Positions 1-64,000 of a DNA stretch of 64,000 nt are shown one piece after another; position 1 is the first letter of the stretch, and each line of letters begins with the position of its first letter. The translations under genes and the position numbers were made by a program. Location of the stretch: positions 1,240,001-1,304,000 of the forward strand of contig JBLDXI010000001.1 of NCBI GenBank assembly GCA_047495785.1, in the 5' to 3' direction. The DNA comes from Lepidodermella squamata. Its lineage: Eukaryota > Animalia > Gastrotricha. Under the pieces are notes generated by a model. That model was not told where the DNA came from, made no database searches, and saw nothing but the letters and a program-made list of their open reading frames with translations.

Positions 1-100
1 CATCTCGCCTGATTATTCGCAAGAAATCGAATCTAACAACTAACATAAAAACCCGCCTTTTCTAGATTTCAAATCCGGAAATCTCAAATTTTCGTACATA

Positions 101-1353
101 ATGCCTTGCAAAAGTAATTGTACGTATGACTCGATTGGGAGATCTTGGATTATGGCAAAACTAATCGACCAGGGTGATGATCAGCCCCGACCCTATTTTA
201 TCGGATGGTTTCACGACCTGTCAAAAACTACAATCCAGTCACGACTACCTTTTATGATCAGCTACTCTTTAATCACGCTGCTCTCCATTAGTGCAAGCAT
301 ATGGCTAGCTGTTCTGTACTCGAAACGTTCGGCGCGTCGCGATTTCTTGGTACTAGTTTCACTTATAGGCGCTAGTAATTCTCTGTTTTGCTTCGCTTAC
401 ACAACCTTGCTTGGAATGACATTTCGTAGTGGGTTTTGGGAGGGAGGATCAGAGAGTTGTGTATTCCTTCATTGGTTACTGTTTACTTCTGGAACATTGG
501 GGCCGTGGTTTTACCTGTTGATTAGTCATGAGCAAAAAATATGCTTGCTATCAGGCGTAGCCACTTCATTAGCGAACTCAAAACGGGTATGTTTCAAAAA
601 TGTCCTTATTGTTGATGACTTTTTTGCGGATAGGTTGCTTTTTGGGCTGGATCTAGTTTAATTACCGTCGCTATCACATGGGCTACGTTGTGTTTCTATC
701 CATTCCATGCCTTTAGCCTTCAGAAAATCAGTGTCCCTGGGGTGAACAACAACACTCCAATCGAGTTATGTGGTGGCTTTGGTTATCGATTCATTGGAAA
801 ATACGATACAACGCTCCTAGTTGTGATCTATTACGCCATCATCGTCGGCGTACCGATTTTCATCATCGTTCATAATTACCTGCAAGTTTTTCGTTTCTAT
901 TGTGATCGATTTATTAATGAACTTATTATTTCTAACAGGAGAATTTTCAGAAGATTCCGCTCAATCAGAATCAGAAGCATTGCCGCGAGACGTCAAGATG
1001 TTCTAACTGGATCATCGAGCTCAACGATCAATTCAACGAATGCGATGTTGGAAGATTGGAGGTCCCGCGAGCTTTTCTTTGTGAAGCTATCAATAATATC
1101 ACTCGTACTCTACGCATTACTCCGGATTCCAGTGTTGGTATCATTCGTTCTAACAATGTACTACGAAGACCTGGGCCCGCAGTTGCTAACTGCCGATGCC
1201 CATAAAGCAGCATCTGGGATCTACATGGCTGATTCGTTTATCGGTCCACTGCTGCTGAGCTTAAAACCAAGTTTTTCTTCTGATCTAAAAGAGCTCAAGT
1301 CAAAAATACGCGAGAAATGTTCGCTTTGTTGTGCACTATTATTTGCAAAATAA
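101..1353 (+). CDS. Divergent class A (rhodopsin-like) 7TM GPCR, 2 exons
   Basis: ORFs 101-661 and 688-1353 join in frame through a GT-AG intron (~587-633: aaacgg|gtatgt...ggatag|gttgct). Seven hydrophobic segments; Cys at top of TM3 (SESCVF) and in ECL2 (IELCGG); TM5 P...Y; degenerate DRY (ISHEQK), CWxP (LLRIP) and NPxxY (DSFIGPLL). Confidence 0.75.
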
Positions 1354-1465
1354 CAGTTTGTAAGATAGCTGAAAACCGATAAGAATTGTCTGCCGTCACT
1401 GATAAGACAGGTCATTACCTACGGTATGTGTGTGGATTTTCAAGTGTGAGATCATGTCGTGAAAT

Positions 1466-4400
1466 ATGAGGATTCTGAAGTTAATAAAACATCACGTGCT
1501 GCTGTTAGCATTTCTCTCGTATGGCGCTTTAAGTCAAACTACTTGGCCCTGTGAGCCCACTGATCAGTATTACCAATGCGCTGGAAGTAAAACGTGTATA
1601 CCTCGTGGTTACATCGGAGATTTTATCATCGATTGGTGAGTTAGCAAACCAGATTTCAAAATGTTCATCAAAATAAAGAATTCACAGTTCGGAAGGTGAT
1701 GACGAGCGTGGTTTTGGTTTCTGCGATTTCGAACTGGGTACGATCTCTTTAAAATATTTATCCAATCAAATAGCAATACTTTGAATAAAAGGGAAACCTT
1801 CTGCTGGCAATACGGACCAATTGTGCTCTTGGAAGACATTGGCGAACGTCGAAGGCATCTTCCCCCTCACTCAGCGCTCTGGCGTACCAGCAAGCTACGA
1901 ACCCATCACAGATGGGCCCCCGACTTTGAACTCTAATGGCTGGTATTTGTACTCAATTCCTAAACGAATCTGTGAGAATATCGCATTGATCAAAATATAT
2001 TCTGAAAGTTATATTTCCCAAAGTCATGGACGAGCCTGTAACGTTCAAAAGCCCTACACTGTCTCCAATGTCTTCTCAGTGCAGTATCTCCTTCGCTTTT
2101 TACGCAAATGGCCCGGATGAGAATGAAAAGTTCAGAATAACCGCGGAAGTATTCAATAGCGATGGCGATGTGGAAGTTGTCAATAAGCGGACCATTTCTA
2201 CATCTACCAGTTGGCAAACAATCGTCGTACCCCTTTCAGACACCCCCATAACTTATGCATCCTACTTGACATTAACACTAGCGCCTATCAGTGATAATGG
2301 CAACGCTGCCCATCTAGCTATCGACAATCTTGTTTTCAGTGAGAGCTGTGCTGTTGGTCGTAATCTTCCAGACCTGAATTGCGACTTTGATCAACCGCCC
2401 AATGATTTCTGCCGATGGTCGCAAGATAAGCCAGTATTCCAAACTTCATTGCTATGGCAATATGGCGATGGAGGACAGGTGGCTACTTTGAACGGTCCTG
2501 GGACTGCTTGCAACGGCTCTTATTACATATTCGTCTCAAATCTGATGATCACTTCTGGGTCGTTCTCAACTTCCTACTATGCGCAACTTGTCTCAGATTG
2601 GTATGAAGCAACAACCGAACCGACTTGTCTCGAATTTGCCTACAGCATTTTCGGACCTAACCCAGGTAGCCTTCGGCTGTACGTCTTCACTGAGGATAAA
2701 CAGAAGAAGGAATACTTCTCAAGAGCTGTGTCAATGGGCAACCAGTGGCATCGGGCTCATGTTACCATTCCTGTCCTCACCCAACGATATTACCTCATGA
2801 TATACGCCTTTACTTCCCGTGGCCATAATGGCTACATGGCGATAGATAACATCAGAATAAATCGAGGGGAATGCTCGAACAATCAAAGAACTTGCGATTT
2901 CGAAAACAACATGTGCTCATGGACGAGCAGCGGGTTGGAGCCTTACGATTTTGCATGGCGCCGTATTCGAAGGGCAGACAGTATACATGACACAGATTCC
3001 GGGCCTCAAATTGATCACACCACTGAATCTCAGTATGGTTATTTTATGAGTTTTGAGGCGAAAAATCGTAATCAAGGAGACCGAGCTGAGCTGAAAAGTC
3101 CAAGTTATTTCATCCCTACTGCTGAAGCTAAATGCTTTCACTTTTGGTATCATATGTACGGGAAAGATGTCGACACCCTAGCTGTATCGATTTTACCCGT
3201 CAAATCTCGAAGAGTTGCATTTTCAAGGAGTGTTAACCATGGCAACCATTGGTGGTTTGGCAAGGTTGAACTCAACCCGGAAGACTTCGCCGCGAAATCC
3301 AGTAACTTCAGCGTTTTGATCGAAGCAACTCGTGGCTCGTCAGATGCGAGTGATATCGGCCTGGATGATATGGGTGTACGAGATGGCAGTTGCCCGGAAG
3401 ATGCATCTTGCGACTTCGAGCGCAATCAATGTGGCTTCTCGAACATTTACGAACTCAATAGCGAGGATATAACTTGGATGCGAGCCAATAATGCAACTCC
3501 CAGTATTTTCAGCGGGCCTTCTGTTGATCACACTAAAGGAAGCGAGTCTGGGTACTACATGTTCGTCAATTCACGGGACGTATCTGTTCCCGGAAGCTCG
3601 GCGTATTTCGCCAGTGAGATAGTCCAAGGGTCATCTGACGGCCACTGCTTTTCATTTTGGTACCATATGTACGGAGAAAATGTCGGAACTTTGAACGTGT
3701 ACCTCCTCGACCCGAAGTCGCCCGATGAATGGTTGTCACAACCCGAGCTGATATGGTCCAAAACAGGCAACCAAGGCGACGAATGGCTGGAGGCTAAATT
3801 CAATATTGTAACAGAAAAGGAATACTCGATCGTTTTTATGGTGAATATCACGAAAACTGGAGGTAACGGTGACGTAGCGATAGATGATTTGGTTCTCGAT
3901 AAGTCTGGATTGTGTAAGGACTTGCCCCCTCCAACACAGCCGCCGTCTTCGCCACAGATGTTTTATCCGTGCGGTTTCGAAGGTGACAGCTGCGGATTTA
4001 AAGTTCAGGACCCTGAGAATGTGATCACCTTTCATCGTGCTACTGGCAGTAACCCGGTTCGAAAGGATGCTCCCCGCTATGATCACACCAGAAATGATGA
4101 AATGGGCCATTACGTTAGTTAACATTTAATCATCAATTACAAAATGCAATGTCTGATTTTCTAGTTTGCGAGCTACCTTAATGCTACTGATAAGGACTAT
4201 TACTACAAGCGAGCTCTTACGTCTTACGGTTTGAGTCCAATTTACTCGACGTCTAATCGGCACTGCAAGTTCTCATTTTACTATTACTTGAGCGACAATA
4301 TCAGTCCTACGACCACCTTCGCTGTTGGCGTTCGTCCAATAAACGGAGGCAGTGAATCGACTCGATTCGAGCCAACTTCCAAGAAGCCGACAAATGGTTG

Positions 4401-7400
4401 GGTGCCTGCAACTATCGATCTCGGCTATCAACCTGCTCCATTCCAGATATTCCTCAAACACGTGATAGACTACATGACGAAACCAGCTGGAATGATTGCG
4501 GTCGATGATTTGAGCTTCCTGGACTGTAATCCGCCTCGGCCCCAAGAGACTTGTGAAAAGGGTTTCTTTCAATGCGCAAGTGGCGGCTGCATCCAAGATT
4601 ATTTGGTCTGCGATGGAAGTGATGACTGCCAAGACAATAGTGACGAAAGCTCGAGTATTTGCGCGAATTTCAGAATCATCACACTTGAAGATCCTGATGT
4701 AACAAGGCGATATATCAGACAAGGCAGTGTGGACAGTCCATACGACAACGTCAAGTTTAACTGGGTATTAGCTAGAGGAAAGGCCTATTTGAACGGAGAT
4801 ACTGGGCCGGATTTCGACCACACTTTCGGAAATTCAAGTGGCTATTACTATGTTTCCAAGCCAAGTTATCCCTACCTGGCTTACTCAACTGCTTGGCTGA
4901 TTATCGGCCCATTTAGGGGCAAATCGTCTTCCGACTGTCAAATTCGGTTCGCTTATCATATGTTCGGTAAAGATATCGGTTCGCTTTCAATCTACTACCG
5001 AACAGAACTTGGCGGTCCTCTGACTATGTTATGGAACAGATCTGGAAATATCGGGAATCTATGGCTGAGGGCCAATCAAGTCTTAGCTAATATACCGCTA
5101 GATTTTGAGGTCATAATTGAAGCTTCCATCATGGGTTCGATGTCTTACATGGCTGTTGACGATATCTCGATCACGCCGGGTTGCTCTGTAGTCGAAAATG
5201 AGGTCTTACCAAGCGTATCTACTACGACAAGGGCACCAACGGCCACTCCGCCTCCTTGTCCTGACGATGAGAGCTTGTTTTCTTGTGGCCCAGGCTATTC
5301 ATGCATTTCACACGATCTGGTGTGTAATTTTGTGAAAGACTGCCCAGATGGACGGGATGAGGAGCCGCCGGTGTGCATTAGGAATCCTAGTAGATTCAGC
5401 AATGAGGAAGATATCGACGGCTGGATCTCTGACGCTTTAGCTTCGTGGGCTTGGAATTTCATTAACGTAACTTCGATCCCTAAAACTTGCAGAGGCGCCT
5501 GTCCAACAATGGATTACGACGGAACGGGGTCATACATTGCAGCAAACTTTTACGACGGTGTCGATGCTGACAGTTCGGATCCAGCTGAATTGGAAGGTAA
5601 TTACTTCTTCAAATCTTCAGGCCCTCAATGCACTATGAGATTCGGCTATGTGGTAACTTCGACTCTGAGCTCATACGGTAGACTCGAGTTGGATATCGTC
5701 AACCCGAAACCAGAGGGTGCTCCTTACAACCGAATTTGGAGTGCAAATGCTGATGTAACGAATCGAAATTGGAAAACAGCAGAGGTCTTCATTGGCCAAC
5801 AAAGAGACACATTTATGTTCACCTTCAAAGTTACGCCATCATATGCCTCGTATTTACCTGGTGTCGCGGCTGTTGATGGTATCGAATTCGTGAATTGCGA
5901 TGCTTTGGAATTCAAAGAGTCCTGCGGCGAAAATGAATGGAGATGTGAACGTTCGGGTACTTGCATCAGAGACTTGAACTACGTTTGCGATTTCACGGAC
6001 CACTGCGGCGACTCTACTGGGAATTTGCCCCCATCCGATGAAGATGTAGGCTCTTTTTAAAAACACGAGTCCTTACTTAGATTTTCTTCTTTTCTAGTCA
6101 AATTACTGCCGAAAGTATAAAGCTCGTTGCTCATTCGATCCTCCCTTTTCCGATTGTAACGATTGGAAGGTTGAAAAGTCTGACATTCCATGGCGTGTGG
6201 TTCAAGTCAGTTCAGTCCCAAATAAAGGATATCCACCTACTGATCACACTACTCTAACAACTGGTGGCCATGTCCTACTCCTCCAGTACACATTCGGAGA
6301 ATATAACAAGATTGCTAGATTCACTACAACGAAGCGATACGTCGTTTCTCGAGCAGAGGATCAATGCACTGTTCGGTTTTATCTCTATCTATTCGAGTCA
6401 TCTCAGCCGAACAGAGTTGGAAACGTTTCGATTGTGATCAGAACGTCTTATCAAAGCCCGACGAAAACCTTGACCACCTTATCTGAGCTTCACAGCGTTT
6501 GGGTATAAGACTACTTCCTTTTAAAGTTACTATGATGATTCTATCCTTGTACAGATGCCTGTTTACTATACTTTGAAAGTTGGTGAAGATGTGGCTGTTG
6601 GGCAGCCGTTTGAAATTATTTTTCAAGGTGCTACTTACACGGATTATTTCGGATCGGCTTTAGCGATTGATGACATTTCCCTCTCGCCTGATTGTCATCC
6701 TACCGATGTTATGCTGCCCGGTCAGACAACAACGACGTCGAAACCTATTATATCCCCAGATTGCCCCAACTTACCTGGCCTCTACCATTGTCGAAATGGT
6801 AATGGATGCTACTCAATCTCTCAACATTGCAACTTCGTAGAGGATTGCGAAGATGGGTCAGATGAATGGGACTGCAGTGAGTACTTCGCTGTTCTCTTTT
6901 ATTCTGATTTTCCCAACATTTTTCAGCCTCGAATTATTGCGATTTCGATGGGAATGATGCTGGTAATTCGTCATATTGGTGCAACTGGAAAAATTATTGC
7001 GTGAATTCCCGAGATAACGGACTCTGCTTTGATGCATCCAACACAAGATGGCAATGGATAAATAGGAAAAATGGGAATAACGCTCTTCCGGATTGCGATT
7101 TTACGTCCAGTTGTAACAATGGTGGTTACCTAGCCTCAAAGGGCGGTAGCGATCGTAATGATCGTTCCACCCCTCTGCAATCAACGGTATTCCAAGACGC
7201 TTCCCCGGAATGCACGCTAACATTCGCTTACTACGCCTATAATGTCAACTGGAAATACGCGTTCGAACAACCCTCGAAGCTATTTGTCTACCTGAAATCG
7301 AACTCAGGTCGCAAACAGCTGTTCAAGATTGAAGCTGGAAATAAAACAGAGTGGCAAACAGCCATAATGAACATTTATTCGAAAGACAGTAAGAATTTAT

Positions 7401-8881
7401 GAAGTTTTTCGAATTTCTAATTATTTTGTCTTGGTTCAGAATTTGAGGTCGAATTTGAGGTAGTTCGAGGCTCTGTGTATGATTCCGATATAGCCATAGA
7501 CGCCGTCGAGTTTCGAAACTGCACCCCAACTGTACCAGCTACAACCTGCTTCAACCCGAGCGATTTTCTATGCAAAGATCGAACCCGTTGTATTGAATCA
7601 AGCCGAGTTTGCGATTTCACCTCCGACTGTCGCGACGGCAGTGACGAAGATGACCTATATTGCGTGAGCAAACGAGCCCGTGGATCATGCACATTCGAAA
7701 ATCCTGACTGGCAAAACGCATGCTCGCTAGACCCGCAATTTACCGGCGATCTATTGAATTGGATTATATCCGAGGCAGGGCAAGTGGAGAAAGGGCCTGC
7801 GACAGATCATACTTTCAATAGTAAAGACGGCCATGTAGCTGTTGTGGACACTTCTCTGGTTGATTTCAACTTCATCGATACAGCTACTTTGGTTACTCAA
7901 ACCACTTACCCGGCTAATCCCTCTGGGTCTTGTTTATTCAGGTTTTACTACTACCTTTACCGGGCTAGATCGAGCCTAGGAAATGGTCGCCTCAAAGTCG
8001 TTACTGTTGACGAAAATGACCTTAATCCAATAGTTCTAAGTTACTACAGCATGGCCGCGATTCCTCCTGGTTCAAGTACAAAAGGTAACTATAAGTTCAA
8101 TTAGTCTGGATTATCTCGAATAACAATTATAAAATCATAGAATTTTATGGCAAAGAATGGCAACAGGCGATAGTACCGGTTATCCGAAATGTCCCTTTCA
8201 AAATTCTACTCCAAGCTGAGATGGACGATAATTATCTATCGGTTTTCGCTGTCGATGATATTAGTTTGTCCGAGGGGTGTCGTACAGGACTGGCTGATCC
8301 AAATGGAAACGCCACGATTTGCAAGGAAAATGAAGTTTACTGCGAATCGGAGAATACTTGCATCGATATTAGTTGGATCTGCGATGGCTTTTGCGATTGC
8401 CCGTCTACTTCCATGGGCGAAAAGTGCACGGATGAAGCCTCGTGTGAAGTTACGACTATTTCGACTACCGATGCTGAGGTTCAAACTACCGAAAGTGGTG
8501 GAATAACAGATTCGAGGACTACTACAACTTCGAAATCCCCTGAGTTAACTACACTCAAAGAGCGTAAGTTTTTCGCTATATAGCTATATCATATGATAAA
8601 CATTTAAATTTCATTTTTCTTGCGAATTTTTAGCCAGCGATTCTGACGATTCTTGGCAGATCATTTTGGGTGGCTCACTCGGTGGCTTAGGAGCGATCGT
8701 GTTCAGCGTTATCGGCATTGTCTATTTATTCAAATTTCGTAAAGATCGCGATGTTAGCCCCAGTAGTGATGTCGCACCCATTGTCGAACCAGATCATGTC
8801 GCTAATGAAAATTTTAGTGCTGGACCCAGCACTGTGGTGACAGCAACTGAAACTTCTTCCGATAATCCACCGATTAATTGA
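1466..8881 (+). CDS. MAM and LDL-receptor class A domain-containing type I membrane protein (MALRD1/apical endosomal glycoprotein-like), multi-exon
   Basis: Signal peptide MRILKLIKHHVLLLAFLSYGALS from ATG 1466; about 10 MAM repeats (CDFE...W...GPxxDHT...CxxFWYHMYG...IAIDD) interleaved with about 7 LDLa modules (CxxxxCI...CD...DCxDGSDE); S/T-rich stalk, TM (GGLGAIVFSVIGIVYLF), short tail. Confidence 0.9.
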
Positions 8882-9220
8882 AGGGAATTGATGAATGAAT
8901 AAATAAATTGGAATCATAAATAAATTTCGCTTCAATCTTGGAAATTCTCCTCATGATGGGCGATTGTCTTAGTAGGAGCAATGGGATTAATGAAGTCAAA
9001 AAATAGTTTAAACATTTTTTCACACATACTTACCTCAAATGATGTTTTGAGGTTTATTAACTTAAAGCCGCGCCTTACAGCCGGCGTTAAGTGAGACCTT
9101 ACACCTCAGAACAATATTTTTTGTTGAGGTGGTAAAATTAAGTGAACAATAAAATTGCTTTCACACCCTCAAAAAAAACGAGTATGTCCAGTGGAAGAAT
9201 TCCATTAAACACAAGAGAAA

Positions 9221-10303
9221 ATGAATTTCTATCGGGCAATTAGTTCATTTTTGATTTTCCTTCTTTTCACCTTGTTGATCATCTTCGATCAGCGCCTAAT
9301 CTCGCCCTTATCGTTGCTACGGAGCTCCAGCCTAACTGTAACTAATCATTGGTGGATTATTGAAAGCCAGTCGAATGAAACAGCGAATACGAAACAAGAA
9401 TTCGAGCTGATTGATGATCCTCTCGTTGCTAACAAATCGGGGCCATACTACGTATTTCGAAGGGCAATCAGTGAAGCGGAACACGAGGCGTTTCGCTTCA
9501 CCCTCCGTGGATGCGTCGAACTGCTTCGATTAGCAAATTTGTCGAGCTCTCTATTCTTCGGATCTTTGATTGGCTACTATCGACACGGTGGCAAAATGAT
9601 CCCGTGGGACGACGATCTCGATATTTTCATGTACCCACCTCAGCCATCGCAACACGCTGGGAACTACGTGAAACTTCTTCGGAACGTATCGAAATCAAGC
9701 GAATCATTCAACGCAACATTCGGCCATTTCTCCGCCGCTAATAACAACCACGATACAGTAAAATGTTTCAGCATGTCTAGTAATTATTCGGTGCAAATGA
9801 AAGGTCACGACTGGAGGTGGCCTTACGTTGATATTTTCGTTATGGAGGCGGCTTCGATCAATGCAAGCTGGAGAATTAAAGACTTTGATTACTTTGAGTC
9901 GATTCCTCTGCGTCACAACGTTTCGGATGTTACGATAAGGCGATATGGGAGCTCGGGGATGAAGGCTAGAAATGTTTAGTTCTATGAAAATTGGCTAACT
10001 TTTTCATTTTTCATCAACAGTGCGCGTATCCTTACGAATTAATGTTTCCTCTACAACCTGTTGAGTTCGAGGGTGTCGAAATGATGGCGCCTCGTGATAC
10101 CAAGAGGATACTGACTGACTGGTTCGGTTATCAAGAATGCCAAGGTGAGAATTTCTGCCTACTTCATCATTTGATGGAGCTTTTCTCTCATTACAGCTCG
10201 TTCTTTTGACCATCGAAACGAGAGACCACTTCCATCGAACAACAAAATCAAAGTTGACTGCAATCTGTTGAAACCATACTATAATTTTACGAATTTGGAA
10301 TAA
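9221..10303 (+). CDS. LicD/fukutin-family phosphotransferase, type II membrane protein (copy 1), 3 exons
   Basis: N-terminal signal anchor; GSLIGYYRHGGKMIPWDDDLDI matches the LicD motif (GTLLGxxRHxxxIPWDDDxDI); WPYVDIF; later exons encode CAYPYELMFPLQPVEFEG...P. Confidence 0.88.
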
Positions 10304-10355
10304 AATATTTTCGGGATTAAATTGTCGAAATAAATGTGTAAAAATTATCGACGCC

Positions 10356-10384
10356 AGGCCCGGGCGGAAATTGAACCCGCGATC
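10356..10384 (-). pseudogene. Truncated 3' fragment of tRNA-Thr(CGT)
   Basis: aggcccgggcggaaattgaacccgcgatc matches 15710-15738 at 27/29 nt, with shared flank cgcc; lies at the same position after the LicD stop as the intact tRNA does after LicD copy 2. Confidence 0.8.
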
Positions 10385-12511
10385 CGGCTGATCAGCCAAA
10401 GCCAGGCTTGGTCTGATGATCCAAAACCGGTCTATCAAAACGTTCCACCGCAGACTAAACTATCCGAGACTGGTTCGTATCAGCTGTTGCGGTTGTCCTG
10501 TCTAAAAATGAGCCGGCTCTAGGGCGACACGATTCGGGTCTACTCAATCTACTTCACTCCCTATATCTGAAGGACAAAGATATTGAACAATGTTTTACGC
10601 TAGGCTACACGATGGAAGTCAGAATTTATTAATGACCCTATTCATTATTTTGGGCGTCTTCCTTCTTCAGAAAATGTCCATTTTTCTTTTTGATTCTCAT
10701 TCAGTTATTAAATTTTTTTAATTCAATAATTAAATTTGAATTAATTTTTAATTGCTAATTTTTTCTTGGAAGGCGGATCTCGGGCAGAAATCGCAGCCGT
10801 AAATAAGAGATGAGCACTCCGCCTTAACTTGGACGATATCGACGATTGGTGCGTACGAAAAACTGGCGATCAGTTTTTTCGGCACGCGACTGACTTGGCG
10901 GAGATGCAACAAATAGTTGTACGCCATTTTTTGTTTCTATTTTAGGCAGGCTGTTCTGTCGCCCACCCCGCGACATGGTACCTTTCGCCGGCATATCAAT
11001 TTGCATATTAATCCGCTCGGTGATGAGATCTAGAAACAAACCAGAGTAATATTAGGAGCGCTTTACTTCCAAATTCTATCAGTTCCCGCGGAGATTTGAG
11101 TAATAAACTTGCCGTGGTGGTATACATTTAAAATTTAAACATGTTCGGAGGTTAAGAACGAGCTGAGCAAGCGAAATTATGACTGAAGCATGAGCTCTGA
11201 CAGGACTTTGACGTGCGGTAGCCTTAGCGTCTTTCCTAATCGATCCACGGATCACAAATAATGGGTTCGTTGGTCGCGGTGCGGTCGGTATGATGAGCTG
11301 ATGACTTGATTGATGTTCACAAAAAATCACAATAATACGTGTCCCGCTGAATTTTCAGGGGAAAAGGAGACTAAGAATAAAAGAATCCACAGCTAAAAGC
11401 GATTTCACCCTTAGCCGAACTGCGTGGTCGCTGAAAACGAGTTGCACCGGCTGAATCAGTCAGTCTTTTGCAGAATTTTAACCCGCGATTGTGGCTATGT
11501 ATTCAAATTGAAAGTCCAACTTAGCCTAACATGGCAGTTGTGAACCTTCAGAATGGCCTTACTTCGGTGTTTAGGTAATTATTTTTCTTCAATTCTTTAT
11601 CAAAAGCCTAAAAAAGGCTAAATTGGTAGTTCGAAAGCGCAACATTTACCCGGAAAAATCGAATTTCTTAAGCCTATCATAGGTCGAATATTGAAGCTAT
11701 CTGGGCGCAAGATTTAGATCGATATCTAAACCCTACATTTAGCCTTAGTTGGCCTTAGGATTTTCGACAGGGGGCGACGACTTGGATCCGCGAGCGCAGA
11801 CGCTGATAGCGAGGAAAACAACAAGGACGAAAACACCGAGAGCGGGCGATATCATTGTAAAAAATCTCCGGCTATATAGCCTCTAAAATGCTCTCGTAAT
11901 TAACCCCCATAGAACTGCCTAATTAGTCCAAAAAACAATTAAAAGCAGCTGTGTTTCAAGATAAATAGACGCAGAGCCAAATACCAACGTCTACATAGCC
12001 AGAGAATTTGTACAGGGTAGCGATAAGTGAAGCAAGAAAAGATAATGTGCTCCCGATCGTATACCGATCGTATAGTTATAATAATGTAATACATACAGTG
12101 TGTTGGCGTGTTAATATACTCTGAGTGAGCTAAGAATAGCTGATAAAAAGCTCAAATGAATGCAAAAAGCATATGGTTAAAGCCCAACTCAGTATTTCAT
12201 AGCGCTATATCGCAAAATTTCTCTCTATTAATTAAGTATATCTTTTTTTAATACCACTGACTCTGTATATCTGCGGTGCTTGCTGTGATTCCCTCTATAT
12301 GTTTACAATATTTACAATTAACATTAGAATTGTTTCTCTGCATTTTACTGTATCCAAGACTCATTTCACTTGTGATGAAATCGTATTCGTGGCGCGGAAG
12401 ATCCAGCACTTCAAGCAAAAAACTTGGCTCAAACTTACTTCTTCCGCGCCACGAGCACGAACATGCGATGACGAACATGTTACTCATAGGATCTAGGATC
12501 ATGCCTGCTGT

Positions 12512-12598
12512 CTGAATCAGACGGTCGTCGGCTGAAGCGAACAACCGTGCGTTAGGCCGGCAAAGATGCCCGCTGAAGCCAGAGGCCGTCTGATTCAG
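12512..12598. repeat. 13-bp inverted repeat pair
   Basis: ctgaatcagacgg (12512-12524) and ccgtctgattcag (12586-12598). Confidence 0.7.
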
Positions 12599-13241
12599 CC
12601 GGCGGGAGTGATCATATTTCGTCGTCAGCGCGGAAAAATATGCCATACCCGGAAGAAAAAAGAAAATGACTTTTCGACGGAATCTGTATCTCCTTGTCGC
12701 GCTCTACAATAATCTGAAAACCGCACTTCAAAATTCGCTAAGGATCAAATATGGTATGTCCACCTGGGGTGCCGATGAACGAGGTCATGTATCGGTCATC
12801 GGTCGGGCTAAGTCCATGAAAATGAGCCAAGTCCACGAAAAAATGAATGCTCACACACAAAAATGAACGCATCGTTAAAATTATTTGCGAATATTTTTTG
12901 CAATAGCTCATATCAATATTCACAAGTGAATGATTCATAACTAATACACGACGATAAGCGCAAATTTGTCCCATTCGTACACGGCCTTTGCACTTCCCAA
13001 ATAAGCTCAAAATTTGCAAATGACTTCATCAGGCGCCCTGAAGAAAAATCGAAAATCCGAGCTAGCGCCCGCAAACTCGATTCTGGTATAAAATTCCATG
13101 TCCATTTTACTGGGTGACATTCGGTACCAATATACATTTATTTTGAGAGAATTGCAAAGATTAAAAAAACTGTTTTCGATTTATCCCGAAAAGTTGTTTT
13201 GCGAGCATATTTTGCCGCGCCCACGACGATTCATGATCCCG

Positions 13242-13347
13242 ACCCGTCTGATCAGCCTAACGGCGCCGTGTGAAAACAGGCGTTAACTTATAAGGCGTTA
13301 ACCAATTCCGAGCACGATTTGTTGCTCGTTTGGCTGATCAGACGGGT
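13242..13347. mobile_element. 106-bp MITE-like element with 16-bp perfect terminal inverted repeats
   Basis: acccgtctgatcagcc ... ggctgatcagacgggt. Confidence 0.6.
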
Positions 13348-13458
13348 ATTAACATTAAACGCGATGATAACGCGTGATACGACGAAAATATGAATGTTTC
13401 GCAAATATCATCTCACTAGGCGGACATTCTTCAGTATAACCGTAACTCATGTTGTGAT

Positions 13459-15629
13459 ATGAAGAAATTTCGGAATCTCAAATGTCGGTCATCGTATTAT
13501 CAGTGTTCGCCAGGGCTCTTGATTTTTCTTCTCATCACATTAACAGTCTTCTTCAATCAACGCCTCATCTCGTCCTTGTCATTGCTACGAAGCTCCAGCC
13601 TAACTTTAGCGAATCATTTGGAGATTTTTGAAAGTCAATTGAATGAAACTGTGAAGACGAAACAAGAGTTCCAGTTGAGCGATCAAGTGAGTGGTGGTCC
13701 TCTCGGTGCTAACAAGTCCGGGAAAATCTCGCCCACACCATTGCCACGAAGCTCCAGCCTAACTTTAGCGAATCATTGGGAGATTTTGGAAAGCCAGTCG
13801 AATGAAACGGCAAAACCGAAACTGGAGTTCGAGTTAAGCAATGATCCTCTATCCGCTAACAAATCAGCTAAAATCTCGCCTTCATCATTGCCACGAAGGT
13901 CCAGCCTAACTGCGACTAACCATCGGAAGATTATTAAAAGCCAATCGAATGAAACTTTGAAGACGAAACAGCAGTCCCGGCAGAGTGATCAAGTGAGTGA
14001 TGGTCCTCTCGGCGCTAACAAATCAGGGAAAATTTCGCCTTCATCGTTCCCACGAAGCTCCAGCTCAAGTGTGACTAATCATCCGAAGATTATTAAAAGC
14101 CAATCGAATGAAACTGTGAAGACGAAAGAACAGTCTCGGCAGAGTGATCCAGTGAGTGTTAGTCCTCTCGGTGCTAACAAATCAGGGAAATTCGCACCTT
14201 CATCGTTGCCACGAAGCTCCAGCCTAACTGTAGCGAATCATTCAGAGATTATTAAAAGCCAGAAGAATGAAACTGTGAAGACGAGTGTTGGTCCTCTCGG
14301 CGCTAACAAATCAGGGAAAAACTCGCCTTCATCGTTGCCACGAAGCTCCAACTCAATTAGTCATTCCAGCTCAACTAATCCTTCGAAGATTATTAAAAGC
14401 CAGACGAATGAAACGGCAAAACCGAAACCAGTGTCCCAGGAGAATCATCAAGTGACTGCTGGTCCTCGCGGTGCTAACACGTCAGGGAAAAACCCGCCTT
14501 CATCGTTGCCACGAAGCTCCAGCTCAGCTGTGACTGCCCATTCGAAGATTATTAAAAGCCTGACGAATGAAACTGTAAAGACGAGTGTTGGTTCTCTCGG
14601 TGCTAACAAAGCGGGGAAAATCTCACCTTCATCGTTGCCACGAAAGTCCAGCATAACTGTAACTAATCATCGGAAGATTACTAAAAGCCCCCCGAAGGTA
14701 ACGGAAAAACCGATACCAGAGTTCGAATTGAGCAGTGATCCTCTCGTTGCTAACAAATCGGGGCCATACTACGCATTTCGACGGGCAATCAGTGATGCGG
14801 AACACGAGGCGTTTCGCTTCACCCTCCGTGGATGCGTCGAACTGCTTCGATTAGCAAATTTGACCAGTTCTTTATTCTTTGGCTCAATGATCGGCTACTA
14901 CCGACACGGTGGCAAAATGATTCCGTGGGACGACGATCTCGATATTGTGATGTTGCCACCTCAACCATCGCAACACGCGCGGTACTATGCGAAACTTCTT
15001 CGGAACGTTTCGAAGTCAAGCGAATCATTCAACGCAACTTTCGGCCAATTCTCTGCCACTAATAATAACTACGACACGGTAAAATGCTACAGCATGTCTA
15101 GTAATTATTCGGTGCAAACGAAAGGCCACGACTGGAGGTGGCCTTTCGTCGATTTTTTCGTCATGGAGGCGGCTTCATCGGTCAATGCAAGCTTGAGGAT
15201 TACAGACTTTGATGACTTCGATTCCATCCCTCAAAGTCACAACATTTCGGATGTTGCAATAAGACGATATAGGTACTCGGGGAGGATGGTTAGACAAGTT
15301 TTATTTATTTAAAAATAATGTAATGTTTTGCTTCTCGTCAACAGTGCGCGTATCCTTACGAATTGATCTTTCCTCTTCAACCTGTTGAGTTCGAGGGTGT
15401 CAAAATGATGGCGCCTCGAAAAATGAAGAAGATACTGATTGACTGGTTTAATTACACTAAATGTCACGGTAAGATTTGCTGCCTTATTGATTACAGAAGA
15501 GGATGTTTTCTCTCTATAACAGCTCGCTCTTATGACCATCGAAATGAAATATCGAAACCTTCTAACAACAAAATCAAAGTTGACTGCAAGCTTTTGAAGC
15601 CGTACTACAATTTTACGAATTTGAAATAA
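13459..15629 (+). CDS. LicD/fukutin-family phosphotransferase (copy 2) with repeat-expanded stem, 3 exons
   Basis: GSMIGYYRHGGKMIPWDDDLDI; catalytic region highly similar to copy 1 with the same exon layout; ends KPYYNFTNLK*. Confidence 0.88.
13567..14763 (+). repeat. Eight in-frame coding tandem repeats (~43-57 aa each)
   Basis: Unit SLPRSSSLTxxNHxxIIKSQxNETxKxK...PLGANKSGK occurs 8 times; once in copy 1. Confidence 0.9.
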
Positions 15630-15709
15630 TAAAATGTATTTTCGGTGTTTCCTTCATTTCGAAATAAAGGTCCAAATGGCTGTGTAAGGAGTCAAAAATG
15701 TTCAACGCC

Positions 15710-15781
15710 AGGCCCAGGCGGGAATTGAACCCGCGATCTTCTGTTTACGAGACAGACGCTCTACCACTAAGCTACTGAGCC
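15710..15781 (-). tRNA. tRNA-Thr (anticodon CGT)
   Basis: Reverse complement GGCTCAG-TA-GCTT-AGTGGT-AGAGC-G-TCTGT-CT-CGT-AA-ACAGA-AGATC-GCGGG-TTCAATT-CCCGC-CTGGGCC-T folds as a 72-nt cloverleaf. Confidence 0.95.
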
Positions 15782-16116
15782 TTGCCTGTCACGGAAATCA
15801 CGGGGGAAATTGATGAAAACGTTAATCAGTTTATTTTACATGCGTCGTCCACCTTATAATCATGAGCGGTCAGTAGTAAGCAGAATCTTGCTTACTTTTA
15901 GTATAAAGAATGCAGTGTCTCTGAGGCTTGAAACCAGTCAGGTGGGATTGGTTCGTTTCACGCGCAATGCGCTAAATTGTAGTTTGAATGCTAATGAGTG
16001 TATGCGTAGGAATGAAGCGTAAATGCAAATTTAGCTTCGTTTGAGAATCTGCTTATTATTTTCAAGCGCTGTACCTGTAGAGCCGCCTTAATATTTTAGA
16101 AATCATTATATCGAAA

Positions 16117-17088
16117 ATGTGTTCGCGCGAATATTTGCGGCAACACTTTGTTGTATTCAACGCAGTTATGATGGTTGGTCCCAACCTTCCCTACAAATAA
16201 TTTACCGATTTTTAAATTCAAGGTAGTCGCTCTGGTTTTGATAGCGATCGGGTCTTGGATTTTGTCGTCGAAAAACGACAAAACCGGCGATGCAAATACC
16301 ACAGACGCCACGACCCAGCTCAACCAGACTAGCAATCTAGTGAAAGGAATGGCCATCGCTTGCCTAGTCATCGGCTGCTTCAGCCTTTTCGCTATCATTC
16401 TCGGCTATTTCGGAGCTTATCGCGAGAACAAACAAGTCTTGAAAATTGTAAAATTTACTTATTTGAAATTACTTATGAATTATGATATATATCGAAAATT
16501 TCAGTTTGCGATCATGTTGACTGCGTTGTTTGTAGCCACCCTAGTCTGTGGTTTTGTCTCGGTTATGCGCCAAGAATGGGTTCAGGGCTTGCTCAGAGTT
16601 TCGCTCAAAAACGAAGTCGCGGCCAAAAATGCAACTGAGCAAGTTTTGCTGACTTACGCAAACAAAAAGGTTTTTCGCCATTTTTGCTCGAAAAATAACT
16701 AATTCTTATTTTTTTTTGCTGTAGTATGGTTGCTGTGGCATTGATTCGATGAAAGTTTGCGACATGAATTACCCACCCGCCGGGAAGTGCCTCATTGGCT
16801 CGCCATCATGTGGCATGGTAAGAACAATGAAAAAGCTAAGAAATGTATTCAATTTTTTCAATATCAGGGTTGCCTTCCTGTTCTCTGGAAGAACGCTTTC
16901 GCCCCGTATTTAACTGCAGCTGGAGTTATGCTTTTCATTCTTTCTGGCGTTTTGGTAAGTTGTGGCCGTTTCAAAATACAGATTTAGCCTGAATTATTTT
17001 CATACTATAGGCTTACGGCCTTTTACTGGCCTTTTGCATTAGCCGATCAATAGTTAACAAAACTGACTATTCGTATTTCGGCAATTGA
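16117..17088 (+). CDS. Tetraspanin TSP-1
   Basis: Spliced 4-TM protein starting MCSREYLRQHFVVFN; GYFGAYREN; EC2 YGCCGIDSMKVCDMNYPPAGKCLIGSPSCGMGCL. Confidence 0.85.
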
Positions 17089-19417
17089 CCGAGCCTCAAA
17101 AGTCGAATCATACGGCTATTTACTGTAAAACAATTTGATCAATAAAGAACTTGTAATTTGTTGACTTTTTGAATTTTTGTAAAATGGATGAAGTTTAAAT
17201 AATGAATAATTTTTGCATTTTCTAGAACTTTTGGAGTTTTATCGTCAATCTGCACACGACACGCCGCCATCTTTGCTACTATGTGGCATATAGCGTGGCA
17301 GGTATGGCATAATATAGCACTGTAAAAGCTGCCAGCATATATTCTGAGAGCGTTCAATAAATAAATAAAATAGAAGAAAAAATCCTAAGGTGTGTGCACC
17401 CGCGCATAAAAGTGTGTGCACTTTTTTACGAAAAACCTGCCGTGATATTTCATATACACACTCAAGGTGTACATTTTTTACAGGCTCATGCGACATCACG
17501 CATATTGTTTAAGAGCCCACATTATTGCAATATCAAGGTTTGACGCAAACTGTGGCCCTTTAAACCTCATTCAATTCAATCTTTTTATTGGCATGTTTAG
17601 TCAACGTTTAGCTATTATTTTTTCCTGGAATGGCGATTGTTATTATTGATCCTAAGGTGTGCTGGCGAAAATTAATTACTATGAAACTTGCTAAATCCGG
17701 GTTTTCGTCACTATCAAACATGAATTTTATTCCGCTGCTCTCTTAATCATTTCCGTCAAATATCTGAACCCGTTATTCCGTTGCCAATACTGTTGTAGTA
17801 GCAATTATTATAGAACAAATAGAAACCCGAACATTGGGCGATGTAAAAAAAGTGCAGGTGCGTCAAGTATATTAACCCAGCCGCTATTTTCTCTCCATAG
17901 TGACAGAAAAGCCATGTGTAAACATATACCAAGTAAGTAAGAAGTAACATGCGTGAGGTGTAGCTTTACTTAGCTATAACATTTACAATATATAAAGCAT
18001 CTAAAACTATTGATAGAATCACGCTTCATATCTGCCACGATTTTTGCAAAAATATAATATGTATTCAGTGCAATTTTATTGGTTCTTTCTATCTGGTCCC
18101 ATGCTTTTAATTCGACTCTAATGAACATTGTATACTTAGCGTCTTTTTTACGTATATTTGCAGATTTAGTCAGCGATGACGTAAGTCACCTGGCTATAGA
18201 ATGAATGGATTAATTTCACCCTCATCTCTGGTAGCAGGTAGTAAAAAAAATGATGCATCACGTATATAATATGTGCTCGTATACGGTGAATCACCTCGAC
18301 AATAAGCATGACTGAAGCTTGAATATGTCTCTAGTAGCGCATATTTTATTAACGCTGTATTTTTGAGCTGATTACTTGTTCGTGTATTTCGTATACTATT
18401 GTATTTTCTATTCCCTACTAACTATCGATTCTCACCTATAAGGGATTATTAGTCAGGGCTTCATTTGCACTAAGTTTCAAGTGAAAAAATTCGAAAATTT
18501 AGCTTTTATTGTTCTAGCAGGCTTATCAACGGAAATGAATTTTTTACGCTTCTAATCCCGAATCTATAGGTAAATCTGAACTAGGGTCATTTGGCGCAAT
18601 TAGCTAGGCAATTGAGTTAGTTCAAAATGCAGGTATAATACAGGATCAAGTAGCTTGAGCGGGTGGCGTAGTAGGGACATGTATACTGTAAGCTCGCCGG
18701 AATTATTGTTGTGATAAACCGAAAATTGTCTGTGTTTGTGTCGGCGGCGCTTGTTTAGTTCGACCGTAAAAAACTGGCATTTTTAATGCTATTATTTCGC
18801 ATCATTTACCTCTTGGCGATGGGCACTTGAAAGCATTAGTATATATAGTAAAGTAGAAAATGAGGGCTTTTGGTTTTTCTCCCCTATTATATAGTCGAGC
18901 TGTATGAATATTACAACTCATTTTTCAGGCCCTACCTGCTGTTTAACAATACGCTAGTCTGTCTACGCCCGGTTTAATGTCACAGTAAAAGTGGCCCAGC
19001 GCGGCGTGCGCGTGCTGTAGAGGCACTCAAGCGCGCTAGAATCCTATTTTTATTACGCGCGGCCAGCGACTCGGCGCTAGATGGCGCAGGTTAGGGTGCG
19101 TGCAAAACTACGATATAGGAAAAAGGTATTGCAAGAAAATGAATATCTACCACTATTATTATGAAAAAAATACGCCCTGCTACTACTTACCTGTCCTATT
19201 AATACAGTGCACATTATTTTGCTGCCAATAATTATTATTTTATCAATTCCGGGAAGTAAATGTGCTATTTTTTTCTAAATCGTGCTCTTTAACCCTTGAA
19301 CATCTTTTTGGTGGGTACCTTTAATATGGCGTAGGTGCACTTTTGACGGAATTTAATAATAAATAAAGAAGCGTGTGAAAAAAATCCTGCGGTCACGAAG
19401 CGACGCCTTAATTGTCG

Positions 19418-19440
19418 TTATTATTATTATTATTATTATT
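19418..19440. repeat. (TTA)n microsatellite
   Basis: About 7.5 consecutive TTA units. Confidence 0.85.
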
Positions 19441-19981
19441 TTAGCATAAAAACTGAGGCTGAAATGACCCGGTGAAAGCCTAGAGCATACCTACTTTTAA
19501 CATCAACAATTTTATTTATTATTTGCTTGGCCGTCTCTATCTACCGTGCAGTGATGATGTCACCGCCAGCCTGCTGCCTTTTCGTCACCATGCGCTCTCT
19601 CATGACTTTGTAGCAAAAATAATAATATCATATATCACAGCTTTGTAACTATTTTATAGATATTCCAACGCTGTTATTTACAGTTATTATTTTCGGAAAA
19701 ATGCCAACAACGCGAGGTTATTGTGTCACTTCTGTGAGAAGTCGCAAAAAATCGGCGGCGGCCTACTGCCGTGCGGCACAAAAAGCAGCTGAAAAATGAC
19801 AACAATATTACAGCGCAAGTTGACTGCGAGAACAATAACAACTCTACTGCTATCATCTTGATAGCCACTACAACAATTGGCACAAAACAGTCGAAAACAT
19901 TAACCGTAAAAAATCAACTTAATTATTGAGGTTATAGAATCAGGTAAATATTTGTTTTCCGCATTTCCTAGGTCAAGAGAA

Positions 19982-21537
19982 ATGTCCGAAGAAGGCAATC
20001 GAAGGTTGGCCGCGATGAGGCGAATCGCCGTCGTAGTAATTTGTGTCAACATCTTCTTGGGCGTAAGCCAATTAATTGAGACCTACGCTTTGAAATTTAA
20101 TTAAAATTATTTCTATAGGTATTCGGTTTTACCGCAGTGGGCGTCTCAGTGTGGGCCATAACGAAAACGCCGCAATTTATCGACTACGTCACGGTCCATG
20201 TCCCACCCGCGGTTGAGATGCGCCATTTCTCAGGCGCGGGAACTGATGAGCAAAGCGTTCGCATTTTTGCGATTATTGCCCTCGCAGCTGGCACGTGCCT
20301 GGTTTTATCATCCTTAGCCTCTGTTATTGGAGCTATAAGAATGTCTCTGTTCCTCATAGGAGCGGTGAGTCGGCTCAATTTCATGCGAATCTGTTATACC
20401 CACCCATTTTTCTACCAGCATCTCTTCCTGATTTTTGCGCTGCTGTTTGGGCTGGGATTCATGGTTTTCTTCGTGTTTTTATTTGGAGATGAGGTTAAAC
20501 ACTTGACTGTTATTTTGTATCGGTATAATTCCTTACGTTTGTGTTTTGTTTTACAGCTGCAAAGTATGTCTAAACTGATCTATAATATTGATGGCGACTC
20601 TAAAATGGCAATTTATCGATTACAGTCTTGCCTGGTCACTCATTTTTTATTTACAACACGGAGAAATACAAGAAACAGTTGAAGGTCGAAATGGCTGTTG
20701 AATTGCTGCTTAATCGCAAAGACGGCTACCTGGTCTACGCAAATCGAAAGGTAGTTTATTTTTCCGCAGGAATAATTAGGTCAAATCTGAATCTTTTTGT
20801 GCTATTCGCAAATTTTTGAGATGGATTTTATAATATTTTGTAGAATTTCGCTATTCAAATAACTCATTCGTATCTGGGAACAAAAAAAATCGAATTCAAT
20901 TTCCTAATATCGGAAATCCTTGGCTGGCTATACTCAAACTATAGTCGTAAAAAACGTATAGAGTGTACAAATAAAATTTATCCGAAACAAGGCTATATTA
21001 AATTCTCAAAAAATTAAATTGCAATTGTTTTTTAAATATTTTTTATATTTTAGTTCAATTGCTGCGGCATCGACAAAAGTGCAAATAGTTCTGGGATTTG
21101 CGAGCATGCTTATCCGCCTCTTGAGAAGTGCGCAAAAGGCTCGCCTAATTGCGCCCGCGGCTGCTTCGAGCCATTCTACAAATCCGTCTACCTATTCACC
21201 CTCGGCACTGGCATAGCCGTAGTCTCATCTCTCGCTCTATTGGTATGATATTTATGTCACACGCATATAAAAATGACCTAACTGAATGTGACCCAATTAA
21301 TTCACACCACAGCTCTTCACCGCGCTATTCGGCTGGATTTTATACCGTTTGACGAGTACAAAAAAGGTGGCCGATGTCAAAGCGGTCGAAAAATCGTCGA
21401 GTAAAACCAGCGAATCAGAGTACAGCACGCAGTTGCAGATCAGCGAAGCCACGGCTCGGCGCTTGCGGGAACGGCGCCTCGAGCAGCAATTCCAGCGAAA
21501 TTTCAGCAGCGCCTATCTTCAACATAATGACGCATAG
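19982..21537 (+). CDS. Tetraspanin TSP-2 (7-nt micro-exon, long C-tail)
   Basis: MSEEGNRRL...; 4 TM; EC2 FNCCGIDKSANSSGICEHAYPPLEKCAKGSPNCARGCF; tail ends LQHNDA*. Confidence 0.8.
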
Positions 21538-21689
21538 ACTGCTCATCAATTCTTCCTTATATTCCTCTTTCTAAATTATTTGTTCAAACACTATGGGTTG
21601 CTCAATAATTTTTCGCTGTATTTTATATTTTTTTATTAATTTAGGAATTTATATTAAGAAAAGCCGGTTAATAGCAGGAACCTTCGAAA

Positions 21690-22784
21690 ATGGCTGCATC
21701 TGGGTGTGGTTGTTGTCTAAAAATTACAGTTTTCATAACCAATCTTCTACTTACGGTATTTTTTGAAAAAATTCATTTTAAAGTTTTTATTATTCCTTCG
21801 CCAATTTAATAGCTCATTGGAGCTGCGATGATCGCTATTGGAGCTTGGATGTTAGCGAGACCTGAGCAGTTTGTACTGGTCGTCTCCACTCGAATGCCTT
21901 ACGAAATTACTTACATGGCAATGCCGAATGGGTACGAGGAGAATACCATTAAAGTTCTCGGCATTATCGGCATCGTCTCGGGCGCCGTTCTCTTCATCGC
22001 CGGCATCCTCGGCTGTGCTGGGTCGCTAGCTGAAAATCGCATTGTACTTTCATTGGTAAAAAAATTGAAAAAAATGGTCTCAAATTGTTGAATTAATTTT
22101 CTAAAGAATTTCTTGTTACTGCTGCTGCTATTTCTCGGAATTTTATTCCTAGTATTTTTCGTTTTCCTATTCGGCGAAGAATTGAAACGTGAGTTTAAGA
22201 TCCTAATACTATGAGGATTTTCTTAAATGTTGTTTAATTTCCAGTCACCCACAATTACTCATATTTCCGGGAGAAAGAGGTATTTCATCAAATTTCAAGT
22301 CCTAAACACCTTAAAAATGTGTGATGTTTAGTATCGGCAAATGATTATCAACCAAATGGAGGATGAGATTGTGACCGGCAAGGAGGAAGGTCTGTTAAGC
22401 GTAGCGTATGCCGACTTCGAGTGCTGCGGAATCTACAACGCTCCAAACGGAACGTGTACCGATACCATTGTTCCAACATCGAAATGCATAAGAGGCTCCT
22501 CGCTTTGTAGAAAGGTTGGAACAAGACTATAATTTCGACAGAACTGATTAATAATCTCTAATTTTACATAGGGATGTTTGGAGCCCGTCGTCAGTGTGAT
22601 GAAGAACATGTCTTTCGGTGTGGGCATTGGCGTGCTAGTAACAGGAGCAATTTTGGTGAATTTCGTCTAATTTTTCCAACAACCTTTTTTATTATGTCTT
22701 TCGATATAGATTATTGCAATGATCCTTACCATGTTACAATGCTGTTCCCTGAGAAGTCGGGCGTCAGACTATCTTGACGATTGA
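21690..22784 (+). CDS. Tetraspanin TSP-3
   Basis: MAASGCGCCLKITVFITNLL; GILGCAGSLAEN; EC2 FECCGIYNAPNGTCTDTIVPTSKCIRGSSLCRKGCL. Confidence 0.85.
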
Positions 22785-23979
22785 ATCTAGTTTCGATTTA
22801 TTCACTTTCCAATATAAAACAGTGCGACTTGTTTTTCAACAAATGACGGAATTTATTATTTCGAAAATAATTATCTATTAACTGCGCTGCTTGATATATA
22901 AACCGCCATATTTGAACGTAACAAATGACGATATGGCAAATTTCTATCGATTCGGCTTGAAATTTTCAAGAAATGTGGCGATGAGAAAGCGGCCAAAAGT
23001 TTCTATGAATCACCACATTTCTTTGCTCACACTCTAGAAAAGCCATCGAATCGATATTATTGTTTATGACTGACCGATTTTATATTCGTTTGAATTTTAT
23101 TGCGCTCCCCGTGGTTGTAAATAGAAAATCTATGATGCCTTTTATACACTCCTTTCGGCCAACCGCGAGTGACTTATATTTCGGTTATTTTTACCTCGCT
23201 TATCTATCCTGTGAAACTTCTAACTTGGGAGTTTTGCGAATCTCCTTATAGAAACTTGATTGCGAGGTGCTTCAATCGGATGATGATTTTGTTAATTTAA
23301 CATGATATCGAAGATTTGCAATTTATATTCATGCTACATATAAAAGAAATCATGACAAATGCCGTAAAAGTATGAAATGCAGATAGCTGGATTGTTAAAT
23401 GGAAGTATGCTGCTTTTTTTTGAAAAAAATACGGAAATAAAGAATGGATTGTGTAATAATTTGTTTGCGTTTTTTTACCTGGCTTTGGCATTCGCTTATC
23501 AATCGATCTAATGAGATGCGTATAGGTAAAAGGCAAGAGTCAGACTTATCAGCGGAACCTACGTCAGTTTTTAGCCAAATCTTGATTTCTTATGCTTGTT
23601 ATCCAGCTCAAAATTGCGTAGAAGGTTAAACCTGTGATCCAGACTGAATCTTTCCAGGTGGTAATTAGTTTCTCTTTTAATCAGGGGCTGGGAGCAGAAC
23701 ACCAAAAAATCATTAAAAATTAATCATTTTAGATCGTTGAAACAGATTCTCATTTTTTATCGATTGCTCATCCCATCAGGCGATTTGTTTATCGTGAGAA
23801 AATATTTCGCACGCGTCATGTTACACCCATGTCTTGTCGCGTGCTTTTGGTGCCAAAAACATGAATGAGAGACCAATTTTCTTCATGGAAACTAACAGCA
23901 GGATTCATAATGCAAAAAATATTCGAATTTTTCATTAAATCAAGATTTTTCGGATTTTTACACGTTCAACGAGTAAACT

Positions 23980-25292
23980 ATGTGCAGAGGTGATGTCATC
24001 CTACTGCTTCATTTCGGCGCGATATCCATGGTTTGATATTTCGGAAATGGGATATATGAGAGACACGCCCTTTTTTGCTCAGGTTATTGGTGCCACTTTA
24101 ACCTTGGGAGCCGGTTATTTTCTGGTCAGCTACGAAAGTGCGATGAGATGGCTGTTCGCCCCGTTCGCAATTGTCAGCTTCGTGATAGGTTCCATCACGA
24201 TCGTCATTGGAATTTCGAGCTTCGTCGCCATCAAACACACCAGTGAATGCTTCAGGACTGCGGTTGGGACATTTCGTGCTGAATTTTCTTTTAAATTTTT
24301 CAAGAATTCAAATTTCAGGTCTTTGTTGCTTTCATCCTTGTTTTGGCATCTCTTGTGACAATTAGCGCTATAGCAGTGGTTAACAAAGTCGAGGTAATTT
24401 ATATATATGAATTCAATTAATCGTTCGGAATTTACTTTTGTATAGGCTTATGAGTTCATCAATCACGCAATGCGGCAAGAATCGCTTACAATGAGTGAAA
24501 ATGGCATTCTAGCTTTCGCTCACAGAAAGGTGGGTTCGATTTGTCGTTATTGTGCGTTTTATAATCCCGTTAATTACTATAGTTCAATTGTTGCGGACAT
24601 GGTCTGAATGTTACCAGGTGCACTCAATCGTACCCTCCGATTTCAAAATGCTACAGAGGATCTCCGTTGTGTTCGAAAGTTGGTTTCAATCTTTGAACCC
24701 ATAGCTTCGAAATGCCTAATTTTCCAGAGCTGTTTGGCGTCCTTATGGGGCGAAGTTATCGAACCAATTTTGGATGGCATGGCCATTCAACTCTTGATAA
24801 TTTGCGGTCTTATGGTAATTTTCGCGATGAAAATATTATTTCACTGAATGTTTTTTTATAGTTTTCAAGTATTTTCCTCTACGTTTGTTTATGCACAACC
24901 CATCGAACCCCTTTGAAGCACGTAATAAGGCGCCTTTCTCGAAACAGCCTTTTCGCTAATAATGACAGCCGAATCCTAACTCTGGAGAATATTTCAACAA
25001 TTTGTGGGTTGAAATTTGTGTTCAATTTTTTTTAATCATAATTTTTTTAATAGCTAAGCCGAACAGCTATCAAGACCACGCTCGGTCGGAATCTCTAATA
25101 ATGCTGCGACGTAGCCTTATTTTGGAACGGCGCCAATCTTTTCAGCAACAGCAACAGCAACAGCAACAACTTGCTTTTCGATCGCCATCCGTAAGCAGTT
25201 TAACAGTACAAATCGTCGAGCGGCTATTTTCGCGCGTTCGAACCGTGCGCCAGGCGAACCGCAGCCGTACGACAAGCAGCAGCAGTGCGTGA
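23980..25292 (+). CDS. Tetraspanin TSP-4 with putative long polyQ-containing C-tail
   Basis: MCRGDVILLLHFG...; EC2 FNCCGHGLNVTRCTQSYPPISKCYRGSPLCSKSCL; the last exon (~25053-25292) is joined by a predicted intron and is less certain. Confidence 0.75.
25143..25169 (+). repeat. (CAGCAA)n repeat encoding Q9
   Basis: cagcaacagcaacagcaacagcaacaa. Confidence 0.85.
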
Positions 25293-25576
25293 ATCATCGC
25301 GTGCCGCAATTGCGCAACACACACTCAGCTGGTCGCCTGCTGTTTACGATATGGATGACTCGTCGCCATCAGCACGCGACGCTAATCATCAAGCACACGC
25401 GCGTCTTCAAAAACATTTTCATTTCTAAAATTCAAGTTGTGGAATTATTTTTTGCTTCCTTACTAAGGCTACAACAATGCGGTGGCATTGGGTTTTACAA
25501 TTTTCTATTTTCAGTTTTTCTATAATAAATTGTCTGAAATGCAAACAAAATTCACATATTTTAGATCATCCGTAAA

Positions 25577-26380
25577 ATGTGTGATAGGAAGACCCTTCGT
25601 TTATCGATTATCGTTGTTAACGCCGTTTTTCTCTTCTTGGCGCTGATACTTGCCTACAATGGTGGCTGGATTTTCGCTCGATTCATGTCAACTTTACACG
25701 ATAGCCCGCCTGAATTCGGCGACGAGAACCTTCTCGTTATTCACGTTTCAATTACAGCCATGACAATCGGCTTGATCGCAGCTGCTGTCAGTATTCTAGG
25801 CTGGTTTGGGGCGGCGAAAGAATGCAGACCAGTTCTAGCTTGGGTTAGAACATTTAATTTAAATTTATTCGAATTTATCCAATTTTTTTAGTTTGTAATT
25901 CTAATGATTGCGGGTTTCCTCGCTATGTCGATATTCGGCGTTGTGGGAGTTTCGCGTTATCGTCTGCTCAACGATGTTGTTCGAACGACTCTTGAAGCTG
26001 ACATTTCGAGTAATGGTACAAAAGGAAGTTTAATGAAACTCGCTCATAGCCGATACAACTGTTGCGGGATCGACAACGAGGCGAAATGCGATCGTGATTA
26101 TCCACCCTACGGCAAAAATGGGACTTCAAAATGCCCGATGGGATCGTCACTTTGCCAACGCGGATGTTTACACCCCTTACTGGAAAACGTCTTCATGCTT
26201 CCTTACATCTTTGGCTGCTCTCTTGTTCAATTTATTCTTTCTTTAATATCGGTAAAAAAATCCGCCTTAAAATATTTTTTATAATTATTTTTCAATTTTT
26301 TTCAGCTGATTTTGGTGGCAATGGCAGCGGCGCTAATTGGCAGAATCACTCAACGAGTCGATTACGTTGTAATTGAATGA
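25577..26380 (+). CDS. Tetraspanin TSP-5 (3 exons)
   Basis: ILGWFGAAKEC; EC2 YNCCGIDNEAKCDRDYPPYGKNGTSKCPMGSSLCQRGCL. Confidence 0.88.
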
Positions 26381-26514
26381 AAAACCACTCATCGAACTAA
26401 TCCTACTCATTTCAATTTCAACATTTTGTTATTCGATTAAATTTTGATTTTTTTGGGAAAATTATTCGTAATTAGTCATTTTTTATACCGAGTTTTTTTC
26501 ACCCATTGCTGAAA

Positions 26515-27333
26515 ATGTGTGGCAACAAAGCTGTCCGCCGTCTTCTTGTTTCGTTCAACGTCATTTTCCTGCTTCTCTCGCTGTCGCTGATCGGCATCGG
26601 TTCTTGGATTATTTCCGACTTCACCGCCATCCTCAAGTACGCCCCGCCTCATTTGAGTGAAGACAAACTGCTGATTCAGGATGTTGGCATTGCTGCTGTG
26701 TCAATCGGCGTCATTTCGGCCATCATCAGCTTCCTCGGCTGCTGCGGCGCTGCCAAGGAAAGCCGCAAAATGCTGTTCTCTGTAAGTTTAAATAATTGAC
26801 CTAATTTCGGACATTTTATTTCCCCGTTTTTAGTTCATGCTTTTGATGATCGTCATCCTCCTGGCTGTCCTCGTTTCGGCCATTGTCGCCGTCACGCGCC
26901 AAGACCTCGTCTACCAGGTCATCCGCAAGACCCTGGAAGCCGAGGCCACGTCGAACGGCACCGACACCGGCCTGCTCAAGTTCGCCCACGACACCTTCGG
27001 CTGCTGCGGCGTCACCGACATGCCGACCTGCGACCAGGACTACCCGCCCATCAACACGACCACTGGTGAATCGGTCTGCAAAGCGGGCTCGACCCTTTGC
27101 CAGACCGGCTGCTTGACGAAACTGTGGCAGAACATGTTCTCGCCATACATGCGCGTCGCCTCGACTGTCCTCTTCACCCTGTCCGGCATCGTCGTAAGCA
27201 TAATTTTCCGTCATTTTTTACATCAATTCTGATGGCGTCTATAAATTTTTCCCAGTGCGTCGGAATCGCTTTCGCTGCTCTCCTGTTCTCTTCCGTTGGT
27301 AACCATGGCTACAGCTACGTTCGCCAGGACTAA
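26515..27333 (+). CDS. Tetraspanin TSP-6 (3 exons)
   Basis: FNVIF; SFLGCCGAAKES; EC2 FGCCGVTDMPTCDQDYPP...CKAGSTLCQTGCL; tail HGYSYVRQD*. Confidence 0.92.
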
Positions 27334-28162
27334 AAAGCTCACTAATGAACTCAGAACAAAACTGTAACTAAAAACTGAGCTCAAGTTTGATGAATTATCT
27401 TAAAGCGTGCGTGATAGTACAACTGCATGAATTTCTCACCTCCAAGCGCTTTTCTCGTATTAAAATATTCTTTACAAGGAAACAACAATATAATATGAAA
27501 GTAACATGATCAAAGAATAAAAAGGTTCAAAACAAGCGAGTTGCTGCGATTGATTTAATCGAGTAAAATTCTGTTAAGTAGCTAATTTCAAAAATGATTC
27601 GCTTTTAGTTCGAAAGATTCGTTGTGGAATAAAAATAATGGTCTTGAAGTTATATATACGCCAAGTCGATAAAGCAGCGATAAACGATGAGCGTTGAGGA
27701 AGTAAGCAATTAAGGCATCGCTAACTCCTTCAACCCAAAAATAACCTGTCTATACGTTTGCTTTTTATGGCGGGCGGGCGCGGGCCGATCTCGTGGAAAA
27801 TCATTGCCGAATGCATTTTGATGAGCTGCGCTTTTTGGCGTTTTCGCAATGCAAGGCGTGTTCAGTGAGCCGAGATATTCGGAAACAGCCGATAAAAAGT
27901 AGCCTGGCTATAATAGTATAGCTGAGAATGATATAAGACTGTTTGTAACAAAATCCCACCTTGAGTCTCAACCTCAAATTAGGTATCCATAAATTAAAAG
28001 AAAGAATATCGATATTTGATTGAAAATTCGCACGGGGAGGATTCCATCATCCTTCACGATTTCGAATATTCGAATATTCAACTTTTAATTAACTAATGTT
28101 TTTTCTCGACGCCCGCATTTATTTTTCAAAACACTGTTTCAACATGTTCTAGAAAATCAGAG

Positions 28163-28729
28163 ATGCGGTATTTTGCTATAATTTTTTTTACTGTTCTAAC
28201 GATCGCGTCGGCCTTTGAAGACGAAGAATTCGCAACTCCGGCAGCTGAGGAAGAAACTACCGCGGCTGATAGAAATGTTGACGTTGACGTTGATGGCGTG
28301 CTGAAAAGTATTGACGACGATTTCAACCAGCTGAGAAAGCAGGTCGAGGAGCGCCGATCACAGGTGTCAGAAAAGACCGTCCATATCCAAGTGCTATTCG
28401 ATAAAGCCGAGAATTTGTACAACGAAATTGTCAACCATACCCAAGCTGCTAACGCGACCTTGCATGCTGTCAACATCGACATCGGCATGTTGAATAAAGC
28501 CAAGGAATATTTGAATCTACTGCCTGAGAAACAGGCGGAAATTAGTGGCTACATCAAGAAAGCTCGAGAGGCTATCAAAATTGAAACAATTATTGCAAAA
28601 GAAGCTTTAGATACAGCGAAAAAAGGCCTTGAATCTATTCGCGGAATTGTTTCCACTGCTTCAGCTGCATCACAGCTAACGGCCTCCGGCAGTATTTTGA
28701 CGGCGGCAATTATCGTTCTTTTTATCTGA
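28163..28729 (+). CDS. Uncharacterised secreted coiled-coil protein with GPI-anchor-like C-terminus (paralog A)
   Basis: Intronless 188-aa ORF; signal peptide ending ASA|F; acidic N-terminus; heptad-rich helix; small residues (SASAAS) then terminal hydrophobic tail SILTAAIIVLFI*. Confidence 0.75.
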   Translation: MRYFAIIFFTVLTIASAFEDEEFATPAAEEETTAADRNVDVDVDGVLKSIDDDFNQLRKQVEERRSQVSEKTVHIQVLFDKAENLYNEIVNHTQAANATLHAVNIDIGMLNKAKEYLNLLPEKQAEISGYIKKAREAIKIETIIAKEALDTAKKGLESIRGIVSTASAASQLTASGSILTAAIIVLFI

Positions 28730-29648
28730 GCACCTTGTTTTACGCTTTATTTTTTGTGTATTTTTATAAAATGTGTGCAAAATTAATTTCCTCGAATTTT
28801 TCTCTCAATTTTAAAATTTTTCCACTCATCGATTTCCTCAGCGCATAAGGCAATATTCTTATCGGGCATGCTCCAATGTTGATCCGATTTATTATTCCAG
28901 TTGACCCTGATAAATTAGGGATCTGTAAATGTAATGTCACAGCATATCAGGGAAGACTGTCGAAATTTCGAAAAATTCGAGGAAACAAATCTCTGCGCCA
29001 CTATAATTCTTGGAAATATGTATATTCCTTCATTTCTTATCCGGTGATCGATGTTGATCCTTTCTGAAATAAAACCTGTTCACCTTGTTATCTTAAAGGT
29101 TATTTGTGGCTTTTAAATTGGCCTCATTTTAAATTACGCTCCTCTCAAGCCAGCTTATCAGCTAAAACGTATGAGCAACCGCAGAATATTAATCGAAAAG
29201 GTCACGAAAATCAGAGAAAATCAAAGAAAATTTCAATGTTTCGAAACGTGCGAACAGACCTATAGACCTAACGAGTAAACCAAGAATTGATACACCAATA
29301 AAAATGCAAAAATAATCAGCATGACCTTGCTTTTAATGATATTTTCAGGGTAATGAGTCATCTCGCCAATTTTGCAAGAAGCATGGCGTTTTTTTCCATC
29401 CTGATTCACGATCACCAATGTTTTTGAGTACATACTACGCCGAGGCCATCAGCAAAAAGTGAGACCGCCACGCGATTCCTAATTTTTTAGCTATAAATCA
29501 TGAATCAGGCCATCAATTTAAAGCCATCATTTATCACTTTTCCTGCTTGATAATCACTCCGTTTAATAACCATTTGCCAAAATATGATTTTTCCTTTCCT
29601 TTCTTTTCAATATAGCGATTTCATTGTAATCATATTGAAAATCCGAGA

Positions 29649-30200
29649 ATGCGTGCTTTTGCTGTCGTGTCTATTGCCGCAATCCTGTTTATCTCGGCTG
29701 TGGTTGCCGATGATGCTGGTAAATCCGAACAACCGGGCGAAAAGAGCAACACGGGTGATGTCAAAGTCGACGCTAACGAGGTGCTTAGCAATATCACCCG
29801 CGATTTCAGCGAGCTGAAGAAGGAAATCAGTGAGCGCGAGACCAAGACCAATGAAACCAGCCACATTCAGGCGCTGTTCAACACGGCCGAAAACATGTAT
29901 CACGAAATCTTGAACCGAACCCAGGCTGCTAATGCCACCCTGCACTCTGCTAATTCCGACAACGCTGCAGTTACGGAAGCCAAGGGATTTATGAGCGGCG
30001 AATTGCCCAAGAAGCAGGAACAAATCGGTGCTCTCATCGAGAAGACTCGCGAAGCTCTTCAAATTGAAAGTAAATTGAAGAAGGACATCGATGGAGTTCG
30101 CGGCCTTGTGAAGAATAAGCTATCTTCTGGCGCTTCGACTTGCGTTGCTTCAGCCGTTGTTTTGGCTACCACTATGGCAACTATTGCCTTTACCCTCTAA
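29649..30200 (+). CDS. Uncharacterised secreted coiled-coil protein with GPI-anchor-like C-terminus (paralog B)
   Basis: Intronless 183-aa ORF sharing HIQxLFxxAENxYxEIxNxTQAANATLH with paralog A; SSGAS then hydrophobic end. Confidence 0.75.
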   Translation: MRAFAVVSIAAILFISAVVADDAGKSEQPGEKSNTGDVKVDANEVLSNITRDFSELKKEISERETKTNETSHIQALFNTAENMYHEILNRTQAANATLHSANSDNAAVTEAKGFMSGELPKKQEQIGALIEKTREALQIESKLKKDIDGVRGLVKNKLSSGASTCVASAVVLATTMATIAFTL

Positions 30201-31817
30201 ACATCATCCCGTTTGCTTTGTAATGTTTGACACCTGAAGAGAGAAATCGGATTGATTTAATCAATTGTTTGACTTGTTTGAGCTTGTTTGAATCTAGTAT
30301 AATGCAGTACTTGGCACATTTGATTTATCTGAACTGATATATAGCAACATAGGAAATAATGCGAAATAAAGACGATTGGCGAATGGTTGTTCTATTTGTA
30401 AATTTCAGCTGTTGCAGTCAATGACTGATACTGGTTTATATATTTCAAGAGTCAAACTTCTGATCCTGGAAGTTCTGCGTATTCGAGAAATTGCAGTTTA
30501 TTTATGCTAATAGGATTCAGCATTTTTTTTACTCTTAGACAATTTCATGCGTTTTGCCAACCTAAATGTAAGGTTCCAGGTCATATTTTCCAGAGTCAGG
30601 ATTTTCGAGCATCACGTTTTACGTAGAATCAGACACTTTAAATTTCAGCTGATTCACGCTAGGAGAGGGCATTATGCGAAATCGATTTAAAAAATCAGGG
30701 ATTTATTCAATAGTTTCGGAAGGCATCATCATAAAGCTGACGTCGCCGGGTATCTAAAATGGTAAAATCATATGGGAAATCTGGGGCATCTCAAGATGAG
30801 AAAAGCTGGAATCCCAATAATCGGAAAATTTCACTCTAAATGGGACCTCAATGTTACGGGGCAAGTTGAACCTTAATAAAAAATCTAGATAGATAAAATG
30901 GACTTTGCAGGATTTCCTGTTGTGTCTGCAATAGATGCGCTAATTCGCTATTTCACCCGATGTCTGATTCCTCGAGTTTATCCGCCTTTAATTCCGTGAA
31001 TTTGCCCAGAAATAGTAGGAAAAGGCTTTTAAACTATCGGAGCAGCTGTGCTTAGATATGCCCAATATAAAACGTGGGAATTCTTGCTGTAGATACCCAA
31101 CCTTTCCATAGTGGTTCTATTACATGAATGGGCTAATTTTGGCCAAAAAAATCGTTGCCCGTGTGCAGGACCGGCTATATTTTGTTACATTCCAGACAAA
31201 AAAGCGCGTAGTGTGTGCTATGTGCAGATAAATCATAGATAAGATGTTGGCCCTGTTGGAAGGAAATATTATTCCTGTACTCCAGATACAAGTACCTGAG
31301 AGGTCGTTGTGTAAATTGTGCACAAGTGTGTCGCCGCCCGCCTATAATAATGACGAAACACCGCAACGCGTGATGATTCATCACCGCCGTCTCCTCGCCC
31401 GCCCAAGCCGCGCATATTATAGCAGGTGACGAGGCATAGGCGGCACCACTTCGTGTGGCCGCAACGAGTTTCACTTTTCGGGTATAATGCGATTCGGTAC
31501 TTTCGGTGCCACGCAACAAAAATACCTATGCGAAAATAATAATTAGCCAGCGATAGCCAATAGGCGGTGTCGCGACTAAACGCGGCTTATTGCCTTTACA
31601 AATAAATAAATATTATGGAATTGCTGGCGTAGTGACGACGCCGACTATGAAACATCAAGGTAATAAAAGCGTTATCGTGTTTATTTACTCTGCGATTTTG
31701 CTGATTATAGTGCACAAAAAATTGCAGCCCCTTTTTTCATGAATAAGCCTGATAAAAACCGATTCCCCGATTAATCCCAATTTTTTAAATAATTTTACAT
31801 AGAATCTTCAAATAAAT

Positions 31818-32755
31818 ATGGCTGTTCAAGGCTGTGGTCTGAAATTCATCAAGTACTCACTATTCGTTTTCAACCTGATTTTCTGGGTAAGGCATTGTTC
31901 GCATTATATCAATCTAAAATAGTCATTTTTTCTATCTGAAGTTGATTGGTTGTGCTCTTCTTGCCGTTGGAATCTGGTTTTTAGTCGATAGCCAACAGTT
32001 TTTGAAATATGCAAGCAGTAAGAAAAAGATGACATATTTAGCAAAATAAGCTTGATTTTCCTATTTTTCTAGATACGTCGGTCGGTTCCAGCCAAACCAT
32101 GGTTCTCGGTCTCGGCATCGGCGTTGTCGTCATCGGCGCCATCATTATGATAACCGGATTTTTGGGATGTTGCGGAGCGGTTCGCGAGTCGGAATGCATG
32201 TTGGCATCGGTAAAATTAGGATTCTCAAATAATTATTGCCCTTAATTTTTTATTTTCAGTTTTTCGCTATTTTACTTCTCATTTTTGCCGCCATGGTTGC
32301 TCTTGGCGTCATCTCCCTCGTCTACAAAGATCCAGTAAATTGGAAATATATAATTCCTAATAGAGATTACCCTTTTTTAATTTATAGATTAAAAATTTTG
32401 TGAGGGATGTAATGAATGCGGAAGCCAGTGCAGGCATACAGGATGGTATATTAAAATGGTCCAACGACAAGGTAAAAATCAATCCCATGAGTTTTATTGC
32501 TTTCTATCTTTTCCCTTCGCCATCTAGTGGGGTTGTTGTGGTGTTGAGAGCCAAACTGCATGCAAGGTTGCCTACCCGCCAACCAGCGTTTGCACTCTAG
32601 GCTCGACAAAATGTTCGAACGGTTGTCTCGACTCGATCTGGAATAACCTAATTTTAAACATGGCTAACGGCGCCGGCATCGCCCTTCTCGTTACATGTGG
32701 TGTGCTGCTGTTCGGCATGGTTTTTGCCATGATTTTATGCTGCAAGGTGCGCTGA
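31818..32755 (+). CDS. Tetraspanin TSP-7 (most canonical member)
   Basis: MAVQGCGLKFIKYSLFVFNLIFW; GFLGCCGAVRESECML; EC2 WGCCGVESQTACKVAYPPTSVCTLGSTKCSNGCL; ends MILCCKVR*. Confidence 0.93.
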
Positions 32756-33229
32756 TCAACTGCTTATTGTTGAATCGTTGCAATACTGTCATGCGATATT
32801 TTATCTCCTCTCACGCAAAGCTTCGAAATTGTTATATTAAGCTGGCTTTTATCGCGCTGAAATTTTCATCATCAATATGTCCGTTAATTGAAAAGGAAAA
32901 GCAGTAAATTATTCGGAACTTTTTTCGATTACTTTTGTTAAATTTTGGCGAACCGCCAATGCTCTCATCGCTTCTATTTTTGAGCATTCAAATGATGACC
33001 GACTTTAAATTACCAAGGTGTTGGACGGCGGTGCGGCTTTTATAGTTCGAATTGAGGTCACATTAATACAGCCTGGAAAGAGGGCTAGGTCATAATTACA
33101 GACAAAAAATCACCACGTCTCGCCAAAAATCACGGTCAGCAAGGCCATTCGGTGCATTTGGCTATATTTATATGGTGTACTTAGTTGCTGAAATAAAAAC
33201 ATCGCCGAGTATTATATTGTTGGAAAATA

Positions 33230-34161
33230 ATGACTGAAGACAACGTCGGCCGCGAACAGCAGCCCGGCGTGAGCGTGGGCGTCTCAAGATCGACGCCACT
33301 TTTAATTTTACAATGGATTTTGCTTGTTTTCAATTTTTTGCTATGCGTAAGTTATTTTAATGAATCGAATATCGCTGCATTTTTCCGCATGCAGGTAGCC
33401 GGTGTATCTGTCCTTCTACAAGGCGCATGGCTGCTGGCTGATGCTCAAAGTTATTTCCGGCTTTTCTTAGTCACACCTCCACCAGCTACTCTCAGTCATG
33501 CGCATTCGCTGATTCAGAGTCTTGGTATAAGCCTGACAATTATTGGCTCGTTGGGTTTAACCGGCGGCTTCATCGGCCTTTGCAATATTATTCGATCGCA
33601 TCAAGGAATTTTAGCTCTGGTATAACCTATTTTCATTTTCGTTTATTTAACATTTTTCTCGTAATTTCCCCAGTATTTAACCCTGATGACGTTCATGTTC
33701 TGCTCCTTCCTGGCAATTGGCCTGATTTCAATTAGGCAAGATGAGCCTGGCAGCGACGCGATCAGTGACGTGATGGAGGACGAAATTGAGTTCAATGCCA
33801 ATAACGGCTTACTCGCATGGACTTCGAATCGATTCAACTGCTGTGGCATCTCCAGTTTAGATTATTGCGATCGCGATTATCCAGGTCGTTATTGCTTAGC
33901 GAATTCAACGTCCTGCGAAAAGGTGAGAAAATTAATTAAAAAAACCCACCTTAATAATTTTCGCCACAGGGTTGTCTCACTGAATTTATTGAAAATATCG
34001 CTCAACCAACGGCTCATTTCGCCGCAATTATTTCGTTTGCTTCGTGCGGTGTTTTAGTAAGTAAAATCTCATATTTTCGAGTCGCTGTTTTACAGCTTTT
34101 TTGCTTCAAGGTAATCGCAGTTGTTGTCTCGTTGTTGGTTTGCTGTACACGGCATTTTTAA
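33230..34161 (+). CDS. Tetraspanin TSP-8
   Basis: LLVFNFLL; EC2 FNCCGISSLDYCDRDYPGRYCLANSTSCEKGCL. Confidence 0.85.
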
Positions 34162-34861
34162 TCGCCCAATTCATTTTCAACAACAAATTTATTCAAGCTT
34201 TACGATACTCGATGGGCCGGGCGGTTATTATTATTTCTTTAAATCGCCGCCGATAAGACACATATTTGAACGATTATTGAGAGAAAAATCTATTTCTTTA
34301 TTATCGCATCTTGCTCTCTCTCTATTGTTTGCTCAATCCCCTGGGTGTTTTAGTAATTGTTCGGCTTTTGGCATTATTATCGTTACTAAATATAACGTGA
34401 ACTTCTACTTCGAAATGGCAGCAAAACTTTTCGATTTTATTGTACATAATTGTAGATAAAAGTCGAGGAAATTTATTTGAAATGATTGCGTTAATGTTGT
34501 AATTTCACTTTTCATATCTTCATTACGAATATTATGATATTAATTAATTAGTCGAAATAAAGGCGAGAGCATTGTGAAATCGCGTTTTTTCCCCCGTTTT
34601 TTGATGTCGCCGTTCAACAATCGAATTGAAGCAGGGCGCGTGATTCTCGTTATTGGTGATTAAATTTCGCGCTGGTAAATGACGTAATGCTGAGCAGTAG
34701 GTCACTGCGATTTTCTAACGACGACCGTATACGCAAAAGAGTGAGGTCGTGTACTATCATTATTTGTCAACATGCCGATGTCGCAATGACATAAAAAATC
34801 GGCGTTTTTGATATCTACAATATTAGACCCTGTAAAATTTTTATTGCAATAGAACATCAAA

Positions 34862-35731
34862 ATGACGCTTAACAATTATTGCTGCAGCTTGAGTACTGCC
34901 AAAACTTGGCTCTTCGGATTTATCCTCATTTTATGGGTAAGTGCTTTGCTTGTAAACATTTTTTAAAGTAGCATGTCGTCTTTCAGGGCATCGGCTCAGT
35001 TCTAATCGCATGTGGTATCGTAATTTTACTCGACTGCCAACCGATTTTCGTATTTTCGGAAATCGCATCCGAAAACGAAGATGTCCAACAGGCAATCATG
35101 CTGCTGAACAGCCTGATTGCTGTTTTGCTGATCTTGGGCACTGTTCTAATGATCGCTGGCTTTATCGGCTGTTTCGCGACGGCGATTGACAATCAGCGGA
35201 TGATATGTTTGGTAATAACCCTGACTATTTTCCAGAACAAAAATCGAGTCCCATTTTATTTTTAGTTTTTCATCACTCTCTTCGTTGTCATGCTCGGTCT
35301 GCTGTCGATAAGTGCAATTTTTATCGTTCAGCAATACAAACTGAGGGTGATGCTCGAGGCGATAATGAAAATCGAGCAATCGGCTAATACACAAAATGGC
35401 CTTTTAAACGCAGCCCACGAAGAGGTAAATTTCAAGTTAAAATGCTGAAAAATTAATTTTTTGTTCCAACTTATAGCTTGGATGTTGCGGTATCCGGAAC
35501 ACGGCGTTTTGCACGAAAGACTACCCTCCTAACATGATGTGTCACTTTGGCTCCAGGAATTGTCGCCGCGGCTGTCTCGACGACGTATGGTATCGCCTGG
35601 TAATGCCGAAAATGCGTGTTTTCTTGGGAATTTCTCTCACATCGTGCGCGCTACTCGCCATCGGGATGACACTTGCCGTATACGTTTACGTGAAAATTAA
35701 CGACTCGTTATTCGATGAAACAATGCTTTGA
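34862..35731 (+). CDS. Tetraspanin TSP-9
   Basis: MTLNNYCCSLSTAKTWLFGF; GFIGCFA; EC2 LGCCGIRNTAFCTKDYPPNMMCHFGSRNCRRGCL. Confidence 0.85.
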
Positions 35732-36147
35732 TAATAATTGTTTGGCCCGGGGTCAAAGTATACACCTCAAAATAGGTTTTTTTATCCATTTTTTTGTCGT
35801 AATAAATAATTATTTCATTCAAACATCATGTCTTTTGCCCCGGAATACGTTGAAATTGGTTCACGAGAAATGGAGAAAAAATCAGAGACGGCTCAGTTTG
35901 TTGTGGAAATTTTCTTTCCATCTGCTCGCTCAGTAAACACGATCGTGCTTAGTTTTTCACTACTAACAAACCAAAGCAGTAGGACTTAGCTTTGCTTTAA
36001 TAGTATTATTAGATTGGAGGAAACAGCTTTATTCACCTAAATCTTTAGTGATCGACTCAACTCTTTAAAATTGTCCAAGTCGCCAGAGTAAAATACTGAT
36101 TTGGAAGAGGAATTTTCCCGGGAAATTCCGATTTTTAGACGAATAAC

Positions 36148-37226
36148 ATGATAGCAGAGAAACTTGTGCTCGGACTGATGATAAGCTCATTTGTCCTGTT
36201 CATCTATATATCGGTTGCCTTGCTGGTCGCCGGCGATTGGATCAATACCAGCTTTTCATTGGTTTCTCGCGACAGCAGTCAAACGAGTGGCGAGAACAAA
36301 TTCACGTTCAAAGCAATCAGCATAACGACCATAACCATTGGAGCTTGCTCTTTATTTGTATTCGTCATATCCTTACTGGTTACGGCCACGCTGAAAAATC
36401 ATTTCAAAGTTTATGCTACGGTAATTTTTTTGTAATTATTCAATATTTTCTCGTTCGGCAAACCTCGAACTTTAAAATTCAAACTTCGAACATCCAAATT
36501 CCAAATTTTAATAAAAATCAAGAATCACAGGGCAATAAAGTAGGAGTTAGAGTCCAGCGATTTTTTATTGCCATTCCATTGATCAAAATTCGTTTTTTTC
36601 AATTGAACTAGGTTTCTGCTTCATTCACAATCCTCTTCTTGATCTCATTGGCAACCGGAATTATCACATTATCTTATCAAGGCGTTGTGAAATCAATGCT
36701 TCGTCAAAGTTTGGAACGCGAGCTGGCTTCGAATAACTCGATGAAAGCCCACACGCCGCTGCTTCGATACGGCTTTATCCACTTCAACTGTTGCGGCATT
36801 GATTCTGCTCAATTCTGCGAGCTTGATCATCCGCCTTATAGTCATGTGGGCAATTCGACCTGCCCAAAGGGATCAGACCTTTGCCAACTAGGATGCTACG
36901 ATGTCTTGTGGACTAGCGTGTTCCAACGATACCTGATACGAGCCGGATTACTTCTGATATTTCACTCAATTTCTTTGGTAATTTTTTCAGTGCTATTTCA
37001 AACGATATTTTTGACAGTTTTTTGACAGTTCATGGCGACTATTCTCACATTTGTCATGTTCCGGCTAATCCGAAGCGCGAAAGAGAGAAGCAAGCCGGTA
37101 GTATTCCTTAAAACAGACTCGATCGACATCAACACCTATTTCACTTTCGTTAAAACGCCTGTTTACTCTGAAATGATTAATGTCAGCTCGAGTAGCAAGT
37201 CGCTGCTTTTCGACAACAACGACTGA
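36148..37226 (+). CDS. Tetraspanin TSP-10
   Basis: Three exons; EC2 FNCCGIDSAQFCELDHPPYSHVGNSTCPKGSDLCQLGCY. Confidence 0.82.
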
Positions 37227-39660
37227 TCGCACTGAGTGTGAAGAAAATTCAATTTTGCGAAAAATAAATTGATTTTTTGGCACGATTTTGTTGTCTTGTC
37301 AATATTATTATGATGGGTTTTTCTCGGTTCTTGTGCGCTGAAGCGACAGCAGACACTTCGGCAATATTATTGCACCGGTGCTATTCGCACCTGCCGCCGG
37401 AAATGATGTAGCAAATTAATGATCCAAATCACTTGCCGTGAGGCGCGAGAACAAATAATAAACAAAATATAGTGCGCATTGCACCGTCTTACAATACACA
37501 AACAGTCTCCGTCTCCTTCCGAAAATTGGGTGATTTTTTTTTAAATTTCAATCGATTTGTTTGTCGCACGATTTTTTTTTAAATTGCTATCGCGACGTTG
37601 GATTAGAGGCGAATCACCTTTGTATACTCGAAGATATTGAGATTTGTGACTCGTAAATGAAGGAGCTTCATCCGATCAGGAATATAATTGTTTGACGCGA
37701 CGCTGCCTGCCCTCTCAATATACACACAGAGACACACTTTAAATCGATTCTGATTTTAAATAACTTTTTCTGTCTCAATTTATCTCTCTTCGCCGTCATA
37801 TTCTCTCGGCCAGCGCGCTCGAATTTGATTATTTTTTCAGCGATATAAAGAAAGCGCGAAAAGAGCCGTTTTTTATTCACCCTAATCTCTCTAGGCCATT
37901 ATAATATAGATTGATAAAATCACATTTTTCGAATGATTTATTCATTATTGCGTCTTTCTTATCGCCGCCTTGCATTTTTTGTCGCTCAAATATAGGCGCA
38001 AAATGCCATGAAAAGTAATAGGAAGACAGTGCCTAAAAATAAACTCGCATTTATTCGCCAGTATATCGTTTTGTTTTTGTTTATTAATTGCAATATTTTT
38101 TAATAAAAATTTGAAGAACACGGCCGGTCATATTGCCGGAAGTTCCGCTCAAAATCGACTATCGATAATTTTCAATGAAAACATTTTGCCGCGAGTTTCA
38201 AGTGCTGACAGCAGCAGTCAGGTGAATGAACATCACAGAGTTTCGCGCGAGCTAAAATATACCTGTTTATGAATGCGCATTTTTTCCGGTTTTACACTCG
38301 CGGCTCAGATTTATTCTCTTGATAATAACAAAACGCGCGTTTTATATTGAAATGCGCAAAAAAATTCGAATAACCAGGGGGGCATTAGGCTTTGTCATTT
38401 ACATGGAAATATACTTTTTTTCGTTTTGTTTGCCTAAACGTGTGCGTATTTTCAGGTACGAAAGCTGGTTTCGCTCTTCTCTGCTTTAGAGTTGCTTCCA
38501 TTTTTTTATATAATGTAACACAGGATAGCGCTATGTCAAATATTATAATTGAGTATTTTTTACTGCGACTCGCCGCTTCCTTGGTCATACACCGCATCCT
38601 CGTGGCTCTTAGATGGCGTTCCGCGGGCGATATTTCTAATAATTATACAGCAGATATAATGAAGTCTACACGTAAGAATTGTGTAAACACCCGTCGCAAT
38701 ACATACATACATATAAGCGAGTTTGTAGTAAAAATCGGCCTGCAAGTCGCGACGATAAACAGAGGCGGAAACAAAAATTATTTGCCAGCTTGTATATTAT
38801 TAGCTTTAGTCGTGTGGAGTAAAAATATTCATATACGCGAGATGATGCGCTTTTGCCCGCCCTATATAACTGGCCATTTGTCAATATTATAGCAAAAACA
38901 GTATATTGGTCGCATCTCATAGTACATGATAGAGACTGGCCCAGAGAGATCAAACGCGTTAGTGTCACGCCATGAAATTTCCTTTGAAATCGTTAAACAT
39001 AATAAACAATATATAGTAGCTTTAATACACCTTGCTCGTCGGTTTGATTGAGCTTCCTATTTGTCCCATGTGACCCATTCCGCATTTGTTAATTTTTCCT
39101 GTAGAATAGCTACCTTAATCGATACCGCGTTTGACGAAATTGAGCCTAACTAATAGCGCTAAAATTACAGGGGCTCTTTTTCATCATATCATGTCGCATT
39201 AGCGGTATCTTTTTTTATTATACACGCGAATAATAAAGTAGCAATAAAATTCTTGTATCGCAACAATTAGCGTTGAAACCACCACTTGAGTTGATGCCGT
39301 GCATCATATACAACATGATAATGTAATATCGCAGCGTGTCGCGTGGGACTGACCTTATGCGCGACCTCATTCTGTGAAGCGTCGCCATGTTATACGCAAA
39401 TTCCTACGGCCGCACCCTGTTGCCGTCGCCGATAATAAAACGTGTGCATGGCAGGTACTTGTTGTAACCAACGCTATTTAAATCATCGCCCTTATCGCAG
39501 CGCGGCTCTTTTCATAATTGGCTGTCAAATTGTTTGGCTAAATACTACTCAGGAAAAAGTCGATCCATATAATTTATTGCGACATTAAATAATGTTATTC
39601 GTTTATTTTCAGGATAAATTAATTAAAATATGTAATTAATCCAATTAAACTCTGCCAATC

Positions 39661-40705
39661 ATGGGAGTTCCAACTTTCATGCGGATCCTACTTCTAGCGA
39701 TGGATTTGTTTTTTGTGGTAATATAATTTTAATTATTTTGCCTCGCGATATAACATTTTTTTATCAAGGTGATCGGTATTTTATTGTTCATCGCTGGGGT
39801 GTGGATTTTCAACGAATTTGACGCATCGAAGCGCATGTTGGCGCCAAGCGTTGCTGCCGATCAGAGTGTTATCGCCATTGTAGGAATCGCCGTTGTAGGC
39901 GCCGCGATGACCGTCGGCAGTGCACTAGGCGGTTATGGGACAATGAAAAACCGAGATCTCTGGATAATTTATGTGAGAATTTTTCTAAATATTTTTAATA
40001 TTAAGAAAATTCAAAATATTTTTCCAGTCATCATCACTGCTGACACCTTGCTTTGCAACGCTGTGCTCCTTAGGAGTTTGTATTCTCGTCTATCAGAATT
40101 CGGTAAGAGGGCTTAATAAGGTTAGGAAAATTGATTATCTTCGCTCTCAGGTATTCGAGGTTGTCAAGAAAACTTTGCAATACGAAGTCGCCGCAAACGT
40201 CACGAATGGCTTGCTAAAAACTGGTTACGTTAGGGTGAGTAGATTATTTTCAATCATGCATATAGTAATTAATTTTCGAATTATTGGAAATAGTACGGTT
40301 GCTGCGGCTTGTCTGATCTTCCCGGCGGTTGCGATAAGCATTACCCTCCCTCGTCAGTTTGCCAAATCGGTTCCGGTCTATGTGAAAAGGTAAATATCGC
40401 CGTAATATTTACTTGAAAATTCACGAAATTCTGCGAAATTTAGGGTTGCACACAATATATCTGGAATAATCTATTCGTGCCTTACCTCAACGGAACTATA
40501 TCAGCTCTTTTCACAATATCGGCAATATTGGTAAGTTTTCCTGAATTTATTCGAAGTTTGATTTTAGATGGTTATTTCGTAGCTCGTCGGAATTATTCTC
40601 GGATTTATCGTCTATCGATACATGGCTGCCGAACGAGAAAAAGAACGCCGGGAAAATGCATCAGCGTCAGCTGTAGCGAGTAGTCGAGCGATAAAAGAGG
40701 AATGA
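39661..40705 (+). CDS. Tetraspanin TSP-11
   Basis: MGVPTFMRILLLAMDLFF; EC2 YGCCGLSDLPGGCDKHYPPSSVCQIGSGLCEKGCT. Confidence 0.85.
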
Positions 40706-41443
40706 AGTGATCATTACGGACGAATTTTGCTCCGATATTACATATCTATACCACTCTTGACGGCTAAATTTTGAGCCATCAGTTTGTTTTCACGCTTTTC
40801 TCATTCACTCAGAGTTGATAATAACGTCTCGTCAATTTTGTTGTTGGCAGTAAAAAAAAGAACACGCGCCTGATTTTCAAGGTTGTTTTCAACTATAATT
40901 ACCTGTTCGGAAGTAGGCTTTTCCGGCTTTTATACAAGACGAAAACACCACTTGTGTGCATTATTATTTTATTTGGTGAAATTCTAATTGTGGTGAATTA
41001 ATAGAGGCAATTTATCGGAATGAATGCGGTGGCGCTAAAAGTGATCCTTAACGTTACATTTTAATCAAATGGGAAAGTGGCTAGTCGAAGATGCCAGTGG
41101 AGGAGCAGAAATGAGGTTAAAATGTTCAGTATGTTATTACGTATAAGTCGAAGTTAGGACATTCGCGCTAACAAAATGAATACTCAAGTGCTGTAAACAA
41201 TCACGTGATACTGAAAATACTGATACTGGTACGTGATACTGAAAATAGGTTTAGAAAAGTGAGAATCAGAATTGAAATAATAAAATCTTAACGAAAACAT
41301 TTCACAGTGCACAGAGCACGTTATTGCCCGCTATATGTCAATTTGTGGACAGTAATTACTGAATGGAGCTGAGACCGCTTATCATATAGACTATAGACTC
41401 ATCTCCGGCCTGTGTTTCGTATTAGACCGCTGTTTGCCAATGT

Positions 41444-44400
41444 TCAATCTCGCAGTATCTGGGTGGTGCTAAGATCCGCCTCTTTGCAGTAGAACATCGA
41501 CATGAGAGGAGACGAGACCGCTTGATTTTGCAGCCAGTAAGTCGGAGATCCATCCTTAAGATAGTCAAAACATTCATCGTAATATTAAATAATGTAAATT
41601 TAAGTTTAATGTAAATTTTTAAACTTGCCGGCCACTCTCGTCGCTGTCAGCGTGAAACGGGCCCTAATAACTTGTCCCTTCGAAAATCGATAGAAGGTTT
41701 GCTACTACAGTATAATGCGTATGGATTAAAGTGTGTAACTTTTTGATGAATGGTGAATGGTCATCCCGTCCGAAGAAGATGGAAACCGCGCGGTGCTCCG
41801 TGAATGTTGAGAATTTACGCCTTCGATCCTCTCCTTTAAAATGCTGACCAGCAACACTCCATTCTTGATTGGGAGTTTTATTCATCACAGCTTCTTTTAA
41901 TCACAAAACGCGGCAATAGGAAGGCATCAAGCATCAAGCATAAGTCCAAAGAGTGAAATGCATCCAAACATTTGAGGCGGTCATATAAGAGTGACAACGT
42001 CGCAGTGATCATGGAAAGGGAACTGTAGATGGCGTGGAAATGAGGCGTGGCTCAAACTTAGCGACTGTAGCATCTGAGTGTAGAAAACTCGATGGATTAA
42101 AGCTATCGCTCAGGTTTTAGCTGAAGCTAAGCCTCCGGATCGATATTCGGAGCGAACTCTCACTACTATTCAGTCTATTCTCATTGTTGATCTTTGAACT
42201 ACTCATCATCGGTCTGCGATTTTGAGACACCTTCGCTACCGAGCTTTTGTCGCTCAAGCAAATAAACGATAATTTAGAGGAGCCGCGTCAGATATGAGGG
42301 AGGAAGGTAATGAATTAAGTTAACACCCCTTTCAGTTCCGCAGCGACGTATCTTCGGTCGCTGAGTCATGATAAAACCTCCTTGATGCTGTAGCTCATTG
42401 AAGCTCGATGCGCTCAGCTGAATTTGTTGAGCTGTTGAAAACATAATTATCAACGTTAAATGAAGCATTTCAAAACCTACGTCGAGAAGTTTGCTCCATA
42501 CGATTGGCTGAAATGGAAAAATCAAGTGGCTAATTGTTTTATCTGTCAAGACAATACCATGCTGAACGGTGTTTCCGAACAAGCAGTAGCGGAATGTTTT
42601 AAACCCGACGATACCCGCCATCACAGGGCCGCTGTTGAGGCCAACTCGAATACGAATTCGGTCTTTGCTCCGCGGAACTTTGATCATTGTGACCTCTTCA
42701 ATCAAAGCCAAAGCCAAAGAAGCGATTTCGACGGCATGGGACGGCAGTCGATTAGGAACTCCGCTGGCTACAACGTAAGCATCTCCGATGGTTTCTACCT
42801 TATAGCACTGATAGGCGTTGGCTCGGTTATCAAAAGTTGTGTAAACGGTGTTAAGCAGAGCCAACACTTCTTGAGCTTTCAGTTTCGAACAAATCGTCGT
42901 GAAGCCGACGATGTCCGAATAGAAAACAGTGACGTTGTTGAAGTACTCAGGGCGGACTTGAACGCCTCGGTTCAGTTGTTTTGCGACGCTTTTCGGCAGG
43001 AGGCGGTAAACGGCCTTGCACGAGTCGACATAACGATCGGCACAGTAATTGTATCGATTGATTATTCGGGAAGATTCCTGGCTCGTATGCAGCAGCCAAA
43101 TCGTTATGAACACCGGCAAAAGTAACCCGAGTATTGCCAGTTTCACCCCCTCTACAAAACTTGGTTTTTAAGCCCCAATGTAGCGTAGTGAAAATTATAC
43201 CGGAGATAACAGCCTCGTTGACTGCTTGAAGCCCCATGTCGTAAGTTGCGTCCATGTAGTCTTTACTATCGTCAGCATACTTTAGCAACGAACGATGAAG
43301 ACCAGCTGCATTTCTAGTCATCTCGTCTGAAAAAGCATTGAGATTTATTAATTCTTAATACAGTAGGAATCAAAAGATTACATCTGTCGTCTTTTGTAAC
43401 CAGCCAATGGGCCTTGGTTGCATTTTGCACTCGCAAGACATCGTTGAGAAGTTTAGCAATGCCATCAGTTATGTCACTTCCATCGATATCTCCAACTGTC
43501 AGCAGGTCAGCCTTCTCCAACAGAATACCAGCGACAGATAGCGAGTCTTCCATGAGCTGAGCATCCGATGAACGAAGAAAACTCGCCTTTGTATTGTCAT
43601 CAGAAACTACAGGAAAAAGTTATTTCTCGACTGCGAAGTTTTCAAGGAGTTTTTACTTAGATCTCGAGTCGCATAGGCGTAGAGAGTAGCAATTTGAAAG
43701 TAAATGATGCTTTTGCGCGCTAGTAAGAAGCCAAGGGTTGATAGCCACAGCGTATTGAAGCTGTCCTCTTTCGAGAAAATTTGAATTTCGACATCGGAGA
43801 TCTGAACCAAGATGCACTCGTAGAAAATGATATCGTCGAAAACTGTCATGCATAATTTGTCATATTAGCGTGTGATGCGATCTTCGTAGTGTCTTACCGT
43901 TGATAGCTCTTTCATCATATGCTCGGTAGATTTTTATAGGCATCGCACTGTCCCTGGTGGCCAAATCAGACCTGATACCATTGCTTTGGCATATGTACTC
44001 CCTGTATTCGGGTACGTCAAAATAGATACGGTTGAAAACGTTTGACCATTTTGAGAAAATCTTGGAAGAATTCATGATTCATTCGCGAAACATTTTCAAT
44101 GCGATTTAATACCTGATCATTTAAACTAACAGCATCCCCAATTTTAGCATAATCATTCGGGTCGTAATTGTTAGTCATATACTTGACCCTTGCCAACGAC
44201 TCTTCAAATACAGCCGCTGACATTTCCTCCAGCGCCTCGAAGCCTATAAAAGTGTTACCCATGTCCTCGTAAGTGCCTCGCTCGTCGAGTTTTCTCTGCA
44301 AGATGATTGCGCTCCTGACGATGCTGCACACGATCAGGATGACTAAACCGGCTGCCATGCCGCCGAGCAAAGATCCCGATTTGCTGGTCAGCGTCAGTGA

Positions 44401-44484
44401 CGCTGATTCTGCTTCGGCGTCAAAAATGTCGACGGAGGAGCGTCCGGAATCACCAGACTTGAGGCTACTACCACTGGTTTTCAT
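41444..44484 (-). CDS. 2-TM NIT-like-sensor guanylyl cyclase family protein GC-1 (penultimate exon interrupted by an insertion; possible pseudogene)
   Basis: MKTSGSS...; TM1, ~250-aa helical ectodomain, TM2, YRLLPKSVAKQL helix, FYSDIVGFT / KVETIGDAY / RYCLFG; last exon DGSPTYWLQN. Confidence 0.8.
41640..42350. mobile_element. 711-bp insertion in a GC-1 exon
   Basis: Removing 41640-42350 restores cga ccg aag aga gag tgg ccg (RPKREWP), matching paralogs RPKxEWP; short inverted ends gtcgctg...cagcgac. Confidence 0.7.
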
Positions 44485-45805
44485 TGTCTGTGCACTTATT
44501 GGTAAAAGCTGTCGAAAAAATATCTCCCAGGTAATAATACTATGTCCTTCGGAGAATAATGCGTTATTATGGATTATCCTTCGAAATTTCATTAATCATG
44601 ACTTAGGCTTATGTGGTTAGGCTGCTGATGAGTGATTAGCAAACAAACAGGATTGGCTAGGATGAAATTTCAATCATCCCGTAGTACCTATGTCAGGACG
44701 ATTTTCCAGGAAAATACCGAGTACAACATGCACCAAGCTGGTGCAGAGGCATGAAGATCTGGTTGAATCTAAAAAATGGGTCTGTGGTCTGCCAGGGTCT
44801 GGTTACCTGAGCTGTATTATATTGGAATAAAACGATCTTGCAATTGTTCAGGATGATGCCAAATTGATCCCAGACGCCCAGACGGGGAATTGGTAACTTG
44901 AATGTTTCATTAGATATCAATAAAGCTCATTGCTAAGGATTCTGGTAGAACCAGAACAACCAGCCAATGAAAAGCAAAATCTTCAGTTCCGCGGCACGTA
45001 TCGCGGATATCTCATGGAGTGGTATGGTATTGCCTCGGCAAAGTCGCTTTTCAGCAAAACAAAATTGGCAAAAATATTGAAATGGCAGGCAATAAATGGT
45101 TGAATGTGTTACTTACCACACCTTTTTATTCACAGGCACAACAAACCACCTGCTACTCAGGGGAAGCTACGTAGTACATTGAAGCTGACAGCTAAAAGTA
45201 GACCACACATAAGCGATATTAAAAACAGCAACAAATATTAGTCATATGAAACAATGATTATATATTGAATAGATATTGAATAGATAGATATTGAAACGAT
45301 AACATGAAGATTTGACACAGATTCACATATAATTATTGAAAACGCCATCAAAATCGGTGAAAACACACACTGTACAATAGCGCTGAGACTTAGTGCAGGT
45401 TATATCGTGCTCAGCGCGTCATAACTGAAATTTACAGATGTAGAGCGCGCGGGCGCGCAAATCTCAATCTTTATCACTTGTGTCCCATGAAAGTTGCAAG
45501 AGCATCACAGCGCAGCCACTCTCAACTCCAGAAATCGCTTGATATAACAGAAAATATGATTGCTGTTGCTGGAAATCGTTGGCAAAATTATCTGTCTCCT
45601 TATTATTCAAACTACAAATCGCTTTCGTTTTAGATTCGCGATTTCTTCCCCTTGGCTGCGCTATGATTCATTTTACTGTAATAACATACACCTTATTCAC
45701 ATGAATTTGACTATTACAATTACTATTACCACATCAACATTTCAAAGTCATAGAGAAATCAGTAAAATCCAGATAGATAACAGCCGTCGAGTGAGGCGCA
45801 GCCGG

Positions 45806-48125
45806 TTAAGTTCGAATGATTTGCGTTAGGCTGAAGTCTTTGCAGTAAAACATCGACAGCAACGTCGTTGATATTGCGTGGTTTTGCAGCCAATGAGTTG
45901 GGTTGCCATCCTTAATTACAGAAAATAAAGAAATGTAAAATTAATAGTTTGGTTTTTTAAGATAGTTACCGGCCAGTCTTTTTTAGGGCGCTGAGATGTT
46001 ATGAAACCGCCTTGTTGTTGCAATTCGCTGCAGCTCGACGCGCTCAACTGAATCTGCTGGGCTGTAAAAGAAAATTTGTTCGAAATTCGCTATTACGAAA
46101 TCATCAAAGAAAACCAACGCTGCGAAGATTGCTCCATTCGATTAGCTGCAAATGGAACAATATTTAGCTGTAACATCAAATCAACTATCAACTGTACTGA
46201 CCATGTTGAACAGTGTTTCCAAACAGGCAGTATCGGAATGTTTTGAAACCAACTATCCCAGCCATGACAGGTCCCGTGTTGATGCCGACACGAATACGGA
46301 TGCGTTCTGTGCTTCTAGGGACCTTGATCATCGCAACCTCATCAACCAAAGCCAGAGCCAGAGAGGCGATTTCAATAGCGTGAGATGTGATTCTATTAGG
46401 AACTCCGCTGGCTACAACGTATGCATCTCCGATGGTTTCAACCTTATAGCACTGATAGGTGTTTGCTCGATTATCAAAGGTTGTGTAAACGGTGTTAAGC
46501 AGGGCCAACACTTCTTGGGCTTTCAGCTTGGAGCAAATAGTCGTGAAGCCGACGATGTCCGAATAGAATACAGTGACGTTGTTGAAGTATTCAGGGCGGA
46601 CTTGAACGCCTCGATTCAGTTGCTTTGCGACGCTTTTCGGCAGGAGGCGGTAAACGGCCTTACAAGAGTCTATATAGCGTTCTACGCAGTGATTGTACCG
46701 ATTGATCAGCCGGCTTGTTTCCCTTTTTGAATGTTTCAACCAGATGATTGTGAATATCGGCAGAAGAAAGGCAAAAATTGCCAGTTTTACGGCCTCTGTG
46801 AGAGTCAATTTAATGTCGCCGGAATGATTAAACTACCTTTCTAACCTGAGACTATTAAACCATTCACGTTGTCCAAGCCTTTTTGGTAGTTGGTGTCCAT
46901 GTAGTCCTCACAGTCGGCCGCAAAAATATGAAGCAGGCGGCGAAGGTTCGTCGCGGTTCGCGTCAATTCATCTGAAAAGGAGGGTTTTTGTCGCAGCCGT
47001 GAGCTTGAGATAACTTACATCTTCCTTGATCCTTGCTAACCATCCAATAAGCTTTTGTAGCATTTTGGACACGGAGTACGTCATTGAGTAAGATATCGAT
47101 GCCTTCACGAACTTCCTTCGAAGCCGCGCCGAGCTCAAGAGGAGTCAAAAGATCGGCTTTCTCGAGTAAGATACTGGCAACAGAAAGTGAATCTTCCATT
47201 AGCTGGGAATCAGAGAAGCGCGCGAAATCTGCTTTGGTACCGTCTTGAGATACTATAAGCAAAACAAAGTTTAGTGTGACCAAATTGTAAAGGATGAACT
47301 TACTAAGGGCTCGAGTTGCGTAAGCGTAGAGAATCGCGATTTGAAAGTAAATGATACTTTTTCGAGCCAACAAAAATCCGAGGGAGGCCAGCCACAAAGA
47401 GTTAAAACTGTCCTCCTGCGCGAAGATTTGAATCTCAACATCAGAGATCTGCACAAGGACGCATTCATAGAAAGCGATATCGTCGAAAACTGAAGGAATA
47501 TGGAGTAAGTCAAATCGGAATTGGATTACAAAAGTTTACCATTAATGCTTCTTTCGTCATACGCTCGATAGATCTTTATCGGCATAGCACTGTCGCGTGT
47601 AGCTAAATCAGATCTAATGCCATTACTTTGGCATGTGTATTCGCGGTACTCCGGCACGTCGAAGTAAATTCGATTGAAAACCGTAGACCATTTGTAGAAA
47701 ACCTTAGGGTATTTTACAAGTAAAGGGCAGTTATTGGACTCAATGGGTTATACCTGGTCGTTCATTGTTACAGCATCCCCGATTTCAGCGTAGTTATTTG
47801 GATTAAACTGGTTTGTCATGTATTTGACCCGAGCAAGAGCTTCTTCGAAAACTGCGGCTGACATGGCTTCCAAGGCATCGAAGCCTTCGAAAATATCGCC
47901 CATGTCGTCGTATGTTCCACGCTCGTCAATCGTTTGCTGCAGCATCACGGCGCTCCTGATGATACCGCACAAGAGCAAAATAACCAAAGCGGCTGAAATA
48001 CTGGCAACCAGCGTTCGTGACCGGCTGTTGAGGGTGAGGCTGGCTGCCTCAGCTTCAGCGTCGAAAATGTCTACCGAAGACCGCCCGGAATCTCCCGACT
48101 TGATGCTGTTCGAGTTGGCTCGCAT
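45806..48125 (-). CDS. 2-TM NIT-like-sensor guanylyl cyclase family protein GC-2 (9 exons)
   Basis: MRANSNS...; exon series homologous to GC-1; ends DGNPTHWL...QIIRT*. Confidence 0.88.
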
Positions 48126-48623
48126 CTTTGGAAAATGAAACTCAACTGAAATTTGTAATGTCTTGCTAATTAGTAGATGGATTTTCTCTCATCGCGTCAA
48201 CGAAGCGTTAATTATCTGCGGGTTTGCACCTGATTGTCAGTTCGATAGGATAATTCGGCTATAATCTTACAGCACCGAAATCTCATACAAAATGTTTAAC
48301 AAATAGCTCGGACTTGCGTCTCCCAACTCCACATCTCATCTTCTTTGAGAGAAAACGTTTTCCGTTGTTTGCCATCATAAAACCTTCACAAAGCCAACAT
48401 TCAAATGATTGCAAAAGTTTTTTACTCGATGAGCCTTATTTGAAAATGAAAGCACAGTGTCGTTGATGATTTGGGACAAGATCAGCGCAAATTAAAAAGG
48501 AAAGAACTCTAGTTTTGCCGCGTTAGCGACGATGTATATACGAGATGCACGGACATGAACCGATAATTGTAAACAACGATCAATAATTCATTGTGTCACG
48601 TGAGTAAATAACTAGAATAACTT

Positions 48624-50942
48624 TTATCCCCGTGTGATTTGAGTAGAAATTGCAGTTTCTTTCCAGGCGCAGAAAAGCGATAGAAACTGGGAGCATGTCG
48701 CTCTATTGGTCAACCAGTACGTGGGGAGTCCATCCTAAATGTCAAATTGAGAACTTCTCATGAGAAAACACCAAGAGTAAGCGTACCGGCCACTCGCATT
48801 TTGGACGCTCAGTCATCATGAACCCACCAATTCGAATCAGCTCTCGATAGGAAGAAAGACTAACCTGAATTTTTTGCGCTGTTGGATGAATTATTGTAGT
48901 AGCCACCCAAATAATAGTGAAACAACTTACGTTCGGCCGTTTGCTCCATACGATTAGCTGCAAAGTCATTTATCAAAACACTTTTAGATGCGGTTAAATA
49001 ACTAACCAGTTTGGACTGTATTTCCGAAAAGGCAGTAGCGGAAAGTCTTGAACCCAACAATACCCGCCATTACAGGGCCACTGTTGATTCCAACTCTTAT
49101 TCGAATCCGGTCTTTGCTGCGGGGAACTTTGATCAAGCCGACCTCTTCGATAAGAACCAGAGCTAATGAAGCAATTTCGCCAGCATGCGTTGTTGACCGA
49201 TTCGGAACTCCACTTGCTACAACATATGCATCGCCGATGGTCTCCACCTTGTAACATTGGAAGGAATTCGTTCGACTGTCGAAAATTGAGTAAATTGTGT
49301 TTAGCAGGCTCAGGACGTCCTGAGCTTTCATTTTCGCGCAGGTCGACGTGAATCCGACAATGTCAGAGTGGAAAATCGTGACGTTGTTGAAGTACTCGGG
49401 ACGAACTTGAACGCCTCGGTTCAGCTGCTTGGCGATGGTTTTCGGCAAGAGTCGATAGATAGCTCGGCATGAATCCATGTAACGCTCAATGCAGAAGTCG
49501 TAACGGTCAAGAAGCCGTTTAGCCTCTCTGCCGGTATGAAGCAGCCATATCGTGCTGAGCCAAGGCAGTAGAACACCGATGATAGCCAGCTTGACGCCCT
49601 CTTCATAAATTCTTTAAATAAATAACTTAAGACTTTTAGAGCTGCAATTACCTGAAATTATTGAGTTCAAGGCGTCGGCCACGGCGTCATCATATGAGCT
49701 CATCATAAAATCCATATATTCCGATAATATGCCTTGAAGGTCCGAGCTGATAGCAGAAACAATGCGATTCACATCGTCTGAATGAAGAACGAATGAAGAA
49801 ATCCTCGTCCTAAAAAATTCCCACTTACATGCTGAGCTTTTTGTCGCAACGACATAAGCTTTTGTAGCGTTCGGAATTACAGATGCCTGGTTTACAAGCT
49901 CCTTGATAGATGCTGAAACTATTGGCGATCTCGCGCCGACGAAATTCGGCGTAATCGTGAAAGCTTTGTCAAGAAGCATTGTTGCCAGGGCCATCGATTC
50001 TTCCATTACATTTGCGTCTGAAGGCCTAGTAAAAGCTGCTGAACTCGAAGTAACTTGAGAAATTCGAAATTATCGACAAGCAGCCAAAGGAATAAACCTG
50101 TACCTAAGGACCTTGTTGCATAGGCGTAGAAAATGCCTTGTTGGAAACTTAGAATGCCTCTTTGCGCTAGTAAATAAGCTAGAGCAGCTTGCCACAGCAC
50201 ATCCAAACCAGTCCCACCGGCAAGAATTTGAATTTCGGTATCATGAAGGACATTCATCAAGCATTCGAAGAACGCAATGTCATCAAAAACTGAAAAGTAA
50301 AGACTGTTTAATATCGCGATATGTCGATGTTAGCAAAATTTACCATTTAGTGTTCTTTCGTCAAATGCTCGATACGAACGAACCGACATGGCTTCGTCAC
50401 GAGAAGCAAGATTGGATTTAATCCTCGCAAGTGAACATTTATATTCTCTGTACTCCGGAGCAGTGAAGACGAGATCGCTGAAGATGTTGTAATATCGATA
50501 GAAGACCTGTTGGAAGATTGCAATTAATTTGAATGAATTGTAGATAAATTCACTTCACCTCATCGCTCCCAGTAACTGCCTCGCCCATCGCAACATAATC
50601 GCTGGGATTGTAATTTCCAGTTATATACTTGACCCTGGCGAACGATTCAGCGCTGTTTCCCGTAATCAGCGCCGTTAATGCTTCAAATTTTGTGAACACG
50701 CTGCGAGCCTCTCGAAGTTTATCCAGATCGTCAACTGATTTAGACAGAACAACAGCGCTTCTTACGATACCGCAAAGGATGACAACGCCGATTGAGAAGG
50801 CTGCGGCAATCAGCAAAGGCTTGGCTCGATTTGCTAGCTTTAGTGATGCGGCTTCAGTTTCAATCTCCTTAAAGGTATCGCCAGATGCCAGAGAAATTCC
50901 AGATCGCTGGCTTCCACTTCGAACGCTGACATCTCGGCGCAT
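48624..50942 (-). CDS. 2-TM NIT-like-sensor guanylyl cyclase family protein GC-3 (9 exons)
   Basis: MRRDVSVRSG...; class III cyclase motifs; ends DGLPTYWL...QITRG*. Confidence 0.88.
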
Positions 50943-51283
50943 AATTACGAATAGCTAATAAAACACCTAGTTATAGACAAATACCAGAACCTGAAATTGA
51001 GAGAATATCAATGAAGTGAAGATAATGGCAATAGATAACATGCATTACAACATAGGTATTATGTAAGGTGAAAATTACCTGCAGATCTTAGAATGTGTTT
51101 CATACTTGAAAAGATTTCTTATCATTGAGTTACACACAAAACATATTATAAGCTGCACCGCGTGTTGGCTGCTTGTTTGTAAAGCTTACGTTATTTTAGA
51201 TGACCAAAAAACCGGCTTATGCCGCGCTGCTGACGATGTTCCTGATACCTAATAACGTGCGATTATATGTCCCTCGTTTTCGA

Positions 51284-53569
51284 TCAGATCCGCGAGACTT
51301 CTGTGAGAGTGTAATCGAGTCCGGCGCTGCAAAACAGTGACAGAAAAGGAGAGTTGGTGGACTTGTTCCTCAGCCAATAAGTAGGCACACCCTCCTATCC
51401 GAAGGTAAGTGAAAATACTTGAGAAGGTATGGCAAAGATGAAATACTTACAGGCCACTCGTTTTTAGGCCGTTCCTGCAGTATAAACCCACCTAAACGAC
51501 TGAGCTCGCGATACGACGACAGGCTGACTTGAATTTTCTGCGGCTGCGATGTCTGCTCCATGCGATTTGCTAGCATTTTATACAATTTTACGAAAGTGTA
51601 GTTATAGTTGAAAATATACCATTTTGAACTGTATTTCCGAAAAGGCAGTAGCGGAAAGTCTTGAACCCAACAATACCCGCCATTACAGGGCCACTGTTGA
51701 TTCCAACTCTTATTCGAATCCGGTCTTTGCTGCGGGGAACTTTGATCAAGCCGACCTCTTCGATAAGAACCAGAGCTAATGAAGCAATTTCGCCAGCATG
51801 CGTTGTTGACCGATTCGGAACTCCACTTGCTACAACATATGCATCGCCGATGGTCTCCACCTTGTAACATTGGATGGAATTCGTTCGACTGTCGAAAATT
51901 GAGTAAATTGTGTTTAGCAGGCTCAGGACGTCCTGAGCTTTCATTTTCGCGCAGGTCGACGTGAATCCGACAATGTCAGAGTGGAAAATCGTGACGTTGT
52001 TGAAGTACTCGGGACGAACTTGAACGCCTCGGTTCAGCTGCTTGGCGATGGTTTTCGGCAAGAGTCGATAGATAGCTCGGCATGAATCCATGTAACGCTC
52101 AATGCAGAAGTCGTAACGGTCAAGAAGCCGTTTAGCCTCTCTGCCGGTATGAATCAGCCATATCGTGCTGAGCCAAGGCAGAAGAATGCCGATGATAGCT
52201 AATTTAATCCCCTCTTGAAATCAATTCACATGAAAGAAATCTCAAAATTGGAAAAGCAAAAAACCTGCTATTATTGAGTTCAAGGCGTCGGATACGGCAC
52301 CATAATATGAGCTCATCATAAAATCCATATATTCCGATAATATTCCTTGAAGGTCCGAACTGATAGCAGAAACAATACGGTTGACGTCGTCTGAAAAAAT
52401 CGAACAATCAGGTTTTCTTTATGAACATTTCCAGATATTAACATGCTGAGCCTTTAGTCACAACGACATAAGCTTTGGTAGCATTTGGTATTACAGATGC
52501 CTGATTTACAAGCTCTTTGATAGTCGCTGAAACCAGTGGCGTTCTCGCGCCGACATAGTTCGGCGTTATCGTGTAAGCTTTGTCAAGAAGCATTGTAGCG
52601 AGGGCCATCGATTCTTCCATTACGTTCGCGTCTTTAGGTCTTGAAAAAGCTGCCGATCGTTGTGTCACTTGAAAAATTTGATATTATAGAATATTACATA
52701 GCCGTATCGCGATGGCCTACCTAAAGATCTTGTCGCATAAGCATAAAGGATGCCTTGCTGAAAACTTAAAATGCCTCTTTGCGCGAGTAAATAAGCAAGA
52801 GCAGCTTGCCACAGCCCGTCCAACCCTGTCCCACCGGCGAGAATTTGAATTTCGGTGTCATGAACGACATTCATCAAGCATTCGAAGAACGCAATGTCAT
52901 CGAAAACTAAAAATATAGCACTCATAGCTATATAATACGCTTGTAGTCTGTCGATTTTGGCAAATTTACCATTCAGAGTTCTCTCATTGATTGCTCGATA
53001 CGATCGGGCTGACACAGCTTCGCTTCGAGATGCAATATTTGATTTAATTCTCGCAAGAGAACATTTGTATTCTCTGTACTCCGGAGCGGTGAAGATGATA
53101 TTGTTGAAAACATCGAAATATCCAGCGGTAATCTGTTGTCGGAAGATATTATAATTTAAATGAATAGTAGTTACATTCATTTCACCTGATCCCTCGCAGC
53201 AACCGCCTCGCCCATCGCAACGTAATCACTTGGATTGTAATTTCCAGTCATATACTTGACCCTCGCGAGCGATTCAGCACTGTTTCCGTTGATAAGCGCC
53301 GTTAAAGCTTCAAATTTTAAGAACACACTGCGAGCCTCTCGAAGTTTATCCAGATCGTCCACTGCTTTAGACAGAACGACAACGCTTCTGATGATTCCGC
53401 AAAGAATAACAACGCCGATTGAGCAGGCTGCGGCGATAAGCAAAGGCTTGGCGCGATTTGTTAGCTTTAGTGATGCGGCCTCAGTTTCGATCTCTTTAAA
53501 GGTGTCGCCAGATGCTAGAGAAATTCCCGATCGCTGGCTTCCACTTCGAACGCTGACATCTCGGTGCAT
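51284..53569 (-). CDS. 2-TM NIT-like-sensor guanylyl cyclase family protein GC-4 (8 exons)
   Basis: MHRDVSVRSG...; ends EGVPTYWL...EVSRI*. Confidence 0.88.
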
Positions 53570-54071
53570 GTTTTCCAACAATGAGATGCAAGTTATCAAC
53601 CTCAAGAAGTTATTTAATCACCTAGTAAGGCAGATAATTGGCATTGAATATGCATTCTCGGCTACCCGACAAGAGATGATTAAAGAACGAGAATTTCCTC
53701 ACCGTATTGTGACAGAATTATGGATATATGACAATAAGCTTTATACAAAATTATCAGTAGACTAATTATTAGTAGATACTATTTGGCAATTTGGAAAGAA
53801 ATCTGAATACCTATTGGAGATTGGGCGAGAGGCAATAAATAACAATTAAAAATTACTATTTGGGGTAAATTTACATGCAGTTGTTTTCGGACTTTAGTTT
53901 CTAGTTTTCATGTCACTATACAGCAAAGCTGCCCTGTATATTGGATGACTGATTTAAACCTCACCGTATTTTAGATTAATTCAGCAAATAATCGTGTTAT
54001 GCCGCGCTGCTGACGATGTCCCAATAATACTTTATCAACGTGCGATCATATCTCTTATACATAGTTGTCAA

Positions 54072-56431
54072 TCAAATCCGCGAAACTTCTGTGAGTGTAT
54101 AGTCGATCCCTGCGCTACAGAACAGTGACAAGAAAGGAGAGCTAGTGGACTTGTTCCTCAACCAATAGGTTGGAATACCGTCCTATCGAAAGTTTGCTTT
54201 GGAGAATTAATAAGATATAAACTGAACAATGACTTACGGGCCACTCGTTTTGAGGCCGTTCCTGCAGTATAAACCCACCTAAGCGATTGAGCTCGCGATA
54301 CGACGATAGGCTGACTTGAATTTTCTGTGGCTGCGAGGTCTGCTCCATGCGATTAGCTATTTTTTCAACTAATTTACGGAATTATAATTCAAGCTGGAAT
54401 GATACCGTATTGAACTGTGTTGCCGAAGAGGCAGTAGCGGAATGTTTTGAAGCCAACAATACCCGCCATTACAGGGCCGCTGTTAATGCCGACTCGAATG
54501 CGTATCTTATCCTTGCCCCGAGGCACCTTGATCATTCCAACCTCCTCAATCAAGACAAGAGCCAACGATGCGATTTCGATGGCATGAGCCGAAATGCGAT
54601 TAGGCACTCCACTTGCTACGACATACGCATCTCCTATCGTTTCCACCTTATAGCATTGGAAAGAATTAGTTCGATTGTCAAACGTCGAATAGATTTGGTT
54701 GAGCAGGCCCAGCACGTCTTGAGCTCTCAATTTCGAACAAATTGACGTGAACCCAACTATGTCCGAGTAGAAAACCGTGACGTTGTTGTAATACTCAGGG
54801 CGGACCTGAACGCCCCTATTTAGCTGCTTGGCGATGCTTTTCGGCAAAAGGCGATATATGGCTCTGCAAGAATCCATGTACCGTTCAACACAAAAATCGT
54901 AGCGACTGAGGAGTCGCTTGGCCTCCCCAGCAGTATGCAGAAGCCAAACAACGCAGAGCCATGGCAGCACAATTCCAAATATAGCCAATTTGATACCCTC
55001 TGAAACACCTTTTGAATCTTTTTGAAAGTAAAAGTTTGCTTACCTGTGATGACGGTGTTGTAGGCTGAAATGAGAAAGCCATCGTATGAATCCAACATTA
55101 ATTTCGAAAAATCGCGGCTAATTTTGTCCAGCTGACGACTTAATTGGGCACTGACTAGTGACTGCTCGTCTGAAGTGATGCATTATTGTTATCGATGTTT
55201 TAATTTCAAATGCAAATATTACAAGTTTGTCCCTGAACAACTAGAACGTATGCTTTAGTCGCATTAGTAGTCGCTGCTGCTTGATAGCTTAGTTCTCTGA
55301 TTGCTGCAACCGTTTTTTGAGCTTCAATGGCAATATTTCTTGGTAATAAAAGGCTGGCTCTCTCTAGCAATATTGCGGCCAGATTCAGAGAGTCTTCCAT
55401 TTGCAAGGCATCAATGCTCCTCTCGAAATTCCCCGCGTTGGTTCTCACTTAAAATCCGAAAAATTCATCCGTTTAGCATTTTTTTAAAGTTAACAAACCG
55501 AGATTGCGATAGGCGTAAGCATATAGAATAGCTTGTTGGTAATTGACGGAAGCTCTTTGAGCCAGAAGATAGGCGACAGATGCGCTCCAAATGGGGTCCA
55601 ATCCTGTCCCACTCGAGAGAATCTGAAGCTCCGTGTCGAGAATTACGAGAACGATACATTGGTAAAACTCGATGTCTTGAAACACTTTTAGAGAACAAAT
55701 TAAGACGGATTCCTTTAATCATAATAAATTCGAAGAAAATAACCCATTAAGATATAGCTAAAAGGATAAAACGGCTAGTGAAAGGGGGCTATATTCGTAT
55801 CCTTCCGTGTAGGTAGAATAAATAGTTACATACCTTTAAGTGTACGCTCCTCGTAAGCTCGGTAGGCTCGAATCGAGAGCGCTTCGGGCCGCGTTTGCAG
55901 ATTAGACTTGACGCGGACCAGTGAGCATTTATACGTTCGATATTCCGGAGCCGTGAAGTAAATTTTCGATAACACGTCGAAATGTTTATTGAATACCTGA
56001 AAACCAGCTTGTTTCGAACAGTTCACTGATTATAAAAAATTGAAACATACTACGTCGTTCAAAGTGACAGCCTCTCCGATAGCTACGTAATCGCTCGGGT
56101 TGTAGTTATTTGTCATATACCGGACCCTAGCAAACGATTCCAATATGGTGGCATCAGCTAGATCGGTAAGAGCCTTGAATGCGTCAAAATTGTCGTAGGC
56201 ATCTTGAAGACTCTCAATATCCTCCACAGATTTGGACAAAATTATGGCATTTCGCAGAATTCCGCAGATCATCACTACGGTTAGCGAACAGCCAAGTGCA
56301 ATCAGCAAAGGCTTCGATCTATTAGTCAGAACTAGTGTTTTTGCCTCCATTTCGACTTCTTTGAACGTATCGCCCGACGCCAACGACCTGCCGGATTGTT
56401 GGCTGGCACTTCTACTGACAGCGCGAGACAT
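54072..56431 (-). CDS. 2-TM NIT-like-sensor guanylyl cyclase family protein GC-5 (8 exons)
   Basis: MSRAVSRSAS...; class III cyclase motifs; ends EVSRI*. Confidence 0.88.
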
Positions 56432-57164
56432 TTTCAGAAAATGTTGTAGGTACAAGGTCTCCTGAAAATGGATGTGTAGTCAGACAGACTGATCTGGGAT
56501 TGAGTTAATTTATAGTCATTTTACAATAATCCTCCTTATTTGGAAAATTGAACTTTTAGCCTAATCACGTGAATCATATAAATGCGACTCGCATAGATTA
56601 TTTCAGTGCGAAAAAACAATGGAGAGCTCAAGAAAATTTGATAAATGTAGGCATGAGATTAACGTCGCCGTTCTTTCAACTATATCTGACGATCGAATGG
56701 ACATTGGACATGGTATCAAACTTTATGACTCATATTATGACTTAGACCTTCAGAGGGAGACGCGTTGTTGCGATGTGCTAATTCACTTGTGCATATTTTT
56801 GCTTTCGTCGATTTTCACTTCGGGTTAACTCTTGTCAAGTTGATGAATAGACACAATATCGAAAACAAACCATTCGTGGCAGACGTAATCTGCTGGCAAC
56901 TCTCACCAGCTGTGGCTCGACAACTGGGTCGATTTTTTTGTCTGGAAGGGGGATGCAATATCTTTTGAACCTTGAAAAGGTAGACATGTCGTGTGATTCA
57001 ACCGTGAGAACATTGAGATAAGGTCGTCCGTTGGTGCGATAACCAATTTCCGACATACAGCTGCTAGTTCGCAAGATGCAATTTACCGGTGTATAACAGA
57101 TAAAATGTCTGAGAAACTCGACCGATGGCCTCGTTTACTGATGACAAGATGCAGCTGTCGCGGC

Positions 57165-57171
57165 TATAAAA
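57165..57171 (+). promoter_or_regulatory. TATA box of the lipase gene
   Basis: TATAAAA ~60 nt upstream of ATG 57230, in GC-rich flanks. Confidence 0.5.
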
Positions 57172-57229
57172 GCAGCCTAATTTGAGGCCAATATTGTATA
57201 ATATCGAAGCTTACTGAAACCTTGAAATC

Positions 57230-58341
57230 ATGAGTTCATTTAGTCTTCTTTCTGCCGTTTTGCTGCTTGCAGCTGGTACTGCCCACGCAGGCAAGGTGTG
57301 CTACGAAAAAGTTGGATGTTTCAACAACAGCTCTCCCTTCAACCACTTGCCGCTACCTAAAGATCCGTACACACAGATTCCACCGATTTACTATTTGCAC
57401 CGAAATGGACAACCTCTCGTTACGATCACCGATGGGTAAATTCTAGTGAAATCTTCATGTATATGCAAATTATGTGTCTCTGTAACAGAAAATCATTGGC
57501 CAAGGATGTTTTCGTGCTTGTTCATGGCTTCACCGAGTCGTACAACGTTTCGTACCCAGCTTGGCAAAAGGATATGATTGAGCGTCTGTGGCAGGTCAAA
57601 CCTCTGGCCGATGTCATTGTCCTTAGCTGGGAAAAGGGCGCCGCGGCTATTCAGGGCCTTTCCGTCTACAACCAAGCTGCCTCGAACACTCGCACCATTG
57701 GCGCTGCTCTTGGCGTTTTATTCAACGAGGACGGCAAAGAGGATCACTCGACTTACCATTGCATCGGATTTTCTCTTGGCTCTCATGTTTGCGGCTTCGC
57801 TGGTAAAACAATGATCAATAAATTCGGCCGAATTTCCGCCTTGGACCCAGCTGCGCCTGGTTTCAGCACCCTGAAAAATCTGGAAGCCCGCGTTGCTGTT
57901 GGCGATGCTGATTTCGTCGATGTTATCCACACCTCCAAATTGGGTAAATTCCGATACTTATATCTTTGTCTATCCATTAAACAAGCTATCTATTGAACAG
58001 GTATCTATTTCCCGGTCGGAGACAGTGATTTCTGGATGAATAATATCAAGCAACAACCCGGCTGTTATGACAATATTTCAGGCTTCGGAGATCTAGTCAG
58101 CGCTGTCACATCTTGCAGCCACGTTCGGGCAACTCATTTTTACACTGAATCCATCAACCCTGCGCCTGGTTGTAGTTTCCTCTACTGCCCATGTGAGACG
58201 TGGTCATTGCTCGACAAAGGCCAATGCCTCACTTGCGACGCCCATCTAAGCGCGGAGCTGGGCTACAGATCTATCCTGTCATCGGCTCGAGGTGAATTTT
58301 ACGGAAAAACCACTAGCCAGGCACCCTATTGCTTGCAGTAA
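57230..58341 (+). CDS. Secreted pancreatic-lipase-family protein (catalytic domain only), 3 exons
   Basis: Exons 57230-57435, 57489-57943, 58001-58341; signal peptide; VCYEKVGCF; VHGF; nucleophile GFSLG; LDPAAP; DVIHT; QPGC...CSHVRA. Confidence 0.92.
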
Positions 58342-59356
58342 GTAACTGAATTGTTAAAAAAGGAAAGCTGAATTCATATGTATGACTTGAATGACTTAGG
58401 AGTAGGAAGAGCTTAGCCGAAATCTTGTCAAATAAATGCATATTAAAATCGACAACATTTAATATTGGACTTGAAAAGATCTTGCGACGGCTATCAGTTG
58501 ATTTTCTAATTGCTTAAATAGCAACAAGAATTGGTGAACACCACATTATTAACCCCGTCGGAATTTGGCCAAAATTCAGAGATTAGGTAACGTGAAAAAA
58601 CGTTTTATTGTTCATCCATTCTCTCACAGTAACCGCCTCACTTGATTCGTTGTCATTCGTAGTCATATGCTTGATACTCGCGACTCACGAGCGATTCAGC
58701 ATTCAGCAGCGTTTCCGTCAATCAGGGGTGCCAGAGCTTCGAATTTGTTGTCCTCGCGTCGTGAAGTCTCCTGGGTCTTCTGCAACTAACAACTTGATAG
58801 AGAACGATTTTGAAAGGGTCAATAACGCTGATCGAACAGTCAGAGCTCTGAGAATGGGGCTACAGTATCAATGTCTTGGATCGCTGATTATCACCATGGG
58901 AACGTTCATATCTCGGCGCTTAGCGACGATGATGTGATAAGCGATTTTAGGTCATCTCAAAATTATTAATTAGCACCTATTAATGTAAATGAGTAGCACA
59001 GATTTTCCAAAAACCGATCATCGGAGTGGCATGCCGGACATGCAGAACTAAAAATATGCATGGTGCATATTCAGACCAGGATTGTAAACAGATATTGCAT
59101 ATTATTATATAACGGTTGAAAGTTACCCAAAGTTCACCTCAGAAAGCATTAGAAGGGAGAGCAAGCACACATCATTTTAGGCATGATATAATTGTGCGAG
59201 CAACCCTGTGAGCTGGAGTGAATAACTATATGCCCGAACTTGCAGAACTGCAGATAAACTAGCGACAAGATTATTTGTTATGCCGCGCTGCCGGCGATGT
59301 CTCCCTAAATGCTTAATCTAGGAGCGATTGTATCTTCTCTTATCCCTCATTTTCGA

Positions 59357-62300
59357 TCACATCCGCGAGACTTCTGTGAGCGTATAATCAATCGTGGCGC
59401 TGCAGAATAGCGACAGGAAAGGAGAATTGGTGGACTTGTTTCTCAGCCAATAAGTTGGCATGCCATCCTATGGAAGGTTAGTCGAGAATATTGGGAAGGA
59501 ACGGCAATGATGAAAAGCTTACAGGCCACTCGTTTTTGGGCCGTTCCTGTAGTATAAATCCGCCCAGTCGATTGAGCTCGCGAAAGGACGACAGGCTGAC
59601 TTGAATTTTCTGTGGTTGCGAGGTCTGTTCCATGCGATTAGCTATCATTCAGTCACGTTATACGAAAATATACGAAAATGGCTATTAAATATTAAATCAG
59701 CAAAAATACCGTATTGAACAGTGTTGCCGAAGAGGCAGTAGCGGAATGTTTTGAAGCCAACGATACCCGCCATAACTGGGCCGCTGTTGATGCCGACTCG
59801 GATGCGTATCTTGTCCTTGCTCCGTGGCACCTTGATCATTCCAACCTCCTCAATCAAAACAAGAGCCAACGAAGCTATTTCGATAGCATGACCCGTAATG
59901 CGATTAGGCACTCCACTTGCTACGACATACGCATCTCCTATCGTCTCAACCTTATAGCACTGGAAAGCATTCGTTCGATTGTCAAACGTCGAGTAGATTT
60001 GGTTGAGGAGGCCAAGCACGTCTTGAGCTCTCAATTTCGAGCAGATTGACGTGAACCCAACTATGTCGGAGTAGAAAATCGTGACGTTGTTGTAGTACTC
60101 AGGGCGGACCTGAACGCCCCTATTAAGCTGCTTCGCGATGCTTTTCGGCAAAAGGCGATATATTGCTCTGCAAGAATCCATGTAACGCTCGACGCAAATA
60201 TCGTAGCGATCAAGGAGTCTTGTAGCTTCCTTAGTAGTATGCACGACCCAAACAATGCATAGCCATGGTAAGACTAGACCAAATATAGCCAGTTTGATTC
60301 CCTCTGAAATAAAATTTACGGGACAATTGAACATTCGTATCACGTATCAAGAATGTTGATGATGACAGAGCCTTTCAATTGTTTTTTCGCGCTTTGAACA
60401 ATGAAAAACGCTCATTCGAGAATTACAGGTAACGAAATCATACAAGTTGTTCAATCGGGTTACCTGTGACGACGGTGTTGTAGGCTGAGTTCAGGGCGTC
60501 ATCGAATGAGTCCAACATGACGCTTTTGTAATAGCGGGTAATTTTCTTCAACTGCTTTGTTATTTGAATACTAACAATGGACTGCTCGTCTGCGATGAAT
60601 AACTAGTTTTAAAAGGTGCTCATGCGTAAATGTCTTACATGTTTGTCCCCGAGATACAAGCAAAAAAGCTTTCGTGGCATTAGGGATCGCATCCGATTGA
60701 TCTATTAGCCCTTGTATTGCTGCAATTGCCTCGTCAGTTCCATCAGCAGAATTGCTTGGTAACAATAGACTTGATTTTTCCAGTAGCATAGCAGCCAAAT
60801 TCAGGGAATCTTCCATTTGCAAAGCGTCAGTTTTCCGCTCGAAATTCGCATTATTTGACCTCACTGTTATTGCAAAACAGGGTAAAACAGTGGCGAATGT
60901 TTGCTAAATGGGGGTAACTATATGGCCTTCAGCCGTCAGCCTACTATTCGAAGTATAGCTGTCCTATTCTAGCAAACCCATGCACATCTGATCCACCACA
61001 AAGCAACGAACTCCCTGATGCCCCAGATATTGCTCAATCGTCGCATTTACACGAGCTACTTCGTAATTATCGATGTTAATTACTTCGGTTGTTGCGTCAA
61101 CATTTTTACTTTAACTCAAACGAGCGCTGTTTTTATTTTTGTGAGAAATTTTTGCGGGCGCTGTTAACAACTCTCTGCAGGGCGGTTTAAAACTCAAATT
61201 TTGCGGTATAAAGTAATCGCAATTTCGCGATCACATCGTCGGCTGGCACGTAATCTAAACAATTCTCCTGCTGGTGAATAGAAATGATCGATTTCGTGAT
61301 TATAGAAATTCTTATATGTTGCCAAAATCCTTCTAAACTGAATTCTGCAACGAATCGCGTCACTGCGGCAGTTTCAAGCCACCCTATATTCTATATTGCA
61401 GTACGGAAAATACTTCAGCAAATTCAAAAATCTGAAAATGTCGATAGGCTCGAGGTATTTTTCATGACTCTCGAGCGATTCCGAGTATTAGAGTGTTGTA
61501 GTCCTAATAGCCCCAATTTTTAAAATTAATGGCCTAATGTTGATGTGAGACAATTAATCCTAAAATAAGACACTAACAACACAATTTCTTAAATTTTCAA
61601 CCGCAATTTAGACTTATCAAATTTCGATTTTGAATTTTATTTTTCAAAAGTTTTCTCACTCCTTTTTCTCGGAGAAAATTATCAAAATAGTTGAATAATT
61701 TTCACAGCAACCTAAAAGCAAGGTACTAGGCACCCATAGGCCTCAATCGAGCTAATTTTGAGGTTTTTCTCCAAGAGCCATACTCGCTCCGTAGCTAAAT
61801 CTTTCGAATTTGTGGATAAAACAAAGCATTCAGCCTTTAGTGAAAATGATTGCGCAACTGTGAAAGTAATTAACATTGATAATTATGGGTAGTCTAGTGT
61901 AAATGGGACGAATTATTATTCCATTGTGTTTGAGGTTGTAAGTTGAAAAAAATCCGCACGCTGATTGGTCAGTTGGCTCGTATCCATGACTCCGCCTTGC
62001 TACTTGATCGTGCGATCTATATAATTTGTGGCTTTTATTATGTTTATGAAGGCCGTATCGTAGCACGCGTTTCCAACAAATGCGTAAAACCATTCATAAA
62101 AAGATATTTTTTGCAAACATTTTATGGATCGCACGATCAAGTAGCAAGGCGGAGTCATGGATACGAGCCAACTGACCAATCAGCGTGCGGATTTTTTTCA
62201 ACTTACAACCTCAAACACAATGTCAGTATTTTTGATTACCGAGAGCGCGCGAGGCGTATGCTGTTAGCACTGCTTGTTGGTAATTGATCGCAGCCCTTTG

Positions 62301-63082
62301 AGCCAGCAGATAAGCAACTGTAGCACCCCAGATGCTGTCCAATCCTGTTGCGCTCGAAAGTATCTGAAGCTCAGTGTCCAGAATAACGAGAATGCTGCAT
62401 TTTAAAAACTCAATGTCGTCGAAAACTGTTGACGCAATATGGGAAATAGCTAATGTGAAATTCTAACGAAATGTATGATACCATTTAATGATCGCTCGTC
62501 AAAAGCTCGATAAGCGCGTAGGGATAGCGCTTCAGGTCGAGAAGCTAAATTCGACCGGATTCGTGCCACGGAACATATGTACGTTCGATACTCCGGGGCT
62601 GCGAAGTAAATTTTCGTCAGTACATCGTAATGTCTGTTGAATACCTAGAAGGAGTTATTGAAGAATCCATCATCATCAACAATATTATAGTGATAACTCA
62701 CGACATCATTCATCTTGACAGCCTCTCCCAGAGAAACGTAATCACTAGGGTTGTAGTTATTAGTCATATACCTGACCCTGGCAAACGATTCTGAAATAGC
62801 CGTATCAGCCAAATCTGTCAATGCCTCGAATGCATCAAAATCGTCATTTGTATCTTGAAGAGTTTGAATCTCTTGGGCTGCGTTGGACAAAATTATGGAA
62901 CTGCGCAAAATCCCGCAGATAATGACTACGGTTAGCGAGCACGCGAGTGCAATTAGAAACGGCTTGGCTTTGTTAGTCAGAACTAGCGACTTTGCCTCCA
63001 TCTCCACTTCCTTGAATGTATCGCCGGATGCCAAAGACAAGCCGGATTGTTGGCTGCCACTTCGACTTACAGCTCGAGACAT
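59357..63082 (-). CDS. 2-TM NIT-like-sensor guanylyl cyclase family protein GC-6 (8 exons, intron 3 ~1.37 kb)
   Basis: MSRAVSRSGS...; all exons homologous to GC-5 present with GT-AG borders; ends EVSRM*. Confidence 0.85.
61922..62222. mobile_element. 301-bp MITE/foldback element with 96-bp perfect inverted arms
   Basis: 61922-62017 is the exact reverse complement of 62127-62222; TC on both outer sides; lies in intron 3 of GC-6. Confidence 0.85.
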
Positions 63083-63954
63083 TTTGTCGAAGAAAATCTT
63101 ACGGTTTAAAAGTACGTAAACCTATAAGTGTAGGGAACAACAATCACTGAAGCAACAAGTTTCAGAAGGCTCGAAAGGCCCAGGGTATTTTTCATCTAGA
63201 GAAGAAGTTTCTATTTATTTATTTAATGAGCCATTAATCCATAGTGAGTTGGAAAGCTCAGCTGTAAAAAGAAAGTAGTGATTAAGTTGATTGCAAAACT
63301 ATACAACAAGAAGGCGTGTCTTAGGACAGGTAGAAAACAAATAGGACAAAAGCATGCATGAAAAATCACATCAACAACATGAGACGGTTTCATCAATCGT
63401 TCGTTATAAAAATGTATAAAAAGGCGATTTCAGTTTTCGATAGCAGGTTTAGTGGTGAGCTCGGTAGCGGGCTCGGCAGTGCTTTTGCTTTGTTATTGGA
63501 TGAAATGTTCGCAGACTAACTGCCTGCACTGATCGGCGGTGGATGCTGCTCGGATCTCGTCTCGAAGGCTGTTCCAGAAGACCGCCCCATAATACGGTAG
63601 GCAGCGTTCCACTGTTCTCGATTTTATTTTCGGTGGTTGCAGGATGTTGGTCAAGCCATTTAAGGCTGATTGTTTTCAAGTCGGAGCCGTTGGTTCTCGT
63701 ACATTGGAGAAGGCAGTTAAAGCATCCGGATCTTCCCCATTCATGCATCGCCATCTCCAAGTGGCCAAGTGAACCTTGCGTTTTCCGTCTAAATCAAGCC
63801 AACGCAGACTTTGTCGCAGCGGTTTCGGGTCGCCGTTCGCTGGAGCGCGGCATGTGATCCATGATTCGAACAGCCTGGTCCTGGCGCTTTTTTCCAGTTT
63901 TTTCCAGCTTTGGTGGGGCTTTGTTCTCGAAACATCTCCTCAATCATGTGCAAA

Positions 63955-64000
63955 TTGATAGAGATCGATTTTGAAAGAGATAATAACGCCGATCGGACAG
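63955..64000. repeat. Direct-repeat homolog of 58794-58839
   Basis: 40/46 nt identical, ungapped; runs off the window end. Confidence 0.75.

What the first reader, a model, noticed from the sequence alone, without database searches (positions are those of the whole stretch)
41444..63082. Array of six kinase-less two-TM cyclase receptors with a degenerate NIT-like ectodomain: candidate new sensory receptor family
Seen: each gene encodes a Ser-rich N-tail, TM1, a ~250-aa helical domain with a conserved NAT sequon and conserved Cys, TM2, a short signalling helix and a class III cyclase. There is no kinase-homology, ANF-receptor or H-NOX domain. Known: this layout is that of NIT-domain guanylyl cyclases reported in some invertebrates (e.g. 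Platynereis, placozoans), and NIT (PF08376) binds nitrate/nitrite through conserved Glu-Arg motifs. Inference from by-eye alignment: the NIT pattern is recognisable (L...E...RVKYMT ~ LQxERGxSxxYL; EAVxxND ~ QRxxTD; AYLLAQR...QQ ~ AYxxLxxAKExxGxERA), but the ER positions read ES/EA and QQ/QI in all six. The ectodomains fall into three diverged pairs (1/2, 3/4, 5/6) while the cyclase domain is nearly invariant, as expected for a receptor repertoire sensing ligands other than nitrate.
Basis: partly seen in the sequence, partly recalled or inferred. Interest (0 to 1): 0.85.

Follow-up and report, generated by a model that had tools for sequence, protein, structure and literature searches.

The report
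Six divergent NIT-like receptor guanylyl cyclases
The window holds a tandem array of six intact genes for two-pass membrane receptors that join a helical outside sensor, a very distant relative of the nitrate/nitric-oxide-sensing NIT domain, to a guanylyl cyclase with two altered catalytic residues. This is a strongly diverged branch of a known animal receptor type, not a wholly new one.

Summary
Six minus-strand paralogues (632-636 aa, 8-9 exons, ~50-nt introns) lie exactly at 41444-63082. Each has a Ser-rich tail, TM1, a ~300-aa all-helical ectodomain with one conserved NAT sequon and two conserved Cys, TM2, a ~40-aa linker helix and a class III cyclase. None has a kinase-homology, ANF or H-NOX part.

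- **For NIT:** once five metagenomic relatives are added, profile-profile comparison with animal NIT-GC sensors gives 88% probability over 205 collinear columns (reversed controls 0.2-0.3%).
- **Binding motifs:** the first NIT Arg is replaced (E-S/A), but an invariant Arg sits one turn on. Loss of the second Arg depends on the alignment.
- **Cyclase:** it keeps the metal, base-specifying (E/C) and Arg residues. The transition-state Asn is Gln and the KGKG Lys is missing.
- **Cyclase conservation:** its near-invariance is partly gene conversion (g3/g4: 1 mismatch in 526 nt).

First-stage notes flag similar NIT-like cyclases elsewhere in this genome. Verdict: new variant of a known kind, moderate interest.

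The parts
41444..44484 (-). g1, 636 aa, 9 exons. Receptor cyclase, pair 1. Its 3' end is atypical: a 770-nt last intron, a weak GTTAAC donor and a 5-residue insertion before the last exon.
45806..48125 (-). g2, 632 aa, 9 exons. Receptor cyclase, pair 1.
   Evidence: tree
48624..50942 (-). g3, 635 aa, 9 exons. Receptor cyclase, pair 2. Like g1 and g2 it has an extra intron inside ANRMEQT..|PQKIQ.
51284..53569 (-). g4, 635 aa, 8 exons. Receptor cyclase, pair 2. It is a mosaic: the 5' part is g3-like, while exons 7-8 and intron 6 are g5/g6-like.
54072..56431 (-). g5, 634 aa, 8 exons. Receptor cyclase, pair 3. Key residues with first codon base: E98 (56140), R102 (56128), C151 (55927), C191 (55658), R241 (55508), N305 of NAT (55265), D440, E480, D484, C550, Q557 at the catalytic Asn position (54412), R561, and P598 at the KGKG Lys position (54240).
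59357..63082 (-). g6, 634 aa, 8 exons. Receptor cyclase, pair 3. Intron 3 is 1376 nt and carries an inverted repeat.
51628..52153 (-). Gene-conversion tract in exon 6 of g4. It has 1 mismatch in 526 nt against g3 (49015-49540). The first 60 nt of the exon and both flanking introns are diverged.
49015..49540 (-). Partner of the gene-conversion tract, in exon 6 of g3.

Best explanation
The six genes are functional paralogues of a lineage-specific, strongly diverged subfamily of NIT-type membrane guanylyl cyclases.

Inferred topology: the Ser-rich tail is cytosolic, the ~300-aa eight-helix sensor lies outside the cell, and the last sensor helix runs into TM2. A ~40-aa linker helix then joins TM2 to the cyclase. 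The two conserved Cys probably form a disulfide between sensor helices 3 and 4, and the sensor carries one N-glycan.

Inferred mechanism, by analogy with NIT-GC1, NarX/NarQ and chemoreceptors: the protein acts as a dimer. A small ligand binds the sensor, and the movement passes through helix 8 and TM2 to the cyclase dimer, which makes cGMP. The E/C specificity pair and both metal Asp are intact, which fits cGMP synthesis. Turnover is probably lowered or changed, because the transition-state Asn is Gln and the phosphate-binding Lys is missing.

The ligand site has been remodelled (E-R became E-S/A...R), so the ligand may or may not still be a nitrogen oxyanion or an NO product.

The array grew by tandem duplication into three sensor types. 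Gene conversion homogenises the cyclase exon.

Shown here: gene structures, domain order, residue states, remote homology, purifying selection and gene conversion. Inferred: topology, dimerisation, ligand class and activity.
For: - Gene models and domain order.
- Pfam Guanylate_cyc on exon 6, E 6e-43.
- Canonical D, D, E, R, C and R residues.
- Bona fide NIT-GCs with the same length and layout are among the nearest full-length cyclase hits (Pfam NIT E 1e-8 to 1e-29).
- hhalign of the 11-member ectodomain family against 15 NIT-GC sensors gives Prob 87.9%, P 3.2e-6 and 205 collinear columns. Reversed controls score 14-16.
- Language-model neighbours of a relative's sensor: the C-terminal half is nearest to NIT clusters (58 of 100 hits, score 0.92), and the N-terminal half to TorS/4HB_MCP/TarH/CHASE3 sensors (0.92-0.96).
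- dN/dS is 0.14-0.16 in the ectodomain and 0.05-0.14 in the cyclase, and all six reading frames are intact.
- Literature: NIT-GCs are widespread and expanded in animals. Platynereis NIT-GC1 makes cGMP in response to an NO donor only when its NIT domain is present (PMC7400543; 10.1101/2023.08.02.551600).
Against: - Pfam NIT gives no hit, even at E<=10, on contiguous pieces of up to 223 aa.
- An HMM built from animal NIT-GC sensors scores the full spliced proteins at best E 0.011.
- With the six window sequences alone, hhalign gives only 13%.
- The cyclase tree puts the family on a long separate stem (1.3 changes per site), not inside the main NIT-GC clade. Joining them is not rejected, however (AU p 0.25).
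- There is no expression or splice evidence.
- The catalytic Asn and Lys are replaced.
Confidence: 0.55

Rival explanations
1. The six proteins are pseudo-cyclases or regulatory subunits. They keep a sensor and a cyclase-fold dimerisation module but make little or no cGMP themselves. They would signal by pairing with other cyclase paralogues or by binding nucleotide.
For: - The transition-state Asn is Gln in all six window proteins and Leu in all five metagenomic relatives. One relative has also lost the transition-state Arg.
- The conserved Lys of the KGKG strand is Pro or absent.
- Unchecked first-stage notes report many other NIT-like cyclases with half-sites in this genome.
Against: - Both metal Asp, the E/C guanine pair and the Arg of RYCLFG are invariant.
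- The cyclase domain is under the strongest constraint in the protein (dN/dS 0.05-0.14).
- Asn to Gln is a conservative change. From general knowledge of mammalian adenylyl cyclase, mutating the equivalent Asn or Lys lowers activity but does not abolish it.
Confidence: 0.25
2. The ectodomain does not descend from NIT. It is another four-helix-bundle sensor (TarH, 4HB_MCP, CHASE3 or TorS-like, or a lineage invention) fused to a guanylyl cyclase, and the NIT signal reflects convergent helical patterns.
For: - Pfam NIT is negative.
- The N-terminal half has TorS/4HB_MCP/TarH as its nearest language-model neighbours.
- The half-domain model matches generic four-helix bundles and not NasR, although the same test finds NasR for a true NIT-GC.
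- The cyclase is not nested in the NIT-GC clade.
Against: - The profile match is collinear over seven helices and 205 columns, and it vanishes when one partner is reversed.
- Motif spacing agrees between the two families: E..Y at +7, FY..W..AY, and the N-x-T sequon before the last helix.
- Length and placement between two TM helices are identical to NIT-GCs.
- The C-terminal half is nearest to NIT clusters by language-model features.
Confidence: 0.15
3. The array is decaying: some or all copies are unexpressed pseudogenes.
For: - There is no RNA evidence.
- g1 has an atypical 3' end, with a 770-nt intron and a weak donor.
Against: - All six have open frames across 8-9 exons with conserved phases and GT-AG sites.
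- dN/dS is well below 1 although dS is saturated between pairs.
Confidence: 0.03

Closest known systems
Animal NIT-domain guanylyl cyclases (NIT-GCs; Trichoplax, Platynereis NIT-GC1/2, molluscs, hemichordates)
   Same: - Length of about 600-650 aa.
- Same order: N-tail, TM, ~250-300-aa helical sensor, TM, linker helix, class III cyclase with E/C specificity.
- No kinase-homology domain.
- Lineage-specific tandem expansions.
- An N-x-T sequon before the last sensor helix.
- Remote profile homology of the sensor.
   Different: - The sensor fails Pfam NIT.
- The helix-1 ER motif is E-S/A with an Arg at +4.
- The helix-5 KE..G.ER motif is unrecognisable.
- Two extra conserved Cys are present.
- The cyclase sits on a separate long branch, with Asn to Gln and the KGKG Lys lost.
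- The HNOBA-type linker match of NIT-GCs was not seen here.
NasR NIT domain (PDB 4AKK) and bacterial NIT sensors (PF08376)
   Same: An all-helical sensor of similar size built from four-helix bundles. The Glu of the helix-1 motif is kept.
   Different: There is no sequence-level or specific structural match. The proposed nitrate-binding Arg of helix 1 is replaced.
Receptor guanylyl cyclases of the ANP-receptor / retinal type, and soluble guanylyl cyclases
   Same: The catalytic domain, the E/C specificity pair and the dimeric class III fold.
   Different: There is no ANF-receptor ectodomain, kinase-homology domain or H-NOX/HNOBA sensor. There are two TM helices instead of one or none.
Bacterial four-helix-bundle periplasmic sensors (Tar/Tsr, PcaY_PP, NarX/NarQ, TorS)
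   Different: The sensor here is twice as long (eight helices), occurs in an animal, and outputs through a cyclase rather than a kinase or a methyl-accepting module.

Membership tests
NIT domain (Pfam PF08376) | Match to the Pfam NIT model at or above its gathering score | tested here: not met
   No NIT hit at E<=10 on any exon or on contiguous pieces of up to 223 aa from the window and its relatives. The full spliced ectodomain has no reference and could not be submitted. As a substitute, an HMM built from NIT-GC sensors scored the full spliced proteins at best E 0.011.
NIT domain (Pfam PF08376) | Detectable homology to known NIT sensors by profile-profile comparison | tested here: met
   hhalign of the 11-sequence family against 15 NIT-GC sensors gives Prob 87.9%, P 3.2e-6 and 205 collinear columns. 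Reversed controls give Prob 0.2-0.3%. With fewer family members the probability was 13% and 54%.
NIT domain (Pfam PF08376) | Two tandem four-helix bundles with a specific structural match to NasR (4AKK) | tested here: inconclusive
NIT domain (Pfam PF08376) | Conserved Glu-Arg pairs on helix 1 and helix 5 (the proposed nitrate pocket) | tested here: not met
   On helix 1 the E is kept but the R is S, A or G in all 11 family members, with an invariant R at E+4. On helix 5 an ungapped reading gives Q/QI, while the HH alignment places ER on the Arg of YAxx[T/Y/S]R after a 7-residue insertion; this is unresolved.
Animal NIT-GC receptor cyclases | Architecture of TM, helical sensor, TM, linker helix and cyclase, without a kinase-homology, ANF or H-NOX domain | tested here: met
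Animal NIT-GC receptor cyclases | Cyclase domain groups with the NIT-GC clade | tested here: inconclusive
   The window proteins and the relatives form a fully supported clade on a long stem, unresolved against the NIT-GC, kinase-type and H-NOX-type cyclases. Constraining it with the NIT-GCs is not rejected (AU p 0.25).
Animal NIT-GC receptor cyclases | cGMP production dependent on NO, nitrite or nitrate and requiring the sensor | not testable with these tools
   This needs a cell assay of the kind used for Platynereis NIT-GC1.
Class III guanylyl cyclase catalytic domain (PF00211) | Pfam match, two metal-binding Asp, the Glu/Cys guanine-specifying pair and the transition-state Arg | tested here: met
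   PF00211 E 6e-43. In g5 the residues are D440, D484, E480, C550 and R561, and they are invariant in all six.
Class III guanylyl cyclase catalytic domain (PF00211) | Transition-state Asn (TVN) and the Lys of the KGKG strand | tested here: not met
   The Asn position is Gln in 6 of 6 window proteins and Leu in 5 of 5 relatives, against Asn in 16/16 kinase-type and 13/18 NIT-GC cyclases. The Lys position is Pro (5 of 6) or Gly (g1), against Lys in 16/16 and 13/18.
ANP-receptor-type and soluble guanylyl cyclases | ANF-receptor ectodomain plus kinase-homology domain, or an H-NOX domain | tested here: not met
   No such Pfam hits were found, and a 634-aa protein leaves no room for them.

The most novel reading that the evidence does not exclude
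The family is a receptor class in its own right, found in an under-sampled animal lineage. An ancestral NIT sensor has been rebuilt, with a relocated Arg, a new disulfide and three sensor types in one array, to recognise ligands other than nitrogen oxides. The cyclase has become an attenuated or non-catalytic module, with Asn replaced by Gln or Leu and the Lys lost. It would signal by pairing with the many other half-site cyclases noted elsewhere in the genome. That would make a combinatorial sensor-cyclase system invisible to domain databases.
Probability: 0.15. Interest if true: 0.7.

Novelty: new variant of a known kind. Interest (0 to 1): 0.45.

Why it matters
NIT-type cyclases are a recently recognised route for NO, nitrite and nitrate signalling in animals, and only one has been tested biochemically. 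This array shows that members can drift beyond the reach of Pfam, so surveys that report lineages as lacking NIT-GCs may undercount them.

It also offers natural variants at the proposed anion-binding Arg and at two catalytic residues. Together with three sensor types on one conserved output module, these variants allow direct tests of what the NIT pocket binds and how much the Asn and Lys matter in guanylyl cyclases.

The nearest relatives occur only on unlabelled eukaryotic contigs in metagenomes. The host lineage is therefore poorly sampled.

Tried and rejected
- **RNA support for the splice sites.** The single run found is DNA: depth is even over introns and there are no splice joints.
- **The window's own proteins in the databases.** They are absent. 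The best hits are 56-59% identical fragments from metagenome assemblies.
- **Full spliced proteins.** They have no reference, so they were not typed into Pfam, AlphaFold or the database searches. Exon references, in-frame read-through pieces and relatives were used instead.
- **Relatives of the sensor.** A word-based search with the sensor half of P0002 found only P0002 itself.
- **Window sensor HMM against 150 cyclase hits.** Nothing was significant.
- **Sensor profile against PDB sequences.** No hit at E<=10.
- **A contiguous full ectodomain in any relative.** None exists: intron 2 is present in every gene examined.
- **First fragment alignment for AlphaFold.** MAFFT stacked exons 4 and 5 on each other, so alignment A1 was discarded.
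- **Language-model search on a window piece read through an in-frame intron.** It gave noise, score 0.77.
- **Organism identity.** The best named hits of a neighbouring MAM-domain gene are echinoderm proteins at 26-29% identity, with a 47% hit on a metagenome contig. This shows an animal of a poorly sampled lineage and nothing more precise. A literature search for the metagenome sample code found nothing.
- **Positive selection.** The idea that the sensors evolve under pervasive positive selection is rejected (dN/dS 0.14-0.16).
Full report
**What is there.** All six frames were translated and the exons joined at GT-AG sites that keep frame and are shared by the paralogues. This gives six complete genes on the minus strand.
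- The proteins are 632-636 aa long.
- Exons 2-6 have identical lengths in nearly all copies (163, 186, 225, 126 and 594 nt), and intron phases are conserved.
- Introns are 44-68 nt except four: 149 nt in g5, 160 and 1376 nt in g6, and 770 nt in g1.
- g1-g3 carry one extra intron inside the codons for ANRMEQT..PQ.
- A lipase-like gene on the plus strand (57230-58341) lies between g5 and g6.
- The one public run holding this DNA covers introns and intergenic DNA evenly and shows no splice joints. It is therefore a DNA run, and the splice sites remain inferred.

**Domain order.** Every protein has the following parts:
- a Ser-rich N-tail;
- a hydrophobic helix at about residues 41-62;
- a stretch of about 300 residues, read here as helical because its relative models as helices;
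- a second hydrophobic helix at about 360-382;
- about 25-40 residues of linker;
- a class III cyclase domain and a short tail.

Pfam sees only Guanylate_cyc (E 6e-43), on exon 6. The stretch between the membrane helices holds one conserved sequon (NAT, residues 302-306) and two conserved Cys (in PEYR.Y.C and F[YF].C). This fits an extracellular location with the cyclase in the cytosol. There is no room and no signal for a kinase-homology, ANF-receptor or H-NOX domain.

**Relatives.** A full HMMER scan of 1.8 billion representative proteins with exon 6 gave no near-identical protein.
- The best matches (56-59% identity) are fragments from metagenome assemblies (P0002, P0003).
- Ordinary guanylyl cyclases follow at 45-52% identity. 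Among them are proteins of the same length and layout with clear Pfam NIT domains, E 1e-8 to 1e-29.
- The window's own proteins are not in the 5.8-billion-protein collection.
- The metagenome contigs (L001-L008) are eukaryotic and carry at least five paralogues of the same family. These are often in tandem and lie next to ankyrin-repeat and EF-hand genes.
- Their sensors share the window's motifs: E.x.R[VLA]KY, PEYR.Y.C, [FW].D..[FY]Y.C, W...[AS]Y, YA...R.L and NATKA.

The family thus exists outside this genome but is very thinly sampled. A neighbouring MAM-domain gene has its best named hits in echinoderms at only 26-29% identity, and a 47% hit on another metagenome contig. The host is an animal of a poorly represented lineage, and I could not place it further.

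**Is the sensor a NIT domain?** Four tests bear on this.
- **Sequence tests are negative.** Pfam NIT finds nothing at E<=10 on any exon or on contiguous pieces of up to 223 aa. A sensor profile finds nothing in PDB sequences. An HMM built from animal NIT-GC sensors scores the full spliced proteins at best E 0.011.
- **Profile-profile comparison is positive, and improves as the family alignment deepens.** With the six window sequences the probability is 13% over 46 columns. With eight sequences it is 54%. With eleven it is 87.9%, P 3.2e-6, score 48.8, over 205 collinear columns covering helices 1-7. Reversing either partner drops the score to 14-16.
- **Motif spacing agrees**. The Glu of helix 1 and a Tyr seven residues later match. 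So do the [TS]D of helix 2, the FY...W...AY run of helices 4-5, and an N-x-T sequon ahead of the last helix (NMT in NIT-GCs, NAT here).
- **Language-model neighbours point the same way.** The C-terminal half of a relative's sensor is nearest to NIT clusters (58 of 100 hits, score 0.92). The N-terminal half is nearest to TorS, 4HB_MCP, TarH and CHASE3 sensors.

**Fold test.** No gene in the window or its relatives has the whole ectodomain in one open frame, because intron 2 is always present. Spliced sequences have no reference, so the full domain could not be modelled.
- I modelled helices 4-8 plus TM2 of one metagenomic relative (pLDDT 73, pTM 0.63). Residues 28-180 form an up-down four-helix bundle whose last helix leads into TM2.
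- Foldseek found nothing significant.

The test therefore has power, and the family, at least its most aberrant member, lacks the specific NIT signature. My reading is that the sensor is probably a very diverged NIT descendant (about 70-75%). It fails the family's operational definition, so 'degenerate NIT-like' is a fair label.

**The binding motifs.** In NasR the proposed nitrate pocket uses Glu-Arg pairs on helices 1 and 5.
- **Helix 1.** However, an Arg four residues later (E-S-F-A-R) is invariant. That is about one helical turn on and roughly on the same face.
- **Helix 5.** The profile alignment instead puts the NIT 'ER' on the Arg of YAxx[T/Y/S]R, which is conserved in 10 of 11 members, after a seven-residue insertion. 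One relative also has an Arg at the position of the window's first Gln.

Loss of both Arg is therefore not established. Only a full model can tell whether R102 and R241 (g5 numbering) meet in a pocket.

**The cyclase.** Both metal-binding Asp, the Glu/Cys pair that specifies guanine, the Arg of RYCLFG and the transition-state Arg are invariant. Two residues are not canonical.
- The transition-state Asn is Gln in all six window proteins and Leu in all five relatives. It is Asn in 16/16 kinase-type and 13/18 NIT-type cyclases in my set.
- The Lys of the KGKG strand is Pro (Gly in g1), or the strand is deleted.

An unchecked first-stage note on this same stretch says the same, and I confirm it. 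On a tree of cyclase domains, the window proteins and the relatives form a fully supported clade on a long stem (1.3 changes per site). That clade is unresolved against NIT-type, kinase-type and H-NOX-type cyclases. Forcing it together with the NIT-GCs is not rejected (AU p 0.25). The output is most likely cGMP at altered or lowered rate. A non-catalytic, partner-dependent role is a serious rival.

**Evolution of the array.**
- Ectodomain identity is 74%, 85% and 68% within the three pairs and 39-49% between them. Cyclase identity is 88-96% and 79-89%.
- Where dS is not saturated, dN/dS is 0.14-0.16 for the sensor and 0.05-0.14 for the cyclase. Both are under purifying selection, and there is no sign of pervasive positive selection.
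- Part of the cyclase similarity is concerted evolution. g3 and g4 differ at 1 of 526 nt in exon 6 (g4 51628-52153, g3 49015-49540). The first 60 nt of that exon has 10 differences, and the flanking introns are diverged.
- g4 is a mosaic. Its exons 7-8 and intron 6 resemble g5/g6 (77-84% nt) and not its sister g3 (36-55%). Like g5/g6, it lacks the extra intron.

**Comparison with what is known.** NIT-domain guanylyl cyclases were described in placozoans and many other phyla, with lineage-specific expansions (PMC7400543). Platynereis has 15, and its NIT-GC1 makes cGMP in response to an NO donor only if the NIT domain is present (10.1101/2023.08.02.551600). The window's genes share that architecture and probably that ancestry. 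They differ in four ways:
- the sensor is beyond Pfam's reach;
- the helix-1 motif is remodelled;
- there are two extra conserved Cys;
- the catalytic Asn and Lys are changed.

This is a new variant of a known kind. First-stage notes, unchecked, list further NIT-like cyclases elsewhere in this genome, so the scan has met this theme before.

**Verdict.** Interest is moderate (0.45).

Noticed in passing
window 57230-58341 (+): A lipase-like gene interrupts the cyclase array between g5 and g6, on the opposite strand. It has several exons and a GFSLGSH motif of the GxSxG serine-hydrolase type.
   Followed up: no
window 61922-62030 and 62114-62222: An inverted repeat with 109-nt arms, 96% complementary and 83 nt apart, lies inside the unusually long (1376 nt) intron 3 of g6. 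It looks like a small transposon insertion.
   Followed up: partly
window 41555-42324 (g1 last intron) and 42325-42431: g1 alone has a 770-nt last intron, a weak GTTAAC donor and a 5-residue insertion (IRRCGTERG in place of K.WP) before the final exon. Its 3' end may be rearranged.
   Followed up: partly
window 51284-51394, 54072-54182, 59357-59467 (last exons of g4-g6): g4, g5 and g6 end in -VSRI or -VSRM, which fits a class I PDZ-ligand pattern (S/T-x-hydrophobic). g1-g3 end in -LRD, -IRT and -TRG, which do not.
   Followed up: no
window 2026-8104 (+): A very large MAM plus LDL-receptor-class-A repeat gene with single exons of up to 698 aa. Its best match is a 47% identical protein on a metagenome contig, and the best named hits are echinoderm proteins at 26-29%.
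   Followed up: partly
L003 8014-9454; L001 4120-4626; L005 6507-7001: In the metagenomic relatives the cyclase genes lie next to ankyrin-repeat genes, and in L001 and L003 also next to EF-hand (calmodulin-like) genes. This echoes an unchecked first-stage note of an ankyrin plus NIT-cyclase cassette elsewhere in this genome.
   Followed up: no
window 42481-42507, 46119-46145, 48931-48957: A 27-nt micro-exon is created in g1-g3 by an extra intron that g4-g6 lack. Its distribution cuts across the g3/g4 sister pair, in line with the g5/g6-like 3' end of g4.
   Followed up: yes

Follow-up and report, generated by a model that had tools for sequence, protein, structure and literature searches.

Six tandem receptor-like class III cyclases of Lepidodermella squamata keep the metal-binding half of the active site and lack residues donated in trans

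Introduction

Each chain of a class III cyclase dimer uses two Asp and an Arg of its own to bind two metals and the triphosphate, and the same chain supplies to its partner's site the purine-specifying pair, an Asn and a Ser for ribose orientation, the transition-state Arg and, for contact with the gamma-phosphate, the Lys of the beta7-beta8 hairpin. For CaGC, the parts played by the hairpin Lys, the Arg and the Asn/Ser have been described (PMC7384201). A tandem array of cyclase genes in a 64,000-nucleotide stretch of DNA from the gastrotrich Lepidodermella squamata (the 64-kb window, to which all positions refer) raises the question of how such an enzyme might work when the Asn and the Lys are gone from every copy.

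Results

The array consists of six neighbouring minus-strand genes between positions 41444 and 63082, each predicted to encode a protein of 632-636 aa in 8-9 exons (Table 1). All six models are uninterrupted, with GT-AG at every junction and intron positions conserved among the paralogues; the junctions were placed from the GT-AG consensus, from this conservation, and from metagenomic relatives that are contiguous in the corresponding sequence. Among public sequencing runs, the stretch turned up in a single one, a set of contigs that do not derive from RNA and may themselves be the source of the assembly. The interval of the initial annotation, 42351-60304, takes in the cyclase parts alone. 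In the predicted product of gene 6, an N-terminal tail is followed by a transmembrane segment (TM1, residues ~41-60), an ectodomain of ~300 aa, a second transmembrane segment (TM2, ~363-382), a linker of ~45 aa and the cyclase domain, and in all six proteins the hydropathy profile has a peak at ~41 and another at ~363. A MAM-domain gene neighbours the array, its best match being a metagenomic contig (47%), followed by echinoderms (29%).

The catalytic domain is assigned to the class III cyclases by gene 5, exon 6 of which matches Pfam Guanylate_cyc (PF00211) at E=7.8e-43; exon 7, a short piece, matches the same family at E=1.3e-3, scoring 18.8 bits against a cut-off of 21.9. Among solved structures, the best phmmer match to the main cyclase exon of gene 5 is GC-A (E=1e-41, about half of the residues identical), in an alignment that takes in the LLPxSVAxQL linker, although the array proteins, unlike GC-A/NPR1, possess neither an ANF-receptor ectodomain nor a kinase-homology domain, and are without the conserved Asn, Ser and KGKG. 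For exon 7 (NRMEQ...RPQNEWP), sGC alpha was the only match among all PDB chains, over 39 gap-free residues with a weak E of 0.05, the piece being short. No exon of the array genes has a Pfam match to HNOB.

Table 1. Positions of the six genes and of their altered active-site elements in the 64-kb window.
Feature	Position	Strand	Description
Gene 6	59357..63082	-	8 exons, 634 aa; intron 3 of 1376 nt (GT-AG model, hydropathy)
Gene 5	54072..56431	-	8 exons, 634 aa; architecture as gene 6 (gene model, Pfam, PDB)
Gene 4	51284..53569	-	8 exons, 635 aa; intron 2 (63 nt) in frame and stop-free
Gene 3	48624..50942	-	9 exons, 635 aa; additional 52 nt intron behind ANRMEQTAE
Gene 2	45806..48125	-	9 exons, 632 aa
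Gene 1	41444..44484	-	9 exons, 636 aa; penultimate exon aberrant, last intron 770 nt
Gln codon, gene 6	59714..59716	-	CAA at the transition-state Asn position
Gln codon, gene 5	54410..54412	-	CAA, same position
Gln codon, gene 4	51624..51626	-	CAA, same position
Gln codon, gene 3	49011..49013	-	CAA, same position
Gln codon, gene 2	46206..46208	-	CAA, same position
Gln codon, gene 1	42562..42564	-	CAG, same position
Hairpin, gene 6	59444..59543	-	RPKNEWP, 55 nt intron, DGMPTYWL
Hairpin, gene 5	54159..54258	-	RPQNEWP, intron, DGIPTYWL
Hairpin, gene 4	51371..51471	-	RPKNEWP, intron, EGVPTYWL
Hairpin, gene 3	48711..48807	-	RPKCEWP, intron, DGLPTYWL
Hairpin, gene 2	45887..45990	-	RPKKDWP, intron, DGNPTHWL
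Hairpin, gene 1	41531..42360	-	RPKIRRCGTERG, 770 nt intron, DGSPTYWL

The most conspicuous alteration concerns the transition-state Asn. A six-frame motif scan of the window found FRYCLFGNTVQ exactly six times, always on the minus strand; the F codons lie at 59746, 54442, 51656, 49043, 46238 and 42594. In each gene this motif is separated from ANRMEQ by a GT-AG phase-1 intron of 49-68 nt that splits an Ala codon, the junction reading GTT CAA/CAG NNN G^GT...AG^C(T/A/C) AAT CG(C/T/A) ATG GA(A/G) CA(A/G), where ^ marks the splice sites, and the spliced product is TVQ(Y/Y/N/T/H/H)ANRMEQ, with an invariant Gln and a variable residue behind it. In a phmmer alignment against the PDB, the Gln falls opposite the TVN Asn of GC-A, and the TVQxANRMEQ spacing is supported because the relatives carry the matching stretch without interruption. 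The replacement of Asn by Gln in all six cyclases, as proposed in the initial annotation, is thus borne out by motif scan, DNA junctions, contiguous relatives and structural alignment alike, and the window holds no alternative TVN or KGKG exon in any frame. Because the six genes share the Gln by common descent, it represents one event rather than six.

A table of key residues agreed with the further claims that both metal-binding Asp, the Glu/Cys pair and the Arg are kept and that the phosphate-binding Lys of KGKG is missing from all six proteins: D, E, D, R, K and C are retained, Asn has become Gln, Ser has become Asn, and the hairpin Lys is absent. The metal-binding Asp pair, in SDIVGF and ETIGDAY, is invariant in the six, and the guanine-specifying Glu (KVETIGD) and Cys (RYCLFG) are likewise present throughout. 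The NxxxR of helix alpha4 reads QxANR in every copy, having lost its Asn and kept the transition-state Arg, and the ribose-contacting alpha4 Ser ahead of that Arg is an Asn, as in sGC alpha, a substitution that had previously been missed.

The beta7-beta8 hairpin has been reduced to (E/D)WP(D/E)G; compared with RGxxxxKGKGxxxTYWL it is short by two residues, and no Lys stands in register. The consensus first proposed for this region, RP(K/Q)x(E/D)WP joined to (D/E)GxPT(Y/H)WL, describes five of the six genes, across an intron of 52-59 nt, and has to be amended for gene 1, which reads RPKIRRCGTERG and then DGSPTYWL. A diverged second copy of the gene 1 exon end (QRREWP followed by GCAAGT, a GC donor) lies ~700 nt downstream, near 41645; no further copy was found within the 64-kb window for the 770 nt intron of this gene. 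The Lys of RPK was considered as a replacement for the hairpin Lys and rejected, being four residues out of register and a Gln in gene 5.

A word search with exon 6, covering proteins of 119-359 aa, returned two metagenomic relatives with 51-58% identity and otherwise ordinary guanylyl cyclase fragments, and a large profile search returned two clade representatives with a broad mix of cyclases and no full-length annotated clade member. In quick trees, in which placement relative to sGC-type and receptor-type groups is not firm, four metagenomic relatives and the six genes form a clade with 99% support on a stem of ~1.0 substitutions/site. The relatives read TV(L)xAN(R/V)MEQ or TILNANRLES with no intron in between, and all four keep both Asp, the Glu and the Cys, have Leu at the Asn site, and are without the hairpin Lys, as are the six array proteins; one of them is also without the transition-state Arg, which is thus present in nine of the ten clade members. 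Both metal Asp, the beta4 Arg, the Glu and the Cys are invariant in all ten. Since the four relatives in the same clade also have neither Asn nor Lys, the loss is one old event. The tree is most simply explained by an ancestral Leu, from which the Gln was probably derived, and the idea of the Gln as a conservative substitute for Asn is weakened accordingly.

Comparisons between gene pairs show saturation at synonymous sites. For the part from TM2 through the cyclase domain, dS could be estimated in eight pairs, seven of which have a dN/dS of 0.05-0.10 and the eighth, genes 4 and 3, a value of 0.24; such strong purifying selection rules out decay. Because the cis half is kept across the clade and trans residues have been lost, selection holds the former and not the latter.

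In their overall plan the proteins resemble the NIT-domain guanylyl cyclases (NIT-GCs; Moroz et al. 2020, PMC7400543; Jokura et al., bioRxiv 10.1101/2023.08.02.551600), which likewise consist of a transmembrane segment, a helical ectodomain of ~300 aa, a second transmembrane segment, a short linker and a cyclase domain, have no kinase-homology domain, and have undergone tandem expansions. An hhalign comparison of the joined array ectodomains with eight NIT-GC ectodomains gave a colinear, weak match (84% probability with the transmembrane segments included), and without these segments a score of 32 (25%), still weak, where 30 column shuffles reached at most 18.7. Pfam NIT (PF08376) matched no exon searched singly at E<=1, a local HMM of the eight NIT-GC ectodomains found nothing, and an ESM Atlas feature search with the E2-E3 stretch gave no usable match. 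The array cyclase domains do not nest among those of NIT-GCs in quick trees; the clade of six genes and four relatives stands apart on its own long branch. Degenerate sites also occur in named NIT-GCs (Q/K in Lineus, T/K in Tubulanus, G/K in Glandiceps), whereas canonical members from Haliotis, Holothuria and Placozoa keep TVN, SR and KGKG.

Discussion

Because the trans set is damaged in every chain, a homodimer of array proteins would contain two equally crippled sites, and mutual complementation among the six is impossible because all share one defect. The array proteins are therefore likely either to depend on a complete partner or to have little activity by themselves. We tentatively favour the possibility that the six genes encode subunits of the kind represented by sGC alpha, adenylyl-cyclase C1 and the chytrid protein NeoR, and that these subunits would contribute the metal site to a complete partner whose gene lies elsewhere. 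The cis set is intact in the array proteins, and the trans set is altered by the Asn-to-Gln and Ser-to-Asn substitutions and by the shorter (E/D)WP(D/E)G turn in place of the Lys hairpin. As partner one would expect a complete or beta-type cyclase, none of which was found within the 64-kb window by a motif scan of all frames. Of the two nucleotide pockets of such a heterodimer, one would be catalytic and the other degenerate, perhaps with a regulatory role. The ectodomain of ~300 aa, which is weakly NIT-like, may act as a ligand sensor whose signal is relayed by TM2 and a short helical linker.

In keeping with this arrangement, the changes are confined to trans-donated residues (the Asn, the neighbouring Ser and the hairpin Lys), and the metal-binding half is invariant in the ten clade members. 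NeoR, which pairs with RGC1, is without NxxxR, and the metal Asp are all that it contributes to the one active site of the pair (PMC12264004). The array proteins share with NeoR, sGC alpha and AC-C1 a retained metal Asp pair, the loss of the trans Asn, an Asn in place of Ser before Arg/Lys, and a hairpin without Lys; moreover, an xAN(K) pattern with a Lys-less hairpin recurs in sGC-alpha-like database proteins. There are differences in detail. The Asn is replaced by Gln or Leu in the array clade and by Thr or Ser in half-site subunits, and the sensor is a two-TM ectodomain rather than the H-NOX of sGC alpha or the rhodopsin of NeoR. That the array proteins are true sGC alpha subunits was considered and rejected, as they are two-TM receptors rather than cytosolic proteins with an H-NOX/PAS/coiled-coil N-terminal half and have no HNOB, and the likeness is limited to the degenerate trans face. 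Obligate heteromeric sensory cyclases with incomplete sites that need a partner are also represented by the nematode ODR-1/DAF-11 type and the insect Gyc-89D/Gyc-88E type, which differ from the array proteins in domain architecture and lineage.

Several features speak against the half-site reading. All six genes share the defect, the window yielded no complete or beta-type cyclase, the match of exon 7 to sGC alpha has a weak E, and the transition-state Arg is kept in most of the clade, unlike in sGC alpha and NeoR, which have Lys, and in AC-C1. Retention of this Arg and of the guanine-specifying pair, with all but the Asn, Ser and Lys canonical, would also be expected if the proteins were homodimeric guanylyl cyclases of low or strictly ligand-gated activity, in which the Gln and the alpha4 Asn partly orient the ribose and loss of the Lys lowers turnover without abolishing it. 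The invariance of the Gln across old paralogues despite saturated synonymous sites, next to a variable residue, hints that the trans face is not wholly idle; there are also genuine NIT-GCs whose sites are canonical, and cGMP is made by one NIT-GC of Platynereis. Mutation of the Asn or the Arg of mammalian adenylyl cyclase was reportedly found by Yan and colleagues in 1997 to abolish most catalysis. The Leu of the relatives cannot form a hydrogen bond, and with Leu as the simplest ancestral state the Gln is unlikely to be an amide kept from the Asn. In guanylyl cyclase structures with bound GTP or analogue, no hydrogen bond joins the Asn to the ribose, and this residue may be less critical there (PMC7384201), but the gamma-phosphate Lys is gone from the entire clade, and a weak homodimer seems to us somewhat less likely than the half-site arrangement.

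A long stem followed by strong constraint, together with the loss of several trans residues and in one relative of the Arg, might instead indicate non-catalytic receptors, whose cyclase domains would serve as a scaffold for nucleotide binding or dimerisation and signal through other proteins, with no cyclic nucleotide produced in any pairing. This is unlikely, as the metal Asp pair, beta4 Arg, Glu and Cys have remained invariant despite deep divergence, which is unexpected if metal-nucleotide chemistry is irrelevant. Of the options raised in the initial annotation, low-activity or pseudo-cyclases and obligate heterodimers both fit these observations. The remaining option, altered chemistry such as use of another NTP or a non-cyclising reaction, draws on the unusual ribose- and phosphate-contacting residues and is very improbable, given a canonical Glu/Cys pair for GTP, a canonical fold and metal site, and no positive evidence. 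Mis-splicing, assembly error or pseudogenes, suggested at most by the predicted junctions and the aberrant exon of gene 1, are hardly credible in view of six uninterrupted models with consensus introns at conserved positions, a TVx-x-ANRMEQ spacing that is contiguous in relatives, low omega in most measurable pairs, and a codon present in six independent copies.

Half-site cyclase subunits as such are already known. What the array adds is a clade of membrane receptor cyclases, far diverged and under strong selection, with the asymmetry of sGC alpha, AC-C1 and NeoR but with the Arg kept, a natural intermediate for studying the passage from homodimeric class III cyclases to half-site heterodimers, and a warning against annotating such genes as active guanylyl cyclases. 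A bolder and improbable extension would have two-TM, NIT-derived receptors multiplying in this animal lineage to give a large family of sensor subunits of the alpha type, each pairing with one or a few complete cyclases, with the retained Arg/Glu/Cys pocket as an allosteric nucleotide site. If true, such receptors would form a combinatorial system of chemosensation that exploits class III asymmetry, with a logic like that of tuning receptors and a common co-receptor, and if a shared catalytic partner exists, the array would represent a new family of sensory receptors from an animal group that has been little sampled.

The tandem cyclase array

A six-frame motif scan of the 64 kb window finds FRYCLFGNTVQ at exactly six sites, every one on the minus strand and within 42.5-59.8 kb, and models built from stop-to-stop maps and enumerated GT-AG junctions predict six co-oriented receptor guanylyl cyclase genes with one common exon plan, numbered here by rising coordinate (see table). 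Each has 8-9 exons and no internal stops, with a predicted product of 632-636 amino acids; introns are 44-160 nt long, the exceptions being one of 1376 nt in gene 6 and one of 770 nt in gene 1. Behind a Ser-rich N-terminal tail, hydrophobic segments at about residues 41-60 and 363-382 (hydropathy, six proteins) flank an ectodomain of ~300 residues, and the second segment leads through a ~45-residue linker (…YRLLPKSIAKQLNRG…) into a class III cyclase domain (Pfam Guanylate_cyc, E=7.8e-43) whose top solved-structure match in the PDB is GC-A/NPR1 (E=1e-41). The kinase-homology domain is absent from the six predicted proteins. Overall identity among the paralogues is 52-87%, and they form three pairs, (6,5), (4,3) and (2,1). 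The tail after the cyclase domain is also conserved (…SPFLSLFCSA..DYTLTEVSR(I/M)); that of genes 4-6 terminates in S-R-I/M, similar to a class I PDZ-binding end, and a conserved Cys lies close by, and the ends of genes 1-3 differ from this.

Catalytic residues

The junction DNA of all six genes reads …ACN GTN CAA/CAG NNN G, then an intron GT…AG, then CN AAT CGN ATG GAR CAR, a phase-1 intron of 49-68 nt that splits an Ala codon and whose predicted removal yields TVQ(Y/Y/N/T/H/H)ANRMEQ. This is the spliced motif proposed in the initial annotation, with Gln at the position of the transition-state Asn, and the substitution holds in all six: phmmer against the PDB aligns the Gln with the Asn of the GC-A TVN, and an alignment of the six with canonical receptor GCs, NIT-domain guanylyl cyclases (NIT-GCs) and sGC-alpha-like proteins agrees. 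The Gln codon is CAA in five genes and CAG in one, and the residue that follows varies freely. The same alignment bears out the reported absence of the KGKG lysine, since the beta7-beta8 hairpin of every copy is two residues shorter and holds no Lys, as well as the retention of metal Asp 1 and 2, the base-specifying Glu and Cys, and the transition-state Arg, to which the beta4 Arg can be added; an alpha4 Ser to Asn change, likewise in all six, had not been listed. The downstream motif, RP(K/Q)x(E/D)WP, a 52-59 nt intron and (D/E)GxPT(Y/H)WL, stands in five genes and fails in gene 1, where RPKIRRCGTERG and DGSPTYWL are separated by 770 nt. No frame of the window contains an alternative TVN or KGKG exon through which splicing could restore the canonical motifs. 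The original observation is confirmed, gene 1 excepted, and its interpretation as low-activity or pseudo-cyclases, heterodimer subunits or altered chemistry is reasonable as a set of alternatives.

Relatives, history and selection

A word search of proteins of 119-359 residues matched two metagenomic proteins, 58% and 51% identical, the remaining matches being ordinary GC fragments, and a full profile search added two more members of the same clade as 50%-cluster representatives. The metagenomic contigs encoding these four relatives (L001-L006) represent animal DNA, their neighbouring genes being of EGF, fibrinogen and ankyrin type. One of them, L001, carries two clade members in tandem (3020-5140 and 5717-7910) followed by ankyrin-repeat and EF-hand genes; the window's genome is thus not alone in having tandem arrays of these receptors. 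The four distinct relatives all read TV(L)xAN(R/V)MEQ or TILNANRLES without an intron at that point, giving independent support to the spliced TVQxANRMEQ, and all have Leu at the Asn site and a hairpin without Lys. Each retains the two Asp, the Glu and the Cys, and the transition-state Arg is missing from one of them as well.

Trees of the cyclase domain unite the six genes with the four relatives in one clade at an SH-aLRT of 99; its stem measures about 1.0 substitutions per site, and the relatives branch outside the window array. Because the six copies have a common ancestor, the Asn and Lys loss across them is one evolutionary event, not six. On the simplest history the Asn and the Lys hairpin would have been lost once, in the ancestor of the ten-member clade, and Gln would have arisen later from Leu by a single-base step; the Leu of the relatives argues against Gln as a conservative survivor of Asn. 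A flatworm atypical-sGC fragment, the Schistosoma japonicum 'soluble guanylate cyclase 88E' (P0020), reads STVTTSELMEQTSSPQRIQVS, a string strikingly near the window's RMEQTSQPQKIQVS; it is without Asn and Arg, and falls in the same unresolved region of the tree as the window clade.

Codon alignments of the joined predicted models give dN/dS of 0.05-0.10 for the TM2-linker-cyclase part in seven of the eight pairs with estimable dS, the eighth (genes 4 and 3) giving 0.24, and about 0.15-0.16 for the ectodomain in the two measurable pairs. Between the three gene pairs, synonymous substitutions have reached saturation, which makes the duplications old; strong purifying selection acts on the cyclase domain. 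Of public sequencing runs, the only one containing the stretch is a non-RNA contig set.

Introns, insertions and neighbouring genes

Genes 1-3 carry an extra phase-1 intron after ANRMEQ, genes 4-6 are without it, and the metagenomic relatives appear to carry it and to be without the intron at the TVQ-AN junction, so paralogues have gained or lost introns. The last intron of gene 1 looks like an insertion or duplication event: the penultimate exon ends aberrantly (RPKIRRCGTERG), and about 700 nt downstream, near 41645, QRREWP and a GCAAGT donor repeat the ancestral exon end in diverged form. The window holds no other copy of these 770 nt. The repeats within gene 6 intron 3 suggest a transposable-element insertion. 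Intron 2 of gene 4 is in frame and stop-free, so that its retention would add 21 residues with the frame intact.

Upstream of the array lie large, nearly intron-free genes with MAM and LDL-receptor-class-A repeats, together with a tRNA-Thr(CGT) and two LicD-like genes, of which the second bears a long N-terminal extension that is Ser-rich and repeated; the nearest relative of the MAM gene is on a metagenomic contig (47%).

Window coordinates of the cyclase genes, their unusual introns and the upstream neighbours
Feature	Position	Strand	Description
Gene 6	59357-63082	minus	predicted GT-AG model
Gene 5	54072-56431	minus	predicted GT-AG model
Gene 4	51284-53569	minus	predicted GT-AG model
Gene 3	48624-50942	minus	predicted GT-AG model
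Gene 2	45806-48125	minus	predicted GT-AG model
Gene 1	41444-44484	minus	predicted GT-AG model
Last exons, conserved tail	59357-59467, 54072-54182, 51284-51394		
Extra phase-1 intron, genes 1-3	48879-48930, 46062-46118, 42432-42480	minus	49-57 nt, after ANRMEQ(T/S)(S/A)x
Gene 1 last intron	41555-42324	minus	770 nt (paralogues 52-59 nt)
Gene 6 intron 3	60864-62239		1376 nt (paralogues about 51 nt)
Self-complementary stretch in gene 6 intron 3	61922-62222		~300 bp, 84%
Inverted repeats in gene 6 intron 3	61038-61110, 61839-61911		74 bp
Gene 4 intron 2	52907-52969	minus	63 nt
Upstream neighbours	2026-8104	plus	
Upstream neighbours	9221-9979, 13459-15312	plus	
Upstream neighbours	15709-15782	minus	

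Relation to NIT-GCs and half-site cyclases

The architecture is that of the NIT-domain guanylyl cyclases of Moroz et al. 2020 (PMC7400543) and Jokura et al. (bioRxiv 10.1101/2023.08.02.551600). Queries in all database, family, structure and PDB searches were single exons or database proteins, and joined predicted models served for alignment, dN/dS, hhalign, HMM search and trees. Pfam NIT matches none of the exons searched singly, and an HMM of eight Pfam-confirmed NIT-GC ectodomains finds no match in the window ectodomains. With the TM segments included, hhalign relates the two ectodomain sets at 84% probability; without them the score is 32 (25% probability) over the central 111 columns, against a maximum of 18.7 in 30 column shuffles and 16.4 for a reversed control. 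The window cyclase domains are not nested among NIT-GCs in the trees. The ectodomain may thus be called NIT-like, the sequence support for NIT-GC membership being weak. Platynereis NIT-GC1 has been studied by heterologous expression with a cGMP reporter. The sites of bona fide NIT-GCs are canonical in Haliotis, Holothuria and Placozoa H4 and degenerate in Lineus (TVQ…K), Tubulanus (TVT…K) and Glandiceps (TVG…K); two-TM cyclase receptors have thus undergone trans-face degeneration repeatedly.

A class III monomer contributes one set of residues to the active site of its partner, and all the altered residues are among these; the cis set, which binds metals and triphosphate, does not vary across the ten clade members. 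The same asymmetry characterizes sGC alpha, adenylyl-cyclase C1 and chytrid NeoR, and sGC-alpha-like database proteins have an xAN(K)…Lys-less pattern as in the window genes. Among all PDB chains the 39-residue exon 7 (NRMEQTSQPQKIQVS…RPQNEWP) matches only the sGC alpha subunit, without gaps and at an E-value of only 0.05, weak because the piece is short. In the GTP-bound CaGC structure the hairpin Lys contacts the gamma-phosphate, the Arg serves the transition state, and the Asn and Ser orient the sugar (PMC7384201). Experiment has established that NeoR, which lacks NxxxR, gives only metal Asp to the single active site of NeoR/RGC1, whose degenerate site acts allosterically (PMC12264004). Unlike these half-site systems, the window genes retain the Arg.

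We tentatively favour a reading in which the window proteins are sensor subunits that would give the metal-binding half to a heterodimer, their partner being a complete cyclase encoded elsewhere or one of beta type, Asp-less and bearing Asn, Arg and Lys. The data show the residue pattern, the constraint on the genes and a cis half conserved throughout the clade; such pairing, the identity of the partner and cGMP as the output are inferred. Against it, the window contains no candidate partner cyclase, the six genes share one defect, and Arg, Glu and Cys are kept. A homodimeric guanylyl cyclase, weak or ligand-gated, is a somewhat less likely rival, and a receptor without catalysis is unlikely on present evidence. 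Altered chemistry, with the base-specifying pair in place and the hairpin changed, is very improbable, and artefact or decay, given stop-free models and constrained cyclase domains, is scarcely credible. The array represents an already known kind, the half-site class III cyclase subunit, in a divergent form.
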